Below, one piece after another: positions 1 to 64,000 of a stretch of 64,000 nucleotides of DNA. Under the pieces are notes generated by a model, which was not told where the DNA came from, ran no database searches, and saw only the letters and a list, made by a program, of their open reading frames with translations. Where the stretch lies: contig CAZIHW010000117.1 in the NCBI GenBank assembly GCA_964539045.1, positions 17,230-81,229 of the forward strand, given 5' to 3'. The stretch's first letter is position 1. Every line of letters begins with the position of its first letter. A program made the position numbers and the translations under genes. This DNA is from an uncultured Eubacteriales bacterium (GTDB taxonomy: Bacteria; Bacillota; Clostridia; Oscillospirales; Acutalibacteraceae).

Positions 1-183
1 GGGAGTCGCCGTGGAAACCTCTCCTAAAATGAAGAGTTCATTATTCTTACACGTAACTTCACAAGCTACCCGCGCATTCGGATCCTTTTCTATCAGTGCG
101 TCAAGAATACCGTCGCTTATTTGGTCACATATCTTATCGGGATGTCCTTTTGTAACGGATTCCGATGTGAAAAAATGATGCAT
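1..183 (-). CDS. metK: S-adenosylmethionine synthetase, N-terminal 61 codons (gene runs off the window start)
   Basis: My own reverse-strand translation from the ATG at 183 gives [43 protein letters not shown]. This is the conserved MetK N-terminus (FTSESV..GHPDK..DQISD). A GGAGGA lies upstream. It is missing from the ORF track because the window edge truncates it. Confidence 0.9.
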
Positions 184-204
184 ATTTTCCTCCAATACAT
201 CTTT

Positions 205-347
205 GAAAAAACGTAAAGCCCCTCGGTATTACCGAAGGGCTTTTATAAACCTTATCTTTCGGTATTAACCGCAGGATTTGGCACCTTAGCCTAAGCCAGG
301 TTGCCGGACGTCAATGGGCCTGTCCCTTACGTCTCTCTTGATAAGTA
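205..347 (-). promoter_or_regulatory. SAM-I (S-box) riboswitch with intrinsic terminator, leader of metK
   Basis: The reverse strand reads CTTATCAAGAGAG-ACGTAAGGGAC-AGGCCCATTGACGTCCGGCAACC...AAGGTGCCAAATCCTGC...GAAAGATAAG, which matches the S-box core. It is followed by the hairpin AAAGCCCTTCGGTAATACCGAGGGGCTTT plus a T-run, directly before the metK RBS. Confidence 0.85.
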
Positions 348-366
348 TATTTTATTTTACGTGTGT

Positions 367-395
367 ATTTTATTACTATTATCCCTACATGTCAA
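367..395 (-). promoter_or_regulatory. Sigma-A type promoter for the metK leader
   Basis: On the reverse strand there is TTGACA (395-390), a 17-nt spacer and TAAAAT (372-367), just upstream of the S-box. Confidence 0.5.
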
Positions 396-424
396 TAACA
401 GACAATAAAAATCATATCGTGGTT

Positions 425-1033
425 TTATTTATGGAGAATCGGGGAAATTCTCTTGTATATGAGGAATGTCATAGCTGACACAACAACTCCTTTTACAAAC
501 GTAAACGGGATATTGAATATGATAAGGGCCTTCGGCAATGTATCAACAGACGGAAGAATAGCTGTATATGCAGATATTATAACGCTCATGTCTCCGCCTG
601 CAAGTATAGTCGCATATATAGGATATATAATAAAGTAATTTACGGGGAAAGAAAAAACTGCCATACAAACAGCTCCGATGAATGCCCCGAGAGCTGCACT
701 TTTTTTACTTTTATTCCTATGGTAGATAATACCTGCGGGAACGCAGAAGAAGCAACCCAGTATGAAGTTCGAAAGTTCTCCTACCATCATAGAATTTGAG
801 GTCGTGAGGTGTATTGCATTTTTAATAAAGCAAACTGCTACTCCGCTCAGCGGACCGTATGCAAAGGCGGCTATAAGCTCCGGCAAGTCGGAAAAGTCGA
901 GTTTAATAAACGGCGGCATTATGGGTAAACTGACCTCAATAAATTGAAGCAGTACGGCTACTGCGGACATAACAGCGATAGTAGCCATCTTTCTTAGCTT
1001 TTTTTGATTTGTTGAAAGTTTTTTTTCTGACAT
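425..1033 (-). CDS. ribU: ECF transporter S component, riboflavin-type (RibU-like)
   Basis: 202-aa polytopic membrane protein with the RibU-like motif FIKLDFSDLPELIAAFAYGP. It lies directly downstream of an FMN riboswitch. Confidence 0.75.
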   Translation of the reverse strand: MSEKKLSTNQKKLRKMATIAVMSAVAVLLQFIEVSLPIMPPFIKLDFSDLPELIAAFAYGPLSGVAVCFIKNAIHLTTSNSMMVGELSNFILGCFFCVPAGIIYHRNKSKKSAALGAFIGAVCMAVFSFPVNYFIIYPIYATILAGGDMSVIISAYTAILPSVDTLPKALIIFNIPFTFVKGVVVSAMTFLIYKRISPILHK

Positions 1034-1071
1034 TTACTCAGATCCTTCTGATTTTATTTCTTCATGCGCAG

Positions 1072-1246
1072 CAAAAGAAAAAGCCCTGTGAAAAATCACA
1101 GGGCGATCAAGCGTAAAACGGCTGATTGTTTCTTCTTTCATCCAGACTTTACTGTCGGTACCGGAATCACACCGGTTCATGCGTTACCGCTCGCGGACTT
1201 TACCGCCGGTGAGGAATTTCACCTCGCCCTGAAGATAGAAGAATTC
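1072..1246 (-). promoter_or_regulatory. FMN riboswitch (RFN element) with terminator
   Basis: The reverse strand reads CTTCAGGGCGAGGTGAAATTCCTCACCGGCGGTAAAGTCCGCGAGCG...GAACCGGTGTGATTCCGGTACCGACAGTAAAGTCTGGATGAAAGAAGAA, the RFN core. It is followed by the hairpin GCCCTGTGATTTTTCACAGGGC plus a T-run. Confidence 0.85.
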
Positions 1247-1346
1247 TAACATCTATTTTTGATATTGTCAACATAGACGCAGGCTAACGTATAAAACAGG
1301 AATTTGTTGCCAAGACTTTTAATATAAATTATCGGGAGGCGAGCGT

Positions 1347-1592
1347 ATGGCAATTGAACTTTATAAGAAGCTTAACGAAGAGGAACAACTTATAGAAGAT
1401 ATACGAACCGTGGCACAACAGCTTGAATTGGTGAAGACAAGGTTTGAATTTGAGTCGGATGAAGACTTGGTGGAGGCTTGCATTTATGAAATACAGGCCC
1501 TTACCGCGAGATACAGGTATTTGATAAGAACCGCAAAAGAGCAAAAAATGAAGAGCACTGATATAGGTGCTCTGTATGTACGGTCAGCTTAG
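1347..1592 (+). CDS. YaaL-like small protein (DUF2508-like)
   Basis: 81 aa. It carries the pattern D.DLVEACIYEI.AL.ARYRYLIRTAKEQ, which is typical of YaaL-family proteins. Confidence 0.55.
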   Translation: MAIELYKKLNEEEQLIEDIRTVAQQLELVKTRFEFESDEDLVEACIYEIQALTARYRYLIRTAKEQKMKSTDIGALYVRSA

Positions 1593-1607
1593 CAGCCTGA
1601 TAATAGC

Positions 1608-1646
1608 TTAGCCTGACAGCGCGAGTACAAATTCGTGCCGTCAGGC
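1608..1646. repeat. REP-like palindromic element, copy A
   Basis: Sequence TTAGCCTGACAGCGCGAGTACAAATTCGTGCCGTCAGGC. The left arm is identical to the copy at 28207. A partial duplication AGCTTAGCAGCCTGA precedes it, overlapping the yaaL-like stop codon. Confidence 0.5.
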
Positions 1647-1674
1647 CGGAGAATTGCTTAGCCAAAAATATGGT

Positions 1675-2961
1675 TTATTTCAAACTTTCTATCATGTGTA
1701 TACGGACATCTCCCGCGAGATACAGTGATCCGCATACGATCAAGGCTTCGTTTGCACTAACGAGAGATTTTGCAAAATCGTATGCTTGACAGGGCTCGTT
1801 TATCGAAGTGCAGTCTTTACAATACACGGAAACCTTCTCACAAAGCTCCGGAGCTGACATAGCTCTGGGGTTTTTCGGTTTCGTTGTAATAATTCTTTTT
1901 GCGAGGGGAGCGAGGTGATGAACTACTTTTTCTACCTCTTTATCTGCCATTACACCAAGTACAAGAGTTATTTCTCTGTCCGAAATATATCGCTTTATTG
2001 TTTCAGCAAGAGCCCGGGCTCCGTCCTCATTATGTCCGCCGTCAAGAATTGTCAGAGGCCGATTTGACAAGACCTCCACCCTTGCGGGGATTCGGGTTTT
2101 CTCTATTCCTGCCTTTATAGCTCCATCGCTTATGTCATAACCCTGCTCTTTCAGAGCGTCAATAATGCAAAGTGTTGTAGATAGGTTATCTATTTGATGG
2201 GGTCCTATGAGAGGGAGCTTCATCTTTAATCCCATGTACTCAACAATGTTGCCGTCTATTGTTTCGTTCATCGAATTTATGAGCTCGGGGTTTGCGGCGA
2301 CAAACTTGTTGCTTTTATTCTTTGCGGTCGTTCTTATTATATCGAATGCTGCCGGGTACTTTTGGGGAGAGCATACGGTATATCCGTTGTCCTTGATAAT
2401 ACCTGCTTTGCTTTCCGCAATTTCCTCTATGGTATTTCCTAAAACTCCCATATGGTCTAAAGAAAGAGAGACGATAGCTGAAACAAGTGGCGTGTCTATG
2501 ACATTTGTTGAATCAAGGGTTCCCCCAAGGCCTACCTCCAATACAACTACGTCACAGTTTTCCTCCTTAAAAAAGAGAAATGCGACGGCGGTAATAAACT
2601 CGAATTCGGTCGGCTGGATACCCTCGGATACCAATATTTCCATGACAGATTTTACGCGTTCTGTAAGCCTTATGAGACTCTCCTTTGGAATCATAACTCC
2701 GTCTATCTGGATTCTTTCGCGGAAATCGGAAACATAAGGAGAGGTAAACAATCCGGTTTTATATCCGGATTCAGATAAGATGTTGGCGGTTTCTGTGCAC
2801 ACAGACCCCTTTCCGTTAGTTCCGGCTACGTGAATATATCTGAGCCCCTTTTCCGGATGTTGTAGTTTGTCCAAAAGGGCATTTATTCTCTCGAAACCCG
2901 GCTGTGAGCCGAAAACTGCCAGTCCCTCTATGTACTCAATAGCTTCTGCGTAGTTCATCAT
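1675..2961 (-). CDS. folC: Bifunctional folylpolyglutamate synthase / dihydrofolate synthase
   Basis: 428 aa. It has the Mur-ligase P-loop HVAGTNGKGS and FolC-type overall architecture. Confidence 0.85.
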   Translation of the reverse strand: MMNYAEAIEYIEGLAVFGSQPGFERINALLDKLQHPEKGLRYIHVAGTNGKGSVCTETANILSESGYKTGLFTSPYVSDFRERIQIDGVMIPKESLIRLTERVKSVMEILVSEGIQPTEFEFITAVAFLFFKEENCDVVVLEVGLGGTLDSTNVIDTPLVSAIVSLSLDHMGVLGNTIEEIAESKAGIIKDNGYTVCSPQKYPAAFDIIRTTAKNKSNKFVAANPELINSMNETIDGNIVEYMGLKMKLPLIGPHQIDNLSTTLCIIDALKEQGYDISDGAIKAGIEKTRIPARVEVLSNRPLTILDGGHNEDGARALAETIKRYISDREITLVLGVMADKEVEKVVHHLAPLAKRIITTKPKNPRAMSAPELCEKVSVYCKDCTSINEPCQAYDFAKSLVSANEALIVCGSLYLAGDVRIHMIESLK

Positions 2962-2976
2962 AATAATTCCTTTTCT

Positions 2977-3684
2977 TCAACTAAAGAATGTATGGCTCTT
3001 TGTAAAATCAGTGAATTTAATATAAAAATCGATTTTCCTGCGCCTGCTCAGAGGCAAATCGTCGGAATTTCTCATTTTCACACTTTCCTGATTAAAAGAA
3101 TCCACATACATCATATTAATAGCAAACGAACGATGTATCAAGAAGAAATATTCTTCCGGCAACTGTTCTACAAGTTGATTGAAGGATGTTGAAGCTATCA
3201 TTGGCTCCTTAGCAGTGAAAATACGTGTATGTTTACCCGATGCCTCAACATACAAAATTTCGTCCGTACAAAACGATCGAAATACATTATCAACCTTTGC
3301 TATGACCATTTTATAGGAAAAACTGTCCCTCCTATAAGACTCTATGGCTTCGATAACAGATATAGGCTCAGGTGGTTTCATCAGAAAGCGGTGTGCCTTC
3401 ACCTTGAAAGCATCATACACTGTGTTGATATCTCCTGAAAGTAAGACCAGTGCCACTTCCGGACATGCTGTCTTCACAAGTCCTGCCGTCTCGATAGCCG
3501 ATTTGCCGTCAAAATCGTCATCAATAAAGATTATATCAAAGTTATTTTCCGAATTCAAAAAAACGTTATAACTTGTGAATGAAACTATATTGATTTTCAG
3601 AAACTTTCGAATGGCATACTCGTTTATAACTCTATGCAACGTGTTATCCAGTTTGGGTTCAGCAGATAATATAGCTACCTGCAT
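2977..3684 (-). CDS. LytR/AlgR-family response regulator (receiver + LytTR DNA-binding domain); no histidine kinase adjacent
   Basis: 235 aa. Receiver-like N-terminus (IIFIDDDFDG, LMKP) and LytTR C-terminus (ILYVEASGKHTRIF..., FLIHRSFAINMMYV). Confidence 0.8.
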   Translation of the reverse strand: MQVAILSAEPKLDNTLHRVINEYAIRKFLKINIVSFTSYNVFLNSENNFDIIFIDDDFDGKSAIETAGLVKTACPEVALVLLSGDINTVYDAFKVKAHRFLMKPPEPISVIEAIESYRRDSFSYKMVIAKVDNVFRSFCTDEILYVEASGKHTRIFTAKEPMIASTSFNQLVEQLPEEYFFLIHRSFAINMMYVDSFNQESVKMRNSDDLPLSRRRKIDFYIKFTDFTKSHTFFS

Positions 3685-3727
3685 ATATACTCCTCCTTAT
3701 CCATATTTCCGGCAAGAGGAGTATATA
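3684..3727. promoter_or_regulatory. Perfect 12-bp inverted repeat covering the SD and start codon of the LytTR gene
   Basis: TATATACTCCTC (3684-3695) and GAGGAGTATATA (3716-3727) are separated by a 20-nt loop. On the minus-strand mRNA, the arm at 3695-3684 reads GAGGAGTATATA; it carries the SD and ends at the A of the ATG. Confidence 0.5.
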
Positions 3728-3872
3728 ACAATTTGTACTATAATTACAACTAAGTGTTCTTTGGAAAGGGTTTAACTACCTTTTATTCTTCTTTTTATAC
3801 CTTCTGTTCCGGTTTCGAGATTTTTTGAAAATGATGATATATATTGTATTTGAAAAAAGCTCGGAGGTAGTT

Positions 3873-4382
3873 ATGGAAAACAAAACCAGTGATGTTATAT
3901 CAGAATATTACAGGCTTTACAAAGATGCGCTTTACCGTATGGCGTATTCAAAGCTGAAGGATTCGTACTTAGCTGAGGACTGCGTTCAGGACGCTTTTTT
4001 AGCGCTTTATGAAGCAATATCGTCGGGTAATCGCGAGATAAAAGCATATCCGTTTCTGAAAAAGGTTGTATCCAACAGGGTCGCAAGAACGATACATAAT
4101 TCGTGCAGGGACATGAAGAGCGGAGAGGAGTCCTTTTTGCTTTTCGGTACAGCGGAGAGGTCGGCGGAGGATATATTGGTGGCATCTGAGATGTCGCAGC
4201 TTCTTGATTGTGCCCTGAAACGTCAACCGGTAGAGAACAGCGTCGCGCTCATTTACCATTACGGATATGGGCTTGATTACAAGAACACCGGAAAGATAAT
4301 ATCCAAATCAGAGCGGGCAACACAAAAAACGATATCCCGTACATTGCATAGCGTAAGAAGAGATATAAGGGGGAGGGAATAA
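3873..4382 (+). CDS. Sigma-70 family RNA polymerase sigma factor (ECF-like size)
   Basis: Region 2-like AEDCVQDAFLALYEA and a region 4 HTH (LDYKNTGKIISKSERATQKTISRTL). I chose the internal ATG at 3873, which follows a GGAGG, rather than the track start at 3825. Confidence 0.75.
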   Translation: MENKTSDVISEYYRLYKDALYRMAYSKLKDSYLAEDCVQDAFLALYEAISSGNREIKAYPFLKKVVSNRVARTIHNSCRDMKSGEESFLLFGTAERSAEDILVASEMSQLLDCALKRQPVENSVALIYHYGYGLDYKNTGKIISKSERATQKTISRTLHSVRRDIRGRE

Positions 4383-4383
4383 T

Positions 4384-5388
4384 ATGTTTTTAAATAAAGA
4401 CGATGAAAACATAATAAGGTACAGAGTAGAAAAGTATGAGGATTTTGATGAGTTTTCGTTCAATGTTCTGAAGGCAAATCAAATTGACGGAGTTATAACT
4501 CTCGGAAAAACGGTGGAGGATGGAAGAAAAAAGCCGACCCTTCTGTTGGCTGTGTCAAATGTGGTTCATATAAGCAATGTACTGGGCGACTCAGAGAATA
4601 CATTTGAGGATGTAAACCACTTTGTCCATCAGGCTATCGAAACCATACACAGAATAGAAAATTATTTGCTGCCGAAAAATGAGCTGATTTTCTCTCCGGA
4701 ATTGTGCTTTGCGGAGGAAAGGGATGGGGAGTACAACCTACGATTGCCTGTTGTACCGGCATCGCTGTCCCTAAGTGCCTCGTATAGGATGCAGGATGTG
4801 TTTGCATACTTTTTAGCCTGCGGTAATTATAAAAACGAGCAGGAAAAAGCGTGTGCAATGGAGCTCATTTCGTATTTGTATTCGCCGGATTATGACGAGA
4901 CGGAATTTTTGGAGAGGCTGAATGATGTTATAGGGCACGTGAATGAAAATATGAAGCCGAAAAAGGAAAAGCGCGTGTCACTGCTTAAAGGTATAGTCTC
5001 ACGGCTTGGTTCCCATACGGGAGAAAAGAGAGAGCTTGATGACGAACTGTTTTTCACGGAGGAGGAAGACGGCAAAGGTCATAGGCTGTTCTTTTTGTCA
5101 GTCAGGAGTACAGGGGTGGAATTTCCGCTGGTGATAGGACCGGAATTCATAGGAACCGATCCCAATACGTGTAGTATATGTTTTAAAAATGAAACCCATA
5201 CTGATATAGAAAAAGAGCATTGCAAAATAACCATTTCAAATGAAAGGTGTTACGTTCGGGATCTGGAATCAACGAGCGGTACGTTTATAAACGGAAAAAG
5301 AATAGACACGAACAAAAAATATGAGCTTAAAAGTGCCGATGTGTTGAAAGTGGGTTGTGAGGAGCTGATTTTTTCTTTGAGAAATTAA
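4384..5388 (+). CDS. FHA domain-containing protein with an uncharacterised N-terminal domain
   Basis: 334 aa. C-terminal FHA signature (YVRDLESTSGTFINGKRI...LKSADVLKVG). No TM segment. The ATG lies 1 nt after the sigma factor stop. Confidence 0.75.
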   Translation: MFLNKDDENIIRYRVEKYEDFDEFSFNVLKANQIDGVITLGKTVEDGRKKPTLLLAVSNVVHISNVLGDSENTFEDVNHFVHQAIETIHRIENYLLPKNELIFSPELCFAEERDGEYNLRLPVVPASLSLSASYRMQDVFAYFLACGNYKNEQEKACAMELISYLYSPDYDETEFLERLNDVIGHVNENMKPKKEKRVSLLKGIVSRLGSHTGEKRELDDELFFTEEEDGKGHRLFFLSVRSTGVEFPLVIGPEFIGTDPNTCSICFKNETHTDIEKEHCKITISNERCYVRDLESTSGTFINGKRIDTNKKYELKSADVLKVGCEELIFSLRN

Positions 5389-5421
5389 TTTTGCAGAGTG
5401 CTAAATTTTTTAAAAATACTG

Positions 5422-5450
5422 TTGACTTCTAGGTTTTCAGGTGGTACATT
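5422..5450 (+). promoter_or_regulatory. Probable sigma-A promoter of the hrcA operon
   Basis: TTGACT, a 17-nt spacer and TACATT, about 10 nt upstream of CIRCE. Confidence 0.45.
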
Positions 5451-5460
5451 ATATATGCAT

Positions 5461-5487
5461 TTAGCACTCGAACCAAAGGAGTGCTAA
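5461..5487 (+). promoter_or_regulatory. CIRCE operator (HrcA binding site)
   Basis: TTAGCACTC-N9-GAGTGCTAA is an exact match to the CIRCE consensus. It sits immediately upstream of hrcA. Confidence 0.95.
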
Positions 5488-5493
5488 ACAAAA

Positions 5494-6570
5494 ATGCGGG
5501 GTGGTGAGAAAGTGCTTCCGCCAAGACGACAAAAGATTTTGGCTGCTATAGTTGAACAGTATATAGAAACCGGGGAGCCGGTCGGCTCAAAAGCGTTGCT
5601 TTCAAGGCTGACATTCGATGTTTCATCGGCGACTATAAGAAACGAGATGGCAGAGCTTACAAATGAAGGGTTTATTACACAGCCGCATACTTCAGCCGGT
5701 CGTGTCCCGACTCAGTATGGATACAGGTACTATGTAGATAACCTCATGGAAGTAAAGGATTTGTCCGACAACGACAGAAGGCAGATCGAGTCAGGCGTCG
5801 ATTACAGGTCGGGTGATCCGGAACAATTGCTTTCAAAGGCCGGAGAAGCGCTTGTTGATTTCACAAATTTTGCCGCTATTTCAACAACTCCTGCAGATGA
5901 AAATGCCTATATAAAGAATATCGAGATGGTGCAGATAAGTCCGAGGACGGCAATGATTGTCCTCCTGACGTCAACAGGTATTCTCAAGAGTAAGGCCTGC
6001 AGAACAGATGTTGAGATAACAGAAGATTTGCGACTCACTTTTACCGATATAGTAAAGCAGAACTTTTTCGGAAGACCGCTCGCCGATGTCGGCACAGTAA
6101 TGATACAGACTTTGGTTGCGAGCCTTGGGGCAAAGGCTTTGTCCATGTCTCCGCTTTTGGTAACAATAGCAGACCTGGCGGCGGCAGCCTCACAGTCTGA
6201 GATAAGTCTTTCGGGACAGTCAAATTTGCTCGGGTATAAGGAATATGACCAAAACGCCGGTCAATTGCTGGATTTCCTGCACAGATCGGAACCTCTTGGA
6301 ATGCTTGTATCTTCTTCTGATACGGATAAGGACATAGAGGTGCGTATCGGCAGCGAGAACAGGTATAAGGAGCTGGAGAATTCCAGCGTGATAATTTCAA
6401 AGTACAAGATAGGCGAAAATGCCACCGGTGCTATCGGAATTATCGGACCGACCAGAATGAACTATTCCAAAATCATTCCGAGTATCAAATATCTTACCGA
6501 CATAGTCAGCAAACTTTTGTCGGAGGTTTATGAGGAGGAGAATACCGGTGTCGAAAGAGACGAAGAATAA
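5494..6570 (+). CDS. hrcA: Heat-inducible transcription repressor HrcA
   Basis: N-terminus RRQKILAAIVEQYIETGEPVGSKAL. Operon context hrcA-grpE-dnaK-dnaJ. The exact start is uncertain; a GTG at 5512 is also possible. Confidence 0.9.
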   Translation: MRGGEKVLPPRRQKILAAIVEQYIETGEPVGSKALLSRLTFDVSSATIRNEMAELTNEGFITQPHTSAGRVPTQYGYRYYVDNLMEVKDLSDNDRRQIESGVDYRSGDPEQLLSKAGEALVDFTNFAAISTTPADENAYIKNIEMVQISPRTAMIVLLTSTGILKSKACRTDVEITEDLRLTFTDIVKQNFFGRPLADVGTVMIQTLVASLGAKALSMSPLLVTIADLAAAASQSEISLSGQSNLLGYKEYDQNAGQLLDFLHRSEPLGMLVSSSDTDKDIEVRIGSENRYKELENSSVIISKYKIGENATGAIGIIGPTRMNYSKIIPSIKYLTDIVSKLLSEVYEEENTGVERDEE

Positions 6571-7093
6571 ACCGGAAGAAAAGGAAATCACCGGAGCCGA
6601 TATAACAGAGGATCCGAAGGAGACTGAGGAGAGGGAAGAGGTTTCCGAACCTGATGAACTTGAAAAGGTGAGTTCCGAACTTGCGGCTCAGAAGGAAGCA
6701 TATCTTCGACTTGCGGCCGAGTATGATAACTATCGTAAACGTACCGCTAAAGAAAAGGAAGATACTTTTACAAATGCTAAAGCAACCGTGTTTGAAGAAC
6801 TTCTTCCGGTTCTAGATAATTTTGACAGGGCTTTGGCTGCGGGGGACACCTCGCTTGAAGATTTTAAAAAGGGCATAGATATGACATATTCACAGCTCCT
6901 GGGAATTTTTGAAAAGTTCGGAGTTAAGCCGTTTTGTGAAGCCGGTGAGCAGTTCGATCCCAATTTCCATAACGCTGTGATGCATGATGATGACCCATCA
7001 CTTGAAGCAAATGTGATTACCGAAGTATTCCAGAAAGGATACAAAATCGGTGAAAAAGTATTGAGACACGCCATGGTGAAAGTGGCAAACTAG
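6548..7093 (+). CDS. grpE: Nucleotide exchange factor GrpE
   Basis: GrpE core (LRLAAEYDNYRKRTAKE...FDPNFHNAVM). The GTG at 6548 follows AGGAGGAG and is preferred over the track start at 6530. It overlaps the end of hrcA. Confidence 0.9.
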   Translation: MSKETKNKPEEKEITGADITEDPKETEEREEVSEPDELEKVSSELAAQKEAYLRLAAEYDNYRKRTAKEKEDTFTNAKATVFEELLPVLDNFDRALAAGDTSLEDFKKGIDMTYSQLLGIFEKFGVKPFCEAGEQFDPNFHNAVMHDDDPSLEANVITEVFQKGYKIGEKVLRHAMVKVAN

Positions 7094-7141
7094 ATTAACC
7101 TAAACTTTATTTCTTATTTGATCTTAATTGGAGGCATAATT

Positions 7142-8986
7142 ATGGCAAAAATAGTAGGTATTGACCTTGGTACAACAAACTCTTGCGTAGCAGTTATCGA
7201 AGGCGGCGAGCCTGTAGTTATAGCTAATGCTGAAGGTGCGCGTACAACCCCGTCAGTAGTGGCATTCGGCGCCGACGGAGAAAGAATGGTAGGTCAGGTT
7301 GCCAAAAGACAGGCAATCAGAAATCCGGATAAAACAGTTTCATCAATAAAGCGTCAGATGGGTACAGACTACAAAGTTGATATCGACGGCAAAAAGTTCA
7401 CTCCGCAGGAGATTTCAGCTATGATTCTTCAGAAGCTCAAGGCTGATGCAGAGGCTTATCTCGGAGACACAATAACAGAGGCTGTTATCACAGTTCCGGC
7501 TTATTTCACAGATTCACAGCGTCAGGCAACAAAGGATGCAGGTAAGATTGCAGGCTTTGAAGTAAAGAGAATTATCAACGAGCCTACAGCTGCCGCTCTT
7601 GCATACGGTATCGATAAAGAAGCTGATCAAAAAATCATGGTATACGACCTCGGCGGTGGTACATTTGATGTATCCATTATCGAAATGGGCGACGGTGTAC
7701 AAGAGGTTCTGGCAACAGCAGGTAACAATCGCCTCGGCGGTGATGACTTCGACCAGAGAATCATAGATTTTCTCGCAGATGAGTTTAAAAAGGCAGAGGG
7801 TATAGACCTCAAGGGCGATAAGATGGCTATGCAGCGTCTTAAGGAAGCTGCTGAGAAAGCTAAGATTGAACTTTCGGGCGTAACCTCAACAACGGTTTCT
7901 CTTCCGTTTATCACAGCAGATGCTAACGGACCGAAGCACCTTGAAATGACTATAAGCCGTGCTAAGTTCAACGAACTCACTGCAGATCTTGTTGAGAAGA
8001 CAATGGGTCCGGTTAAGCAGGCTATTTCAGACTCAGGTCTTAAGACCTCAGAGATAGATAAGGTTCTCATGGTTGGTGGTTCTTCAAGAATCCCGGCAGT
8101 ACAGGAAGCTGTTCAGAAGTTTATCGGTAAGGAGCCATTCAAGGGAATAAATCCTGATGAATGTGTTGCTATGGGTGCAGCCCTTCAGGGCGGTGTTCTC
8201 GGCGGAGATGTAAAGGGTCTTCTTCTTCTCGATGTTACTCCGTTGTCACTTGGTATTGAAACCCTCGGCGGTGTATGCACAAAGATTATTGAAAGAAATA
8301 CAACTATTCCGACAAAGAAGAGCCAGATTTTCTCAACAGCTGCAGATAATCAGACCTCTGTTGAAGTAAACGTACTTCAGGGAGAGCGCGAATTCGCAAA
8401 AGATAACAAGCAGCTCGGAATGTTCCATCTTGACGGAATTCTTCCTGCACGACGCGGTACACCTCAGATTGAGGTAACATTTGATATAGATGCAAATGGT
8501 ATAGTTCATGTATCTGCAAAAGACCTCGGAACAGGAAAAGAGCAGTCTATATCTATAACTGCTTCTTCAAATATGTCCAAAGATGACATAGATAAGGCAG
8601 TACGTGAGGCAGAGCAGTTTGCTGCTGAAGACAAACAGCGTCGTGAAGATGTTGATACAAGAAATGCCGCAGATCAGATGGTATTCCAGTGCGAAAAGAT
8701 CCTCCAGGAGGAAGGCGACAAGTTTGAGAGCGCTGACAAGGATGATCTTAATGCAAAGATAGACGCACTTAAGGAAGCACTTAAGGGCGAGGATATGAAT
8801 CTCATTAAGAACAGACAGGAAGAATTGCAGGCTAAGTTCTATGAGATATCGGAGAAGCTCTATAAGGCAAATGCTCCTGAGGGCGGTGCTGCAGGCTTTG
8901 ATCCGTCAGCTGCAGGATTTAATCAGGGTGCAGCAGGTGCCGGTGCTGCAGACGCAAATGACGTAGAGTTTACCGACGTTGACTGA
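7142..8986 (+). CDS. dnaK: Molecular chaperone DnaK (Hsp70)
   Basis: [28 protein letters not shown] and other Hsp70 signatures. Confidence 0.97.
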
Positions 8987-9059
8987 TAACTTTATAATTA
9001 CAGGGCGACCGGATGATATCCCTTCGCCCTAAAACTTTAAAAAGAGCGAGGTTTTCCCC

Positions 9060-10265
9060 GTGGCAGATAAGCGAGATTATTATGAGGTTCTGGGTGTAGA
9101 TAAAAGTGCATCCGAAGAAGAACTGAAAAAAGCATACAGAAAAAAGGCTAAACAATATCATCCCGACCTGAATCCGGGGGATGCTGAGGCAGAAAAGAAT
9201 TTCAAGGAAGTAAATGAGGCCTACGAAGTTTTGTCGGATGCCGATAAGAAGGCAAGATATGACCGCTTCGGACACGCAGGAGTAGATCCGAACTTCGGCG
9301 CCGGAGCAGGCGGCGGATTCGGTGGTGGATTCGGTGGCGGTTTTGACGACTTGGGAGATATTTTCTCGAGCATATTCGGCGGAGCCGGCGGTTTCGGAGG
9401 ATTTGGCGGATTCGGCGGAGGCCAGTCAAGAAATCCGAATGCTCCGAGAAGAGGTTCCAATATAGAGACAAAGGTAAATCTTACTTTTGAAGAGGCAGCA
9501 AAGGGCTGTAAGAAGACAATTGAGGTTCCGAGAATAGAGAAGTGTGATGTTTGCGGAGGCTCAGGATGTAAAGCAGGCTCAAAGCCCGAAACCTGCAGCG
9601 AGTGTCATGGCTCGGGAAGTGTTACCACACAGTCCAGAACTCCCTTTGGTATGTTCCAATCAACAAAGGAATGTCCGAAGTGCCACGGAAAGGGTAAGAC
9701 TATAAAGGATCCATGCCAGCGTTGCAAGGGCGTAGGCATGATAAGACGTACTGTCAAGGTTGATGTAAAAGTTCCGGCCGGTATAGATAACGGCCAGGCA
9801 TTTGCCGTAAGAGGCGAAGGTAACCACGGAACTAACGGAGGTCCGCAGGGCGATATATATGTAGTGGCCTCAATAAGACCTCATGATATATTCACAAGGG
9901 ACGGATACGATGTACATTGTAAGATAAAAGTTACTTATTCACAGGCCGTATTGGGCTCTGAGATATATGTTCCGACTCTTGAAGGTAAGGTTAAGTATAA
10001 TATGCCGGCAGGAACACAGCCGGGTACAAGATTCAGGCTTCGTGAACGGGGAATCCGACAGGAAGGTTCATCCATCAAGGGCGACCAGTATGTAACTGTT
10101 GTTGTAGATGTTCCGAAAAAGGTTACAGAACACCAAAAACAGTTGCTGAGACAATTCGACGAAGAGTACATCGATAAACCCGTAAATGATTCTACGGGTT
10201 ACAGTGAGAGTTCGGGAAACAAAAAGAAAACAATTTTTGAAAAAGTTAAAGACGCTTTTGATTAA
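9060..10265 (+). CDS. dnaJ: Molecular chaperone DnaJ
   Basis: J domain (YYEVLGV...HPD), G/F-rich linker and four CxxCxGxG zinc-finger repeats. GTG start. Confidence 0.95.
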
Positions 10266-10336
10266 TAAGCTAAAGTTAGCCGTCAGACTAATATGGTAAA
10301 GAGCCGGCCATCAGTCCGGCACATGGATATCAAACA

Positions 10337-10370
10337 GGGGACTCTCTTATGAGAGCCCCCTTAAATATTT
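10337..10370 (+). terminator. Intrinsic terminator after dnaJ
   Basis: GGGGACTCTC-TTAT-GAGAGCCCCC hairpin (one mismatch) followed by a T-rich tract. Confidence 0.6.
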
Positions 10371-10465
10371 TCAGACTGAGGATACAAATCAGTTGATTTT
10401 TGCGCTTTAAATGGCTAAAATAGATTATGATTTACTATATATAACTTATTTCGAGGTGTTTTCGT

Positions 10466-12103
10466 ATGCCAATTTTCGAGTATTTGGAGAAAAATGCTCA
10501 AATGTATCCTGACGAAGTCGCTTTGGTTGAAATAAATCCAAAGTTTGAGCCGACTTCAAAACTTACGTGGAGAGATTATGCTCTTATGGAACCGCAACCG
10601 GGAGAACCTTTCAGACGTGAGATAACATGGAAGACCTTTGACGAAAAGGCAAATATGTTTGCAAATCTTCTTTTTACAAGAGGCGTTGGAAAGGGAGATA
10701 AAGTTGCTATACTTTTGATGAATTCCATAGAATGGCTTCCCATATATTTCGGTATCATCAAGACAGGTGCTATAGTAGTTCCTCTGAATTACAGATATAC
10801 TGCTGAAGAGATAAAGTATTGCCTTGACAAGTCTGATTCATCTATGCTTGTTTTCGGACCGGAGTTTACCGGACGCGTTGAGGAGATAGTGGACAGAATC
10901 CCAAAGGTAAACCATTTGTTCTATGTTGGGGAGGACTGCCCGTCTTTTGCCGATTCATTTGAAAAGATGATAAGGTTCTGTTCCGATAAGAAACCCAATG
11001 TAAAGGTTACCGATGAAGATGACGGAGCAATTTACTTTTCTTCCGGTACAACAGGTTTTCCGAAAGCTATATTGCACGCTCACAGGAGTCTTATGCACTC
11101 CGCTGTTGTAGAGCAGGCTCATCACGGACAGCAGAGAGATGATGTTTTTCTTTGCATCCCTCCTCTCTACCATACGGGAGCAAAGATGCATTGGTTCGGA
11201 AGTCTGGTGTCAGGAAGTAAGGCAGTGCTCTTAAAGGGAACAAAGCCTGAATGGATAATAAAAGCCGTATCAGATGAGCAATGTACAATCGTCTGGCTAC
11301 TCGTTCCATGGGCACAGGATATATTGGATACCATAGATAGGGGAGAAATAGACTTATCAGAGTATTCACTTTCTCAATGGAGACTTATGCATATCGGTGC
11401 ACAGCCGGTTCCTCCTGCACTCATAAAGAGATGGCTGAGCGTATTTCCGAATCACAAGTATGATACAAATTACGGCCTGTCTGAGTCTATAGGACCGGGA
11501 TGTATACATCTCGGTATAGAGAATATCGATCATGTCGGCGCCCTGGGCAAAGCGGGATATGGTTGGGAAGTAAAGCTTTGCAATGAGGACGGAACGGAAG
11601 TTCCGACCGGAGAAGTCGGAGAGATCTGGGTTAAAGGACCCGGAGTTATGAAATGCTATTACAAGGACGAGCAGGCGACAGCTGAATCCTTGCACGGCGA
11701 ATGGCTCCTCACGGGAGATATGGGCATGAAGGACAAGGATGGATTTATACATATTGTAGATAGAAAGAAAGATGTTATAATATCAGGAGGAGAAAATATT
11801 TATCCGGTACAAATAGAGAATTTCCTGAGAAAGAATCTCGCTATCAAGGATGCCGCTGTTATAGGTTTCCCTGATGCAAGGCTCGGAGAAATTACCGGTG
11901 CTATTATTGAGATAAAAGATGGCTACACGCTGACTGAAGATGAGGTTAATGAGTTTTGCCTTGATTTGCCGAGATATAAGAGGCCGAAAAAGATTATTTT
12001 TGCCGATATTCCGAGGAATCCGACCGGCAAGATAGAAAAACCAACCCTCAGGAAGATTTATTGCACAGACAGCGTTGTGGCCCACCAGGTTCAGGAGGGT
12101 TAA
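10466..12103 (+). CDS. AMP-dependent acyl-CoA synthetase/ligase (class I adenylate-forming enzyme)
   Basis: AMP-binding motifs YFSSGTTGFPKA, GDMGMKDKDGFIHIVDRKKDVIISGGENIYP and a C-terminal PRNPTGKI. Confidence 0.8.
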   Translation: MPIFEYLEKNAQMYPDEVALVEINPKFEPTSKLTWRDYALMEPQPGEPFRREITWKTFDEKANMFANLLFTRGVGKGDKVAILLMNSIEWLPIYFGIIKTGAIVVPLNYRYTAEEIKYCLDKSDSSMLVFGPEFTGRVEEIVDRIPKVNHLFYVGEDCPSFADSFEKMIRFCSDKKPNVKVTDEDDGAIYFSSGTTGFPKAILHAHRSLMHSAVVEQAHHGQQRDDVFLCIPPLYHTGAKMHWFGSLVSGSKAVLLKGTKPEWIIKAVSDEQCTIVWLLVPWAQDILDTIDRGEIDLSEYSLSQWRLMHIGAQPVPPALIKRWLSVFPNHKYDTNYGLSESIGPGCIHLGIENIDHVGALGKAGYGWEVKLCNEDGTEVPTGEVGEIWVKGPGVMKCYYKDEQATAESLHGEWLLTGDMGMKDKDGFIHIVDRKKDVIISGGENIYPVQIENFLRKNLAIKDAAVIGFPDARLGEITGAIIEIKDGYTLTEDEVNEFCLDLPRYKRPKKIIFADIPRNPTGKIEKPTLRKIYCTDSVVAHQVQEG

Positions 12104-12110
12104 AAATCAT

Positions 12111-13856
12111 ATGAAGAGACTTTTACTGGGCAATGCAGCCGTTGCGGAGGGTATTGCGGATGCAGGTTGCCTTTTGGTTTCAAGTTATCCCGGTACTCCG
12201 AGTACGGAGATAACCGAATTTGCCGTTAAACACGAAGAGGTTTATTGCGAGTGGGCACCTAATGAGAAGGTTGCAATGGAGACTGCTATAGGTGCGTCTA
12301 TAGCCGGTGGCAGGGCCTTTTGTGCGCAAAAGCACGTTGGACTTAATGTCGCAGCCGACCCATTGTTCACCGCTTCTTATACAGGCGTGAACGGTGGCCT
12401 TGTTGTAGCTGTTGCAGATGATCCCGGTATGCATTCCAGTCAGAATGAGCAGGATTCAAGGCACTATGCAAAGGGCGCTAAGGTTCTTATGCTCGAACCC
12501 TCTGATTCCGGAGAATGCTATGAATATACGAAGCTTGCTTTTGAGCTTTCCGAAAAATTTGATACACCTGTTATACTCAGACTGACTACAAGGGTTGCAC
12601 ATTCAAGTAGCCTTGTTGAGACCTGCAAGGATAACGGTGCGAAACTCAGAGCATATGAGAAGAATCCCGGAAAATATGTAATGATGCCGGCAATGGCTAA
12701 GACAAGACATATTTTTGTTGAGGATAGATTGCAAAAGGAACGCGAATATAGTGAAACCTCAGATCTAAACAAAGAGATTATAAACAGCAATACCGTAAAC
12801 GGCAGAAAAATCGGTGTTATTGCTGCCGGTATAACATATCAGTATGCAAGGGAAGCATTGGGTGAAAATGCGTCTTATCTTAAGCTCGGATGTGTATATC
12901 CGCTTCCCGAAAAGAAGATACTCGATTTTGCTTCAAAAGTAGACGAAGTTTACGTTTTAGAGCAATTGGATCCGTTTATAGAAGAGCATTGTAAGTCTCT
13001 CGGACTTAAGGTTCATGGTAAGGATGAATTCACTCTTCAGGGTGAGTATTCACAGACTCTGATTGAAAAAGTTATTCTTAATAAGGAACTTCCGACATTG
13101 AAAGCCGATGTGGATGTTCCGGGAAGACCGCCGGTTCTTTGTGCCGGATGCCCGCACAGGGGACTGTTTTCCGCTTTGAAGTCTTTGGATGTTTTTGTCA
13201 GCGGAGACATAGGCTGTTATACCCTCGGCGCTCTTCCTCCGATCCAGATGATAGATACATGCGTTTGTATGGGAGCTTCAGTGAGTTCATTGCACGGGAG
13301 AAATAAGGTCAGACCTCAGGAGGCAAAGAAGAGTGTTGCTGTAATAGGCGATTCTACCTTCATACATTCCGGCATTACGGGTCTTATTAATATAGCCTAC
13401 AACCAGAGTAATTCGAAAGTTATTGTCCTTGATAATTCTATAACCGGCATGACAGGACATCAGCAAAATCCGACTACCGGAAAGCGAATAAACGGAGATC
13501 CGACGACCGCCGTAAATCTCGAAGCTTTGGCTCATGCTGTCGGAATTGACAGAGTAATAGTTGTTGATCCGTATGATATACCGGCCACAAAAGAAGCTAT
13601 AAAAGCGGAGCTTGAGGTTGATGGGCCGAGTCTTATAATTTCAAGGCGTCCGTGCGCTCTTCTGAAGGAAGTTAAACATAATCCTCCATTCAGTATAGAT
13701 ACCGAAAAATGTACAGGTTGTAGAGCATGCCTTAAGATTGGATGCCCTGCTATAAGTATCAAGGACGGAAAGTCCTGTATTGATTTTACTCAATGCGTTG
13801 GTTGCGGTATGTGTAAACCTTACTGTAAGTTTGATGCTATAAAGGAGGGTGAATAA
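12111..13856 (+). CDS. iorA: Indolepyruvate:ferredoxin oxidoreductase, alpha subunit
   Basis: TPP-enzyme architecture with two C-terminal 4Fe-4S motifs (CTGCRACLKIGCP, CVGCGMCKPYC). The ATG at 12111 follows GGAGGG. Confidence 0.85.
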   Translation: MKRLLLGNAAVAEGIADAGCLLVSSYPGTPSTEITEFAVKHEEVYCEWAPNEKVAMETAIGASIAGGRAFCAQKHVGLNVAADPLFTASYTGVNGGLVVAVADDPGMHSSQNEQDSRHYAKGAKVLMLEPSDSGECYEYTKLAFELSEKFDTPVILRLTTRVAHSSSLVETCKDNGAKLRAYEKNPGKYVMMPAMAKTRHIFVEDRLQKEREYSETSDLNKEIINSNTVNGRKIGVIAAGITYQYAREALGENASYLKLGCVYPLPEKKILDFASKVDEVYVLEQLDPFIEEHCKSLGLKVHGKDEFTLQGEYSQTLIEKVILNKELPTLKADVDVPGRPPVLCAGCPHRGLFSALKSLDVFVSGDIGCYTLGALPPIQMIDTCVCMGASVSSLHGRNKVRPQEAKKSVAVIGDSTFIHSGITGLINIAYNQSNSKVIVLDNSITGMTGHQQNPTTGKRINGDPTTAVNLEALAHAVGIDRVIVVDPYDIPATKEAIKAELEVDGPSLIISRRPCALLKEVKHNPPFSIDTEKCTGCRACLKIGCPAISIKDGKSCIDFTQCVGCGMCKPYCKFDAIKEGE

Positions 13857-13857
13857 T

Positions 13858-14430
13858 ATGTCCGTAAAAGGTATTATGATTGTAGGTGTAGGCGGACAGG
13901 GTACTCTTCTGGCTTCAAGACTGCTCGGAAATGCACTGATTTCACAGGGATATGATGTAAAGATCTCTGAGGTGCATGGCATGTCACAACGTGGCGGCTC
14001 GGTTGTAACCTACGTAAAATACGGAGATAAGGTTGCTTCGCCTATAATAGAGAAGGGTGAAGCGGATATAATCCTTTCTTTTGAACAACTCGAGGCAGCA
14101 CGCTGGCTGCCGTATCTTAAGACGACAGGAAAAATGATTGTAAACACCCAGAGCATAGATCCTATGCCGGTTGTTATGGGTGCGGCCGAATACCCGGGCG
14201 GAGTTATTGATTCTCTCAAAAATGCAGGCGCCGATATAATGCCTGTTGATGCATTGGGGATGGCGTTGGAGGCCGGAACCCCGAAAGCAGTGAATGTCGC
14301 CCTGATAGGCGTCATGGCAAAGCAGACCGAGATACCGAAAGAGGTTTGGATAGAAACCATAAAGTCAACGGTTCCACAGAAGTTTCTGGATTTGAATCTC
14401 AAAGCATTTGAGCTCGGTTACAGCAGCTGA
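13858..14430 (+). CDS. iorB: Indolepyruvate:ferredoxin oxidoreductase, beta subunit
   Basis: IVGVGGQGTLLASR and EVHGMSQRGGSV motifs of the 2-oxoacid:Fd oxidoreductase gamma-type domain. It follows iorA directly. Confidence 0.8.
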   Translation: MSVKGIMIVGVGGQGTLLASRLLGNALISQGYDVKISEVHGMSQRGGSVVTYVKYGDKVASPIIEKGEADIILSFEQLEAARWLPYLKTTGKMIVNTQSIDPMPVVMGAAEYPGGVIDSLKNAGADIMPVDALGMALEAGTPKAVNVALIGVMAKQTEIPKEVWIETIKSTVPQKFLDLNLKAFELGYSS

Positions 14431-14445
14431 TTTACATAGCCTGAT

Positions 14446-14480
14446 GGCGATCCCGATATAGCGGGGTCGCCTTGCTTATT
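14446..14480 (+). terminator. Intrinsic terminator after iorB
   Basis: GGCGATCCCG-loop-CGGGGTCGCC hairpin followed by TTGCTTATTTT. Confidence 0.65.
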
Positions 14481-14597
14481 TTATATATTTAAAGTATAAT
14501 GTCACATAAGCTGAAAAGCGACAAAAGACCGCTGTTTTGGGCGGGTTCAAATCTGCGCCATCAGCCTAAATTGAAGCGTTTTATACGGAGGGATTTT

Positions 14598-15707
14598 ATG
14601 AAATCTCATTATGACTTCCTGGTTGTAGGAGCCGGATTATTCGGCGCGGTTTTTGCCCATGAGGCGACAAATCGCGGCAAGAGCGTCCTGGTTATAGAAA
14701 AGAGGAACCATGTAGGCGGCAATATCTACACGGAGAAGGTAGAAAATATAGATGTACACAAATACGGGGCACACATATTTCATACCTCGAACAAAGAGGT
14801 TTGGGACTATGTATCCTCCCTTGCCGAATTTAACAACTTTGTAAATTCGCCCATAGCGAACTACAGGGGCGAGATATATAATATGCCTTTTAACATGAAC
14901 ACTTTTGCGAGGATGTTCCCGGTTTCTACCCCGAAAGAGGCTCTGGCTGTTCTCGATAAGGAGAGGAGCGAAATAGATCATGAGCCTGAAAATCTTGAGG
15001 AGCAGGCGATAAGTCTTGTCGGAAGGACTATCTACACGAAATTGATAAAGGGATATACCGAAAAGCAGTGGGGTAGGGATTGTAAAGATTTGCCCGCTTT
15101 CATAATTAAGCGTTTGCCGGTCAGATTGACATATGATAATAATTATTTCAATGACCGCTATCAAGGGGTGCCAGTAGGCGGATATACGGCCTTGATTGAA
15201 AAGCTGCTTGAGGGCAGTGATGTTCAGCTTTGTGTTGATTATTCCGGCGAAAATAGGGATAAGTACAGGTCCATTGCCGATAAGGTTATATACACCGGAC
15301 AACTTGACGCTTATTACGACTATAAACTCGGAAAGCTTGAATACCGGAGCCTGAGATTTGAAACAGAGACTTTGGACGAGTCAAATTATCAGGGCGTCGC
15401 CGTCGTTAATTATACGGACAGGGAACCGGCGTATACCAGGGTTATAGAACATAAGCATTTCATGTGCAATTTACAGCTTGATAACCCGAAGACTGTGGTG
15501 ACACGTGAATATCCGGCTGCCTGGGAAGAGGGAATGGAACCATACTATACCGTAAACGACGACAAAAATAACGAACTATATGAAAAGTACAGGCAAATGG
15601 CAGATGCGGAAGGTCTTATTTACGGGGGCAGATTAGCTGATTACAAGTATTATGATATGGATGATACGATAGAGGCCGCCCTCTCGCTTGCCAAAGCAAA
15701 GATATAA
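14598..15707 (+). CDS. glf: UDP-galactopyranose mutase
   Basis: YDFLVVGAGLFGAVFAHEATNRGKSVLVIEKRNHVGGNIYTE is the Glf N-terminus. The ATG at 14598 follows GGAGGG; the track start at 14499 is rejected. Confidence 0.9.
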   Translation: MKSHYDFLVVGAGLFGAVFAHEATNRGKSVLVIEKRNHVGGNIYTEKVENIDVHKYGAHIFHTSNKEVWDYVSSLAEFNNFVNSPIANYRGEIYNMPFNMNTFARMFPVSTPKEALAVLDKERSEIDHEPENLEEQAISLVGRTIYTKLIKGYTEKQWGRDCKDLPAFIIKRLPVRLTYDNNYFNDRYQGVPVGGYTALIEKLLEGSDVQLCVDYSGENRDKYRSIADKVIYTGQLDAYYDYKLGKLEYRSLRFETETLDESNYQGVAVVNYTDREPAYTRVIEHKHFMCNLQLDNPKTVVTREYPAAWEEGMEPYYTVNDDKNNELYEKYRQMADAEGLIYGGRLADYKYYDMDDTIEAALSLAKAKI

Positions 15708-15711
15708 AAAT

Positions 15712-15740
15712 TTGTTCATATTTTAAGCTTGTTCATATTT
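15712..15740 (+). promoter_or_regulatory. Perfect 12-bp direct repeat (TTGTTCATATTT x2, 5-bp spacer) upstream of the two-component/HtrA operon
   Basis: Copies at 15712-15723 and 15729-15740. The second copy could act as a -35 (TTGTTC), with TATATT downstream. Confidence 0.4.
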
Positions 15741-15846
15741 ACACATTTCTATATTTGTGGTTAAATAATATCCGTATCTAATTACTTTTAAAGGTTATTT
15801 TAAGAAAATACTCTTATCATTGTACAAGCCAATAGGAGGAATGAAG

Positions 15847-16536
15847 ATGGCTATAGGAAAGATCCTTGTTGTTGATGACGACACAAATATCTGTGAGTTG
15901 CTTAAACTCTATATGGAGAAGGATGGCTATATAGTTTATATAGCAAACGACGGTGAGGCTGCCGTTCGTGCTTTTAACGAAGTTAATCCCGATATAGTTA
16001 TACTTGATATTATGATTCCGAAACTTGATGGTTGGCAGGTGTGCCGGGAAATCAGAAAAGTTTCAGACAAACCGATAATTATGGTTACCGCCAAGGGTGA
16101 AACCTTCGACAAGGTTTTAGGTCTTGAGCTTGGTGCGGATGATTACGTTGTTAAGCCTTTTGATGCAAAGGAAATTATGGCGAGGATAAAGGCTGTTCTG
16201 AGACGTACATCAGTTTCTGCTGAAGATGAATCAAAGCAAGTTGATTATGAGGACCTTTCCATAAATCTTACAAACTATGAGATGAAGGTAAAGGGAGAGG
16301 TTATACCGACTCCGCCGAAGGAGCTTGAACTTATTTACCATTTGGCGAGCAACCCGAATCGTGTGTTTACGCGCGACCAGCTTCTTGATGAAGTATGGGG
16401 TTTTGACTACTACGGGGATTCACGTACTGTTGACGTACATGTAAAGCGCCTGCGTGAGAAACTCGAGGGTGTATCTGAAAAATGGGCTCTCAAAACCGTT
16501 TGGGGCGTAGGATACAAATTCGAAACAAAGGAATAA
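15847..16536 (+). CDS. OmpR/PhoB-family response regulator
   Basis: Receiver domain (ILVVDDD, ILDIMIP, KP) plus a winged-helix C-terminus (VWGFDYYGDSRTVDVHVKRLREKL). The ATG at 15847 has the best spacing from AGGAGG. Confidence 0.9.
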   Translation: MAIGKILVVDDDTNICELLKLYMEKDGYIVYIANDGEAAVRAFNEVNPDIVILDIMIPKLDGWQVCREIRKVSDKPIIMVTAKGETFDKVLGLELGADDYVVKPFDAKEIMARIKAVLRRTSVSAEDESKQVDYEDLSINLTNYEMKVKGEVIPTPPKELELIYHLASNPNRVFTRDQLLDEVWGFDYYGDSRTVDVHVKRLREKLEGVSEKWALKTVWGVGYKFETKE

Positions 16537-16542
16537 TTTGTT

Positions 16543-18051
16543 ATGTCAAAAGGGAAAAAAATAAAAGTTCCCAGACGTACGACACTTTTCTTCAAATACT
16601 TCAGGGTAACAGTGGCTATAATGGCTTTGACGATGATTGCTATGGGTTTTGTATTCTTAATGTTCCTGGTAAACTACTGGACTGCAACCAGTGCGAGCAG
16701 CCTTAAGTCTAATGCCGAAAGTATAGCAAGTACAGCTGAGGCAATGTTCAGCTCCGGACGTATGAAGGAGTCCCCCGCCGAAGCTAATATTATCCTTTGT
16801 AACAGTCTGAACATGGTATCCAGCTCTATCGGAGCAGATGTTTTTATGACTAATAAAGACGGAGATGTTATTCTTTGTAAGGACCTGCTAAATTCCAATA
16901 TGCAGGTTCAAGGCGAAGGAAAGTGCCCTATACATATGGGATATACAGTTCCGGAAAAAATAATAGACTCGACAACTGATGAGGGATTTCGAGGTATAGA
17001 CCGCCGAAACGAAACGGATCCCTCTCTCTATATGATTGTGGGTACACCCATAGATTATGACGGGTCTGTTATAGGTTATATTTTTGCTACAACACCCGTC
17101 AATCAAACTCTGAGATCTTATTCTATTGAGATGATAAAGTTGTTTGCCGGGGCAGCCACCGTGTCTACCGTTATAGCTATAATTCTTATATACATCTTCA
17201 GCTACGGTCTCACGAATCCGTTGCAGGAGATGTCCAGAATTACCAAGCTTTATGCGCGCGGTGACTTTTCCAAGACTATAAAAGTAAGAGGAAATGATGA
17301 GCTTTCAGATTTGGCAAAGAGCCTGAACGCCATGGGAGAATCATTGTCTGTCCTTGAAAATTCGAGGAGGAGCTTTGTTGCCAATGTGTCACATGAGCTT
17401 AAAACTCCTATGACATCGATAGGCGGTTTTATAGACGGGATTCTTGACGGCACTATACCACAGTCTGAAGAAAAGCATTATCTTGATATAGTGAGTAAGG
17501 AGATAAAGCGTCTTTCCACCTTGGTTGTTACGATGCTTACGCTATCTAAAATAGAAGCGGGTGAAGAGAAACTTAATCCAACGGAAACAGAACTTCGTCA
17601 GTTGCTTTTTGATGCTCTTTTAAGTTTCGAAAAGCCTATAGAAGACACGAATATCAATATTGAGGGATTCGAGGAAATGCCGTCTGTGAGGATATTGGCT
17701 GACGAAAAAATGTTGTTCCAGGTTGTGTATAATCTTTTCGACAATGCTGTTAAGTTCACAAATATCGGGGGTACGATAAAAATAGATCTTATTGAACTGC
17801 CGGATAGAGCTCTGATAGCGATTTCCAATACCGGTGAAGGTATATCCAAGGAGGAAATCGTCCGCGTGTTTGAGCGCTTTTACAAGGTGGACAAGTCGAG
17901 AAGCGAACACGTTAAGGGCGTGGGTCTCGGATTGAACCTTGCGAAGAATATAGTAGAGCTCCACGGCGGTGAGATACACGTTGAAAGTGAACCGGGAAAA
18001 CTTACAACATTTAGTTTCTGGATTCCGAAAAAATTAGGCGAACAGACATAA
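16543..18051 (+). CDS. Sensor histidine kinase (2 TM, HAMP, HisKA, HATPase_c)
   Basis: H-box FVANVSHELKTPMTS, N-box YNLFDNAVKF and G-boxes GVGLGLNLAK. Confidence 0.9.
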   Translation: MSKGKKIKVPRRTTLFFKYFRVTVAIMALTMIAMGFVFLMFLVNYWTATSASSLKSNAESIASTAEAMFSSGRMKESPAEANIILCNSLNMVSSSIGADVFMTNKDGDVILCKDLLNSNMQVQGEGKCPIHMGYTVPEKIIDSTTDEGFRGIDRRNETDPSLYMIVGTPIDYDGSVIGYIFATTPVNQTLRSYSIEMIKLFAGAATVSTVIAIILIYIFSYGLTNPLQEMSRITKLYARGDFSKTIKVRGNDELSDLAKSLNAMGESLSVLENSRRSFVANVSHELKTPMTSIGGFIDGILDGTIPQSEEKHYLDIVSKEIKRLSTLVVTMLTLSKIEAGEEKLNPTETELRQLLFDALLSFEKPIEDTNINIEGFEEMPSVRILADEKMLFQVVYNLFDNAVKFTNIGGTIKIDLIELPDRALIAISNTGEGISKEEIVRVFERFYKVDKSRSEHVKGVGLGLNLAKNIVELHGGEIHVESEPGKLTTFSFWIPKKLGEQT

Positions 18052-18065
18052 ACGGAGTGAACTAT

Positions 18066-19355
18066 ATGGAATTTAATGAGTCCAACGACTTTAATCAAAA
18101 CAATTCTAATCAAGTGCCCGGTGGACCGGAAAATAAGAAGGGTTCTTCGGGAAGAAAAATATTTGCCGTGTTGATGATAATCATCGTATTAATAGCGGGT
18201 ATAGCCACGGTAAAGATAATTTTAACAGATGATCCCGGGAAACGAGACACCAATCAGGAATCAAATAAGGCGATTGACAGCAGTGCTGATATAAAGATAT
18301 CAGATGCTAAGGAGTATGATTCTGAAAATGCTGACGGAACTTTGAATTCCGTTCAAATCGCTGAAAAGGTGAAACCATCTGTTATAGCTGTAGTAACATA
18401 CAAGGGCAATACTTTGGCCGGTGAAGGCTCGGGTGTTGTTATGAGTGAAGATGATTCGGGTAATACTTACTTTATTACCTGTGCCCATATAGTCAACAAA
18501 GGCGGCGTTGATGTTAAGGTGGAATTGGGCGACGGTACACAGTACGATGCGAGTGTCGTCGGATATGATACCAGAACCGATATAGCTGTCCTGAGTGTTG
18601 CTAAAACAGGATTTACGGTAGCCGAATTCGGTGATTCATCCATTCTGAAGGTGGGTGAACCTATATATGCTATAGGTAACCCCGGAGGAACCGCATTCTA
18701 CGGTTCTTTTACAGGTGGTTATGTGTCTGCGATAGACAGACCTACCTCCACATCTTCAAGCGGATATTCAATGGAATGTATACAGCATGACGCCGCTATA
18801 AATCCCGGTAACTCCGGCGGAGCATTGGTAAACAGCTATGGTCAGGTTGTAGGTATTAATTCTTCCAAGATCGCCGATGAAGAGTATGAGGGCATGGGAT
18901 TCGCAATACCTATAAATGTGGCAAAGGATATAGTTGACAGCATATTGGAAAACGGATATGTTGCAAATAGGGCCAAGCTTGGTATAAGTTATTTTCCCGT
19001 CAGCCAAAATCAAACATACAGTGCAATCGTAAGGAAGAATGACCTTCCTTCAGGTTCTATAATTATTGCAACTATAGACGAGAACAGCGCCTTCAACGGA
19101 ACTGATGTAAAGGCAGGAGATATGATTGTCGCTGCCAACGGCAAAGAGCTTACATCAACTGACGTTCTCCTCGGTTTTATAGAAGATGCAAAGGCCGGAG
19201 ATAAGCTCAAGCTGACTATTGTCAGAATAAACGACGATTACAGCATAAATAAGTTCGATGTTGAAGTATCTCTGGTAGAGGATAAGGGCAGTTCTCAGCC
19301 TGCTTCTCCGAATGAGGGAGAGGACAAGGAATTTACAAATCCGTTCGCGGAATAA
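18066..19355 (+). CDS. htrA: Membrane-anchored trypsin-like serine protease with PDZ domain (HtrA/DegP family)
   Basis: Catalytic motifs TCAHIV, TDIAVL and GNSGGALVN. C-terminal PDZ-like region. N-terminal TM segment. Confidence 0.85.
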   Translation: MEFNESNDFNQNNSNQVPGGPENKKGSSGRKIFAVLMIIIVLIAGIATVKIILTDDPGKRDTNQESNKAIDSSADIKISDAKEYDSENADGTLNSVQIAEKVKPSVIAVVTYKGNTLAGEGSGVVMSEDDSGNTYFITCAHIVNKGGVDVKVELGDGTQYDASVVGYDTRTDIAVLSVAKTGFTVAEFGDSSILKVGEPIYAIGNPGGTAFYGSFTGGYVSAIDRPTSTSSSGYSMECIQHDAAINPGNSGGALVNSYGQVVGINSSKIADEEYEGMGFAIPINVAKDIVDSILENGYVANRAKLGISYFPVSQNQTYSAIVRKNDLPSGSIIIATIDENSAFNGTDVKAGDMIVAANGKELTSTDVLLGFIEDAKAGDKLKLTIVRINDDYSINKFDVEVSLVEDKGSSQPASPNEGEDKEFTNPFAE

Positions 19356-19448
19356 AATAGGGCTAATGGAAAAAAACACCTCGAAAACGTGATAAAAGAT
19401 TTACAAGTGTTAAATCTTGTGATATCATGTTTATCGAGGTGTTCGCTT

Positions 19449-20057
19449 ATGATGAAGAAGAAAAATCCCATTTCGGCGCGATCAAAAAGATTGATTACGG
19501 AGGCTCTCCTATCAATAATGGAAGAAGAACCGTTCTCTAAAATATCTATACGGGATATTGTTGAGAAAGCCGGTCTTACCCGTCAAACCTTCTATCACAA
19601 CTTTGACTCCAAAGAGGCAGTTGTTTTACATAAGCTGGACGAACTGTTTGAGGAATACTTCCAGTTTCTTGTTGACAATAGGGTCACAAAACTCGAAGAT
19701 GTTATATGGCTTTATTTCAGATTTTGGCAAAAGAATGATAGTTTTATAAAAATACTCATGAAGAACAATCTTGTTTATCTTTTGGAGATAAGATATCCGG
19801 AATACTTTAAATTGGTACAGATGGTTTACCTCAGAGATGTTTCATTGAGTGAACATGAATGTGAATATGCATATGCATTTGTATGCGGAGCTATAATAAA
19901 TCTGCTTGTAACATGGGTTAGGAGCGGAGAGATAATGACCCCAAAGGAAATGTCTGTATTTATAATGGATATAGTAGACGGAAAGCTTTATGATACAAGC
20001 ATTTCCAAAGTAGAGGCCGAGAAGAGGATTGACAATATAATTGAGGTAATGAAATGA
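19449..20057 (+). CDS. TetR/AcrR-family transcriptional regulator
   Basis: N-terminal HTH FSKISIRDIVEKAGLTRQTFYHNFDSKE. The ATG at 19449 follows GAGGTG. Confidence 0.75.
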   Translation: MMKKKNPISARSKRLITEALLSIMEEEPFSKISIRDIVEKAGLTRQTFYHNFDSKEAVVLHKLDELFEEYFQFLVDNRVTKLEDVIWLYFRFWQKNDSFIKILMKNNLVYLLEIRYPEYFKLVQMVYLRDVSLSEHECEYAYAFVCGAIINLLVTWVRSGEIMTPKEMSVFIMDIVDGKLYDTSISKVEAEKRIDNIIEVMK

Positions 20058-20132
20058 CCTGTCAATTTAAATAATATGTCGTAAAATAATAAGATTTAAG
20101 GTGGTTAGGGATCTCTCTGATCACCTTTTTTC

Positions 20133-20162
20133 TTGACAATAATATGTATATAGTTATAAAAT
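20133..20162 (+). promoter_or_regulatory. Probable sigma-A promoter of rny
   Basis: TTGACA, an 18-nt spacer and TAAAAT, about 100 nt upstream of the rny start. Confidence 0.5.
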
Positions 20163-20260
20163 ATTATGGATAATGTGGTGCTTTGTTTTTTGTTTGTTTT
20201 TCTCTCTGAAAACTTTTCAAAAAAACTTTTAATATCACAAATTTTATAAGGAGGTGTATT

Positions 20261-21817
20261 TTGACTTTGGATAAAATTGCAATAGTGCTTATTATTGTAG
20301 CAGCCGTAGTTTTCGGCATAGCCGGTTTCCTTGCCGGTCAGGCTTACAGAAAGAAAGTAGCAGAAGCCGCCATCGGTTCAGCAAACCAGGAAGCTACAAG
20401 AATTATAAATCAGGCTATGACAACAGCCGAACAAAAGAAAAAAGAAGCAGTTTTAGAAGCTAAAGATGAAATTCACAAGCAACGTTCGGAGACAGAACGT
20501 GATCTCAGAGAACGGCGTTCAGAGGTACAGAGGCAGGAACGTCGTATTATACAGAAAGAGGAAGCTATAGACAAAAAGGTAGAGACTCTTGAAAGGAAAG
20601 AGGAAGTTCTCAATCAAAAGATTAAGACAGCCGATGAAAAACTTGAAGAGATTGACACTGTAAAAAAGAGCCAACTCGAGATGTTGGAAAAAATTTCAGG
20701 ATATTCAAAAGAACAGGCAAAGGCATTCCTGCTCCAACAGCTTGAAGATGATCTTGAACACGAAAAAGCAGTACGTGTTCTTGATTATAAGGAAAGAGTT
20801 AAGGAAGAATCAGAAGAACTCGCGAAAGAAATCATAACTACCGCTATTCAGCGCTGCGCCGCAGATCATGCGGCTGAGGCAACGGTTTCGGTTGTTCCGC
20901 TCCCGAACGATGAGATGAAGGGACGAATTATAGGACGCGAGGGAAGAAACATAAGAGCCATCGAAACTATAACAGGCGTAGATTTAATTATTGATGACAC
21001 TCCTGAGGCTATCACCATCTCATGCTTTGATCCTGTAAGGAGAGAGGTGGCAAGACTCACTCTCGAAAGACTTGTACAGGATGGACGTATTCATCCTGCA
21101 AGAATAGAGGAAACGGTTGAGAAATGTAAGCGTGAGGTAGAGCAGACAATTAAGCAGACCGGTGAGAGGGCTGTTCTGGATGCGGGTGTAAACGGTATCC
21201 ATCCTGAGCTGATTAAGCTTCTCGGAAGGCTCAAGTATCGTACCAGTTACGGACAAAATGTTTTAAACCATTCCCTTGAGGTTTCTTATATTGCCGGACT
21301 TATTGCTGCTGAAATCGGTGCTGATGTCAAGCTTGCTAAGAGGGCAGGTTTGCTTCACGATATCGGAAAGTCAATAGACCACGAATATGATGGAACCCAT
21401 GTTCAATTAGGCGTTGAATTTGCCAAGAAGTACAAAGAAAATGATGCGGTAATTCATGCTATTCAGGCACATCATAATGATGTAGAACCAAAGACTGTTG
21501 TAGCTTGCATAGTACAGGCAGCAGATGCTATATCTGCCGCCAGGCCGGGTGCCCGCAGGGAGAATATTGAAAACTATATTAAGAGACTCGAAAAACTTGA
21601 AGAGATAGCGACCTCTTTTGAAGGTGTAGAGACATCCTTTGCAATCCAGGCAGGCCGTGAGGTAAGAATTATGGTTAAGCCGGAAGCTGTTTCTGACGAC
21701 AAGATGGTGCTTATAGCTCACGATGTTGTTAAGAAAATTGAAGAGGAGCTCGAATATCCGGGTCAAATCAAAGTACATGTTGTAAGAGAAAGTCGCGCTA
21801 TAGATTACGCAAAGTAA
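20261..21817 (+). CDS. rny: Ribonuclease Y
   Basis: N-terminal TM segment, long coiled coil, KH domain ([15 protein letters not shown]) and HD domain (LLHDIGK). TTG start after AAGGAGG. Confidence 0.93.
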
Positions 21818-21876
21818 AATTATAATGGGGCAGGATGTTTTCTGTCCCATATTTTTCTTATGGAAAGGCCATTTGT

Positions 21877-22656
21877 ATGAAAATACTTTGTATCGGAGAT
21901 GTTGTCGGAAGCAACGGGCTTGAATTTTTAAGAAAAGTATTACCGGATCTCAAGAGAGATGAAAAGATAGATGTTTGTATAGTTAACGGTGAAAATTCTT
22001 TTGACGGTAACGGGATAACTCCGCAAAGCTGTAAGCATATATATACAAGCGGAGCGGATGTGATCACCACAGGTAATCATGCTTATAAAAACAGAAATAT
22101 ATATGACTATTTTGACAAGGATGAATTTCTCATAAGGCCCGCAAACTTTCCGGAAAACAATCCGGGCAGGGGTTTTTGTGTTTTGGACAAAGGCAAGGTA
22201 AAGATTGGAATAATAAACATGATGGGAACCATGTATCTTGCTGCTTTAGATAATCCTTTTTTTAAGATGGATGAATTGCTCAGAAAAGAAGAAATAAGGG
22301 ATTGTAAGATAGTGATTGTGGACTTCCACGCTGAGGCTACGTCTGAAAAGAGAGCCATGGGCTTTTATCTCGACGGGCGCGTATCGGCGCTGTTCGGAAC
22401 ACATACGCATGTTCAAACTTCCGATGAACAGATTTTGCCGGGCGGAACCGGATATATAACGGATATCGGTATGACCGGCCCCATGCAATCTGTTTTGGGC
22501 GTAAGTCCGCAAATAATTATTGATAAGTTCAAGTATAATATGCCGGAGAGGTTTAATTTTGAATCGGGCAGGGCCTTTTTAGGAGGCTGTATATTTGATA
22601 TAGATGAAAAAACCGGAAAAACCGTGGGAGTAGAACGGGTTCTTGTAGAGGAGTGA
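21877..22656 (+). CDS. ymdB: YmdB-family metallophosphoesterase (2',3'-cyclic nucleotide phosphodiesterase-like)
   Basis: MKILCIGDVVGSNG...VNGEN...GNH...DFHAEATSEK motifs and conserved rny-ymdB synteny. Confidence 0.85.
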   Translation: MKILCIGDVVGSNGLEFLRKVLPDLKRDEKIDVCIVNGENSFDGNGITPQSCKHIYTSGADVITTGNHAYKNRNIYDYFDKDEFLIRPANFPENNPGRGFCVLDKGKVKIGIINMMGTMYLAALDNPFFKMDELLRKEEIRDCKIVIVDFHAEATSEKRAMGFYLDGRVSALFGTHTHVQTSDEQILPGGTGYITDIGMTGPMQSVLGVSPQIIIDKFKYNMPERFNFESGRAFLGGCIFDIDEKTGKTVGVERVLVEE

Positions 22657-22660
22657 GAGA

Positions 22661-24094
22661 ATGAATATGCTAAAACGCGCTTTTTCGCTGTTACTTGCGC
22701 TTATACTCATCTTATCCTTTACTGCATGTGATGAAAGTGAGAAGGTAGACAAGCCGGGAAAAAAAGTAACTACTTCATCCAAAGAAGCAGAGGACGTAAA
22801 GCTTCCGTATTCGCGTGAGGATGGTGTTAACCCGTTCACCGCTAAAAGTCTGATGAACAATGCCATTGTTCCGCTGATGTATAACGGATTATTCAGGCTT
22901 TCGGCAAACTACGAGGCAAAGCCGGACATAGCAAAGGATATCCGTAAAGAAAAAACTGATTTGATCGTTTCAATTGATACAACCGCCAAATTCAGCAACG
23001 GGGACAGGATAACGGCAGACGACGTAGTTTACTCTTATAACATGGCTAAATCGTCTCTTTACTACGGTACTATGCTTGGCAGCATCAGTGGTATTTCAGC
23101 GGCTGATCCTTACACGGTTGTTTTCTCTACGGCGACTGAAAATAATTACGGTGCTTCATTGCTCACCTTCCCCATAGTAAAGCAACATTCCGCACAGGAA
23201 TCATCTGTGCCTATAGGGGCAGGACCATACGTGTACTCGGCAAACGCGGATGGCGGAATACTGAGCAGGAATAAGTACTATTCTTCCAAACAGTACAAAG
23301 CAGAAAAAATTGAACTTGAGAATATGTCGGATTCCGAAACACTTATGCACAGTCTTGTTATAGGAAATGTTGATGCGGTTTTCGACGATTTGAGTAAGGG
23401 TAAGTCACAGAGGATAAATGCATCGTCCGTTCAAGTGGATCTGAACAATCTGATCTTTTTGGGCATAAATCAAAGCGGACCTTTTTCCGATGCAAATATC
23501 CGTCTTGCTTTAAGTCACATTATTGACAGGGAGACCTTGTTGAGTTCAGGCTTCGAAGGTTACGGTACGATTTCGCAATACCCATTTAATCCGCTGTGGA
23601 AGGAAACTGCCGGTCTTAAACCGGATAAGTTCTCAAAAGAAGACGAGGAGGCTTTGTTGGGACAGGCATTGTCCGGATATACGATTAACGTTCTCGTTAA
23701 TTCTGAAAATAATTTCAAAGTAAAATTTGCGGAAGAACTCTGTTCGCAGCTTAATAAGCTTGGCATTGAGACAAAAATAACTTCCGTTCCGTTTGAAACA
23801 TATTCAAGTAATGTTTCCGCAGGACAATACAATTTATATGTAGGTGAATACAAGCTTTCCGCCGATATGAATATATCCCAACTGATTTCAGATGAAACTT
23901 TGAGAGCGGAGTATTATGAATTTCTGGCGGGCAATATAACAATAGAAGATTTTATGGAGTCATTCGACAGTGCATTGCCATTTATACCTGTCGGATTCAG
24001 AACAGGAATACTTGCATATTCCAGATCTATAGAAACGGTAGTAAAACCGTCCCCGGGCAATGTATTTTCTAATTTGACAGAATGGGTTATTTAA
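22661..24094 (+). CDS. Lipoprotein, ABC-transporter substrate-binding protein family 5-like (no permease genes adjacent)
   Basis: Lipobox LSFTAC. Family-5 SBP-like features (PIGAGPYVY). It is orphan in this context. Confidence 0.65.
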   Translation: MNMLKRAFSLLLALILILSFTACDESEKVDKPGKKVTTSSKEAEDVKLPYSREDGVNPFTAKSLMNNAIVPLMYNGLFRLSANYEAKPDIAKDIRKEKTDLIVSIDTTAKFSNGDRITADDVVYSYNMAKSSLYYGTMLGSISGISAADPYTVVFSTATENNYGASLLTFPIVKQHSAQESSVPIGAGPYVYSANADGGILSRNKYYSSKQYKAEKIELENMSDSETLMHSLVIGNVDAVFDDLSKGKSQRINASSVQVDLNNLIFLGINQSGPFSDANIRLALSHIIDRETLLSSGFEGYGTISQYPFNPLWKETAGLKPDKFSKEDEEALLGQALSGYTINVLVNSENNFKVKFAEELCSQLNKLGIETKITSVPFETYSSNVSAGQYNLYVGEYKLSADMNISQLISDETLRAEYYEFLAGNITIEDFMESFDSALPFIPVGFRTGILAYSRSIETVVKPSPGNVFSNLTEWVI

Positions 24095-24139
24095 TATAAA
24101 ATTTTTTATCAAGAAAGCCTTGTAAAGGTTGGTGTTAAT

Positions 24140-24493
24140 ATGGTATCTTTCGAGAATCCTTTAGGAAAAATAGAGATAAGTGAGACTTACTTTTCCCAGC
24201 TTTTGGGAAGTGTTGTACCTACGTGCTTTGGGGTTGTGGGTATGTGTAACAGCAACACTTATCAGAATATAAGATCTTTCTTCCACAGGAAGCAGTATTA
24301 TCTAGATCAGGGCGTCAGCGTTCGCAGAGAAGAAGGCGGCCTTGTGGTAGAATTGCACATAGTAGTCACTTACGGGGTTAACATATCTGCGGTTGTGCAA
24401 AGTATTGTCAACAAGGTGCGTTATACTATAGAAAACGCTACCGGGCTTGACGTGAAGACAGTAAATGTATATGTAGATTCAATGATATCTTAA
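24140..24493 (+). CDS. Asp23/Gls24-family envelope stress protein
   Basis: 117 aa. Asp23-type pattern (GKIEISETYFSQL...VVGM...VDSMI). yloU-like position before the DAK2 gene. Confidence 0.8.
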   Translation: MVSFENPLGKIEISETYFSQLLGSVVPTCFGVVGMCNSNTYQNIRSFFHRKQYYLDQGVSVRREEGGLVVELHIVVTYGVNISAVVQSIVNKVRYTIENATGLDVKTVNVYVDSMIS

Positions 24494-24496
24494 GGA

Positions 24497-26167
24497 GTGC
24501 GCAGAATATTGATTACCGGTGCTTTATTGAGGGATGCCGTTATTTCAGCGGCAAACAATGTGACTAATCATAGACAAGAGGTAGATGCTCTTAACGTATT
24601 CCCTGTGCCTGACGGTGATACGGGAACAAATATGTGTATGACAATGGCTTCGGCCGGACGAGAACTTTCTCTGCTCCCGGACGATGTTACTGTCACCCGC
24701 GTTGCAGACGTTACTTCCTCGGCTATGCTCAGAGGAGCGAGAGGAAATTCGGGAGTTATACTGTCCCTTATATTCAGGGGTATATCCAAGGGCCTCAAAG
24801 GTAAAGAAGAAGCCGAACCGAGGGATATTGTTATAGCTCTCTCTTATGGCGTAGAGTCCGCATATAAGGCAGTTATGAAACCTACAGAGGGCACTATACT
24901 CACAGTGGTAAGGCTTGCTGCAAAGGCCGGAGCTGCTTATGGTACGGAGCATAAAAATGCGAATATAGCCAAGGTTTGGGAAAGCATTTGTATAGGAGCT
25001 GAGGAAGCATTGGCAATGACTCCGGAGCTTCTTCCTGTTCTGAAAAAAGCAGGTGTTATAGACTCCGGCGGAAAAGGCCTTGTCTATGCTTTTTACGGCA
25101 TGCTGTCCGTATTCAAGGACGGTAAAATAATTGCCGATGAGACGTCTGAAAATAAGGGTAATTCTTCTAATAACGAGAAAAAAACACTTAAGTACACATA
25201 CAGTACGGATTTGATTATAGATAAAGGAAACAAAGAAAAGGCTGATATAACCGGACTTAAAGCTTTCCTGAAATCCTCTGGTGGAGAGGTAAAACTCTCT
25301 GACAAGAACGGTATTATTACTATTCATGTAGCGACTAATGATCCCGGAAAGGTTATAACCGAGGCGCTTAAGTACGGTCAGCTTATAAAGTGTGATATAG
25401 AAAATCTAGTGAATACAAAAGGTGATATTCCGGAAACCGAAAAAGCGCAAAACACAAATGATGATTCGGATGGAGATGATAAGGACAGACTATCTCCGGC
25501 AGAACCCGTAAACGATGTGGGATTTGTTGCTGTTGCTGCGGGTGAAGGTCTCAGACAGACATTTAAAGAAATAGGGGCCGATCTTGTAGTGAGCGGCGGC
25601 CAGACTATGAATCCGAGCACGGAGGATATATTGAACGCTGTTGAGGCGACTCCGGCAAAGACAGTCTTTGTTTTGCCTAACAATAAAAACATAATTATGG
25701 CCGCTGAACAGGCTGCACCGCTGTCTTCAAGAAAGGTTATTGTATTGCCTACCAGAACAGTACCGCAGGGTATATCGGCAATGCTTAATTTTGATCCCGA
25801 TTCGACAGTAGAGGAAAATCACCTCAATATGAAAAAGGCTATAGATGGCGTAGGTACCGCTCAGGTTACTTTTGCGGCGCGGGATAGCCTGATAGACGGT
25901 CAGTCTGTTAAAGAGGGACAAATACTCGGGATGGAAAACGGTTCCATAACAGTCATAGAAGACGATATGGTGACTGCAGCTTACAAAATAACAAAGCACC
26001 TCTGCGGACGCAGAACGGAGATAGTTACTATCTTTTATGGAGAAGGGGCCACCAAAGAGGATGCCGAGAAGCTTCAGGGAATGCTTGCAGAGAAGTTTAA
26101 CAATATAGACTTTTCAATTATAAACGGAGGTCAACCGGTTTATCATTTCATAATTTCGGTTGAATAG
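24497..26167 (+). CDS. DAK2 domain-containing protein (YloV-like)
   Basis: The Dak phosphatase motif LNVFPVPDGDTGTNM, a length of 556 aa and asp23-yloV-recG synteny. The exact start codon is uncertain. Confidence 0.85.
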   Translation: MRRILITGALLRDAVISAANNVTNHRQEVDALNVFPVPDGDTGTNMCMTMASAGRELSLLPDDVTVTRVADVTSSAMLRGARGNSGVILSLIFRGISKGLKGKEEAEPRDIVIALSYGVESAYKAVMKPTEGTILTVVRLAAKAGAAYGTEHKNANIAKVWESICIGAEEALAMTPELLPVLKKAGVIDSGGKGLVYAFYGMLSVFKDGKIIADETSENKGNSSNNEKKTLKYTYSTDLIIDKGNKEKADITGLKAFLKSSGGEVKLSDKNGIITIHVATNDPGKVITEALKYGQLIKCDIENLVNTKGDIPETEKAQNTNDDSDGDDKDRLSPAEPVNDVGFVAVAAGEGLRQTFKEIGADLVVSGGQTMNPSTEDILNAVEATPAKTVFVLPNNKNIIMAAEQAAPLSSRKVIVLPTRTVPQGISAMLNFDPDSTVEENHLNMKKAIDGVGTAQVTFAARDSLIDGQSVKEGQILGMENGSITVIEDDMVTAAYKITKHLCGRRTEIVTIFYGEGATKEDAEKLQGMLAEKFNNIDFSIINGGQPVYHFIISVE

Positions 26168-26176
26168 GTAAGCATT

Positions 26177-28210
26177 ATGCTCTCATCAATTGATATAAAA
26201 TCTTTAAAAGGCGTTGGTGAAAAACGCGCCGAGTCGCTGTATGCACTCGGCGTGAATGACATCGACGCTCTTTTTCATTTTTATCCGAGAACCTATGAGG
26301 ATTGGAGCAATCCCGTTTCTATATCTGACGCACCGATTGATACAAAGTGCTGTATCAAAGCCACAGTTACGACAAGTGTTACCAGATGGAAAGCCAAGAG
26401 CAATATAATGATGTACAAGGCTACCGTTTGTGACAGCACCGGAGCTATACAGATCGTTATATTCAACAACAGATTTTCCGCCGCCAAACTTAAAATGGGA
26501 GAGGAATTTCTGTTTTTCGGTGCGGTAAGTATGAACGGAAGGCAAAAGCAGATGCTGTCCCCCTCCATTGAAAGGGTAGTGGGCAAACAAAAAATACGTC
26601 CCATATACAGGAGAACGGGCACACTCTCTTCAAATTACATAGAGAGCCTGATGTCTTCTGCCCTGGCAATTTACGGCGGGAGAATAAAGGACCCCTTGCC
26701 CGAGGAGATCAAAAAGCAATACAAACTTGCGAATCTTGAAGATGCCATTTTTGACATACATTTTCCAAGAACGGCCGCTGCATTGCAAAAGGCCAGAGAT
26801 AGGTTGATTTTTGATGAATTCTTAAATTTGCGATTGGGATTTGCTCTTATGCGGAGCGAAAACAGAAAAACCACAAATATGATAATAAAAACAGATTTTA
26901 CGGAGGAGTTTTACAAGAAACTACCTTTCGAGCCTACCTCCGCGCAAAGGAAATGTGTTAAGGCGGCAGTCGCTGACATGCAGTCGGGATTTTCTATGAA
27001 CCGACTTCTTCAGGGTGATGTGGGCTCAGGTAAGACGATGGTTGCAGCCGCCCTCTGTTACAATATGTGGAAGAACGGATACCAAAGTGCAATTATGGCT
27101 CCCACTGAGATCCTGGCAAATCAGCACTATGAAACAATGAAATCGTTTTTTGAAGGAACCGGAGCCGTTGTGGTGATTCTCACCGGGGGTATGTCCCCTA
27201 CAGAGAAACGAAAGGTATTGACCGAGATAGAAGATGGATCGGCTGATATAGTTATAGGTACACATTCACTCATTTATGACAATGTTAATTTTAAGGAACT
27301 CGGATTTGTTGTTACGGATGAGCAACACAGATTCGGTGTAAGACAGAGAGTAAAGCTTGCCTCAAAAGCTTGCGGCGCGCATGTTCTTGTAATGTCGGCA
27401 ACACCCATACCGAGAACCCTGGCCCTCTCCATATACGGAGACTTGGATGTTTCCGTCATAGATGAGCTACCCAAGGGACGTATACCTGTTGAAACTTACA
27501 AAATCGACAGTTTTATACGCATGAGAGCGTTTAACTATATAAAGAAGTTCCTTGATGAAGGCAGGCAGGGCTATATTGTGTGCCCGCTTGTTGAGGAGGG
27601 TGAGAGTGATAACCTGCTCTCGGCAACGGACTATTTTGACAGAATAAGTAAAAACGAGTTTAAGGATTATAAAGTCGGACTCCTGCATGGTAAGATGAAG
27701 CCGCAGGAAAAAGAATTTGTAATGGATGAGTTTGTTCACGGCAGAATACAGCTTCTTGTTACTACCGTGGTTATAGAGGTCGGTGTCGATGTACCGAACG
27801 CCGTAATAATGCTCATAGAAAATGCGGAGCGGTTCGGCCTTTCGCAGCTCCACCAATTAAGGGGAAGAGTGGGTAGAGGAAAATATAAATCAACCTGTAT
27901 ATTGCTTTCCGACAATGATAACGAGATTACTGAGAAAAGGCTTAAGACCATGTGTGCTACGAATGATGGTTTTGAAATAGCAAAGACGGATCTCAAAATA
28001 AGGGGACCGGGCGAATTTTTCGGTTCCATGCAGCATGGATTACCCAATTTGAAGATAGCAGATATGTCAGATGATGTAGATGTTTTAACTCTTGCCAATG
28101 AGGCCGCGGATAATTTGCTGAAAAGGGACCCTGATCTAAGCTCCGAGGAGAATACATTGCTGAGAGAAAATGCATGCAAATTGTTCATGAATGTTGCGTC
28201 ATCATGTTAG
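26177..28210 (+). CDS. recG: ATP-dependent DNA helicase RecG
   Basis: Wedge domain plus SF2 helicase motifs (GDVGSGKT, DEQHRFG, SATPIPRT, QLHQLRGRVGRG). Confidence 0.93.
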   Translation: MLSSIDIKSLKGVGEKRAESLYALGVNDIDALFHFYPRTYEDWSNPVSISDAPIDTKCCIKATVTTSVTRWKAKSNIMMYKATVCDSTGAIQIVIFNNRFSAAKLKMGEEFLFFGAVSMNGRQKQMLSPSIERVVGKQKIRPIYRRTGTLSSNYIESLMSSALAIYGGRIKDPLPEEIKKQYKLANLEDAIFDIHFPRTAAALQKARDRLIFDEFLNLRLGFALMRSENRKTTNMIIKTDFTEEFYKKLPFEPTSAQRKCVKAAVADMQSGFSMNRLLQGDVGSGKTMVAAALCYNMWKNGYQSAIMAPTEILANQHYETMKSFFEGTGAVVVILTGGMSPTEKRKVLTEIEDGSADIVIGTHSLIYDNVNFKELGFVVTDEQHRFGVRQRVKLASKACGAHVLVMSATPIPRTLALSIYGDLDVSVIDELPKGRIPVETYKIDSFIRMRAFNYIKKFLDEGRQGYIVCPLVEEGESDNLLSATDYFDRISKNEFKDYKVGLLHGKMKPQEKEFVMDEFVHGRIQLLVTTVVIEVGVDVPNAVIMLIENAERFGLSQLHQLRGRVGRGKYKSTCILLSDNDNEITEKRLKTMCATNDGFEIAKTDLKIRGPGEFFGSMQHGLPNLKIADMSDDVDVLTLANEAADNLLKRDPDLSSEENTLLRENACKLFMNVASSC

Positions 28211-28242
28211 CCTGACAGCGCGAATTTGAATCGTCAGGCTAG
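28207..28242. repeat. REP-like palindromic element, copy B (archetype)
   Basis: Sequence TTAGCCTGACAGCGCGAATTTGAATCGTCAGGCTAG. The 9-bp arms TAGCCTGAC/GTCAGGCTA flank a 16-nt loop. The left arm contains the recG stop codon. Confidence 0.55.
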
Positions 28243-28247
28243 TTTAC

Positions 28248-28276
28248 TTGACATGTGGTTACAGAAAAGTTATAAT
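28248..28276 (+). promoter_or_regulatory. Consensus sigma-A promoter of the M23 peptidase gene
   Basis: TTGACA (28248-28253), a 17-nt spacer and TATAAT (28271-28276). Confidence 0.7.
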
Positions 28277-28298
28277 TGGTTACAAATTGTAACCAATT
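28274..28298. promoter_or_regulatory. Perfect 25-bp palindrome (operator or 5'-UTR stem) overlapping the -10 element and +1
   Basis: AATTGGTTACAA-A-TTGTAACCAATT has 12-bp perfect arms and lies immediately before the RBS GAGGAGG. An extra GGTTACA sits in the promoter spacer. Confidence 0.6.
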
Positions 28299-28312
28299 GA
28301 GGAGGTTCTCAT

Positions 28313-30238
28313 TTGAGTACCGAAAATAAAGATATAGAAAAAGATATCAAAAGAAAAGAGATTAAGGGCTCTCATGAAGAGCCAAAAGCAAATAAGGCTG
28401 AACAGGACATCTCTGATATAGCGATAAAGTACCTTGAGTTTTCAGACGATGCACCGGGTGATGAAAAACCGATGGCCGGGCATAAGAAAGATGAAAACCC
28501 AGGACAAAAAAAGACTGACACAAAACAGGGTGCCGGTTTTGGATTTGCTGACTTTGTGACCTATGTGGGTGAGTGCGTAGGCAGTGCTTTTGCGGCCGTA
28601 GTAGCCTTTGTTTTATCATTTGTAAAGGCTTTTTTACGGGTTATAAAGAAGGCTGTTCACTTAGTATATACGGCTGTAGACAATTTTGTTATATCCTCTC
28701 TTAAGTCTTTCAATGAAGAGTGGTCATTTTTCCGGACAGAGGTTAAGTCCGCGAGGGCTAAGATTCGTGACACTGTACGCAAATCCCCATTGGCAGTATT
28801 CTCTGTATTGAAACATTATGTAGGGGTTGCTTTTAAGCGACATCCGCACATGTTTGCCAGAATGGCCGATGTTGTACTTCCGGTCATAGGATTTGCAATT
28901 CTTGTCGGTACAATAAATCATTGGAGCTCTTCAACATTTGCCCTTAAGGTATCTTCCGGCGGACAAAACATAGGTTACGTCGAGAGTGAGGCTGTTTACA
29001 TTGAGGCCCAGAATAAGGTAAAGGAACGATTTAACGCAGATGCCGACTCAGAGGAAACCGCTGATTTGAAGGCAAAGTATACGGTGGTAACCGTCCAGCC
29101 TAACGAACTTACCGATGCCGAAACCATAAGCGACAGCATTGTTGAGAATACAAAGGGTGATTCCGTATTCGCTTGCGGTGTCTATATAGATGATGATTTC
29201 ATTTGTGCTCTTAAGAGTGAAACAGATGCAATGCAAGTATTCAACAATATAATAGATGAGTATGAAGTTGAAGACGAAAATGATGTAGTGGGATTCGTAG
29301 AAGATGTCCAATATGTTCAAGGACTTTATACAGATGATGTTATATGGAATTCCGAAAAACTTGCGCAGAAGCTGAAAACTAAGAAGTCAGAGGCCAAGTA
29401 CTATACCGTACAAACGGGTGATACCCTATCCCAGATCGCAAATGCAAACGGTCTCAAGACAAGTGAGCTCCTTGAGCTTAACCCTGATATGGGAGATACA
29501 ATTAAGGTCGGGGATCAGGTGCTCGTTTCGCATGAAGTAAACTATGTGCGCTTAAAGGTTGTAAAGACAGAGGTTACACGCGAAGAAATAGCTTACAAGA
29601 CAGTTAAAAATAACAATTCCAAACTTTACAAGGGCACAACAAAGGTTAAACAGAAAGGTATCAAGGGTATAGATGAGGTTACGAGCCTTGTTACTTATAT
29701 AGACGGTGTTCGTGTAAGTTCCCAGGAGATAGGACGCGTAACTATACAAAATCCGAGAGACGAAATTATAGATGTAGGTACAAAGAGGGTATCGACCTAT
29801 GGAGGCGGATACACACCGAGCAGATATGTAAAGGGAAGCGGTTCCCTTATATGGCCTGCTGTAGGTTGCGGTACGATAACATCAAGATTCGGTTACAGAA
29901 CTTTGCGTGGACGTCCTAATTTCCACGGAGGTGTAGATATAGCAGGAGGAAATGCCAGAGGCAAGACAGTTGTGGCTGCCGCAAGCGGACGTGTAACAGC
30001 AGCAGGTTGGGGTGGCGCATATGGTTACAGAGTTATAATTGACCATGGTAACGGTATGTCAACTCTCTATGCGCATATGCTTGCCGGTTCTCTTTGTGTA
30101 GGCTCCGGACAGTATGTATCCGGCGGTTCTGCTATAGGTAAAGTAGGAAGTACGGGCAACTCTACCGGTCCGCACCTTCATTTTGAGGTACGAATAAACG
30201 GTAATAAAGTTAATCCGGCACCGTATATAGGAGCATAA
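28313..30238 (+). CDS. Membrane-anchored peptidoglycan hydrolase with LysM, G5 and M23 (LytM) metallopeptidase domains
   Basis: LysM (YTVQTGDTLSQIANANGL...), G5 (KGTTKVKQKGIKGIDEV...DVGTK) and M23 (HGGVDIAG...STGPHLHFEV). TTG start after GAGGAGG. Confidence 0.85.
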   Translation: MSTENKDIEKDIKRKEIKGSHEEPKANKAEQDISDIAIKYLEFSDDAPGDEKPMAGHKKDENPGQKKTDTKQGAGFGFADFVTYVGECVGSAFAAVVAFVLSFVKAFLRVIKKAVHLVYTAVDNFVISSLKSFNEEWSFFRTEVKSARAKIRDTVRKSPLAVFSVLKHYVGVAFKRHPHMFARMADVVLPVIGFAILVGTINHWSSSTFALKVSSGGQNIGYVESEAVYIEAQNKVKERFNADADSEETADLKAKYTVVTVQPNELTDAETISDSIVENTKGDSVFACGVYIDDDFICALKSETDAMQVFNNIIDEYEVEDENDVVGFVEDVQYVQGLYTDDVIWNSEKLAQKLKTKKSEAKYYTVQTGDTLSQIANANGLKTSELLELNPDMGDTIKVGDQVLVSHEVNYVRLKVVKTEVTREEIAYKTVKNNNSKLYKGTTKVKQKGIKGIDEVTSLVTYIDGVRVSSQEIGRVTIQNPRDEIIDVGTKRVSTYGGGYTPSRYVKGSGSLIWPAVGCGTITSRFGYRTLRGRPNFHGGVDIAGGNARGKTVVAAASGRVTAAGWGGAYGYRVIIDHGNGMSTLYAHMLAGSLCVGSGQYVSGGSAIGKVGSTGNSTGPHLHFEVRINGNKVNPAPYIGA

Positions 30239-30253
30239 TTTAATAAAAAACAG

Positions 30254-30283
30254 CCCGCCACATAACTTTTACCTTGTGGCGGG
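30254..30283 (+). terminator. Hairpin after the M23 peptidase gene
   Basis: CCCGCCACA-loop-TGTGGCGGG. The T-tract is weak. Confidence 0.45.
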
Positions 30284-30371
30284 TATCTTATTGTGCTAAA
30301 ATATCACTAATTTCCAGGGCTGATGCCAAGGCTGAGGCTAGTGCTGAGGCTTGATTTTCGGAGGTAGTTTA

Positions 30372-30641
30372 ATGAGAGTTGTAATTACGGTAGTAGGAGA
30401 AGACAAGGTCGGTATTTGTGCTAAGGTTTCAACATTTTGTGCAGATCACAATGTAAATATCACGGGTGTATCACAGACAATACTTGAGAATCTTTTCTGC
30501 ATGATAATGATAGCGACGGTTGACAATTGCACAACATCTTTCGGAGACTTTGCTGAGTCGATTGCCGAGATGGGTAAAGAAAACGGCCTTGCAATTCGTG
30601 CCATGCACGAGGATATATTCAACTCAATGCATAGGATCTAA
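30372..30641 (+). CDS. ACT domain-containing protein (UPF0237-like)
   Basis: About 90 aa. Begins MRVVITVVGEDKVGI, consistent with an ACT fold. It is paired with the downstream UPF0210-like gene. Confidence 0.8.
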   Translation: MRVVITVVGEDKVGICAKVSTFCADHNVNITGVSQTILENLFCMIMIATVDNCTTSFGDFAESIAEMGKENGLAIRAMHEDIFNSMHRI

Positions 30642-30653
30642 GGGGGATTAATC

Positions 30654-32015
30654 GTGTTTGAAATAAATATGGAAGATGTTCTCGAGACCATAAATATGAT
30701 TGCTCACGAGAATCTTGATATAAGAACAATCACGATGGGCATATCCCTTTTGGATTGTTGTGATTCGGATATAAACAAATCCTGCGATAAGATATATGAA
30801 AAAATTGTTCGCAAGGCTGAGAAGCTTGTAAAAACAGGAGAAGATATAGAGCGGGAATACGGTATACCGATTATAAATAAGCGTGTATCAGTAACGCCTA
30901 TTTCGATGGTACTTGCGGCCAGCGGCGGCGATCCGCTTCTCTATGCCAAGACACTTGAACGCGCGGTAAATGCGATAGGAGTTAACTTCCTCGGAGGTTA
31001 TTCCGCCTTGGTACAAAAGGGGTTTGCCGCAGGCGATGAGGCTTTAATCCGGAGTATACCGGAGGCACTCGATATAACCGATCACATTTGCTCAAGTGTA
31101 AATATAGGTTCTACAAAGACCGGTATCAATATGGATGCTGTTAAGCTCATGGGTGAGATAGTGAAGCAGAGCGCAGAGGTTACAGCTTATAAGGACTGTA
31201 TAGGACCCGCAAAACTCGTTGTGTTCTGCAATGCACCGGAGGATAATCCTTTCATGGCAGGTGCATTCCACGGTGCCGGAGAGCCAGACAGCGTTATCAA
31301 TGTGGGAGTTTCGGGCCCCGGTGTTGTTCGTGCGGCTCTGTCTAAAATACCGGATGCCGACATAACCGAAGTGGCAGATATGGTAAAGAGAACTGCTTTT
31401 AAAATTACGAGAGTAGGACAGCTTGTAGCAAATGAAGCCTCAAGACGGTTGGATGTTCCTTTCGGCATCGTTGACTTGTCTTTGGCACCGACTCCCGAGG
31501 TGGGCGACTCTGTAGCACACATATTGGAGGAAATGGGTCTTGAGCAATGTGGTACGCATGGAACAACGGCGTGCCTTGCTTTACTTAATGACGCTGTAAA
31601 GAAGGGCGGCGTCATGGCTTCAAGCTCTGTAGGCGGTCTGTCCGGTGCATTCATACCTGTTTCGGAGGATGCCGGTATGATAAATGCTGCCAGAAGCGGT
31701 TGCCTGAAAATCGAGAAGCTTGAAGCGATGACAGCAGTTTGTTCGGTTGGGCTTGACATGATAGTTATTCCGGGTGATACAACACCTGCTGTCATCTCGG
31801 CAATCATTGCCGATGAAGCCGCCATAGGTATGATTAATTCCAAGACTACTGCTGTACGTGTGATCCCGGCCATCGGTAAAAAGGTTGGCGAAGAACTTAA
31901 CTTCGGCGGACTTTTAGGTTCCGGTCCGGTTATGCCCGTGAACAATGTAAGTCCTGAGAAGTTTATTTCCAGAGGCGGAAGAATACCTGCACCTATTCAG
32001 AGCCTTAAAAATTAA
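30654..32015 (+). CDS. PFL-like/UPF0210 family protein (DUF711-like)
   Basis: 453 aa. [15 protein letters not shown] near the N-terminus. Conserved pairing with the ACT protein. Confidence 0.8.
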
Positions 32016-32025
32016 AACAATATTC

Positions 32026-32063
32026 TGAATAAATAAGAAAAAAATGAATAAATAAGAAAAAAA
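32026..32063. repeat. Perfect 19-bp tandem duplication
   Basis: TGAATAAATAAGAAAAAAA occurs twice, at 32026-32044 and 32045-32063. Confidence 0.9.
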
Positions 32064-32098
32064 CGTTCATAATAACAATAATTTATTGTTAGGAGTGA

Positions 32099-32314
32099 AT
32101 GTTTGTGTTAGATAGAATTGCATTGGCGCTGATTATAATAGGCGCCGTAAACTGGGGAAGTGTCGGTATTTGCGGTGTTGACCTTGTTGCACTTATCGGA
32201 GGCGGGCAAGACGGAATAGTTTCCAGAATTATTTATGTCTTGGTGGCCCTCGCGGGGCTTTGGTGTATCTCTCTTTTCTTCAGGCCGAACGAGGCCCTCG
32301 AGGCAAAAAAATAG
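32099..32314 (+). CDS. DUF378-like small membrane protein
   Basis: 71 aa, two TM segments, IIIGAVNWGSVGICGVDLVA pattern. Confidence 0.7.
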   Translation: MFVLDRIALALIIIGAVNWGSVGICGVDLVALIGGGQDGIVSRIIYVLVALAGLWCISLFFRPNEALEAKK

Positions 32315-32409
32315 GTCTAATTTTCTTGCAAACTACTTCCTCTCGTGTATAATTAGTATGTAGGGTGACTACTTATGTCACACTAAGTTAAAAGTGAGGA
32401 GTGTAAAAA

Positions 32410-32604
32410 ATGATAGAGATTACAAAGAGCATGTTAATCGGAGATCTTCTTGATGCCTATCCTCAGGTAGCGCCCCATCTTCAGGCCATGGGTATGCATT
32501 GTCTCGGCTGTCCTTCCGCAAGAGGCGAGTCGATTGAACAGGCATGCATGGTTCACGGCGTGAATGCTGATGAACTCATTGAGGCTATGAAGAAGTCTTT
32601 ATAA
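32410..32604 (+). CDS. DUF1858-like small redox-disulfide protein (hybrid-cluster-protein associated type)
   Basis: 64 aa. LIGDLLDAYPQVAPHLQAMGMHCLGCPSARGESIEQAC. Confidence 0.7.
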   Translation: MIEITKSMLIGDLLDAYPQVAPHLQAMGMHCLGCPSARGESIEQACMVHGVNADELIEAMKKSL

Positions 32605-32660
32605 TAATTTTTATCATATAAAACGGCGAAGTGCCTTTTTATCGGCCTTCGCCTTTTTTG

Positions 32661-32700
32661 TAGTTACGGAGATAAAATGACAGTTACGGAGATAAAATGA
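32661..32700. repeat. 20-bp tandem duplication containing the trmK start region
   Basis: TAGTTACGGAGATAAAATGA followed by CAGTTACGGAGATAAAATGA (19/20 identical). The second copy supplies the trmK ATG (32697). Confidence 0.9.
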
Positions 32701-33365
32701 AACTTTCCGAGAGATTACATATGACAGCAAATATGGTTAGACCGGGGATGCCGATAGCGGATGTCGGTACTGATCATGCATATCTCCCGGTATACCTTAT
32801 AAGAGAGGGTATAATACCAAGGGCTTTTGCGGGGGATGTTCGCAAGGGTCCCCTTGAAAATGCCCGTATGACAGTGGAAAGGTTCTCTTTGACCGACAAG
32901 ATCCAATTAGTTTTAAGCGACGGTTTGAAAAATTTTGAACCGAACTGCGTAAATGACATAGTCATAGCGGGAATGGGCGGAAATTTAATTTCCGGCATAC
33001 TGTCTGAGTGTGATTGGGTTAAGACCGTCGGAAATCATTTCGTACTGCAACCCCAATCACACGCTGAGGTGCTCCGGGAGTATTTGACAACTAATGGATT
33101 CGAGATAATCAGGGAAGATGTCGCGCGCGAGGGTAAACACCTTTATCTTGCCATGGAGGTCGTTTACACGGGCAATGTAATTCCACGTACACCGGAATAT
33201 TTCTACATAGGCGAATTGAGAAACTCGAAAAGTGCTCTTTTGGACTTATATTTAAATCATGTATATAAGCGTATAAAGACCAGAGCGGACGCTCTTGAAG
33301 GATCTGACCCGAATTCCGAGGAACTTTATTTGTTGAAATCTGTTATGTCGGGATTCGACATGTAA
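32697..33365 (+). CDS. trmK: tRNA (adenine22-N1)-methyltransferase
   Basis: IADVGTDHAYLPVYLIREG motif and trmK-nif3 synteny as in Bacillus yqfN-yqfO. Confidence 0.85.
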   Translation: MKLSERLHMTANMVRPGMPIADVGTDHAYLPVYLIREGIIPRAFAGDVRKGPLENARMTVERFSLTDKIQLVLSDGLKNFEPNCVNDIVIAGMGGNLISGILSECDWVKTVGNHFVLQPQSHAEVLREYLTTNGFEIIREDVAREGKHLYLAMEVVYTGNVIPRTPEYFYIGELRNSKSALLDLYLNHVYKRIKTRADALEGSDPNSEELYLLKSVMSGFDM

Positions 33366-33378
33366 GGAGGTACATTTA

Positions 33379-34140
33379 ATGAGTATAACTGTATCGGATA
33401 TTTACAATTTTATAGATCAGATTGCACCTTTTTCAACACAGGAAGGCTGGGATAATTCCGGTCTTTTGGTGGGCGACGGCAAAAGTGAAGTCAAAAAGGT
33501 AATGGTTTGCCTTGATGCCACAAACAAGTGCATTGACGAAGCCGTCAAAACAGGTGCAAACCTTATAGTTACTCATCATCCCGTGATATGGGAGCCTCTC
33601 AAATTCGTCCCCGGTGATATACCTGTAAGCCGTGCAATAAGGAATGGCATATGCATTGTGTGCGCGCATACGAACTGGGATCTTGCCTGCGGTGGCGTAA
33701 ATGACGTTTTGGCCAGACTTATCGGGCTTGAAAACATATCGCAGATTTCCCCGGAGGGGGATTTGTCAATGCTCAGGGTGGGAGAACTGAAAACACCTGT
33801 GCCCGCTGAAGAGTTTGCAGAGATAGTTTCCACAGCATTGGATACAGTCGTGAGGCTTGCATTGCCGAAAAAAATGATAAAGACTGTAGCCGTGTGCGGC
33901 GGTTCGGGAGCTTCTTTTTTGCCTGATCTTACAGGTCGCAATATAGATGCTTTTGTTACCGGTGATGCAAAACACAATGATTTCCTGGATGCGGCAGATC
34001 TTGATATAACACTTATGGCGGCGGGACACTATGAGACCGAGACTGTTTCCATGCCGGTCATGATGAATTTACTTAAGAAAGAATTCCCGGAGATAGAATT
34101 CACTTATTTTGAAGATGCTCCGGTCGTTTACATAGGATAG
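33379..34140 (+). CDS. Nif3-like dinuclear metal centre protein (YqfO-like)
   Basis: WDNSGLLVGD, IVTHHPVIW and GHYETE motifs. Confidence 0.85.
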   Translation: MSITVSDIYNFIDQIAPFSTQEGWDNSGLLVGDGKSEVKKVMVCLDATNKCIDEAVKTGANLIVTHHPVIWEPLKFVPGDIPVSRAIRNGICIVCAHTNWDLACGGVNDVLARLIGLENISQISPEGDLSMLRVGELKTPVPAEEFAEIVSTALDTVVRLALPKKMIKTVAVCGGSGASFLPDLTGRNIDAFVTGDAKHNDFLDAADLDITLMAAGHYETETVSMPVMMNLLKKEFPEIEFTYFEDAPVVYIG

Positions 34141-34163
34141 TCTGATTTTGGAGGAGGAAGGAT

Positions 34164-35912
34164 ATGTCTCTCGATGGAGTGTTTTTACATTGCATAAAAC
34201 ACGAACTTGAAAATTCCATAATAGGCTCAAAAGTCGATAAGATATATCAACCTTCCCCTGATGAGATAGTTTTGTCTGTGAGGACAAGAAATGACGGGGG
34301 AAGGAAGCTCCTTCTATGCACAAGGGCTAACAGTCCCAGGCTTCACTTTACGTCCGTGACCTATGAAAATCCCCCTAAGCCTCCGATGCTATGCATGCTT
34401 TTCAGGAAGCGACTCGGCGGAGCAATTGTCACCGACATAAGGCAGAACTCATGCGACCGTACCGTTTATATTGATTTTTTGGCTACAAACGAGATGGGTG
34501 AAAAAGAAAAACTGACCATAGTCATGGAGATAATCGCCCAATACAGCAATGTAATTCTGATCAATTCCGAAGGTATAATAATAGATGCACTTAAACGTGT
34601 AGACTATTCAAAGTCTTCCGTCAGGTTAATACTGCCGGGAGTAAAATATGCTTTACCTCCGTCACAGGAGAAACTCAATCTTTTTGAAACCGACTCTGAA
34701 CTTATAGAGGAAAAAGTATACTCTGTTAAGGGCAAGGCGCTGTCAGGTGCACTTCTGTCTGTGATAATGGGAATTTCACCCGTTGTTGCGAGAGAGATAG
34801 AGTTCAGGATTGAGAATGGCGAAAAACTTTCGGAAGTTCTGGACGATATAAAGGGAACGTATTTTAAAGGTTCTGACGAATACATACTTCTAAAAGACGA
34901 AAATCAAAAACCCTTTGATTTTTCATTTATGCCCATAAGTCAATATGGAGATTTTGCTTCGATTGAAAGATATAACAGTGCTTCTGAGCTATTGGATGAG
35001 TACTACAGCAGACGGGATAGCATTGAACGTATTCTTCACAGGACCTCAGATTTGCGAAAGCTCTTATCCAATGCGCGGGAGAGGATTTCGGGTAAGCTCG
35101 AAAAACAACGCGCTGAGCTTGATCTTTGTGAGAACAGGGAGGAGCTTCGTATAAATGCAGAACTTATAAAAGCGAATCTATATAGGCTTGAAAAAGGCAA
35201 TGCGTTTTACGATCTTGAAAACTATTATGACGGAAACAGCATAAAGAGAATAAAGGCAGATCCCGCTCTGTCACCCGTGCAAAATTCTCAAAAGTATTTT
35301 AAGGAGTATAAAAAAACCTACACTGCAGAGAAAAAGCTTAAGGAACAGATAGAGCTCGGTCTTTCCGAACTTGATTATATAGATTCCGTAGCTGACGCAC
35401 TCTCAAGATCTGATACGGAGAGACAAATAGCAAGTATCCGCGAAGAGCTTGTGAGCAGCGGGTATATAAGGAACAGAGGAAAGGAAAAATTAAAAAGAAA
35501 CGGGCAGAAGGTTAAAGTGAACAAGGCTCAGGCCATTCCCCCGATTGAATACGAAACAACGGATGGATACAGAGTCCTTGTAGGGCGGAATAACTTACAA
35601 AATGATAAGCTTTCAATGAAAACAGCAAAAAAGCTTGATATGTGGCTTCATACAAAGGATTTCCCCGGGTCCCATGTTATAATAGAGAGTAAGGACGGGG
35701 AGATATCAGACCGGGCTATAGAAGAGGCGGCGGTGATAGCTGCAGTTAACAGTACAGCGAGGGAAGCTCATAAGGTGCCGGTGGACTATACCTTGGTGAA
35801 GAATCTCAAAAAACCGGTCGGTGCTCGTCCCGGAAAGGTAATCTTTCATGAAAATTGGACGATTTACGTAACTCCGGATGAATCATTTGCCGAGAAATTG
35901 AAGAAGAAATAA
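34164..35912 (+). CDS. rqcH: Rqc2-homolog RqcH / fibronectin-binding protein A family (NFACT)
   Basis: N-terminus MSLDGVFLHCIKHELENSIIGSKVDKIYQP, a central coiled coil and a C-terminal NFACT-R region (MWLHTKDFPGSHVII). Confidence 0.85.
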   Translation: MSLDGVFLHCIKHELENSIIGSKVDKIYQPSPDEIVLSVRTRNDGGRKLLLCTRANSPRLHFTSVTYENPPKPPMLCMLFRKRLGGAIVTDIRQNSCDRTVYIDFLATNEMGEKEKLTIVMEIIAQYSNVILINSEGIIIDALKRVDYSKSSVRLILPGVKYALPPSQEKLNLFETDSELIEEKVYSVKGKALSGALLSVIMGISPVVAREIEFRIENGEKLSEVLDDIKGTYFKGSDEYILLKDENQKPFDFSFMPISQYGDFASIERYNSASELLDEYYSRRDSIERILHRTSDLRKLLSNARERISGKLEKQRAELDLCENREELRINAELIKANLYRLEKGNAFYDLENYYDGNSIKRIKADPALSPVQNSQKYFKEYKKTYTAEKKLKEQIELGLSELDYIDSVADALSRSDTERQIASIREELVSSGYIRNRGKEKLKRNGQKVKVNKAQAIPPIEYETTDGYRVLVGRNNLQNDKLSMKTAKKLDMWLHTKDFPGSHVIIESKDGEISDRAIEEAAVIAAVNSTAREAHKVPVDYTLVKNLKKPVGARPGKVIFHENWTIYVTPDESFAEKLKKK

Positions 35913-35973
35913 AGAGGTGCCAATTATATTACATAGGTACTGTTTTTACAAAAGAGAGCAGAACATAAAGCCG

Positions 35974-36012
35974 AAAAAAACAGAGGTTCACAAAGTGAAC
36001 TTCTGTTTTTTT
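35974..36012. terminator. Bidirectional intrinsic terminator between convergent rqcH and ispE
   Basis: A-run, CAGAGGTTCAC-AAA-GTGAACTTCTG, then a T-run. Confidence 0.75.
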
Positions 36013-36027
36013 ACAACCTTTTTTGTT

Positions 36028-36897
36028 TTACTGTATCTCTTCAATACCGTGATTTACCGGTTTGCAAACAAAAACTTCATTATACTTTTTTGATAATTCA
36101 TTTTCACAGGAACGTGCTCTTATCTCTGTATCGAATATACCATAGACAGTCGGACCGCTTCCGCTCATACAGTAGGCCAGAGCATTGTGCTTTCTCATAC
36201 ATGATTTTATATCCACACGATCAGGTACTTCCACAAATTGTTCAAATACGTTTTGTATCAATGGGTAGACCTTATCCTCGTCCCCCGTGGCCAATGCCCG
36301 CAGAATACCGTTTTTATCTGTGTGGCGTATCCTGTCTGCCTTGTCGAATGCATCATATGCTTCCTTTGTTGAAACATTTTGATCAGGCTTGACCAGTACA
36401 TAAAAATTGTCTTTCATAGGGGGTAGCGGAGCCAAAACTTCTCCGATATCGAGTGCGGCCATTGTGCCGCCTTTCAGACAAAAGGGCACATCGGCGCCGA
36501 CTTTTACGCCTATAGCACACAGACTTTCTATGTCCAGATTTGCACCGATAAGTTTGTTTAATATGTAGATAACGGCAGCCCCGTCCGCGCTTCCTCCGGC
36601 GAGACCTGCGGCATGGGGAATGTGTTTTTCTATATGTATATGGATTCCGGGATTATGTGACTTCGACGCGGAGAAAAAGCTTTCGGCAGCCTTATAGGCT
36701 ATATTGCTTTTATCACACGGTATGTCCGCGTTTGAGCATGAAATTGTTATCTCACCCGGCTTATTTGTCACAACAATGGATATAACATCAAATATACCTA
36801 CAGACTGCATAATCATAAACAGACTGTGATATCCGTCCTCGGTTTTACCGAGTATATCCAGCATAAGATTTATCTTCGCAAATGCTTTTACTTTCAA
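36028..36897 (-). CDS. ispE: 4-diphosphocytidyl-2-C-methyl-D-erythritol kinase
   Basis: KAFAKINLMLDI and the GHMP kinase motif PHAAGLAGGSADGAA. The TTG at 36897 follows AAGGGGGG and is preferred over the ATG at 36918. Confidence 0.88.
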   Translation of the reverse strand: MKVKAFAKINLMLDILGKTEDGYHSLFMIMQSVGIFDVISIVVTNKPGEITISCSNADIPCDKSNIAYKAAESFFSASKSHNPGIHIHIEKHIPHAAGLAGGSADGAAVIYILNKLIGANLDIESLCAIGVKVGADVPFCLKGGTMAALDIGEVLAPLPPMKDNFYVLVKPDQNVSTKEAYDAFDKADRIRHTDKNGILRALATGDEDKVYPLIQNVFEQFVEVPDRVDIKSCMRKHNALAYCMSGSGPTVYGIFDTEIRARSCENELSKKYNEVFVCKPVNHGIEEIQ

Positions 36898-37001
36898 CAG
36901 GTCACCCCCCTTATGCATGAATAGATTTTATCACAATATCGCAATTTTTTGAATATAATTTTTAGTCTCTGCCGATAATGTGGTTGAAAGGAAGGTTTCT
37001 T

Positions 37002-37625
37002 ATGAAGAATTTTACATTGCTCAAGCTTCAAAAAATGATTATAGCGCTGACAGTGGTTGTTTTTTTCCTTGGCCTTACCGGCTTCTCCGCGAAGTGCAAC
37101 GATATAGAAAACAGCGTACTCAGGTTGCATGTCCTGGCGAATTCGGACAGTAAAGAGGACCAGGATTTGAAACTTAAAGTCAGAGATGCAATATTGAGTT
37201 CAGGATACGATGTATTTGCAGGGGCTGAAAGTGTAGAAGAGGCTGAAAAGAAGATAGTTGAAGGCGGTGATGAGCTACTTCGGATAGCGCAGCAGGTAGT
37301 ATATGATGAGGGATTTGATTACCCGGTTACCATGGAGGTAACGGACGATAACTTCCCTACAAAGACATACGGAGATGTGACTTTACCGGCAGGAACCTAT
37401 CGTGCAGTCAGAATTGTCATTGGCAACGGGGAAGGTCACAATTGGTGGTGCGTTATGTTCCCTGCATTATGCCTACCGGGTGCTGAGGATGTTTCTATTG
37501 ATACTGTGCTCACAGATAAAGAAATAGAGTTGGTTGAATCTGACCCGGACGTAGACGTAAGGTTTAAAATTGCCGAGGTAATAAGTTTTTTAGGGAAAAA
37601 AGTAGCAGAAAAAAATGTATTTTGA
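37002..37625 (+). CDS. spoIIR: Stage II sporulation protein R
   Basis: LRLHVLANSDSKEDQDLKLKVRDA and WWCVMFPALC signatures. N-terminal signal anchor. The ATG at 37002 follows AAGGAAGG. Confidence 0.8.
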   Translation: MKNFTLLKLQKMIIALTVVVFFLGLTGFSAKCNDIENSVLRLHVLANSDSKEDQDLKLKVRDAILSSGYDVFAGAESVEEAEKKIVEGGDELLRIAQQVVYDEGFDYPVTMEVTDDNFPTKTYGDVTLPAGTYRAVRIVIGNGEGHNWWCVMFPALCLPGAEDVSIDTVLTDKEIELVESDPDVDVRFKIAEVISFLGKKVAEKNVF

Positions 37626-37788
37626 CAAATTCACTAAAATATTGATTTAATTTTGTGCTAATCTCGTCATTAATCTTCTTGAAATATTATATAAGTAATG
37701 TTATCATTATGAATAATGTGTGAAGTATTCTGATATTTTTTAAACGTATATTCATAATTTGGATTGATTAAAACGAGGCGGTATTAAA

Positions 37789-38553
37789 ATGAATTTGAGA
37801 GGGAAAAGAGCACTGAGGGTGCTCATAACGGTGGCTGTCATCACGGTAATGACTATGTCACTTTGTATTAATGCTTTCGCTTGGGAGGCACAGAGAAGTG
37901 ATTTGTCCGGCGGCGTGCTTACCGTACCTGACGGAACAACTGTTGTAGACATAAATTCCGTTTCTGCATATTATGAGAACAATGCGGACAAAATTGTAAT
38001 TCCGAACAGCGTAACTTTGATTAAGAACGGATCATTTTCTGATTGTGAAGATGCAGAAGTAGCTGTTGTAGATAACTATGAGGGCGGGCTTACCATAGAG
38101 AGCCAGGCTTTTGCTAAGGGAACGAAGATTACTTATCTTCGCGAAAATCCAAAGCCGCAAAAGGACAGCGAGGACAATACTCCGGCTGTGACTAATCCTC
38201 CCGCACCTACTACGACCAAAGCTGCTCCTCATACTACGGCGGCTCCCGTGACGAAGAGATATGTTACCACAACAAGGGTACATAAGGAAGTTACGACAAC
38301 AGAGGCTCCGGAGGAAACAACAACAGAGGAAACGACCACTGATGTTGAGATTACGGATGCTACACCTTTCGCAGATGCAAAAGAGCAACTTGCCGACGTA
38401 GATGTTTGGGATGAGCTTATCAATCAAACCACAGAGGCTGCTGAGGCTCCGATGCATATGGGAGGCAAGACTGCACAGGTTGCTTCTTATTCGGCAGTTG
38501 TTTGTGTGGCTCTATCCGCGATAGGCCTTGGATATCTCAAATTCAGAAGATAA
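37789..38553 (+). CDS. Secreted/cell-surface protein: signal peptide, one BspA-type LRR-like unit, Thr/Pro/Glu-rich stalk, C-terminal TM segment plus basic tail
   Basis: Signal peptide ending AFA|WE, IVIPNSVTLIKNGSFSDC, a TTT/PAP-rich low-complexity stretch, and a hydrophobic C-terminus ending KFRR with no LPXTG. Confidence 0.5.
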   Translation: MNLRGKRALRVLITVAVITVMTMSLCINAFAWEAQRSDLSGGVLTVPDGTTVVDINSVSAYYENNADKIVIPNSVTLIKNGSFSDCEDAEVAVVDNYEGGLTIESQAFAKGTKITYLRENPKPQKDSEDNTPAVTNPPAPTTTKAAPHTTAAPVTKRYVTTTRVHKEVTTTEAPEETTTEETTTDVEITDATPFADAKEQLADVDVWDELINQTTEAAEAPMHMGGKTAQVASYSAVVCVALSAIGLGYLKFRR

Positions 38554-38576
38554 CATATAAAACATATAAAAACTAA

Positions 38577-38606
38577 GTGCAATCTCAAAAGAGATTGCAC
38601 TTTTTT
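38577..38606. terminator. Intrinsic terminator between convergent genes
   Basis: GTGCAATCTC-AAAA-GAGATTGCAC followed by TTTTTT. Confidence 0.75.
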
Positions 38607-39222
38607 ATCCTGTATGCGCAAATTTTTTTGCTATAGGTTCGGATACCAAACTTATTATTTGACCTGATAGGAATACGGTTATAAGTGAAAAAAACAATTT
38701 ATAAATCGGTATATAGCTCATTGAAAGACCGAGGACAATCAAGTCACTTATCAAATATATCCATTTGATTTTTACTCCGGTTATATGGGATAAAGACATC
38801 GCCAGGGCATCGTCACCTCCGGGGGCACCACCTATACCCACGCATAATCCAACGCCTATTCCTACGAACAAAGCCCCGACAAGAGCGGCTACCAGCGGAT
38901 GGTTTACGAGTTCGGGCCAAAGAGGTTCAAATTGCTCGAAAATTGCATAGAAGGCGGAGAATCCGCACCCCGAAACTATAGAGAATACGATAAATTTTTT
39001 ACCGAGTACTTTACATCCGGTAGCGTAGCATATCGCATTGAGAATAAGACCGGTTATGGATGGGGATATATCAAGCCAATTGTACAAAAGGAGAGTTAAG
39101 CCCAGAATCCCTCCCTCGGTTATTCCGGCTGTTGCGTGCACGTTGAAAAGTCCGAAGGCAAGAATTGCGCTGCCTAAAAGGGCAAGAAAGACTTGATATA
39201 CAGTTGTTTGGGTTTTAGTCAT
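38605..39222 (-). CDS. YitT/YczE-like integral membrane protein
   Basis: 205 aa, five to six TM segments, GGAPGGDDALAMSL motif. Confidence 0.55.
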   Translation of the reverse strand: MTKTQTTVYQVFLALLGSAILAFGLFNVHATAGITEGGILGLTLLLYNWLDISPSITGLILNAICYATGCKVLGKKFIVFSIVSGCGFSAFYAIFEQFEPLWPELVNHPLVAALVGALFVGIGVGLCVGIGGAPGGDDALAMSLSHITGVKIKWIYLISDLIVLGLSMSYIPIYKLFFSLITVFLSGQIISLVSEPIAKKFAHTG

Positions 39223-39368
39223 TTATATCAAATCACCTTTATGTATATATCAAACTACGATTATTCTAGTATAATGTTACTTTGGTGTCAAATCTCAATT
39301 GACATAATTTTTTATTTAGAATATAATTAACAAGTTTATACAACCAACAATTTTTCAGGGGGGATTTT

Positions 39369-40640
39369 ATGAGTCATTATGCAGATTCAGCTGTTCATGA
39401 GAGCAAGAAGTTTGCGGAACATCTGGTTATATGCGTAAAGTGGATTTTTTTATCTCTCGTTGTCGGTATTTTGTTGGGTGTGATAAGTACTGCTTTTGCT
39501 GAAGGAATGAAACTTGTCACCGGTTTCAGATTGGAGCATGGCTACATAATCGCGGCTTTACCGGTGGCCGGTCTTTTGATTGTTTTCTTATATGAGAAAT
39601 TCGGCAAGAATGTAACCCGGGGCACAAATATGGCTCTCGCCGCTATCAACTCGGACGAGGAAATACCATTTTCCATGTTGCCGTTGATTTTTGTTTCAAG
39701 TATTATTTCACATTTGTTCGGTGCTTCTGTCGGAAGAGAGGGCGCTGCACTCCAGATGGGTGCAAGTTTCGGAAATGCCTTTGCCAATCTCCTTAAGCTT
39801 AATGAAAATGACAAAAAGGTACTCATCATGACCGGTATGAGCGCAGCATTTTCATCGCTGTTCGGAACTCCCCTGGCGGCTGCTGTTTTTTCCATGGAGG
39901 TTGTGAGCGTAGGAGTCATGTACTATGCCGCTTTGGTGCCATGCCTTGTGTCTTCTTTGACCGCGATAAGTATCGCAAAGGCCTTAGGCGTAACATATGC
40001 GACTTACTCTTTGATAGATATACCTGAATTTACACCTTTTACAGCCGGCATGACCGTTATACTCGGTATTCTGTTTGCCGTTGTGAGTATAGGTGTGTGT
40101 ATGATGTTCATACTGTCAGAGCGGGGCATGATAAACCATATAAGTAATCCTTATATACGGGTTGTCATTGCCGGTCTCGTTATTTCACTCGGAACATGGG
40201 CCCTGGGTAGTCAGGATTACAACGGTCTGGGAACCGGTGTTATCAATATGGCTCTGTCAGGTGAGGCAGTGTGGTATGCATTTTTACTTAAGCTGGTATT
40301 CACGGCAATTTCTCTATCCGGCGGATACAAAGGCGGAGAGATCGTCCCGATCTTGTTTATAGGGGCGACATTCGGTTGTACTTTCGGCGGCTTGCTCGGA
40401 ATGCCTCCGGCATTTTGTGCCGCGCTGGGAATGATAGCCGTATTCTGCGGAGTTACAAATGCTCCGATATCATCGATTCTTATAGGGGTTGAACTTTTCG
40501 GCGGGAAGGGACTTTGGTTCTTTTGCCTTGCCACGGCGGTAAGTTATATGCTTTCCGGTTACTATGGCCTGTATAAGAGTCAACTTATCATATATTCAAA
40601 ATACAGATCTGTTTATGTGCATAAAAGCACCAAGCGTTAA
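39369..40640 (+). CDS. Voltage-gated chloride channel family (ClC) protein
   Basis: GREGAALQMG and GGEIVP selectivity-filter motifs; polytopic. Confidence 0.85.
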   Translation: MSHYADSAVHESKKFAEHLVICVKWIFLSLVVGILLGVISTAFAEGMKLVTGFRLEHGYIIAALPVAGLLIVFLYEKFGKNVTRGTNMALAAINSDEEIPFSMLPLIFVSSIISHLFGASVGREGAALQMGASFGNAFANLLKLNENDKKVLIMTGMSAAFSSLFGTPLAAAVFSMEVVSVGVMYYAALVPCLVSSLTAISIAKALGVTYATYSLIDIPEFTPFTAGMTVILGILFAVVSIGVCMMFILSERGMINHISNPYIRVVIAGLVISLGTWALGSQDYNGLGTGVINMALSGEAVWYAFLLKLVFTAISLSGGYKGGEIVPILFIGATFGCTFGGLLGMPPAFCAALGMIAVFCGVTNAPISSILIGVELFGGKGLWFFCLATAVSYMLSGYYGLYKSQLIIYSKYRSVYVHKSTKR

Positions 40641-40673
40641 ACTTTTCGGCAAATACACGGAGGTAATATTCAA

Positions 40674-42080
40674 ATGTCTGAAGTAGTTAAAGAAAATAAG
40701 ATGGGAACTATGGCAATAAACAAGCTTCTTATTTCTATGGCTGTGCCAATGATGGTATCTATGCTTGTTCAGGCTCTTTACAATATCGTTGACAGCATGT
40801 TTGTTGCAAGGGTTTCACAAGACGCACTGACTGCGGTTTCTCTGGCTTTTTCAATGCAGAATCTGATGATAGCTATCACTGTCGGAACCGGGGTAGGTGT
40901 AAATGCGATTCTTTCAAAAAGCCTGGGCGAGAAGCGGTTTGACAGAGCGAATAAGGTAGCAAACAACAGTATATTTCTGGCCGGATGTACATATGTACTG
41001 TTTTTGATTTTAGGCCTTACCGTAACTGAGAAATTCTTTGCTATACAGACAGATGATGCTGCTATAATGCAATGCGGTATAGACTACTTATCTGTTGTGC
41101 TAACTTGCTCTTTCGGCCTTGTAGGACAAGTATGCCTTGAGCGTTTGCTTACATCTACAGGTAAAACTTTTTACAGCATGATAGTCCAGATGACAGGCGC
41201 TGTAGCAAATATGATTCTTGACCCTATTATGATTTTCGGATACTTCGGTTTCCCGGCTCTCGGCGTAAAGGGTGCGGCAGTAGCTACTGTTATAGGACAG
41301 TGCATTGCCATGTGTGTCGGTATTATCATAAATATCAAAAAGAATAAAGAGATAACCTTAAGCTTTAAGTTGATGAAACCCGATGCGGAGATAATTAAAC
41401 GTATATACAAAGTCGGTGTTCCGTCTATTATAATGTCATCAATCTCATCGATAATGGTATTTGGATTGAATAAGATTCTCATAGGATTTACAACGACTGC
41501 AGTGGCTGTTTTCGGTGTTTATTTTAAACTGCAAAGTTTCGTATTTATGCCTGTATTCGGTCTGAACAACGGTATGGTACCGATTGTTGCATATAACTAC
41601 GGTGCAAAGAACAGCGAGCGTATAATACAAACCATTAAATACGCTATAGGATACGCCTTTACGATAATGGTATTCGGATTTTTACTTTTCGAGATTTTCC
41701 CTTCGTGGCTTCTGGGAATTTTCAAGTCGGAAAACCCGGCCGAAAATGCCGCTATGATGGAGATAGGCATACCGGCACTCAGAGTGATCGCTATACATTT
41801 CGTTATAGCTGGTGTATGTATTATCATGGGCTCTGTATTCCAGGCGCTCGGCAAGGCAATGTACAGTATGGTAGTGTCTGTATGCAGACAGCTTGTTGTT
41901 TTGCTGCCCGCAGCATATCTGTTGTCTTTGACCGGAAATCTGAATATGATTTGGTTCGCGTTCCCGATTGCGGAGTGCGTTTCCTTGCTCATATCAACTA
42001 TTTCTTACAGGAAGGTAAGAAAACTATTTGAATTCAAATCTACGGATGAGAGTCCGGCTCCGAAGTACATAGAGCAATAA
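40674..42080 (+). CDS. MATE-family efflux transporter
   Basis: 468 aa, 12 TM segments, NKLLISMAVPMMVSMLVQALYNIVDSMFV N-terminus. Confidence 0.88.
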   Translation: MSEVVKENKMGTMAINKLLISMAVPMMVSMLVQALYNIVDSMFVARVSQDALTAVSLAFSMQNLMIAITVGTGVGVNAILSKSLGEKRFDRANKVANNSIFLAGCTYVLFLILGLTVTEKFFAIQTDDAAIMQCGIDYLSVVLTCSFGLVGQVCLERLLTSTGKTFYSMIVQMTGAVANMILDPIMIFGYFGFPALGVKGAAVATVIGQCIAMCVGIIINIKKNKEITLSFKLMKPDAEIIKRIYKVGVPSIIMSSISSIMVFGLNKILIGFTTTAVAVFGVYFKLQSFVFMPVFGLNNGMVPIVAYNYGAKNSERIIQTIKYAIGYAFTIMVFGFLLFEIFPSWLLGIFKSENPAENAAMMEIGIPALRVIAIHFVIAGVCIIMGSVFQALGKAMYSMVVSVCRQLVVLLPAAYLLSLTGNLNMIWFAFPIAECVSLLISTISYRKVRKLFEFKSTDESPAPKYIEQ

Positions 42081-42082
42081 AG

Positions 42083-42115
42083 AAAAGCTGTGAATCTTTA
42101 CGATTCACAGCTTTT
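42083..42115. terminator. Bidirectional intrinsic terminator (MATE / plsY convergent)
   Basis: AAAAGCTGTGAATC-TTTAC-GATTCACAGCTTTT. Confidence 0.8.
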
Positions 42116-42120
42116 GATTT

Positions 42121-42789
42121 TTAATCTTCTGTATCATTATCAGGATTGTCGTTGTCTGCACTTACGTCCGTTTTACCTTTGCCCCAAAGCGGAGATTCAT
42201 TTCCCTCAATAAGGTTGACTATATTTTTCCTATGTCTGTAGAAAGAAATCAGAGGGTACAGGGCTGCCGTTATAACTATTTGTGAGAAATCCGGTTTCAT
42301 GATATACAGACTGAAGAATGCTATCAAAGAGACGAATTCGAAAGTCAGAGAGGCCAGTGACATTATTCTTGTCAAAAGGAGAATAATAAGCGCCGGTACG
42401 CCCGCTAAAAGGAAAACTCTCCAATCAATTACGAGAATGATTCCGAGTGATGCGGCTACACCTTTTCCTCCCTTGAATCCCATATAGAACGGGTGGTTAT
42501 GCCCTATTATACAGAAAATACCGGAAAGGAGCTGTAAGGATACATCGGAAGTATGGAACATATATCTTATCAGGAGTACCGCAAAGGCACCTTTCAGTGT
42601 GTCTATCAAAAGAACGAAAAGTCCGAACTTTAAACCGAAAACCCTTATCGCGTTTGTAGCTCCCGGGTTTCCGCTACCGTAATTTCTTATATCAACTTTC
42701 TTTACGAGTCTTCCCAATATATATGATGTCTGGAAAGATCCTATCAGATAAGCTATGGCTACAGCCAATAAAACTTTATACCATATCAT
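42121..42789 (-). CDS. plsY: Glycerol-3-phosphate acyltransferase PlsY
   Basis: YGSGNPGATNAIR and GFKGGKGVA motifs. Confidence 0.9.
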   Translation of the reverse strand: MIWYKVLLAVAIAYLIGSFQTSYILGRLVKKVDIRNYGSGNPGATNAIRVFGLKFGLFVLLIDTLKGAFAVLLIRYMFHTSDVSLQLLSGIFCIIGHNHPFYMGFKGGKGVAASLGIILVIDWRVFLLAGVPALIILLLTRIMSLASLTFEFVSLIAFFSLYIMKPDFSQIVITAALYPLISFYRHRKNIVNLIEGNESPLWGKGKTDVSADNDNPDNDTED

Positions 42790-42959
42790 AGTGTAACTCC
42801 TTGTTGATTTCTCCTTATTAATTTGGTGTGTATAAAAAGAATATCAGAAATATTTCCATTAAATGCTAATTTTTTGTTAAATTATGGTCTTGATTAGAAT
42901 AATAGTATGACTGTATAATATATCATATAAAATTGGTTGGAAATAGGGAGGCGCTGACG

Positions 42960-43379
42960 ATGCTGGTTTCTACAAAAGGAAGATATGCTTTACGGGTAAT
43001 GGTTGATATTGCACAAAGGAAAGACGAAGGCTATCTGTCTTTAAAGGATATTGCGAAAAGGCAAGATATATCTATGAAGTATCTTGAAATGATTATAAGC
43101 TTACTGTCCAAGGCCGGTTTAGTGGTCAGCCGAAGGGGTAAAGATGGTGGCTATAATCTGGCAAAGCCCGCAGAGGAATATACAGCTTATGAGATATTAT
43201 CCGCTGCCGAAGGGAGTCTTATACCTATAGATTGCCCATCTTTGTGCGGAATAAAATGCGAGAAGGCATGTGATTGTACGACTCTTCCGATGTGGGACAA
43301 TTTAAACAGAACTATCTCGGATTATCTTAAGAGCGTTTCACTATCGGACCTTGCTGAGGGCAATGTAAGAACTTTATAA
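42960..43379 (+). CDS. Rrf2-family transcriptional regulator (Cys-rich, probable Fe-S type)
   Basis: STKGRYALRVMVDIA HTH and a C-terminal Cys cluster CPSLCGIKCEKACDC...LPMW. The ATG at 42960 follows GGGAGG. Confidence 0.85.
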   Translation: MLVSTKGRYALRVMVDIAQRKDEGYLSLKDIAKRQDISMKYLEMIISLLSKAGLVVSRRGKDGGYNLAKPAEEYTAYEILSAAEGSLIPIDCPSLCGIKCEKACDCTTLPMWDNLNRTISDYLKSVSLSDLAEGNVRTL

Positions 43380-43381
43380 AA

Positions 43382-43411
43382 AATCCCTGCGCTTTATTAA
43401 GCGCAGGGATT
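43382..43411. terminator. Bidirectional intrinsic terminator
   Basis: AATCCCTGCGC-loop-GCGCAGGGATT. Confidence 0.75.
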
Positions 43412-43414
43412 CTC

Positions 43415-44899
43415 TTATTGATGGAATAATGCATCTGTTTGATATTTCGGTTCGCAAGTCATGTTTATTCCCAGCTTCTTGAATGTACCGGCATCCACCT
43501 GGGATATGATTACGGATGTATGTGCTTCGCATCCTCTGAGATCCTTAAGATGTTCCATTGCTTTTTGTGCATTCTTGTCACTTGCGGCCGCTATGGAGAG
43601 AGCTATCAGTATCTCATCTGAATGCAACCGCGGGTTTTTGCTTCCGAGTGTCTGAATCTTCAGTTTTTGTATCGGTTCGAAAACCATAGGAGGTATGAGG
43701 TGGATTTCATCCGGTATACAAGCCAGCTCCTTAAGTGCATTTAAAAGCATAGCGGAGGCGGAGCCGAGCAAGTCGGTAGTTCTTCCTGTTACTATTTTTC
43801 CGGAAGGAAGCTCGATTGCCGAAGCAGGAGCATCATATTCCTCATCCTTTTTACAGGCGGCTTCTATTACGGGCCTGTCCGAAATCTTAAGTCCTGCCTG
43901 CTTCATGAGGAAGTCGAGCTTCAGAACTATATCATTGTCTATAGTGCCCTTTTTCTTATCACACAGTGCGGTGTAGTACCTTCTGATTATCTCCTGATTT
44001 GAAGCTTTGATACAAGCCTCATCATCGACTATACAATTTCCCGCCATGTTTACGCCCATGTCAGTCGGAGATTTGTACGGGCATTCTCCGGAGATCTCCT
44101 CAAATATAGCCTTAAGTACCGGGAAAACCTCAACATCACGGTTGTAATTTACTGTTGTTTCTCCATACGCTTCAAGATGAAACGGGTCTATCATATTTAC
44201 GTCGCTGAGATCTGCGGTTGCGGCCTCGTAAGCCAGATTTACCGGATGCTTGAGAGGAATATTCCATATAGGGAAAGTTTCAAATTTTGCATATCCGGAT
44301 TTTATGCCGCGTTTATTGTCATGATAAAGCTGTGAAAGACAAGTTGCCATCTTGCCGCTTCCGGGTCCCGGGGCTGTTATTACAACAAGCCTTCTTGTAG
44401 TTTCTATGTAATCGTTTTTGCCGAATCCCTCATCGCTTACTATGTACGGTATATTTGCAGGATAACCCTCTATTGGGTAGTGCTTGTAAACGTTGATACC
44501 CAAGTTCTTGAGTCTTTTTGAAAAGGCATCCGCTGATGGTTGGTTTGAGTATCTTGTGAGCACGACGCTTCCTACGTATAAACCGAATGCGCTGAAAGCG
44601 TCTATAAGTCTGAGTACATCGAGATCATAAGTTATGCCGAGATCCCCGCGTACCTTGTTTTTTTCAATGTCTCCTGCATTGATGACTACTACGATTTCGG
44701 CTTGGTCTTTGAGCTGCATTAACATCTGAAGCTTACTGTCCGGCTTGAAACCGGGGAGAACCCTTGAGGCATGATAATCATCAAACAACTTGCCTCCGAA
44801 TTCCAGGTAGAGCTTATCGCCGAATTTTTCGATTCTCTTTGCTATATGCTCTGACTGCATTTTCAAATATTTGTCATTGTCAAATCCGATTACGTTCAT
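43415..44899 (-). CDS. UPF0371/DUF1846-like protein
   Basis: 494 aa. N-terminus GFDNDKYLKMQSEHIAKRIEKFGDKLYLEFGGKLFDDYHASRVLPGF. It lies 18 nt downstream of the sortase gene on the same strand. Confidence 0.75.
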   Translation of the reverse strand: MNVIGFDNDKYLKMQSEHIAKRIEKFGDKLYLEFGGKLFDDYHASRVLPGFKPDSKLQMLMQLKDQAEIVVVINAGDIEKNKVRGDLGITYDLDVLRLIDAFSAFGLYVGSVVLTRYSNQPSADAFSKRLKNLGINVYKHYPIEGYPANIPYIVSDEGFGKNDYIETTRRLVVITAPGPGSGKMATCLSQLYHDNKRGIKSGYAKFETFPIWNIPLKHPVNLAYEAATADLSDVNMIDPFHLEAYGETTVNYNRDVEVFPVLKAIFEEISGECPYKSPTDMGVNMAGNCIVDDEACIKASNQEIIRRYYTALCDKKKGTIDNDIVLKLDFLMKQAGLKISDRPVIEAACKKDEEYDAPASAIELPSGKIVTGRTTDLLGSASAMLLNALKELACIPDEIHLIPPMVFEPIQKLKIQTLGSKNPRLHSDEILIALSIAAASDKNAQKAMEHLKDLRGCEAHTSVIISQVDAGTFKKLGINMTCEPKYQTDALFHQ

Positions 44900-44917
44900 A
44901 AATATCCCTTTCAGAAA

Positions 44918-45652
44918 TTATTTTAATAATTCCGCTACCACTACAAATCTCTCCGTTTTTGTTCTGGAGGTGCAAGTGGACAGTGTAATTACTTTTTCGT
45001 TATTTTCAAAGTCTGTTTTAGGACTTTCAACTTCACTGGAGGCACACACGGTCTTTAACCAATCGGTGTATGCATTATTGTCGCTGAAATTATAAGTATA
45101 TACGTCATCTGTAACTTCAACCGTATACGCTGAAATTATCTTATACTTTGCAACCTTGTCTTCCAGAATAATGTATACATACGGATGCTCATCCAGGTAC
45201 GATTTTTCCTTGTACTTTTTGAGTGAGCCGAACATGGAACCGTTTTTTGTATTGTGGCCGTATATTATTGTGTTGTTGTCAGAAAAGTCTTCTGTGTTTC
45301 TGCTGTCTACGAAAATGCTCCCGAAGTCGCTGTAAATGCGATTGTACGTTCTCTTCAGGTAGTAGTCGTTATTCGATCCGTATAACAGCGGATAGCTAAT
45401 CTTCGTATCAGGTATGTATATCCAACCGATTATATCCTCGTTAATTTCTTTTAAAGATTCAAGGTCAACATCCATGTCGGGGACAGGGTCTTCTGAGTCA
45501 TCATTCTCCGGGGCCTTGAAATACTCTTTGGACGAGTCGTAAATTTTGTCACCCTCATAGTAATCATGCAACATGGTACATAATTTGTAGCAAGAAAAAA
45601 TGAACAAAGCTATAAAAATGATTTCCAAAACAGTGTAGAGTTTTTTCTTCAT
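44918..45652 (-). CDS. srtB: Class B sortase
   Basis: N-terminal TM segment, IIYGHN, and the catalytic TLSTCT...R arrangement typical of SrtB. Confidence 0.85.
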   Translation of the reverse strand: MKKKLYTVLEIIFIALFIFSCYKLCTMLHDYYEGDKIYDSSKEYFKAPENDDSEDPVPDMDVDLESLKEINEDIIGWIYIPDTKISYPLLYGSNNDYYLKRTYNRIYSDFGSIFVDSRNTEDFSDNNTIIYGHNTKNGSMFGSLKKYKEKSYLDEHPYVYIILEDKVAKYKIISAYTVEVTDDVYTYNFSDNNAYTDWLKTVCASSEVESPKTDFENNEKVITLSTCTSRTKTERFVVVAELLK

Positions 45653-45820
45653 AGTGTTATCCTCTGCAGACGTAATGAATAAAATACAAATTTAATTGTA
45701 CCACAAACAAAACGTATCTGCCATCTAAAGATTTTTCACATATTTTATGCTATATCCCTTTATTTTTTTGTACGGAACATTTATAATTATTATACTAATA
45801 CTTACATATGGGGTTTTATT

Positions 45821-47029
45821 ATGAGATCACAAACAGCAAAAACCAATATCATAAGAGTCTTGTGTTTTCTCCTGGTTTTCCCTATGGTTTTTTCATTCCT
45901 TTTCGGTTGTAAGAATAAGGAGGAAGAAGAAAACACAACGGCTTCCGTTGTAACCGGGGACTTGACCTCGGGTGAGAATACGGATGACGGATCCGGCACG
46001 GATGTCTCGAACGAGGAGAGTTCCGGTGAAGACAAGACGTCCGAAGATTCGGGAAACGGTTCTGATGTTACAACAAATAAGGTAAGCGGTACAAAACATT
46101 CATACGGTACGACAAAAAAGCATTCGAGCGGAGGCGGATCAAATAAAAAGCCTTCAACTGCTAAGACTACTGCCGTTAAAACTACAAAGTCAAATTCTTA
46201 TTATGCACCCAGAGTGCTGACGAATTCTGCCCCCGGAAGGGTGACCTATACATCTTCTGACGGGACAGGCGTTATAGATTGTTCGAACAGTTCTCAGGGA
46301 TACATCATGGTCAAGTACAGCGGATCATATTCCAATGTCCGGATTCTTGTTTACCCACCGGGAGTATCTACCGGAGGATCAGGGTATATAAATTATCCTT
46401 TGTTTACAAGAAATACCTATGAAGCTATACCGCTTACCAGCGGAAACGGAACTTACAATATCGGTATCTACGGAAACAGTGACGGTTCGGGAAGCTATTA
46501 TCCCGTAGTAAAGCAAGATGTAAACGTATCTCTCAGCTACTCGACCGTAGCCTATGCAAGGCCTAATATCATAGTGAACTATAACTCGGGTACTTCATGT
46601 GTAAGATATGCTGCAGAACTTACAAGGGGTTGTGACGATGAGTTGTCAAAAATCCAGGCCATCTACAACTACGTCATTAAAAACTTTTCTTATGACTACG
46701 GAAAGGCTTCATCTGTAAGGAATTCAGCATATATACCGAATTTGAACAATGTATGGGCATCTAAAAGCGGAATTTGCTACGACTATGCATCTGTTATGGC
46801 GGCGATGCTGAGAACCCAGGGACTGCCTACCAAGGTGGAGGTGGGATACGTATCCAACGGCGCATATCATGCATGGATAAGTGTGTGGACAAAGAAGTAT
46901 GGCTGGATTAATAACGTTATTCAATTTAACGGCTCAAGCTGGAAACTTCTGGATCCTACGTTTGCTTCCACCGGAGGAGATAAGGATTGGTCCAAGAACT
47001 ATTCGTACAGCGTCAAATATCGCTATTGA
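45821..47029 (+). CDS. Lipoprotein with C-terminal transglutaminase-like (Cys-His-Asp) core
   Basis: Lipobox LFGC, a low-complexity Ser/Thr/Gly linker, and SGICYDYASVMAAMLRTQGLP...GAYHAWISVW...LDPT. Confidence 0.75.
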   Translation: MRSQTAKTNIIRVLCFLLVFPMVFSFLFGCKNKEEEENTTASVVTGDLTSGENTDDGSGTDVSNEESSGEDKTSEDSGNGSDVTTNKVSGTKHSYGTTKKHSSGGGSNKKPSTAKTTAVKTTKSNSYYAPRVLTNSAPGRVTYTSSDGTGVIDCSNSSQGYIMVKYSGSYSNVRILVYPPGVSTGGSGYINYPLFTRNTYEAIPLTSGNGTYNIGIYGNSDGSGSYYPVVKQDVNVSLSYSTVAYARPNIIVNYNSGTSCVRYAAELTRGCDDELSKIQAIYNYVIKNFSYDYGKASSVRNSAYIPNLNNVWASKSGICYDYASVMAAMLRTQGLPTKVEVGYVSNGAYHAWISVWTKKYGWINNVIQFNGSSWKLLDPTFASTGGDKDWSKNYSYSVKYRY

Positions 47030-47067
47030 TAAATTGCTAATACACAAAATACACGGAGGAATAATTT

Positions 47068-48111
47068 ATGAGCATTACACAACTTGACGGACCTTATTTG
47101 TCTTCATTCTGTATGGAGATGGCATTGTGCCTTAAAGCCGGTATTTCATTAAACGAAGGATTGTTTATGCTTGCGTCTGATGAAACCGATAAAAGCCTGA
47201 AAGAGATGCTTGACGGGCTATATAATAAAATGGATGCGGGATCTTCGCTTGAAGATGCTATGAAAGAAGCGGGATGCTTCCCGAAATACGTTGTAGACAT
47301 GGTTGAGATAGGTACGAAAACCGGAAGACTTGAGGACGTTCTTCGTGCACTTTCCGCATATTATACTCGCCAGGAACAGATAACAAGAAGTATAAAAAAT
47401 GCAGTTGTATATCCTTTCGTACTTATGTTTATGCTTCTACTCGTTATAGGAGTTCTTATAATAAAGGTACTTCCTATTTTCAATGAGGTATTTAACGAAC
47501 TCGGTGCGGAGATGTCATCTGTCGCCGTTACCATCATGAACATAGGAACCGGCGTGACAAAGTATGCGGCCGTTATAATAGGAGTAGTTGTACTTCTTGT
47601 GGTTATAGCCGTAGTTATAAGTACAATTCCTTCTCTTACTTTAAAGTTTGTGACCGCTTGGAATAAGTTTACCTCTAACAGGAAAATAAGCAAGAAGATA
47701 GCTTCCGCCAGATTTGCATCCGGTATGGCAATGACACTTGCAAGTGGTCTTGATACAGATGAATCCCTCGACATGGTTGAGAGAATTACTGAAAATCCTG
47801 CTATGCTCGCAAGGATAAAAAAGTGTCGTGAACTTATGAAGTCAGGGGAGTTGTTTGTCGACGCAATTGCAAAGTCCGAGATTTTCCCGTCACTTTACTG
47901 CAGAATGTTATCTATCGGTTTTAAGACCGGTACGGCAGATACCGTAATGGAAGAGATAGCATCGAGAAGCGAAGATGATGTAAATGAAGATATAGAATCG
48001 GTTATCAACAAGGTTGAGCCTACTCTTGTTATTATCATGTCGTTGATAGTAGGACTTATCCTTCTTTCCGTAATGCTTCCTCTTATGAGTATTATGACGA
48101 GTATAGGTTAA
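47068..48111 (+). CDS. GspF/PilC/ComGB-family platform protein (two T2SS-F repeats, 3 TM)
   Basis: Duplicated T2SSF-like modules (AGISLNEGLFMLA...FPKYVVDMVEIGTKTGRLEDVL and SGLDTDESLDMV...FPSLYCRMLSIGFKTGTADTVM). Confidence 0.85.
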   Translation: MSITQLDGPYLSSFCMEMALCLKAGISLNEGLFMLASDETDKSLKEMLDGLYNKMDAGSSLEDAMKEAGCFPKYVVDMVEIGTKTGRLEDVLRALSAYYTRQEQITRSIKNAVVYPFVLMFMLLLVIGVLIIKVLPIFNEVFNELGAEMSSVAVTIMNIGTGVTKYAAVIIGVVVLLVVIAVVISTIPSLTLKFVTAWNKFTSNRKISKKIASARFASGMAMTLASGLDTDESLDMVERITENPAMLARIKKCRELMKSGELFVDAIAKSEIFPSLYCRMLSIGFKTGTADTVMEEIASRSEDDVNEDIESVINKVEPTLVIIMSLIVGLILLSVMLPLMSIMTSIG

Positions 48112-48127
48112 AGAAGGGCGTGTTTTT

Positions 48128-48514
48128 ATGAAAACAAAAGTAAGAAAGCGCTCTGCTTTTGAAGTACTCAGCGGACACCTGCTTTCTATAGTTTTCTTCG
48201 TGGTTATCTTCGGAATGTTCCTCGGCGGCGTTGCAAATGCCGAAGCCGGAAGTCAGGCCGAAAGCAAGAAGGTGCTGGAAGAAAGTATAAAGAAGGCTGT
48301 GGTAAGCTGCTATGCTTTAGAGGGCGCATATCCCGAAAGTATCGAATATTTGGAGAAAAACTATGGACTTACCTATGATAAGGATAAGTATTCCATAGGA
48401 TATATCGCTTTTGCGTCTAATATATTGCCTGATATAACGGTGATAGAGTTAAATGCCGAAGTACCGGAAGATACAACGGAAGAGGTGTCGGGGGACGCTG
48501 TGATTATTGAATGA
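48128..48514 (+). CDS. Small N-terminally anchored protein P1, pseudopilin-like
   Basis: Basic leader KRS then AFEVLSGHLLSIVFFVVIF. The periplasmic part contains AVVSCYALEGAYPESIEYL, which resembles the GspG/ComGC motif (..Y....G.YP..L..L). Confidence 0.45.
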   Translation: MKTKVRKRSAFEVLSGHLLSIVFFVVIFGMFLGGVANAEAGSQAESKKVLEESIKKAVVSCYALEGAYPESIEYLEKNYGLTYDKDKYSIGYIAFASNILPDITVIELNAEVPEDTTEEVSGDAVIIE

Positions 48515-48530
48515 AAGGGGACAGGCACTT

Positions 48531-49019
48531 ATGAAAAAGAGAACCTCATATACGGTTGACACTATATTTGTGCTCGTTCTCTTTGCTGTGTTTGCTGTAA
48601 CCGTTTTATTTGTTCTCATGTCGGGAGCGGGCGTATATAAAAATACGCAATCGGTTATGCAACAAAGATATGAGGAACGTACTTGCGTTTCTTATATAAC
48701 TTCTAAGATTAACCATCATGATGAGTCCGGAGCTATAGCGGTTACGGACTTTGGTGGATTCTCGGCTCTTGAGCTTGAGGAGAAAATAGCTGATAAATCC
48801 TTTGTTACATATATCTATTGTCATGACGGATATGTAAAGGAACTTATGTTTGAGAAGGGCCTGGAATTTGATCCGGCTTCAGGTATGAACATAATAGAGG
48901 CACAATACCTTAATTTCACTCAGGACGGCAATCTTGTGACGATAAAGTGTATAGGTGAGGACGGAACGGTTTCATCGGTTACGCTTAATATAGCCGGCGG
49001 TTTGGAGGCGATTGAGTAA
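48531..49019 (+). CDS. Small N-terminally anchored protein P2 (from memory DUF4860-like; unverified)
   Basis: MKKRTS then YTVDTIFVLVLFAVFAVTVLFVL. The ATG at 48531 follows AAAGGGGA; the track start at 48507 overlaps P1. Confidence 0.45.
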   Translation: MKKRTSYTVDTIFVLVLFAVFAVTVLFVLMSGAGVYKNTQSVMQQRYEERTCVSYITSKINHHDESGAIAVTDFGGFSALELEEKIADKSFVTYIYCHDGYVKELMFEKGLEFDPASGMNIIEAQYLNFTQDGNLVTIKCIGEDGTVSSVTLNIAGGLEAIE

Positions 49020-49468
49020 TGGGAAAGAATATTAAAACTCGTTCAAAGTCGTCTTTATTCCTTATGGAACTCATAGTAGTTCTTATGTTTTTCTCACTCT
49101 GTGCTGCCATATGTATGAAAGTATTTGCGGTCTCAAAGGTAAAGACAGACTATGCAAATGATTTGTCGCAAGCCTCTTTTGCTGTCGAGACTGCCGCAGA
49201 AGTGTATAAGGAGAAAAAGGGCGATGTAAAATCCGTTGCAGAGTTCTTCGGCGGAGCAAAAACTGAGGATTCCACAGTAACGGTATACTATGATAAGGAA
49301 TGGAATATAGTATCTTCAGCACAAGGGTCGGAATATGAAATGACTCTTGTATCGGATTCAACCGGATTTCTGAATGAGGCTGTTATTACAGTTACAGAGA
49401 CCGGGAAGGATGAGAGTATTTTCGACATAGCTACAGCTGTTGTCGGTGATATAAAGGAGGGTGTCTGA
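49019..49468 (+). CDS. Small N-terminally anchored protein P3, prepilin-like N-terminus with Glu+5
   Basis: MGKNIKTRSKSS then LFLMELIVVLMFF. Compare G|FTLIELLVV: Glu sits at +5 if cleavage follows the Ser. The start overlaps the P2 stop (TAATG). Confidence 0.5.
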   Translation: MGKNIKTRSKSSLFLMELIVVLMFFSLCAAICMKVFAVSKVKTDYANDLSQASFAVETAAEVYKEKKGDVKSVAEFFGGAKTEDSTVTVYYDKEWNIVSSAQGSEYEMTLVSDSTGFLNEAVITVTETGKDESIFDIATAVVGDIKEGV

Positions 49469-49469
49469 T

Positions 49470-49937
49470 ATGGATAAGCATATAGAGCAGAACACCAGGC
49501 AATCCTCCGGAATAAATATAGGCAGTGCATCCATAATAATGGTCTTCTCCGTTCTTTGTCTTACCGTATTTGCTGTTTTGACATTTGTTACAGCAAATAA
49601 CGAGTATAAGCTTTCCGTAAAATCCGCTGATAGCATAAAAGCTTACTATGTTACGGATACGAAAGCTACGGAGAGACAAGCAAAGATAGCGGAAATAGTA
49701 TCACAAAATGCAAGCTTTGGATATATCACTAATGAGGTTGCGAAACTTGATGTAAAGACAGAGTCGAGAGACGGTGCATTGTTTTTAAGCTATTCTGAAA
49801 AGTCCGATGACGCTCAGGAACTGCGGGTTATTTTGAAATTTGACGGAACCGAGCTTACAGTTGATACATGGAAACTTGTAAGTACAGCAGAATGGAATGC
49901 AGATGGCGGTCCTGAACTTTGGGATGGTGAATTTTGA
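49470..49937 (+). CDS. Small N-terminally anchored protein P4
   Basis: Leader ...NTRQSS then GINIGSASIIMVFSVLCLTVFAVLTF. The ATG at 49470 follows AAGGAGGG. The stop overlaps the pilT-like start. Confidence 0.45.
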   Translation: MDKHIEQNTRQSSGINIGSASIIMVFSVLCLTVFAVLTFVTANNEYKLSVKSADSIKAYYVTDTKATERQAKIAEIVSQNASFGYITNEVAKLDVKTESRDGALFLSYSEKSDDAQELRVILKFDGTELTVDTWKLVSTAEWNADGGPELWDGEF

Positions 49938-51007
49938 TGACTTTACTTGATTTGCTGAGAGGTGCTGTTGACAAGCAGGCTTCTGATATATTTGTCCTTG
50001 CGAGTCTCCCACTCTCATATAAACTAAATGGAGTTATAGTTCCTCAGGAGGAGGAAAAAGTAACTCCCCAGACTTCGAGAGCTCTTATAGAAGAGATATA
50101 TGAAACGGCCGGCAGACCTATGGAAAGGCTTATAAAGACCGGAGATGATGACTTCTCTCTTGCTATAAGCGGTTTGTCGAGGTTCAGGGTAAGCACTTAC
50201 AAGCAGAGAGGTTCATTGGCTGCGGTTATAAGGCTTGTATCATTCGATATACCTAACTACAAAGAACTTTCAATACCCGAAAGTGTTATGTCGGTTGCCG
50301 ACAAGACAAAGGGTCTTGTTTTAGTTACAGGTCCTGCCGGAGGTGGTAAGTCCACTACGTTGGCCTGCATAATTGACAGAATCAACAGTACCAGAAACGG
50401 ACATATTATCACTTTGGAAGAACCACTCGAATATCTTCACAGAAATAAGAAAAGCGTAATCTCCCAGAGAGAGATAGAGACCGATACGGAAAATTACGTT
50501 ACGGCACTCCGTGCTTGTCTTCGTCAGTCACCGGATGTTATTTTGGTGGGTGAAATGCGAGATTATGAGACGATTAAGACTGCCATGACAGCGGCTGAGA
50601 CGGGACACCTTGTTATCTCGACTTTGCACACTGTCGGAGCGGCCAATACTATAGACCGTGTTATTGATGTGTTCCCTCCCAATCAGCAACAGCAGATTCG
50701 TGTCCAGTTGGCACAGCTTTTGCAATGCGTTATTTCGCAGCAGCTTATACCTACTGTTGACGGGTCACTGGTTCCGGCCTTTGAGGTTATGAATCTTAAC
50801 AGTGCTATAAGAAACATGATTCGTGAGTCTAAGGTACATCAAATAGATTCCATAATAGGAACCTCTGCTGCAGAGGGAATGGTATCTATGGATACCAATA
50901 TTTATGATCTCTATGAAAAGGGTATAATCAGTGAGACCAATGCATTGAAGTTTGCTTCAAATGCGGACTTGCTGCGTAAAAAGATTGATCTGAACAGAAG
51001 AAAATGA
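49937..51007 (+). CDS. pilT: PilT-type (retraction-class) type IV filament ATPase
   Basis: Walker A GPAGGGKSTT, Asp/His boxes and the PilT-specific motif AIRNMIRE (consensus AIRNLIRE). It aligns end to end by eye with PilT and is about 357 aa. Confidence 0.88.
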   Translation: MTLLDLLRGAVDKQASDIFVLASLPLSYKLNGVIVPQEEEKVTPQTSRALIEEIYETAGRPMERLIKTGDDDFSLAISGLSRFRVSTYKQRGSLAAVIRLVSFDIPNYKELSIPESVMSVADKTKGLVLVTGPAGGGKSTTLACIIDRINSTRNGHIITLEEPLEYLHRNKKSVISQREIETDTENYVTALRACLRQSPDVILVGEMRDYETIKTAMTAAETGHLVISTLHTVGAANTIDRVIDVFPPNQQQQIRVQLAQLLQCVISQQLIPTVDGSLVPAFEVMNLNSAIRNMIRESKVHQIDSIIGTSAAEGMVSMDTNIYDLYEKGIISETNALKFASNADLLRKKIDLNRRK

Positions 51008-52941
51008 TATTAAGTGTTTCAAAATTGACAAAAAGTTTCGGAGATAGAGTCCTCTTCAGAGAGGGCTCATTCTCTGTTGAAAAAGGTGACATAGTAGGTC
51101 TTGTCGGCGCGAACGGTGTCGGCAAGACCACTTTATTCAATATAATTACAGGTAAAGATACACCCGATAGCGGAGCAGCTCTGTTGTCTTCCGGGACCAA
51201 GGTCGGATATCTTGAACAGCATGTGTGCGCAGAATCAAAGAAGACCTGTTATGAGGAGACTCTGAGTGTTTTCTCTCATCTTTTTGAAATAGAGGAAGAG
51301 CAAAAACAAATATCTGAAAAGCTTATCAAGGGAACAGATGATAAGTTGATTTTAAGACAAAATGAGCTGATAGAGGAATACGAGAATCTGGGCGGGCTTA
51401 CATATGTGTCTTTGACTCATTCCGTGCTGCTTGGTCTGGGCTTTTCGGAAGAGGAACAGAATATGCCTGTTTCAGATTTGTCCGGGGGACAAAAATCCAA
51501 GATAGGACTGGCGAAGCTCCTTTTACAGAAGCCGGATATCATGTTGCTTGATGAGCCTACGAACCACCTTGATATAGAATCTGTTTCGTGGCTTGAAAAG
51601 TTTATATCAAGCAGTAATGCCACTATTATCGTTATATCGCATGATAGATATTTTCTCGACAAGATATGCAACGGAATTGTTGAGATATATGCCGGAAAAA
51701 TGTTCTATACAAAGGGAAACTATACAAGGCATATGCAACTCAAAGAGGAACGCGATTATGCCCTGACCAGACACTATGAAAATACAATGTCACAGGTCAA
51801 CCGTTTAGAAGGTATTATTGAGCAGCAGAAAAGATGGAACAGGGAGAAGAATATTAAAACAGCCGAGTCAAAGCAAAAACAAATAGATCGTCTTTTGGAA
51901 GGATTGGAAGCTCCCGAAAAGGAGAAAAACGAGTTCTTCTTTAACTTCACCCCGCATACGGAGAGCGGGGAGGATGTCCTCAGTGTGGACAATTTAAGGA
52001 TGGAATTTCCGGAAAAAGTTTTATATGAAAATGTGTCATTTGAACTCAAACGCGGCGAAACAGCCTGCATATTAGGTGAAAACGGTATAGGAAAAACTAC
52101 CCTCATAAAGCAGATAATGCGAAAAGGGCGAGGAGTAAAATTCGGTGTGGGTGTACAGATTGGTTACTTCGATCAGCACCAGCTCAATTTGACGCTTTCA
52201 AATACTGTTTTAGATGAGATCCACAACGCATTTCCCCGTCTTACCGATACAGAAGTCCGCTCTGCCCTGGCGGTATTCGGCTTCAAGGGCGAAAAGGTAT
52301 TTGATACCTTAAATATTCTCAGCGGTGGGGAGCGGGCAAAGGTTTCTCTGTGCAAGCTGATGCTTAAGCGATGTAATCTCCTTATTCTTGATGAGCCCAC
52401 AAACCATTTGGATATATATTCACTTGATGCATTGGAAAATGCTCTGATGAACTATACCGGAACACTTCTGATAATTTCACATGACAGGTACTTTATAAAT
52501 CGTGTTTCAAGCAAGATAATAGAGCTTAAACCAACCGGAAGCCGTACTTTTATCGGGAACTATGAAAGTTACTCGTTGATAGTTTTGGAGGAGCAAACCG
52601 AAACTTCGCCGGGACTTTCCGAGAAGTCGGGAGATGCTAAAAAAATCGGAGAGGGCGGAAAGACATATCTTGACAAGAAGCAGAGGCGTTCTGAGTTTAC
52701 AAAGCTTAAAACCGCGCTCAGGAAAAATGAGGAATTAATACTCAAACTGGAGCAGCAAATAGAAAGCTTGAAGGCCGAAATGGCTGATGAGAGTATAAGT
52801 TCAGACTATGAGAGGATATCTGAACTGTCTGAAAGCCTGGCCGGTGCAGATTCAGAACTTGAAGATGCATTGTCGGAGTGGGAAACCCTTTCGGAAAAGA
52901 TATCTGAATATGAGAAATCAGAAGAGGATAATTTGTCATAG
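51004..52941 (+). CDS. ABC-F family ATPase (two NBDs, no TMD, acidic coiled-coil C-terminal extension)
   Basis: Two Walker A motifs (GANGVGKTT, GENGIGKTT) and two signature motifs (LSGGQKSK, LSGGERAK). The ATGA overlaps the pilT-like stop. Confidence 0.88.
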   Translation: MILSVSKLTKSFGDRVLFREGSFSVEKGDIVGLVGANGVGKTTLFNIITGKDTPDSGAALLSSGTKVGYLEQHVCAESKKTCYEETLSVFSHLFEIEEEQKQISEKLIKGTDDKLILRQNELIEEYENLGGLTYVSLTHSVLLGLGFSEEEQNMPVSDLSGGQKSKIGLAKLLLQKPDIMLLDEPTNHLDIESVSWLEKFISSSNATIIVISHDRYFLDKICNGIVEIYAGKMFYTKGNYTRHMQLKEERDYALTRHYENTMSQVNRLEGIIEQQKRWNREKNIKTAESKQKQIDRLLEGLEAPEKEKNEFFFNFTPHTESGEDVLSVDNLRMEFPEKVLYENVSFELKRGETACILGENGIGKTTLIKQIMRKGRGVKFGVGVQIGYFDQHQLNLTLSNTVLDEIHNAFPRLTDTEVRSALAVFGFKGEKVFDTLNILSGGERAKVSLCKLMLKRCNLLILDEPTNHLDIYSLDALENALMNYTGTLLIISHDRYFINRVSSKIIELKPTGSRTFIGNYESYSLIVLEEQTETSPGLSEKSGDAKKIGEGGKTYLDKKQRRSEFTKLKTALRKNEELILKLEQQIESLKAEMADESISSDYERISELSESLAGADSELEDALSEWETLSEKISEYEKSEEDNLS

Positions 52942-52957
52942 ACAAATTATCCTCTTT
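52924..52957 (+). terminator. Strong intrinsic terminator ending the 45.8-52.9 kb operon
   Basis: Perfect 14-bp stem GAGGATAATTTGTC-ATA-GACAAATTATCCTC followed by TTTCC. The ABC-F stop codon sits in the loop. Confidence 0.75.
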
Positions 52958-52975
52958 CCACGCTTTTATTCTGTT

Positions 52976-53000
52976 TTAGCCTGACTGCACGAATTTGAAT
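52976..53000. repeat. REP-like element, left half only (copy C)
   Basis: TTAGCCTGACTGCACGAATTTGAAT is 23/25 identical to 28207-28231, but no right arm follows. Confidence 0.5.
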
Positions 53001-53012
53001 TCCCAATCCTAT

Positions 53013-53834
53013 TTACTTAGGACCGAGCTCCCTTATGGAGAAAATCGCAAGTCTGTAATCACTTCTATAGTCCGGATATTTTGATATGTTAATCTCAAAG
53101 GTCCGGGATGATACATCTTTGAAAACAAACAGAAGTTGTTTTTTGCCGGAATCAAGCTGGTCTTTTATGTATTCATAGTTATAGTATTTGGCAAAATCTT
53201 TTTTGAAGTCAGCATCAATATAGTTATTGTTCAGGTGTTCCATCATGGCTCTATGATCACTGAACATATTTGCGTATACATCAAATTCATCCTGATACCG
53301 TGATAAGACGAGTCTGCTCATGGAACTGTTAAGGTCAACTATATAAACAAGAATATAATTATCTATCAGTTGCTGTAAAACGATGTCATTAAATTGTCTG
53401 TTTCTGTTTTCTTCACGTTCTTTGACTTCACCGTCGGCTGTCCTTATACCATAAATAAATAAAGCATGACCGCTTTCATTTTTTATCGGAGATAAGCTCA
53501 AATTGTACCAATGATATTTATCGTCAATTTTTTTTAATAACAGCATTTCCAGTTCCAATGTTTGATCATCCTGATATGCCCTCTTCAAATTCTCTTCGTT
53601 TATTTCATCTATGAATCGCTGATGAAATAAGGGATGAACAAAGGCTTCGGAAAGCTCTGCTATCTCTCCGAGCGTAATAGTCTTTTTACACTCAGATTCA
53701 GGTCTTGTATTGTCGTAAATAACCACGCACTCACCGGATGTTACGTCTAAAATAGACAGGAATGCATATGTTTTCTCAAAGAATGACGTTAAAATTGAAA
53801 GGATATCTTTTTCAGAAAAGTTACCGTATTCCAT
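53013..53834 (-). CDS. Hypothetical cytoplasmic protein with two related sensor-like (PAS/GAF-like?) halves and no output domain
   Basis: 273 aa. Internal repeat pattern FFEKTYAFLSILDVTSGECVVIY versus LIDNYILVYIVDLNSSMSRLVLSRY. It has its own RBS AAGGAGG and an extended -10 TGGTATAAT (53884-53876). By eye it looks more AT-rich than its neighbours. Confidence 0.5.
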   Translation of the reverse strand: MEYGNFSEKDILSILTSFFEKTYAFLSILDVTSGECVVIYDNTRPESECKKTITLGEIAELSEAFVHPLFHQRFIDEINEENLKRAYQDDQTLELEMLLLKKIDDKYHWYNLSLSPIKNESGHALFIYGIRTADGEVKEREENRNRQFNDIVLQQLIDNYILVYIVDLNSSMSRLVLSRYQDEFDVYANMFSDHRAMMEHLNNNYIDADFKKDFAKYYNYEYIKDQLDSGKKQLLFVFKDVSSRTFEINISKYPDYRSDYRLAIFSIRELGPK

Positions 53835-53905
53835 ATTTTACCTCCTTTGCTGACAATATATCCCACCTCAAGGACATTATACCACGTTTTTTTATTTTTT
53901 AAAGT

Positions 53906-53944
53906 AAAAACCGTATCAACTGATTTTTCAGTTGATACGGTTTT
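53906..53944. terminator. Bidirectional-looking intrinsic terminator after the phosphoesterase gene
   Basis: AAAAA-CCGTATCAACTGA-loop-TCAGTTGATACGG-TTTT. Confidence 0.75.
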
Positions 53945-53994
53945 AGCTGTCAGGCTTTAATTATGATTGGATTTAATTAGATTTGTGATTGGAT

Positions 53995-54702
53995 TTATAA
54001 TTGGAATTCTTTAAAATCATCAAGTCTCAAAAGGATAGGTTCATTACCGGCAAATACACCGACATCAATATCAATCCATGTCCCGGTTTTGATGATTTTA
54101 CCTTTATATTCATCACCGTAACCCATGGTCGGAGTGTGACCGAAAATCGTGATAATATCATCAAAATATTCGTCGTCAAGTTCAGGTCGCGCCCACAGAA
54201 GGTCATCGATTGTATACTGTGATAATTTTTTGTTTTTGTCAAAATTATTGAATCCTGAATGAACAAGCAGAAAGTCGTTCTCACCAACGGTTATTGCTTC
54301 ATAAAGCGGAGCATCATGAAGATAATCAATTATATCCGAAACCGTTTCAGGCGATTTTTTACCGAGTTCCCGCAGGGCAGTAAGCGTTACATTGCCTCCG
54401 TTTAACAAATAGTTGTTGAGCAGTCCTATTTTCTCACTTGACATAGCATTAATGCTTTCATCCGTAATTTCATCAAAAACAAATTCGCAGGATAAAAGCA
54501 TGGCCTCGTGATTACCCAGAATGAGTTGAATATTGGGCTGTTCCAAAAGCCAGCAAAGTAATTCGACACCGCCGTCATGGGTCCTGTCTATTACATCGCC
54601 TATTATATACAGAAAATCCTCATCGGAAAATTCAGCATATTCGAGTAGCTTTTTAAATTTTTCAAGCGGATAACCATGGAGATCCGATATTACGTAAGTC
54701 AT
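53995..54702 (-). CDS. Calcineurin-like metallophosphoesterase (PrpE/ApaH-like Ser/Thr phosphatase family)
   Basis: ISDLHG, GDVIDR, GNHE and GHT motifs. The ATG at 54702 is preferred over the GTG at 54714. Confidence 0.8.
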   Translation of the reverse strand: MTYVISDLHGYPLEKFKKLLEYAEFSDEDFLYIIGDVIDRTHDGGVELLCWLLEQPNIQLILGNHEAMLLSCEFVFDEITDESINAMSSEKIGLLNNYLLNGGNVTLTALRELGKKSPETVSDIIDYLHDAPLYEAITVGENDFLLVHSGFNNFDKNKKLSQYTIDDLLWARPELDDEYFDDIITIFGHTPTMGYGDEYKGKIIKTGTWIDIDVGVFAGNEPILLRLDDFKEFQL

Positions 54703-54755
54703 AAAACTCACCACACCTTAAGTAAAGAGGGGTTATCGTTTGATAACCCCTTTTT

Positions 54756-54832
54756 TGGAGCTGGAGATGGGACTCGAACCCACGAACCTATTGATTACGA
54801 ATCAATTGCGCTACCAACTGTGCCACTCCAGC
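54756..54832 (-). tRNA. tRNA-Thr (anticodon CGU)
   Basis: The reverse strand reads GCTGGAG-TG-GCAC-AGTTGGTA-GCGC-A-ATTGA-TTCGTAA-TCAAT-AGGTTC-GTGGG-TTCGAGT-CCCAT-CTCCAGC-T-CCA. This folds as a cloverleaf by hand, with one A-C mismatch in the D stem and a 6-nt variable loop. CCA is encoded. Confidence 0.85.
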
Positions 54833-55002
54833 ATAATAATTGCTTTTTTCATTGAATATACTATTTACGAACATTACTATTTTAAAAGACTGTGAGAGAT
54901 TTTTCAAGAGCCATTTGCAATTGACTTTAAATATTTACTATGGTAACATAACTAGGTAAATATTTTATGGTTCTTACAGACTTTGTTTTAGGAGATTGCT
55001 TT

Positions 55003-55758
55003 ATGAAAAGATATATTTCTTTAGCGTTGATTCTTTGTATGCTTTTCTCATTTGCTGCATGTAGCAATGATGATCCTACTATTGAAAACAACGAACCAAG
55101 CACGGTTTCAAATGGTTCAGGTGATAATAAGAGCCTTGAGATGTTCAAGGGAAAGCTTATGGAACCGTATGCAAAAATGATAGCAAGCGGAAACTATATG
55201 TATGAAACAAGTGCAAACGATGAGACTGTATCTCTTGCTGTATACGGAGAAGATGTGCTTCTCACTCTTATTTATACAGCCGAAGACGGACAGCAGGCTT
55301 TCGTTAACTTCGTAAAGATGGACGGCAAATACTTTATTGCTTCTCCTTCTGAAAAGGTAAAGCAGGAAGTTGACGCTCAGACCATGGAGGAGAAGGCAAA
55401 CTTCACTGAAAATGTAAACAAGGTAAGACTTGAGAACATTTTAAGCGGAACATACAAGGGAACACAGGAATTCACCGGTGATGACGGAGTAGCTTATACT
55501 TATGAAGAGTACTATGTTCCTCTTCTTCTCACAACATACAGATTCGTATTTACGGAGGATGGAACACTTTCAAAGATCTGCACACAGGTAACAGGAAAAG
55601 ACATGTACATGGCTGATATTAATTTCTATGAAACAAGTGCAGATGCTTTTAATGTTGTAAGATCTTTCCAGGATGCGGAATCCGTAAATGCCGGCGGTGC
55701 TACGGCAGCCCAGTCTCCGACACAGACCCCGACACAAGCTGCTACTCAGGCCCAGTAA
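55003..55758 (+). CDS. Lipoprotein of unknown function
   Basis: Lipobox FSFAAC and a C-terminal TQ/PT-rich tail. The ATG at 55003 follows AGGAG. Confidence 0.6.
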   Translation: MKRYISLALILCMLFSFAACSNDDPTIENNEPSTVSNGSGDNKSLEMFKGKLMEPYAKMIASGNYMYETSANDETVSLAVYGEDVLLTLIYTAEDGQQAFVNFVKMDGKYFIASPSEKVKQEVDAQTMEEKANFTENVNKVRLENILSGTYKGTQEFTGDDGVAYTYEEYYVPLLLTTYRFVFTEDGTLSKICTQVTGKDMYMADINFYETSADAFNVVRSFQDAESVNAGGATAAQSPTQTPTQAATQAQ

Positions 55759-55774
55759 TTCAGGCCCGGTAATT
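55747..55774. repeat. 14-bp tandem duplication spanning the lipoprotein stop codon
   Basis: CAGGCCCAGTAATT followed by CAGGCCCGGTAATT (13/14 identical). Confidence 0.85.
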
Positions 55775-55851
55775 TCAAGTGAATCTTAAGAGCACCTCGT
55801 GAATCGGGGTGCTTTTTAGTCTCACCGTAAGCCTAATAAGGAGGAACCGGT

Positions 55852-56580
55852 ATGACAGTTTTGATAACAGGCGGAGCAGGCGGAATAGGAGCCGAACTCT
55901 GCAGGGAATTTGCAAAGTCCGGTTATAAGGTTGCCATAAACTATTACAAATCTGAAAGTGCGGCAAAGGCACTTGAAGAGGAAATTATATCAACGGGCGG
56001 ATCTGCAAAAGCTTATAAGGCCGATGTTGCAAGTATTTCCGAAGTATCAAAAATGGTAGTTGATATTATGGCTGATTTGGGACATATAGATGTGTTGATA
56101 AATAATGCCGCTATAGCCTATCAGGGTCTTATAACCGATACAACCGATGCTATATATGACAGAATAATGGATGTAAATGTCAAAGGCGCGTTCAATACTA
56201 CAAAAGCTATATTGCCCGGCATGATAAACAGAAAGACCGGTACAATTATAAATGTATCATCTATGTGGGGACAGGTCGGTGCCTCCTGCGAGGTTGTATA
56301 CAGTGCTTCAAAGGCTGCACTTATAGGCTTTACAAAATCATTGGCAAAGGAAGTCGGTCCGTCGGGAATAAGGGTGAACTGTATAGCGCCCGGTATCGTT
56401 GATACCCCGATGAATGAAATGCATTCCGAGGATGTTATTCAGGAACTTTCGGATGAAACGCCGCTTGAGAGAATAGGAACGCCGGCCGATGTTGCAAAAT
56501 CGGCATTATTCCTGGCATCGGACGATGCATCCTTTATTACGGGACAGATTTTGGGTGTCAACGGAGGATTTATCATATGA
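55852..56580 (+). CDS. SDR-family oxidoreductase (FabG-like 3-oxoacyl reductase)
   Basis: [12 protein letters not shown], and the S...YSASK catalytic triad. Confidence 0.85.
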
Positions 56581-57011
56581 AAAATATTAAGATTAAGTAT
56601 TTTACGGACAAAATAGAGAAACTTCGCTACATAGACGGAAAATCGGATTGGATAGATTTGAGGTGTGCGGAGGATATAGAGATGGCAAAGGGGGAATGGA
56701 GACTTATCCCCTTAGGCGTGGCAATGCAGCTTCCGGAGGGATACGAGGCTCATGTTGTACCCCGTTCTTCTACATATAAGAATTTCGGTCTGATACAGAC
56801 AAACTCCATGGGTGTTATAGACGCTTCGTACTGTGGAGATAATGACCAATGGTATTGGCCTGCATATGCTTTGAGAGATACTAAGATAAAGGTAAATGAT
56901 CGAATCTGTCAGTTCAGGATAGTTGAGAATCAACCGACCATAGAATTCTGCGAGGTTGAGCATCTTGACGGTGCTGACAGGGGTGGCTTCGGTTCCACGG
57001 GAAAGCAGTGA
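56577..57011 (+). CDS. dut: dUTP diphosphatase
   Basis: Trimeric dUTPase motifs ([32 protein letters not shown]). The ATGA overlaps the upstream stop. Confidence 0.8.
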
Positions 57012-57127
57012 CAAATTTGCACCGCCGGGCTAAATATCCTACTTTTATAATTCGATGTTGAATATTTTGTAATTACATGTTGCATATAATGCCCCGGTAT
57101 GCTAAAATTCTACCGTAAAATATAAAA

Positions 57128-57352
57128 GTGTCTTGATAGAGGCGCGGGTTCCAATAGTAGTGCATCACAACCTGAACAAAGGGTGATATGCGAAAGGGGA
57201 ATTCGCCGAAGCTTCAAGTGAATTGTTCTTTACTTGTTGCTGGGCCGCTGTAAAATATGCAACGGACTGTCACTTTGTTAAGTGGAGAGCTGTCATTACT
57301 TTGAAACCCTTTTTGGGGTAGTTAAGGTCGTGATAGTGTCACGACCTTTTTT
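57128..57352 (+). promoter_or_regulatory. Lysine riboswitch (L-box) with intrinsic terminator
   Basis: Conserved blocks AGAGGCGC, GGGGAATTCGCCGAAG, GGACTGTCAC and GTGGAGAGCTGTCA, followed by the hairpin AAGGTCGTGA-TAGTG-TCACGACCTT plus a T-run, 30 nt before the NhaC-family gene. Confidence 0.8.
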
Positions 57353-57382
57353 GTTTTGAAAATATTTTAGGAGGAAAACAAT

Positions 57383-59020
57383 ATGAAATTGAAGATTTCA
57401 CAAATCCTTCCGATTGCCTTCATTATCGTGTTTGCGATTGCTTGCGCATTCACCGGATCACCAATGTCTGCAACCGGAACATTGTGGGCACTTCTCCCAC
57501 CGGTAATCGCTATCGGACTGGCCCTGGTTACTAAAGAAGTTTATTCATCATTGTTCATAGGTATAGTAGTGGGAGGTTTGCTTGCAACAGGCTTTAATCC
57601 TGTACATACCGTGGATACCATTGTTACTGAAGGTCTTATTTCCGCTGTTTCAGGCACAGCAGGTATATTCTTGTTCCTTGTCGAACTCGGAATACTCGTT
57701 GCCCTTGTAAATAAAGCGGGTGGTTCTGCGGCCTTTGGTAAGTGGGCTCAGAAACATATCAAGACTCGTGTCGGCGCTATGCTTGCCACATTTGCTCTCG
57801 GTGTGCTTATATTTATCGATGACTATTTCAACTGCCTTACAGTGGGTTCTGTTATGAGACCTGTTACAGACGGTCATAAAATCTCACGTGCAAAGCTTGC
57901 ATTCCTTATCGATGCAACAGCCGCACCGGTTTGTATGATAGCCCCGATTTCTTCCTGGGCTGCAGCAGTTTCTTCGACAGCCTCTGACCTTGGTATAAAT
58001 GGTTTGAAGTTGTTTATAGAAGCTATCCCTTACAACTATTATTCACTTCTCACATTCATATTTATTGTTGCTATTTCTCTTACCCAAATTGACTTCGGCG
58101 CAATGGCTATACATGAGAAAAATGCTAAAGAAAATGGTGACTTGTTTACAACAGGAGCCTTCAAGGGCGAAGAGGTAAAGATTGAAGAGACCAAGGGTAA
58201 GGTAATAGACCTTGTTCTTCCTATAGTTGTCCTCATTGCTACTTGTATCTTCTCACTTATATATGTAGGACGCTCAATAGGTGATGAAGGATTCGCTTCC
58301 GCAAACTATGACCCATCAATCAGTTTCATTGATGCTTTTGCAAACACGGATGCAACTGTCGGTCTTCCTTGGGGCGGACTTGTGGCTCTTGTAATTGCTA
58401 TAATCTATCTTGTAGCCAGAAGAGTTATCTCTTTCAAGGATGCTATGGATTGCATACCTAAGGGATTCAATGCAATGGTTCCTGCTATACTTATTCTCAC
58501 ATTCGCAACAGCACTTAAGAATATGACAGGTCTCCTTGAGGCAAGCACTTTCGTTGCTTCTGTTATGGAAGGTGCTGCAGCCGGACTTGCAAGCCTTCTT
58601 CCGGCAGTTATCTTTATCGTTGCCTGCCTTCTTGCTTTTGCAACAGGTACTTCATGGGGTACTTTCGGTATTCTCATTCCTATTGTTGTTGCTATATTCC
58701 CGGTTGAATCACCGCTCCTTATCATCGGCATCTCTGCTTGTCTCGCAGGTGCTGTATGCGGCGACCACTGCTCACCGATTTCAGATACTACCATCATGTC
58801 TTCTGCAGGTGCTCAGTGCGACCACATCAACCACGTACAGACACAGATACCATATGCTGTGCTTATAGCAGCTGTTTCCTTTGTATCCTATATCCTTGCA
58901 GGATTCATTCAGAATGCTGTAATCAACCTCATTATAGGTATTGTACTTATGCTTGCAGCAGTATTTGCTGTTAAGGCTATTACAGAAAAGAAAGCAGCTC
59001 CGAAAAAGGCTGAGAAATAA
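57383..59020 (+). CDS. NhaC-family Na+/H+ antiporter-like transporter (candidate lysine transporter, given the L-box)
   Basis: 545 aa, polytopic, NhaC-like architecture, under a lysine riboswitch. Confidence 0.75.
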   Translation: MKLKISQILPIAFIIVFAIACAFTGSPMSATGTLWALLPPVIAIGLALVTKEVYSSLFIGIVVGGLLATGFNPVHTVDTIVTEGLISAVSGTAGIFLFLVELGILVALVNKAGGSAAFGKWAQKHIKTRVGAMLATFALGVLIFIDDYFNCLTVGSVMRPVTDGHKISRAKLAFLIDATAAPVCMIAPISSWAAAVSSTASDLGINGLKLFIEAIPYNYYSLLTFIFIVAISLTQIDFGAMAIHEKNAKENGDLFTTGAFKGEEVKIEETKGKVIDLVLPIVVLIATCIFSLIYVGRSIGDEGFASANYDPSISFIDAFANTDATVGLPWGGLVALVIAIIYLVARRVISFKDAMDCIPKGFNAMVPAILILTFATALKNMTGLLEASTFVASVMEGAAAGLASLLPAVIFIVACLLAFATGTSWGTFGILIPIVVAIFPVESPLLIIGISACLAGAVCGDHCSPISDTTIMSSAGAQCDHINHVQTQIPYAVLIAAVSFVSYILAGFIQNAVINLIIGIVLMLAAVFAVKAITEKKAAPKKAEK

Positions 59021-59052
59021 TTCGTAAGCAAGGCAATTCATAAAGTTATTTT

Positions 59053-59086
59053 AAAATCCCCGTCCGATAAGGACGGGGATTTTTTT
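59053..59086. terminator. Bidirectional intrinsic terminator
   Basis: AAAATCCCCGTCC-GATAA-GGACGGGGATTTTTTT. Confidence 0.8.
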
Positions 59087-61208
59087 ATTCTGCACCTCTG
59101 TAGTACAGGCCTCTGGTGAATTCCATTTTGGGTTCAAGTTCGTTTTCGTAAGCTTTGATTACTCCTGACACCTTTTCTTTATCCTCTACAGAGAAGTATA
59201 AAAACAGAAAGTCTGTATTTTTTATCTCATCGAGATGATCAGCCATATATATAGGTCTTGAATTGAAGATTTCGCTGCAACCGTTGTTGCACATAACCGG
59301 GAACTTTATTCCTTTCCTGTCTGTGAGGCGTCGGCTTTGCTTACAGCTTTTACAGTCAGTGCCGTTCTTTATGGGGCAATTTCTGGTAAGCATCAATGGG
59401 AGTCTTCCGTATGCGACTATACCTCTCGGAAGTTTTCCTTTTAAGGAATTTATCTTTTCAAGTTCAAGCTCGGTAGATACAACCGCTGAATGTAGCCTTA
59501 AGCTGTCTTCCTTGTCAAAGGCTTCAAGTGAAAATGAATTATATGCATTGAGAGTAAATCCTCCCATAACCTGCAATTTATGCTTTTTAGCAAGGGCTAT
59601 ACCGTCAAGAGTTCCGGCATAGGCGAATGCAGCCCCGTTTTCACGTGCGGTTTTTATCTTCTTATCGAGCTTTCCTGTATATCCATACAGGGACCTAGGT
59701 ATTTCTATACCGAAGGGTATACCGATTTTTCTCAACCTGGAGAACTTGTCCTCGGGGGTATTCAATGGTACTACTATCGAAGTAATCTTATGATTTGTTC
59801 CTTCTTTGACAAGTTCTTCAAAGTCATTGGGAATCTGATTTACACTCTGAAAACGTACCACTAAATTCTGTCTGTCTGCAGCAGATGAATCGGTTGACTT
59901 TATATGGTCTTCAAGGGACTCCGGATAGAACTGTGTAATATCATTAAACTCCTTGATGAAGGGTTCCGTTATCTTTTGCTCCAATGCGGCGAGTGCTCCT
60001 CTTCTGATGTTGTTGATTTCGGATATCGGTATATTGATACTCTCGTCTATATCTATATCAGTCATCTTAACGTCAAAAGGCGTTCCGCCTGTTTTTTTCA
60101 ATTGAGCACGTATGGTGGAGACCTCCGTACAGTGCTTTATAGACTTTTGTACCTTATAATCAGAAGTCACAAATACCCTGATCTTGCCCGTTGAGGCTGA
60201 TGCCATAAGAGGCTTGTGAAGTTCAGCCTTAAGTGACAAGCTTATGGGTATTGTCTGTGGTTCCTTCTCATATAAGTGGGAGAGCTTTCTAAGTACCGGA
60301 GCGGCGGCGGTGACATCTTCTTTTCCGCGTGTTCCGAACATGGACCGTCCCAATTCTCCCGTAAAATATCCGTCTGTAAAACCGGATCTGGAGAAAACTG
60401 CTTTGAGATCGGACATCATTTCCTGATTTGGTTTTCCCTGTTGTGCATTCTTACAGGCTGTCACCGCAGCAGCGACATATTCCGGACGTTTCATGCGGCC
60501 CTCTATCTTGAAAGAGGATATGCCGAGTTCCTCAAGCTCCGGAATATTGTCGATGAGACAGAGGTCTTTGAGACTTAAATCATAACCTGTACCGCCGGGT
60601 GCGGAAAACGGAAGCCTGCAAGGCTGAGCGCAAAGACCTCTGTTGCCGCTCCGTCCGCCCAACATGCCGGATAGATAACATTGTCCGGAAACGCACATGC
60701 AAAGAGCACCGTGAATGAACATTTCCAGTTCTATTCCGGTGTTGTTTCTTATATCTTTTATCTCATCATATGATAGCTCACGGGGGAGCACAGCCCTTGA
60801 AAAACCCAGCTTTTCAAGTTCCCTGAATCCCGCCGCAGTTGAAACCGACATCTGTGTTGACGCGTGCATCGGCATAGAAGGTGCTACCTCTCTGACAAGC
60901 CGTGCTATGCCTAAGTCCTGTATAATAAATGCGTCTGCACCAAAGGCACAGCCGCATTTAATAAGCTCAAGTGAAGATGGAATTTCGGAATCTGAGATGA
61001 GGGTGTTCAGTGTTATATAGACCTTAACACCTCTGACATGACAGTACTCAATAGCCTGTTTCAGTTCACGGGCACTGAAATTCTCGGCATTTCTTCTGGC
61101 GTTAAAATTGCCTACGCCGAGATATACTGCATCTGCCCCGCATCTCACTGCGGCAGTAAGTGAATCCATACTTCCTGCCGGAGCCAAAATTTCAGCGTTT
61201 TTATTCAT
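59085..61208 (-). CDS. U32-family peptidase-like protein, long form (collagenase-like/RNA hydroxylation-associated family)
   Basis: 707 aa. U32 signature region E.FIHGALCMCVSGQCYLS plus a long C-terminal extension. Confidence 0.8.
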   Translation of the reverse strand: MNKNAEILAPAGSMDSLTAAVRCGADAVYLGVGNFNARRNAENFSARELKQAIEYCHVRGVKVYITLNTLISDSEIPSSLELIKCGCAFGADAFIIQDLGIARLVREVAPSMPMHASTQMSVSTAAGFRELEKLGFSRAVLPRELSYDEIKDIRNNTGIELEMFIHGALCMCVSGQCYLSGMLGGRSGNRGLCAQPCRLPFSAPGGTGYDLSLKDLCLIDNIPELEELGISSFKIEGRMKRPEYVAAAVTACKNAQQGKPNQEMMSDLKAVFSRSGFTDGYFTGELGRSMFGTRGKEDVTAAAPVLRKLSHLYEKEPQTIPISLSLKAELHKPLMASASTGKIRVFVTSDYKVQKSIKHCTEVSTIRAQLKKTGGTPFDVKMTDIDIDESINIPISEINNIRRGALAALEQKITEPFIKEFNDITQFYPESLEDHIKSTDSSAADRQNLVVRFQSVNQIPNDFEELVKEGTNHKITSIVVPLNTPEDKFSRLRKIGIPFGIEIPRSLYGYTGKLDKKIKTARENGAAFAYAGTLDGIALAKKHKLQVMGGFTLNAYNSFSLEAFDKEDSLRLHSAVVSTELELEKINSLKGKLPRGIVAYGRLPLMLTRNCPIKNGTDCKSCKQSRRLTDRKGIKFPVMCNNGCSEIFNSRPIYMADHLDEIKNTDFLFLYFSVEDKEKVSGVIKAYENELEPKMEFTRGLYYRGAE

Positions 61209-61247
61209 TATTTTTCAACTCTTATTTTCGAATCTGTTATAAATTCG

Positions 61248-61607
61248 CTAAAATGAAGTCATTTTTGAACCGTTACCGCGCAGTGCTTGTATCTCTTTGT
61301 TGAGACGCTCTACATCGCGGCGTGCAACTTCGGCCTCCATCTTATATCTTGCTGAATCTTCAAGATATTCTTTGATCTGGCTGCGAAGATTGTCTGCCGT
61401 ATCGGAAGCTTTTTTTGCTACATCAGCGTAATCAAGGGAGGCGAGAATGGCAGCCTGAGTGATGGAAAGACGTGAGTTTTCGTGTACTATTTTAGAAAGT
61501 TTTTCATCAAGAGCATTACCGAGCTCCATTACGTATTTAGGATCGTCATCTGTAGTTATAAAGTAATCATTACCGCAAATGCTGAGTTTAACTTTATTCT
61601 TTTCCAT
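61248..61607 (-). CDS. zapA: Cell division protein ZapA
   Basis: 119 aa. N-terminal beta region (VKLSICGNDYFITTDDDP) plus a C-terminal coiled coil. Confidence 0.75.
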   Translation of the reverse strand: MEKNKVKLSICGNDYFITTDDDPKYVMELGNALDEKLSKIVHENSRLSITQAAILASLDYADVAKKASDTADNLRSQIKEYLEDSARYKMEAEVARRDVERLNKEIQALRGNGSKMTSF

Positions 61608-61863
61608 AACCTTATACCCCTCTTAAAAAAATACTAATAAAAGTATATCACACCGATAATATGAAATAAAGGGGTAATTAGTGAAATAAAGATGTAATTT
61701 ATATAAAGCGACGGCGTTGTGATAGCAGCTATTCTGTGGACTTCCTATACGATAAAGCCACTGCTTATCTGCCTTCGCGGATATTAAGACTCTACATTAG
61801 TGTATGTAAATTGCTTAATAAATGCGAAGGACCAATCATGCCTGCACAACCCTGACTTTTTGA

Positions 61864-61892
61864 TTTGACATGGCTTTTTTGTTAACCTATAA
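61864..61892 (+). promoter_or_regulatory. Consensus sigma-A promoter of mtnN
   Basis: TTGACA, a 17-nt spacer and TATAAT, 32 nt before the ATG. Confidence 0.7.
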
Positions 61893-61924
61893 TCTATTTT
61901 GTTGAAAAGAGGAGGACTTATCCC

Positions 61925-62605
61925 ATGAAAAAAATATTCGGTTTAATTTTCGCTGATGATATGGAGTTTAAACCCTTTTCGGAATATGCATATGAAAACG
62001 GGGGAGAGCTTGTTGCAAAGACCCCGCAGAATGTTATTCGAATGGAAAAAGACGATAGCCTGATATATGGCATAGAGGGTGGAGTAGGAAAGGTGAACTG
62101 CGCTGTGGCAGCACTGGAGCTGATCCGTACATATCACGTAGATAAAATTATGAGTGCCGGACTTTCCGGTGCTGTTTCGGGCCTGGTCAAGGGGGATATA
62201 GTTGCCGGGGATTCTTATGTGGAATGTGACTTTGATATGACAGCTTTAAATTATCCGCTTGGAAAAAAGCCCGACGGAAGTTATATATACTATGCTCCTA
62301 AAGATATGTTAGATGTGGCTTTAAAAATAGACGGCATGAAGAGCGGGCGTGTTGGAACCGGCGATTTCTTTCTTACCGATTCCGAAAAGAAAGCTTTGTA
62401 CAAGGCGGAGTTCTCAGTGAATGCCTTTGATATGGAATCGGCTGCAATTGCAGCTGTTTGCGACAAGTATAAGATCCCTTTCATGTCCATCAGAAAAATA
62501 TCCGATGACGCCGATGACGCTGCGACTGAATCCTACAGAGAAATAAATAATCTCTGTGAGAGGAACCTCACAGAGACTTTAATGGAAGTAATTGAGCTGC
62601 TATAA
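61925..62605 (+). CDS. mtnN: 5'-methylthioadenosine/S-adenosylhomocysteine nucleosidase
   Basis: PNP_UDP_1 fold motifs (GGVGKVNCA, FDMESAAIAAVC, SIRKISD). Confidence 0.8.
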   Translation: MKKIFGLIFADDMEFKPFSEYAYENGGELVAKTPQNVIRMEKDDSLIYGIEGGVGKVNCAVAALELIRTYHVDKIMSAGLSGAVSGLVKGDIVAGDSYVECDFDMTALNYPLGKKPDGSYIYYAPKDMLDVALKIDGMKSGRVGTGDFFLTDSEKKALYKAEFSVNAFDMESAAIAAVCDKYKIPFMSIRKISDDADDAATESYREINNLCERNLTETLMEVIELL

Positions 62606-64000
62606 CTGTAATATCGTCAGTTGAACTGTCTTTTTCAAATGCATTTGTAGCGATCCGCTTTGCCAGATTTTCCATGCTGCTTCCACGGTAGTATGAGAGC
62701 TGTTTTGCAATTTGCAATTCATCTCCTATCCAGATTCCGTCGCTTGACATGAGAACGATATCGTACTCCGACAGGGTAGCACTTGCGTGCGAGAACTCTA
62801 CATTGCCCAGGATACCGATCGGCAATGCAACTCTATCAAGTTTTACAACCTTTTCCCCGTGTCGTACTAAAGTGGCGGCGGCGCCTGCTTTATAAAAATC
62901 TGCTTTACCGGTGCTTAAGTCAATGCATGCCATATCTATTGTGGACAGTGTTTCATCACCTGAATTTGCCAGTATCGCGGAATTCGTTATGTTTATAGCG
63001 CTTTCAAAGTCTATTCCTTCTTTGAGAAGGCTTGAGAGTATCTCTACCGACATTGTACTCCCGATAGCTGCGGCTGAGCCTGTTCCCATACCGTCGCTGA
63101 GCATTATAACAAATTTATCATTTGATGTTTTGAAGGTTGTAAAATAATCTCCGCTCCTATGATTGCACTTTGCTGACAATTGATGTGCGCCCAGGTTTAC
63201 TTCGTATAATTCCCCATATTCATCGGGGGACACTGTGTTATTCATAGCCTCGGCTTCCAGTATGTCGGACAAATTAAGGATCAGATTGCCGGTATCGGAA
63301 ATCTGCTTTGACACTACATTTCTCATTTGTGCTGCAGATATGTCTTCCGGAAACATGTCTGTGGTTTTTTCGGAAACACGATCCAGCAAATCAGATACCT
63401 TGCCTATGGTTGTCCCTATAGAGCTCAGCTTATTCCTTATCATGGTTTCGTAGTTGTAATTGCTATCTTCCTTTGGGAAAATTATTTCGTTTATATTTTT
63501 TGTAATTGAAGTGGGCAGGCCGAGGTATATTATTGCCGCAACAATATATGAAACCAATACTTTTGGACTTTCCGCCCCGAGGGTTACGATAACGGCGGCC
63601 AATACTCCGAATGCGCAATTGTAATATTTTTTATCGGGGTTGCATATGATTAAAAATATGTAGCAACAGCATACCAGTGAGAGGTTAATATACCATATTT
63701 CCAACCGGGAGAGTGCCAGCAGAACAAGTGTCAGCGATACTATTATCGAGGTCTTGTCTTTATTCTGAAAAGCATTACAAAAAAAGTAGGCGGCACCTGC
63801 AGACAATACTGCCTCAAAGATGTAGATCAGTACATCAGTCAATACGAAGTGTGTAGATATAACTACAGTTAATGCAGTGACTATGCAGGAAATTCCCGTT
63901 AAAGCAGACACAAAAATGGGACTGTAAGTGTTTTTCTTGTCCTTTAAAGCCCCGCGTATGACCAGTATTGTAAAAAGTGTAGCTACATACCTCAGCGGTA
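62568..64000 (-). CDS. spoIIE: Stage II sporulation protein E (PP2C phosphatase), C-terminal part; the ORF stays open to the window end
   Basis: Multiple TM segments followed by a PP2C domain (SGDYFTTF...LSDGMGTGSAAA...SSDGIW...DDITVIA). My own translation shows the frame remains open upstream of the GTG at 63911 through to 64000. Confidence 0.85.
   Translation of the reverse strand, partial: PLRYVATLFTILVIRGALKDKKNTYSPIFVSALTGISCIVTALTVVISTHFVLTDVLIYIFEAVLSAGAAYFFCNAFQNKDKTSIIVSLTLVLLALSRLEIWYINLSLVCCCYIFLIICNPDKKYYNCAFGVLAAVIVTLGAESPKVLVSYIVAAIIYLGLPTSITKNINEIIFPKEDSNYNYETMIRNKLSSIGTTIGKVSDLLDRVSEKTTDMFPEDISAAQMRNVVSKQISDTGNLILNLSDILEAEAMNNTVSPDEYGELYEVNLGAHQLSAKCNHRSGDYFTTFKTSNDKFVIMLSDGMGTGSAAAIGSTMSVEILSSLLKEGIDFESAINITNSAILANSGDETLSTIDMACIDLSTGKADFYKAGAAATLVRHGEKVVKLDRVALPIGILGNVEFSHASATLSEYDIVLMSSDGIWIGDELQIAKQLSYYRGSSMENLAKRIATNAFEKDSSTDDITVIAAQLLPLKSL

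Follow-up and report, generated by a model that had tools for sequence, protein, structure and literature searches.

A conserved seven-gene cassette of Clostridia with a PilT-family ATPase and type IV filament-like proteins

We have found that the conserved unit at the locus studied here comprises seven genes, in the order TG-platform-P1-P2-P3-P4-PilT, and not the eight proposed in a first-pass annotation of the same DNA. They encode a transglutaminase-fold enzyme (TG), a GspF-like platform protein, four small proteins with N-terminal anchors (P1-P4) and a PilT-family ATPase, and their order recurs in 108 related loci from Oscillospirales, Lachnospirales and metagenomes, which is far beyond chance. 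We put at about one in two the probability that this cassette works on its own as a minimal machine of the type IV filament kind in single-membrane Clostridia, run by a PilT-clade motor. Its sole motor would then come from a family known to retract pili rather than to build them. The first-pass annotation did not recognise the architecture as a described system; we likewise found no description of it in the searchable literature, and the cassette is apparently undescribed so far.

Layout and conservation of the cassette

The eight closely packed same-strand reading frames and the hairpin at their end, as reported by the first-pass annotation, are all present in the window, the whole stretch of 64,000 nucleotides that was analysed (Table 1), and some of its junctions have been revised. 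The gaps of 38 nt (TG/platform) and 16 nt (platform/P1) stand, as do the overlaps TAATG (P2/P3), TGATG (P4/PilT) and ATGA (PilT/ABC-F), but a further 16-nt gap between P1 and P2, where the P2 ATG at 48531 is preceded by the ribosome-binding site AAGGGGA, had been omitted. The 8-nt overlap given for P3/P4 needs a GTG start at 49461, whereas the ATG at 49470, chosen by gene callers and lying behind AAGGAGG, leaves a 1-nt spacer instead. The hairpin after ABC-F, AAGAGGATAATTTGTC-ata-GACAAATTATCCTCTT, is likely to be a bidirectional terminator, with a T-tract that is no more than moderate on the + strand; the first-pass annotation had called it a single strong terminator. A promoter-like block lies upstream of TG, with CTTTATTTTT at -35, a 17-nt spacer from TTTATT and a perfect TATAAT (45782-45787); the CTTTATTTTT...TATAAT pattern recurs before TG in 14 related loci. 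Together, this conserved block and the overlapping or nearly touching genes point to a single transcript.

Table 1. Features of the cassette and its surroundings in the window
Feature	Position	Strand	Remark
Class B sortase	44918-45652	-	TIGR03064, 207 bits (cut-off 154)
Promoter-like element	45758-45787	+	read from the sequence; putative function
TG	45821-47029	+	open reading frame
GspF-like platform	47068-48111	+	open reading frame
P1	48128-48514	+	open reading frame
P2	48531-49019	+	open reading frame
P3	49019-49468	+	open reading frame
P4	49470-49937	+	open reading frame
PilT	49937-51007	+	open reading frame
ABC-F	51004-52941	+	open reading frame
Hairpin	52922-52956	.	16-bp stem, between convergent genes

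The first-pass annotation would have been refuted by a gene order that relatives do not share. The order is instead invariant in 21 species-level genomes, 7 further contigs, including that of the cultured Lachnospirales member Hungatella hathewayi, and 37 metagenome loci spanning 6 kb or more. The platform gene lies directly upstream of P1 in all 73 of 73 loci, and P1 is followed by P2 in 44/44, P3 in 42/44, P4 in 43/44 and PilT in 43/44. TG is found no more than 3.8 kb upstream of P1 in 53 of 58 loci; a few loci have no upstream TG, and one (L108) has no PilT. As the flanking genes vary from lineage to lineage, the cassette behaves as one unit. It is widespread in gut and digester Clostridia.

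The ABC-F gene (NF000355, 459 bits; cut-off 380) had been counted as part of the system, translationally coupled at the end of the operon. The ATGA overlap is genuine and one terminator follows ABC-F in the window, but the gene follows PilT only there and in four close relatives (L001-L003 and L036), and its product is a typical ribosome-associated ABC-F protein. Thus, ABC-F is a lineage-specific passenger that lies outside the conserved cassette. An eight-gene system in which ABC-F is a functional partner of PilT strikes us as very improbable; as a family-wide unit it is refuted, ABC-F being absent from all other loci.

A sortase, missing from the first-pass annotation, was also found beside the cassette. 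It is divergent and upstream in the window and in L001-L019, lies directly after PilT on the same strand in L028, L030 and L093, and is represented in L029 by a sortase of a different class, upstream on the same strand. Among 28 loci with wide flanks, 14 have a sortase within 7 kb. Met repeatedly beside the cassette, in three or more arrangements, the sortase (usually class B) is a neighbour and not a proven component.

Proteins of the cassette

The ATPase scores 415 bits against the PilT family model (TIGR01420, cut-off 319) and falls under the cut-offs of ComGA (135/300), PilB (116/676) and TadA/CpaF (TIGR03819, 37/373). Its best matches in the PDB are PilT (Aquifex, 321 bits), with PilB at only about 90 bits, and Walker A, the Asp box, Walker B, the His box and the AIRNMIRE motif are all kept. 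By these measures it is a genuine PilT-family member. Identity is 82-93% across the 19 closest genome loci (L001-L019) and 55-69% in more distant ones, levels that indicate strong selection on PilT. We detected no second T2SSE-type ATPase in the window or in any of the 108 loci, in agreement with the single hexameric-ATPase homologue originally proposed. For the locus itself, the lack of conventional partners was also noted correctly: PilB, PilD and PilMNO are absent from the window locus and from all 108 loci, and no GspE/ComGA-type ATPase or secretin was found at the window locus. PilT is the retraction ATPase in all systems studied (PMC6668835, PMC6916266); PMC6916266 names it, together with PilM/N/O, as a hallmark of Tfpa, and counts a prepilin peptidase and an extension ATPase among the rest of the biogenesis machinery.

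The platform is a polytopic inner-membrane protein with two copies of the T2SSF domain (PF00482, E 7e-47), and its earlier assignment to the GspF/PilC/ComGB type is borne out. It lies below the cut-offs of all three NCBIfam equivalogs (GspF 190/424, PilC 153/700, ComGB 126/240), and there is no second platform in the window or in any of the 108 loci.

TG belongs to the transglutaminase core family (PF01841, E 9e-23; PF04473, E 2e-8, in profile searches), and its Cys (GICxDYA), His (YHAW) and Asp (LxDPT) are kept in all nine loci inspected. In the window it is a lipoprotein (LFGC lipobox) whose linker is rich in Ser, Thr and Gly and which also has a middle domain and, C-terminally, the catalytic core. 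The fold and first position noted previously hold true, but the lipoprotein nature is not general, as the Hungatella enzyme has a signal-peptide-like N-terminus. In every locus TG is extracytoplasmic, though not in each case as a lipoprotein.

Among the small proteins, the clearest relationship to pilins is that of P3. Its leader is a degenerate class III one, [S/G/T]↓LFLME (RSKSS↓LFLMELIVV in the window), with Glu+5 in 91/91 sequences and S, G, A or T at -1 in 86/91; D, R, P, Q or Y occurs at -1 in some sequences. The P3 profile matches the N-terminus of the Geobacter PilA prepilin in the PDB (E 8e-4), with -1, +1 and Glu+5 aligned. Judged by this leader, P3 is a type IV pilin-like protein. 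The first-pass annotation went too far in denying any pilin with a G↓FTLxE leader. A canonical major-pilin N-terminus is present on no cassette protein, and no canonical pilin is encoded in the window or in any of the 108 loci. P1-P4 gave no significant match to the PilM/N/O or ComG families; the best matches were to ComGF (E 0.06) and GspI (E 0.05), both of which P3 matches weakly.

P1 is small and bitopic, with a variable N-terminal anchor, no conserved leader and a conserved ectodomain (CYALEGAYP...FASNxMPDITV). Its homologues form 71 clusters, the ectodomain motif matched at least 600 metagenome stretches, and no Pfam or NCBIfam family was matched. The AF2 model (pLDDT 81) predicts helices at 18-65 and 72-79 and a beta hairpin, and its best Foldseek matches are type IV pilins, at non-significant values (E about 1-3, TM 0.33-0.54). 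P1 may be a pilin-like subunit of minimal size or, alternatively, an assembly factor. P2 is a DUF4860 protein (PF16152, E 7e-27), of a family with 3,348 representatives (50% identity) at E<=1e-3, and has a conserved Asp where the membrane helix begins. Its model (pLDDT 79) predicts a helix at 5-62 and an eight-stranded sheet in a pilin-like 'lollipop' shape; no PDB fold matched significantly, and the match with the highest TM, a Thermus type IV-like pilin, ranked 15 by E-value (probability 0.69). Both models thus share a long N-terminal helix and a small sheet, with pilins among their best, non-significant fold matches. P4 is bitopic, carries SSG↓INIGSASIIMVF without an acidic residue at +5, has Gly at -1 in 24 of the 38 distinct N-termini of the tabulated motif, and matched no family; it is a candidate pilin-like cap subunit. 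P1, P2 and P4 have no significant sequence match to pilins.

Comparison with known systems

The ComG competence pseudopilus of Bacillota (comGA-GG) resembles the cassette in several respects: a single-membrane host, a compact operon, a platform as short as ComGB (347 aa, with the ComGB model aligned over its full length), a lone ATPase of about 355 aa, small pilin-like genes in a run after the platform with the smallest first, a peptidase encoded elsewhere, and no PilMNO. However, the ATPase of the cassette is of the PilT and not the ComGA family and its gene is last rather than first; the first-pass annotation had noted that the order differs from comGA-GG. Moreover, there are four small proteins and not five, none reaches a ComGC-GG model, and the cassette opens with a TG enzyme and frequently neighbours a sortase.

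With the T4aP of single-membrane bacteria (Streptococcus sanguinis, Clostridium perfringens and C. difficile) the cassette shares a PilT-family ATPase, a PilC-type platform and a pilin-like protein with Glu+5 (P3), but its locus lacks a PilB/PilF extension ATPase, PilM/N/O, PilD and a canonical major pilin. As in Tad/Flp systems, one ATPase would serve the whole machine: CpaF alone powers extension as well as retraction of the pilus (PMC11300603; discussed in PMC6668835). Unlike those systems, the cassette has an ATPase that is not of TadA/CpaF type, one two-domain platform in place of TadB and TadC, and neither a Flp-type pilin nor TadV. The four consecutive pilin-like genes of unequal sizes recall GspH-I-J-K of the T2SS and the core minor pilins of T4aP; P4, like GspK, has no acidic +5 residue, and GspI is weakly matched by 2 of 14 P3 proteins. 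However, GspE, GspG, GspL/M, GspC and a secretin are missing, and there is no significant sequence or fold similarity between this tip set and the cassette proteins.

A possible mechanism and its alternatives

In an autonomous machine, the PilT-family hexamer would dock on the cytoplasmic face of the membrane platform, and ATP-driven movement of the platform would lift the N-in/C-out pilin-like proteins from the bilayer, or return them. These proteins could form a short pseudopilus-like fibre, with P3 (invariant Glu+5) and P2 (conserved Asp) as putative core subunits, P4 as the candidate cap, and P1 as a small repeating subunit or assembly factor. TG, with its triad intact and located outside the membrane as either a tethered or a secreted enzyme, would most plausibly cut or re-link wall peptides and so permit passage of the fibre through the thick wall; alternatively, it may process or cross-link the fibre itself. 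The sortase often recruited nearby suggests a tie to wall-anchored material. Since the loci never pair the cassette with a further motor, its PilT-clade ATPase may be the cognate, and possibly only, motor. This autonomous reading is supported by the invariant order, the cassette's own platform, the sole and intact ATPase, the pilin-like P3, the predicted helix and sheet of P1 and P2, the TG triad, the signs of a single transcript, and the CpaF precedent (PMC11300603, PMC6668835). It is weakened by the experimental record of PilT-family ATPases as retraction motors only, by the lack of significant pilin matches for P1, P2 and P4 and of a conserved P1 leader, and by the loci without PilT or upstream TG.

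What, then, if the cassette serves a conventional pilus whose PilB/ComGA, prepilin peptidase and major pilin are encoded at another locus? It would then supply four minor-pilin-like proteins, a second platform and a retraction ATPase. This is the main alternative, and it is possible, if less likely. The known role of PilT fits this accessory module, as do the resemblance to the four core minor pilins, the absence of a canonical major-pilin N-terminus, and a P3 leader that is peptidase-compatible in most lineages, yet has no peptidase in the locus. However, the cassette has its own platform, and in known systems a platform goes with an extension ATPase; in the 108 loci, which come from two orders, it never has PilB, PilD, PilMNO or a canonical pilin beside it; it travels whole between sets of unrelated flanking genes; and the -1 residue of P3 is D, R, P, Q or Y in some cases. 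Furthermore, TG is co-conserved with the cassette, and we know of no conventional pilus with such a partner. Still less probable, in our view, is a non-filament envelope complex, which would join the platform, PilT and the four bitopic proteins and work with TG and sortase, possibly in wall remodelling, in extraction or insertion of anchored proteins or, by analogy with SpoIIIA, as a sporulation channel. The lack of significant pilin matches for P1, P2 and P4 and the linkage of two wall-active enzyme types are consistent with this, as are a CtpB-like S41 peptidase and a sigma-70-like gene directly upstream of the cassette in Lachnospiraceae loci and the SpoIIE encoded by the host. Yet the Glu+5 of P3 and the Asp of P2 occupy the position that pilins use for filament packing, P1 and P2 have predicted lollipop shapes, SpoIIIA families gave no match, and no cassette protein carries a sortase substrate signal.

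Finally, one feature of P3 speaks against the autonomous reading. The -1 residue is small in 95% of its sequences, which favours processing by a prepilin peptidase whose gene lies outside the cassette, so that the genomes concerned probably encode one or more further type IV filament systems.

Organization and conservation of the cassette

The first-pass annotation had described eight same-strand ORFs as one filament-like operon, and all eight lie where it had placed them: a transglutaminase-fold enzyme (TG), a GspF/PilC-type platform, four small N-terminally anchored proteins (P1-P4), PilT and an ABC-F ATPase. Read from the sequence, TG and platform are separated by a 38-nt gap and platform and P1 by a 16-nt gap; a further 16-nt gap between P1 and P2 (ATG at 48531, after AAGGGGA) was absent from the earlier list of junctions. 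P2/P3, P4/PilT and PilT/ABC-F are joined by TAATG, TGATG and ATGA overlaps, respectively. The 8-nt overlap described between P3 and P4 stands only if the GTG at 49461 is used; with the gene-caller start, ATG at 49470 (AAGGAGG upstream), a 1-nt spacer remains. ABC-F follows PilT only in the window and the related loci L001-L003 and L036. Confined to these five closely related loci, it is ruled out as the eighth component that had been claimed and is therefore a passenger.

The remaining seven genes have a much wider distribution. A genome scan seeded with DUF4860, the family of P2, gave 21 species-level loci, from MAGs of the Acutalibacteraceae, Oscillospiraceae and Ruminococcaceae plus one 'Peptococcaceae' MAG, and the order platform-P1-P2-P3-P4-PilT was found in all 21. 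TG lay directly upstream wherever it was detected; in one locus (L020) it was missing although the contig extends that far. More distant homologues of DUF4860 and P1 pointed to the same cassette in a 'Bacillota' MAG (L028), in Hungatella hathewayi (L031), on two Lachnospiraceae-type contigs (L032, L033) and on contigs L029, L030 and L034. Furthermore, scanning metagenomes for the P1 motif CYA[LI]EG[ARS]YP gave at least 600 matching stretches, from which 80 loci were kept.

Co-occurrence was assessed in 108 non-redundant loci, the denominators being subsets for each feature. The platform is immediately 5' of P1 in 73 of 73 loci; 3' of P1 stand P2 (44/44), P3 (42/44), P4 (43/44) and PilT (43/44), and TG occurs within 3.8 kb upstream in 53 of 58 loci, 50 of them with TG on the same strand. 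The sole locus without PilT (L108, 4686-8807) reads platform-P1-P2-P3-P4-TG, with TG after P4; no ATPase gene was found in the roughly 4 kb to each side, and the flanking genes are transporters only. Because flanking genes vary between lineages, the seven genes behave as one unit. At E<=1e-3, a DUF4860 profile recovered 3,348 cluster representatives (clustering at 50% identity) from 1.84 billion proteins; judged from these searches and the metagenome matches, the DUF4860 family is large and diverse and the cassette is widespread, its hosts being gut, rumen and digester Clostridia together with the cultured H. hathewayi. Locus L030 carries two TG paralogues in tandem (5910-8583; 394 and 485 aa) ahead of its platform.

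A sortase repeatedly accompanies the cassette, in at least three independent arrangements. It is divergent and upstream in the window and L001-L019, on the same strand right after PilT in L028 (5446-6216), L030 (12394-13221) and L093 (about 12762), and on the same strand upstream in L029 (6332-7201), where it is of another, unclassified type. All four sortases that were typed belong to class B, and 14 of 28 wide-flank loci have a sortase within 7 kb of the cassette. A search for C-terminal sorting signals found none among the cassette proteins and conserved neighbours; its one match, at the edge of L003, is unrelated.

Features of the window, with the profile or context that identifies each
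Feature	Position	Strand	Evidence or context
SAM riboswitch	249-347	-	
FMN riboswitch	1126-1240	-	precedes 5-TM ECF-type transporter gene
Sortase, class B	44918-45652	-	divergent upstream of operon; 207 bits vs cut-off 154
TG			transglutaminase core PF01841, E 9e-23, after lipoprotein signal
Platform			two T2SSF domains (PF00482), E 7e-47
P2			DUF4860 (PF16152), E 7e-27; 93.7 bits vs cut-off 25 (Pfam gathering score passed)
PilT			PF00437, E 9e-44; PilT/PilU model TIGR01420, 415 bits vs cut-off 319
ABC-F			ABC-F model, 459 bits vs cut-off 380
Hairpin, 16 bp	52922-52956		between operon and convergent gene
tRNA-Thr(CGT)	54756-54832	-	
Lysine riboswitch	57129-57300	+	precedes 14-TM transporter gene
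SpoIIE homologue	62568-63911	-	continued on overlapping contig, L115:610-2238

Motor, platform and small anchored proteins

By sequence, the cassette ATPase belongs to PilT proper. In the PDB it matches best the PilT proteins of Aquifex, Geobacter, Pseudomonas and Thermus (up to 321 bits), with PilB, GspE and PilF at no more than about 90 bits. The ComGA model NF041000 gives it 135 bits (cut-off 300), a third of the score of the PilT model. Walker A, Asp box, Walker B, His box and the PilT signature AIRNxIRE (here AIRNMIRE) are all present, invariant in close relatives and slightly variable in remoter ones; a tetracysteine motif was not found in this PilT. It is also the most conserved cassette protein, with 82-93% identity across L001-L019 and 55-69% in more distant loci. 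The short platform (347 aa) aligns with the ComGB model NF041012 over its full length (5-331 of 332) but reaches none of the equivalog cut-offs (GspF 190/424, PilC 153/700 and ComGB 126/240 bits); it is therefore a T2SSF-family branch of its own. In TG, Cys (GICxDYA), His (YHAW) and Asp (LxDPT) are kept in all nine loci inspected and the N-terminus is always of the lipoprotein or secretory type, so this protein, with its transglutaminase/cysteine-peptidase fold, is predicted to be enzymatically active outside the cytoplasm.

In each of P1-P4 a single hydrophobic helix follows a short, basic N-terminal segment, from which an N-in/C-out topology is predicted. The N-terminus of P3 reads RSKS[S/G/T]|LFLMEL(I/L)IV, where the bar marks the predicted leader cleavage site. 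Glu+5 is found in 91 of 91 sequences, and residue -1 is small in 95% of these (S 35, G 32, T 14, A 5, other 5). A profile of 14 P3 proteins matches the full Geobacter PilA prepilin N-terminus (E 8e-4) with -1, +1 and Glu+5 aligned; weaker matches to ComGF (E 0.06) and GspI (E 0.05) were each given by two of the 14 members, and none of the Pfam or NCBIfam pilin models was reached by P3.

P2 has a conserved Asp where its membrane helix begins, and its model (pLDDT 79) consists of a 58-residue N-terminal helix and an eight-stranded sheet, the 'lollipop' outline of a pilin. P1 has no conserved leader and a strongly conserved ectodomain (CYALEGAYP...FASNxMPDITV); in its model (pLDDT 81) a long helix is followed by a short one and by a hairpin. 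Neither model gave a Foldseek match in the PDB at E<=1e-3. The highest TM-score for P2 (0.33, probability 0.69, rank 15 by E-value) was to a Thermus type IV-like pilin, and type IV pilins (5vxx, 4d40, 6xxd) made up three of the six best-ranked matches of P1 at TM 0.33-0.54 and a non-significant E of about 1-3; the presence of pilins among these matches is only suggestive. In P4 the pattern ...G|(I/V)N(I/V)G(S/T)(A/S)S(I/L)(I/V)(M/L)(V/I)F is conserved and contains no acidic residue; P4 matched no family. Sequence profiles of P1, P2 and P4 gave nothing meaningful against the PDB, and profile-profile comparison of P3 with these three gave no significant link (probabilities 2-16%). P1, P2 and P4 may be called pilin-shaped or pilin-compatible, and P3, with its invariant Glu+5 and its PilA match, is clearly pilin-like. 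The earlier view that the operon has no pilin thus needs softening; none of P1-P4 falls in a described pilin family.

Single conserved cysteines occur within the membrane helices of P3 (Cys32, AAIC) and P4 (Cys30, VLCLT), both encoded in window 49019-49937, and in the P1 ectodomain (Cys61, CYALEG; window 48128-48514). These positions are unusual for pilins, and the Hungatella P4 does not have its cysteine.

Relation to type IV filament systems

Missing parts were sought in the 64-kb window, in about 10 kb of further flank taken from overlapping contigs of the same sample (L115, L116) and in the related loci. PilB/GspE/ComGA, PilD, PilM/N/O and a secretin were found in none of these, as had been noted for the operon from its sequence. 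A second T2SSE ATPase was similarly absent from the window, the flank and all 108 loci. No PilD-like match was obtained in the 108 loci by tblastn, a weak test with a P. aeruginosa PilD query, and a scan of the window and L001-L031 for the prepilin peptidase motif G.GD.K returned nothing. Prepilin peptidases are often encoded away from the filament locus that they serve. None of the cassette proteins matched PilM/N/O families at E<=1, no canonical prepilin leaders emerged from a six-frame search of the window and loci, and PADLOC defence models gave no specific match on cassette proteins, those of PilT and ABC-F being of the generic P-loop kind.

Denise et al. (2019) describe a 'generic' type IV filament as an ATPase, an inner-membrane platform and a major pilin. 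The cassette encodes the first two, with P3, whose leader resembles a class III signal peptide, as the candidate for the third, and by this loose definition would fall within the type IV filament superfamily. With the T4aP of single-membrane bacteria it shares PilT (TIGR01420 passed), whereas PilB/PilF and PilM/N/O were not found in cassette loci. The Com pilus differs in gene order, and its ComGA and ComGB models both stay below cut-off; among ComGC-GG only the weak ComGF match of P3 was seen, with nothing for P1, P2 or P4, although the cassette likewise runs from platform to smallest subunit to larger subunits. For the T2SS, the GspE model gave 126/630 bits and, beyond the GspF and GspI scores, there was nothing in the cassette. 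For Tad/Flp, TIGR03819 gave the cassette ATPase 37 bits against 373, with no Flp or TadB/C match. In the features tested that define T4aP (PilB, PilM/N/O), Com, T2SS and Tad, the cassette therefore falls short, and the first-pass annotation was right to set it outside them. In the searchable literature, type IV filament reviews and the superfamily survey describe no comparable system, DUF4860 is not mentioned, and searches on PilT together with sortase and transglutaminase, on Hungatella pili and on PilT as sole ATPase brought up no description of the cassette.

We consider it about an even chance (roughly 0.5) that the cassette encodes a type IV filament machine, minimal and autonomous, whose own platform would have the PilT-clade ATPase as cognate motor. 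This is argued by the seven genes being strictly conserved together in two orders of Clostridia, by a private platform beside which another motor is never found, by strong purifying selection on PilT, by an operon layout that recalls comG, and by the single-motor precedent of CpaF, the one bidirectional motor of Tad pili (PMC11300603; PMC6668835). Against autonomy, the small residue at -1 of P3 points to a prepilin peptidase elsewhere in the genome, and hence to another filament system that is probably present and could lend parts. That the cassette is an accessory module of a pilus encoded elsewhere we consider less likely than autonomy. A non-filament envelope complex is improbable. The eight-gene system as originally drawn had the PilT/ABC-F overlap in its favour, and with ABC-F confined to five close loci we give it almost no weight.

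Taking the autonomous machine further, we tentatively suggest a new class of filament, in which the PilT-clade ATPase would build, and perhaps retract, a short wall-spanning pseudopilus of four non-canonical pilin-like proteins. The dedicated TG would open or re-link the wall for this fibre, and the machine would often be coupled to a sortase. If true, this would be the first filament system without a PilB-type assembly motor. In current superfamily schemes, assembly cannot proceed without a PilB-type ATPase, and PilT is an optional extra for retraction (PMC6668835). A PilT-only machine with a platform and pilin-like subunits would bear on whether such motors are intrinsically bidirectional, and on how a fibre passes through the thick wall of single-membrane bacteria, for which the co-conserved wall-enzyme candidates offer a lead. 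It would also provide the first functional context for DUF4860 and for three small-protein families absent from databases. As the cassette occurs in the cultured H. hathewayi, it is experimentally accessible.

Upstream element and other neighbours

Upstream of TG lies a promoter-like block (window 45758-45787) composed of CTTTATTTTT at the -35 position and a perfect TATAAT (45782-45787) placed 17 nt downstream of TTTATT. The block is shared by the window and 14 relatives (among L001-L018), at the same position and despite diverged intergenic surroundings. Inspected by eye with a sporulation-sigma promoter in mind, it resembles a sigma-A type TATAAT whose T-rich -35 is unusual. No riboswitch or other known RNA was found upstream of the operon. 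The SpoIIE homologue suggests that the host may form spores.

A SARP/BTAD protein of about 395 aa adjoins the cassette in L028 (6230-7429, -), L030 (4417-5613, -) and L034 (10910-12097, +), with tblastn matches in L043, L045, L059, L082, L093 and L110. The SARP/BTAD likeness covers its N-terminal part, and its C-terminus is faintly diguanylate cyclase-like (E 1e-3 to 1e-4); it is possibly a dedicated regulator of the cassette. In the two Lachnospiraceae-type contigs, a sigma-70-like gene overlaps the TG start by 14 nt (L032:1729-2565, L033:2438-3313), with a CtpB-like S41 peptidase upstream of it. The RpoD match of its product ends at about position 266 of 370, and the protein therefore apparently lacks region 4. 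Beside the sortase in Oscillospirales loci is a DUF1846 protein (494 aa, window 43415-44899, -; 73-86% identical in relatives), an adjacency that probably reflects lineage synteny only. Finally, a 273-aa protein of no Pfam family is encoded convergently with the operon (window 53013-53834, -) and recurs, at 36-45% identity, in the same downstream position in most of L001-L015 and in L036-L038.
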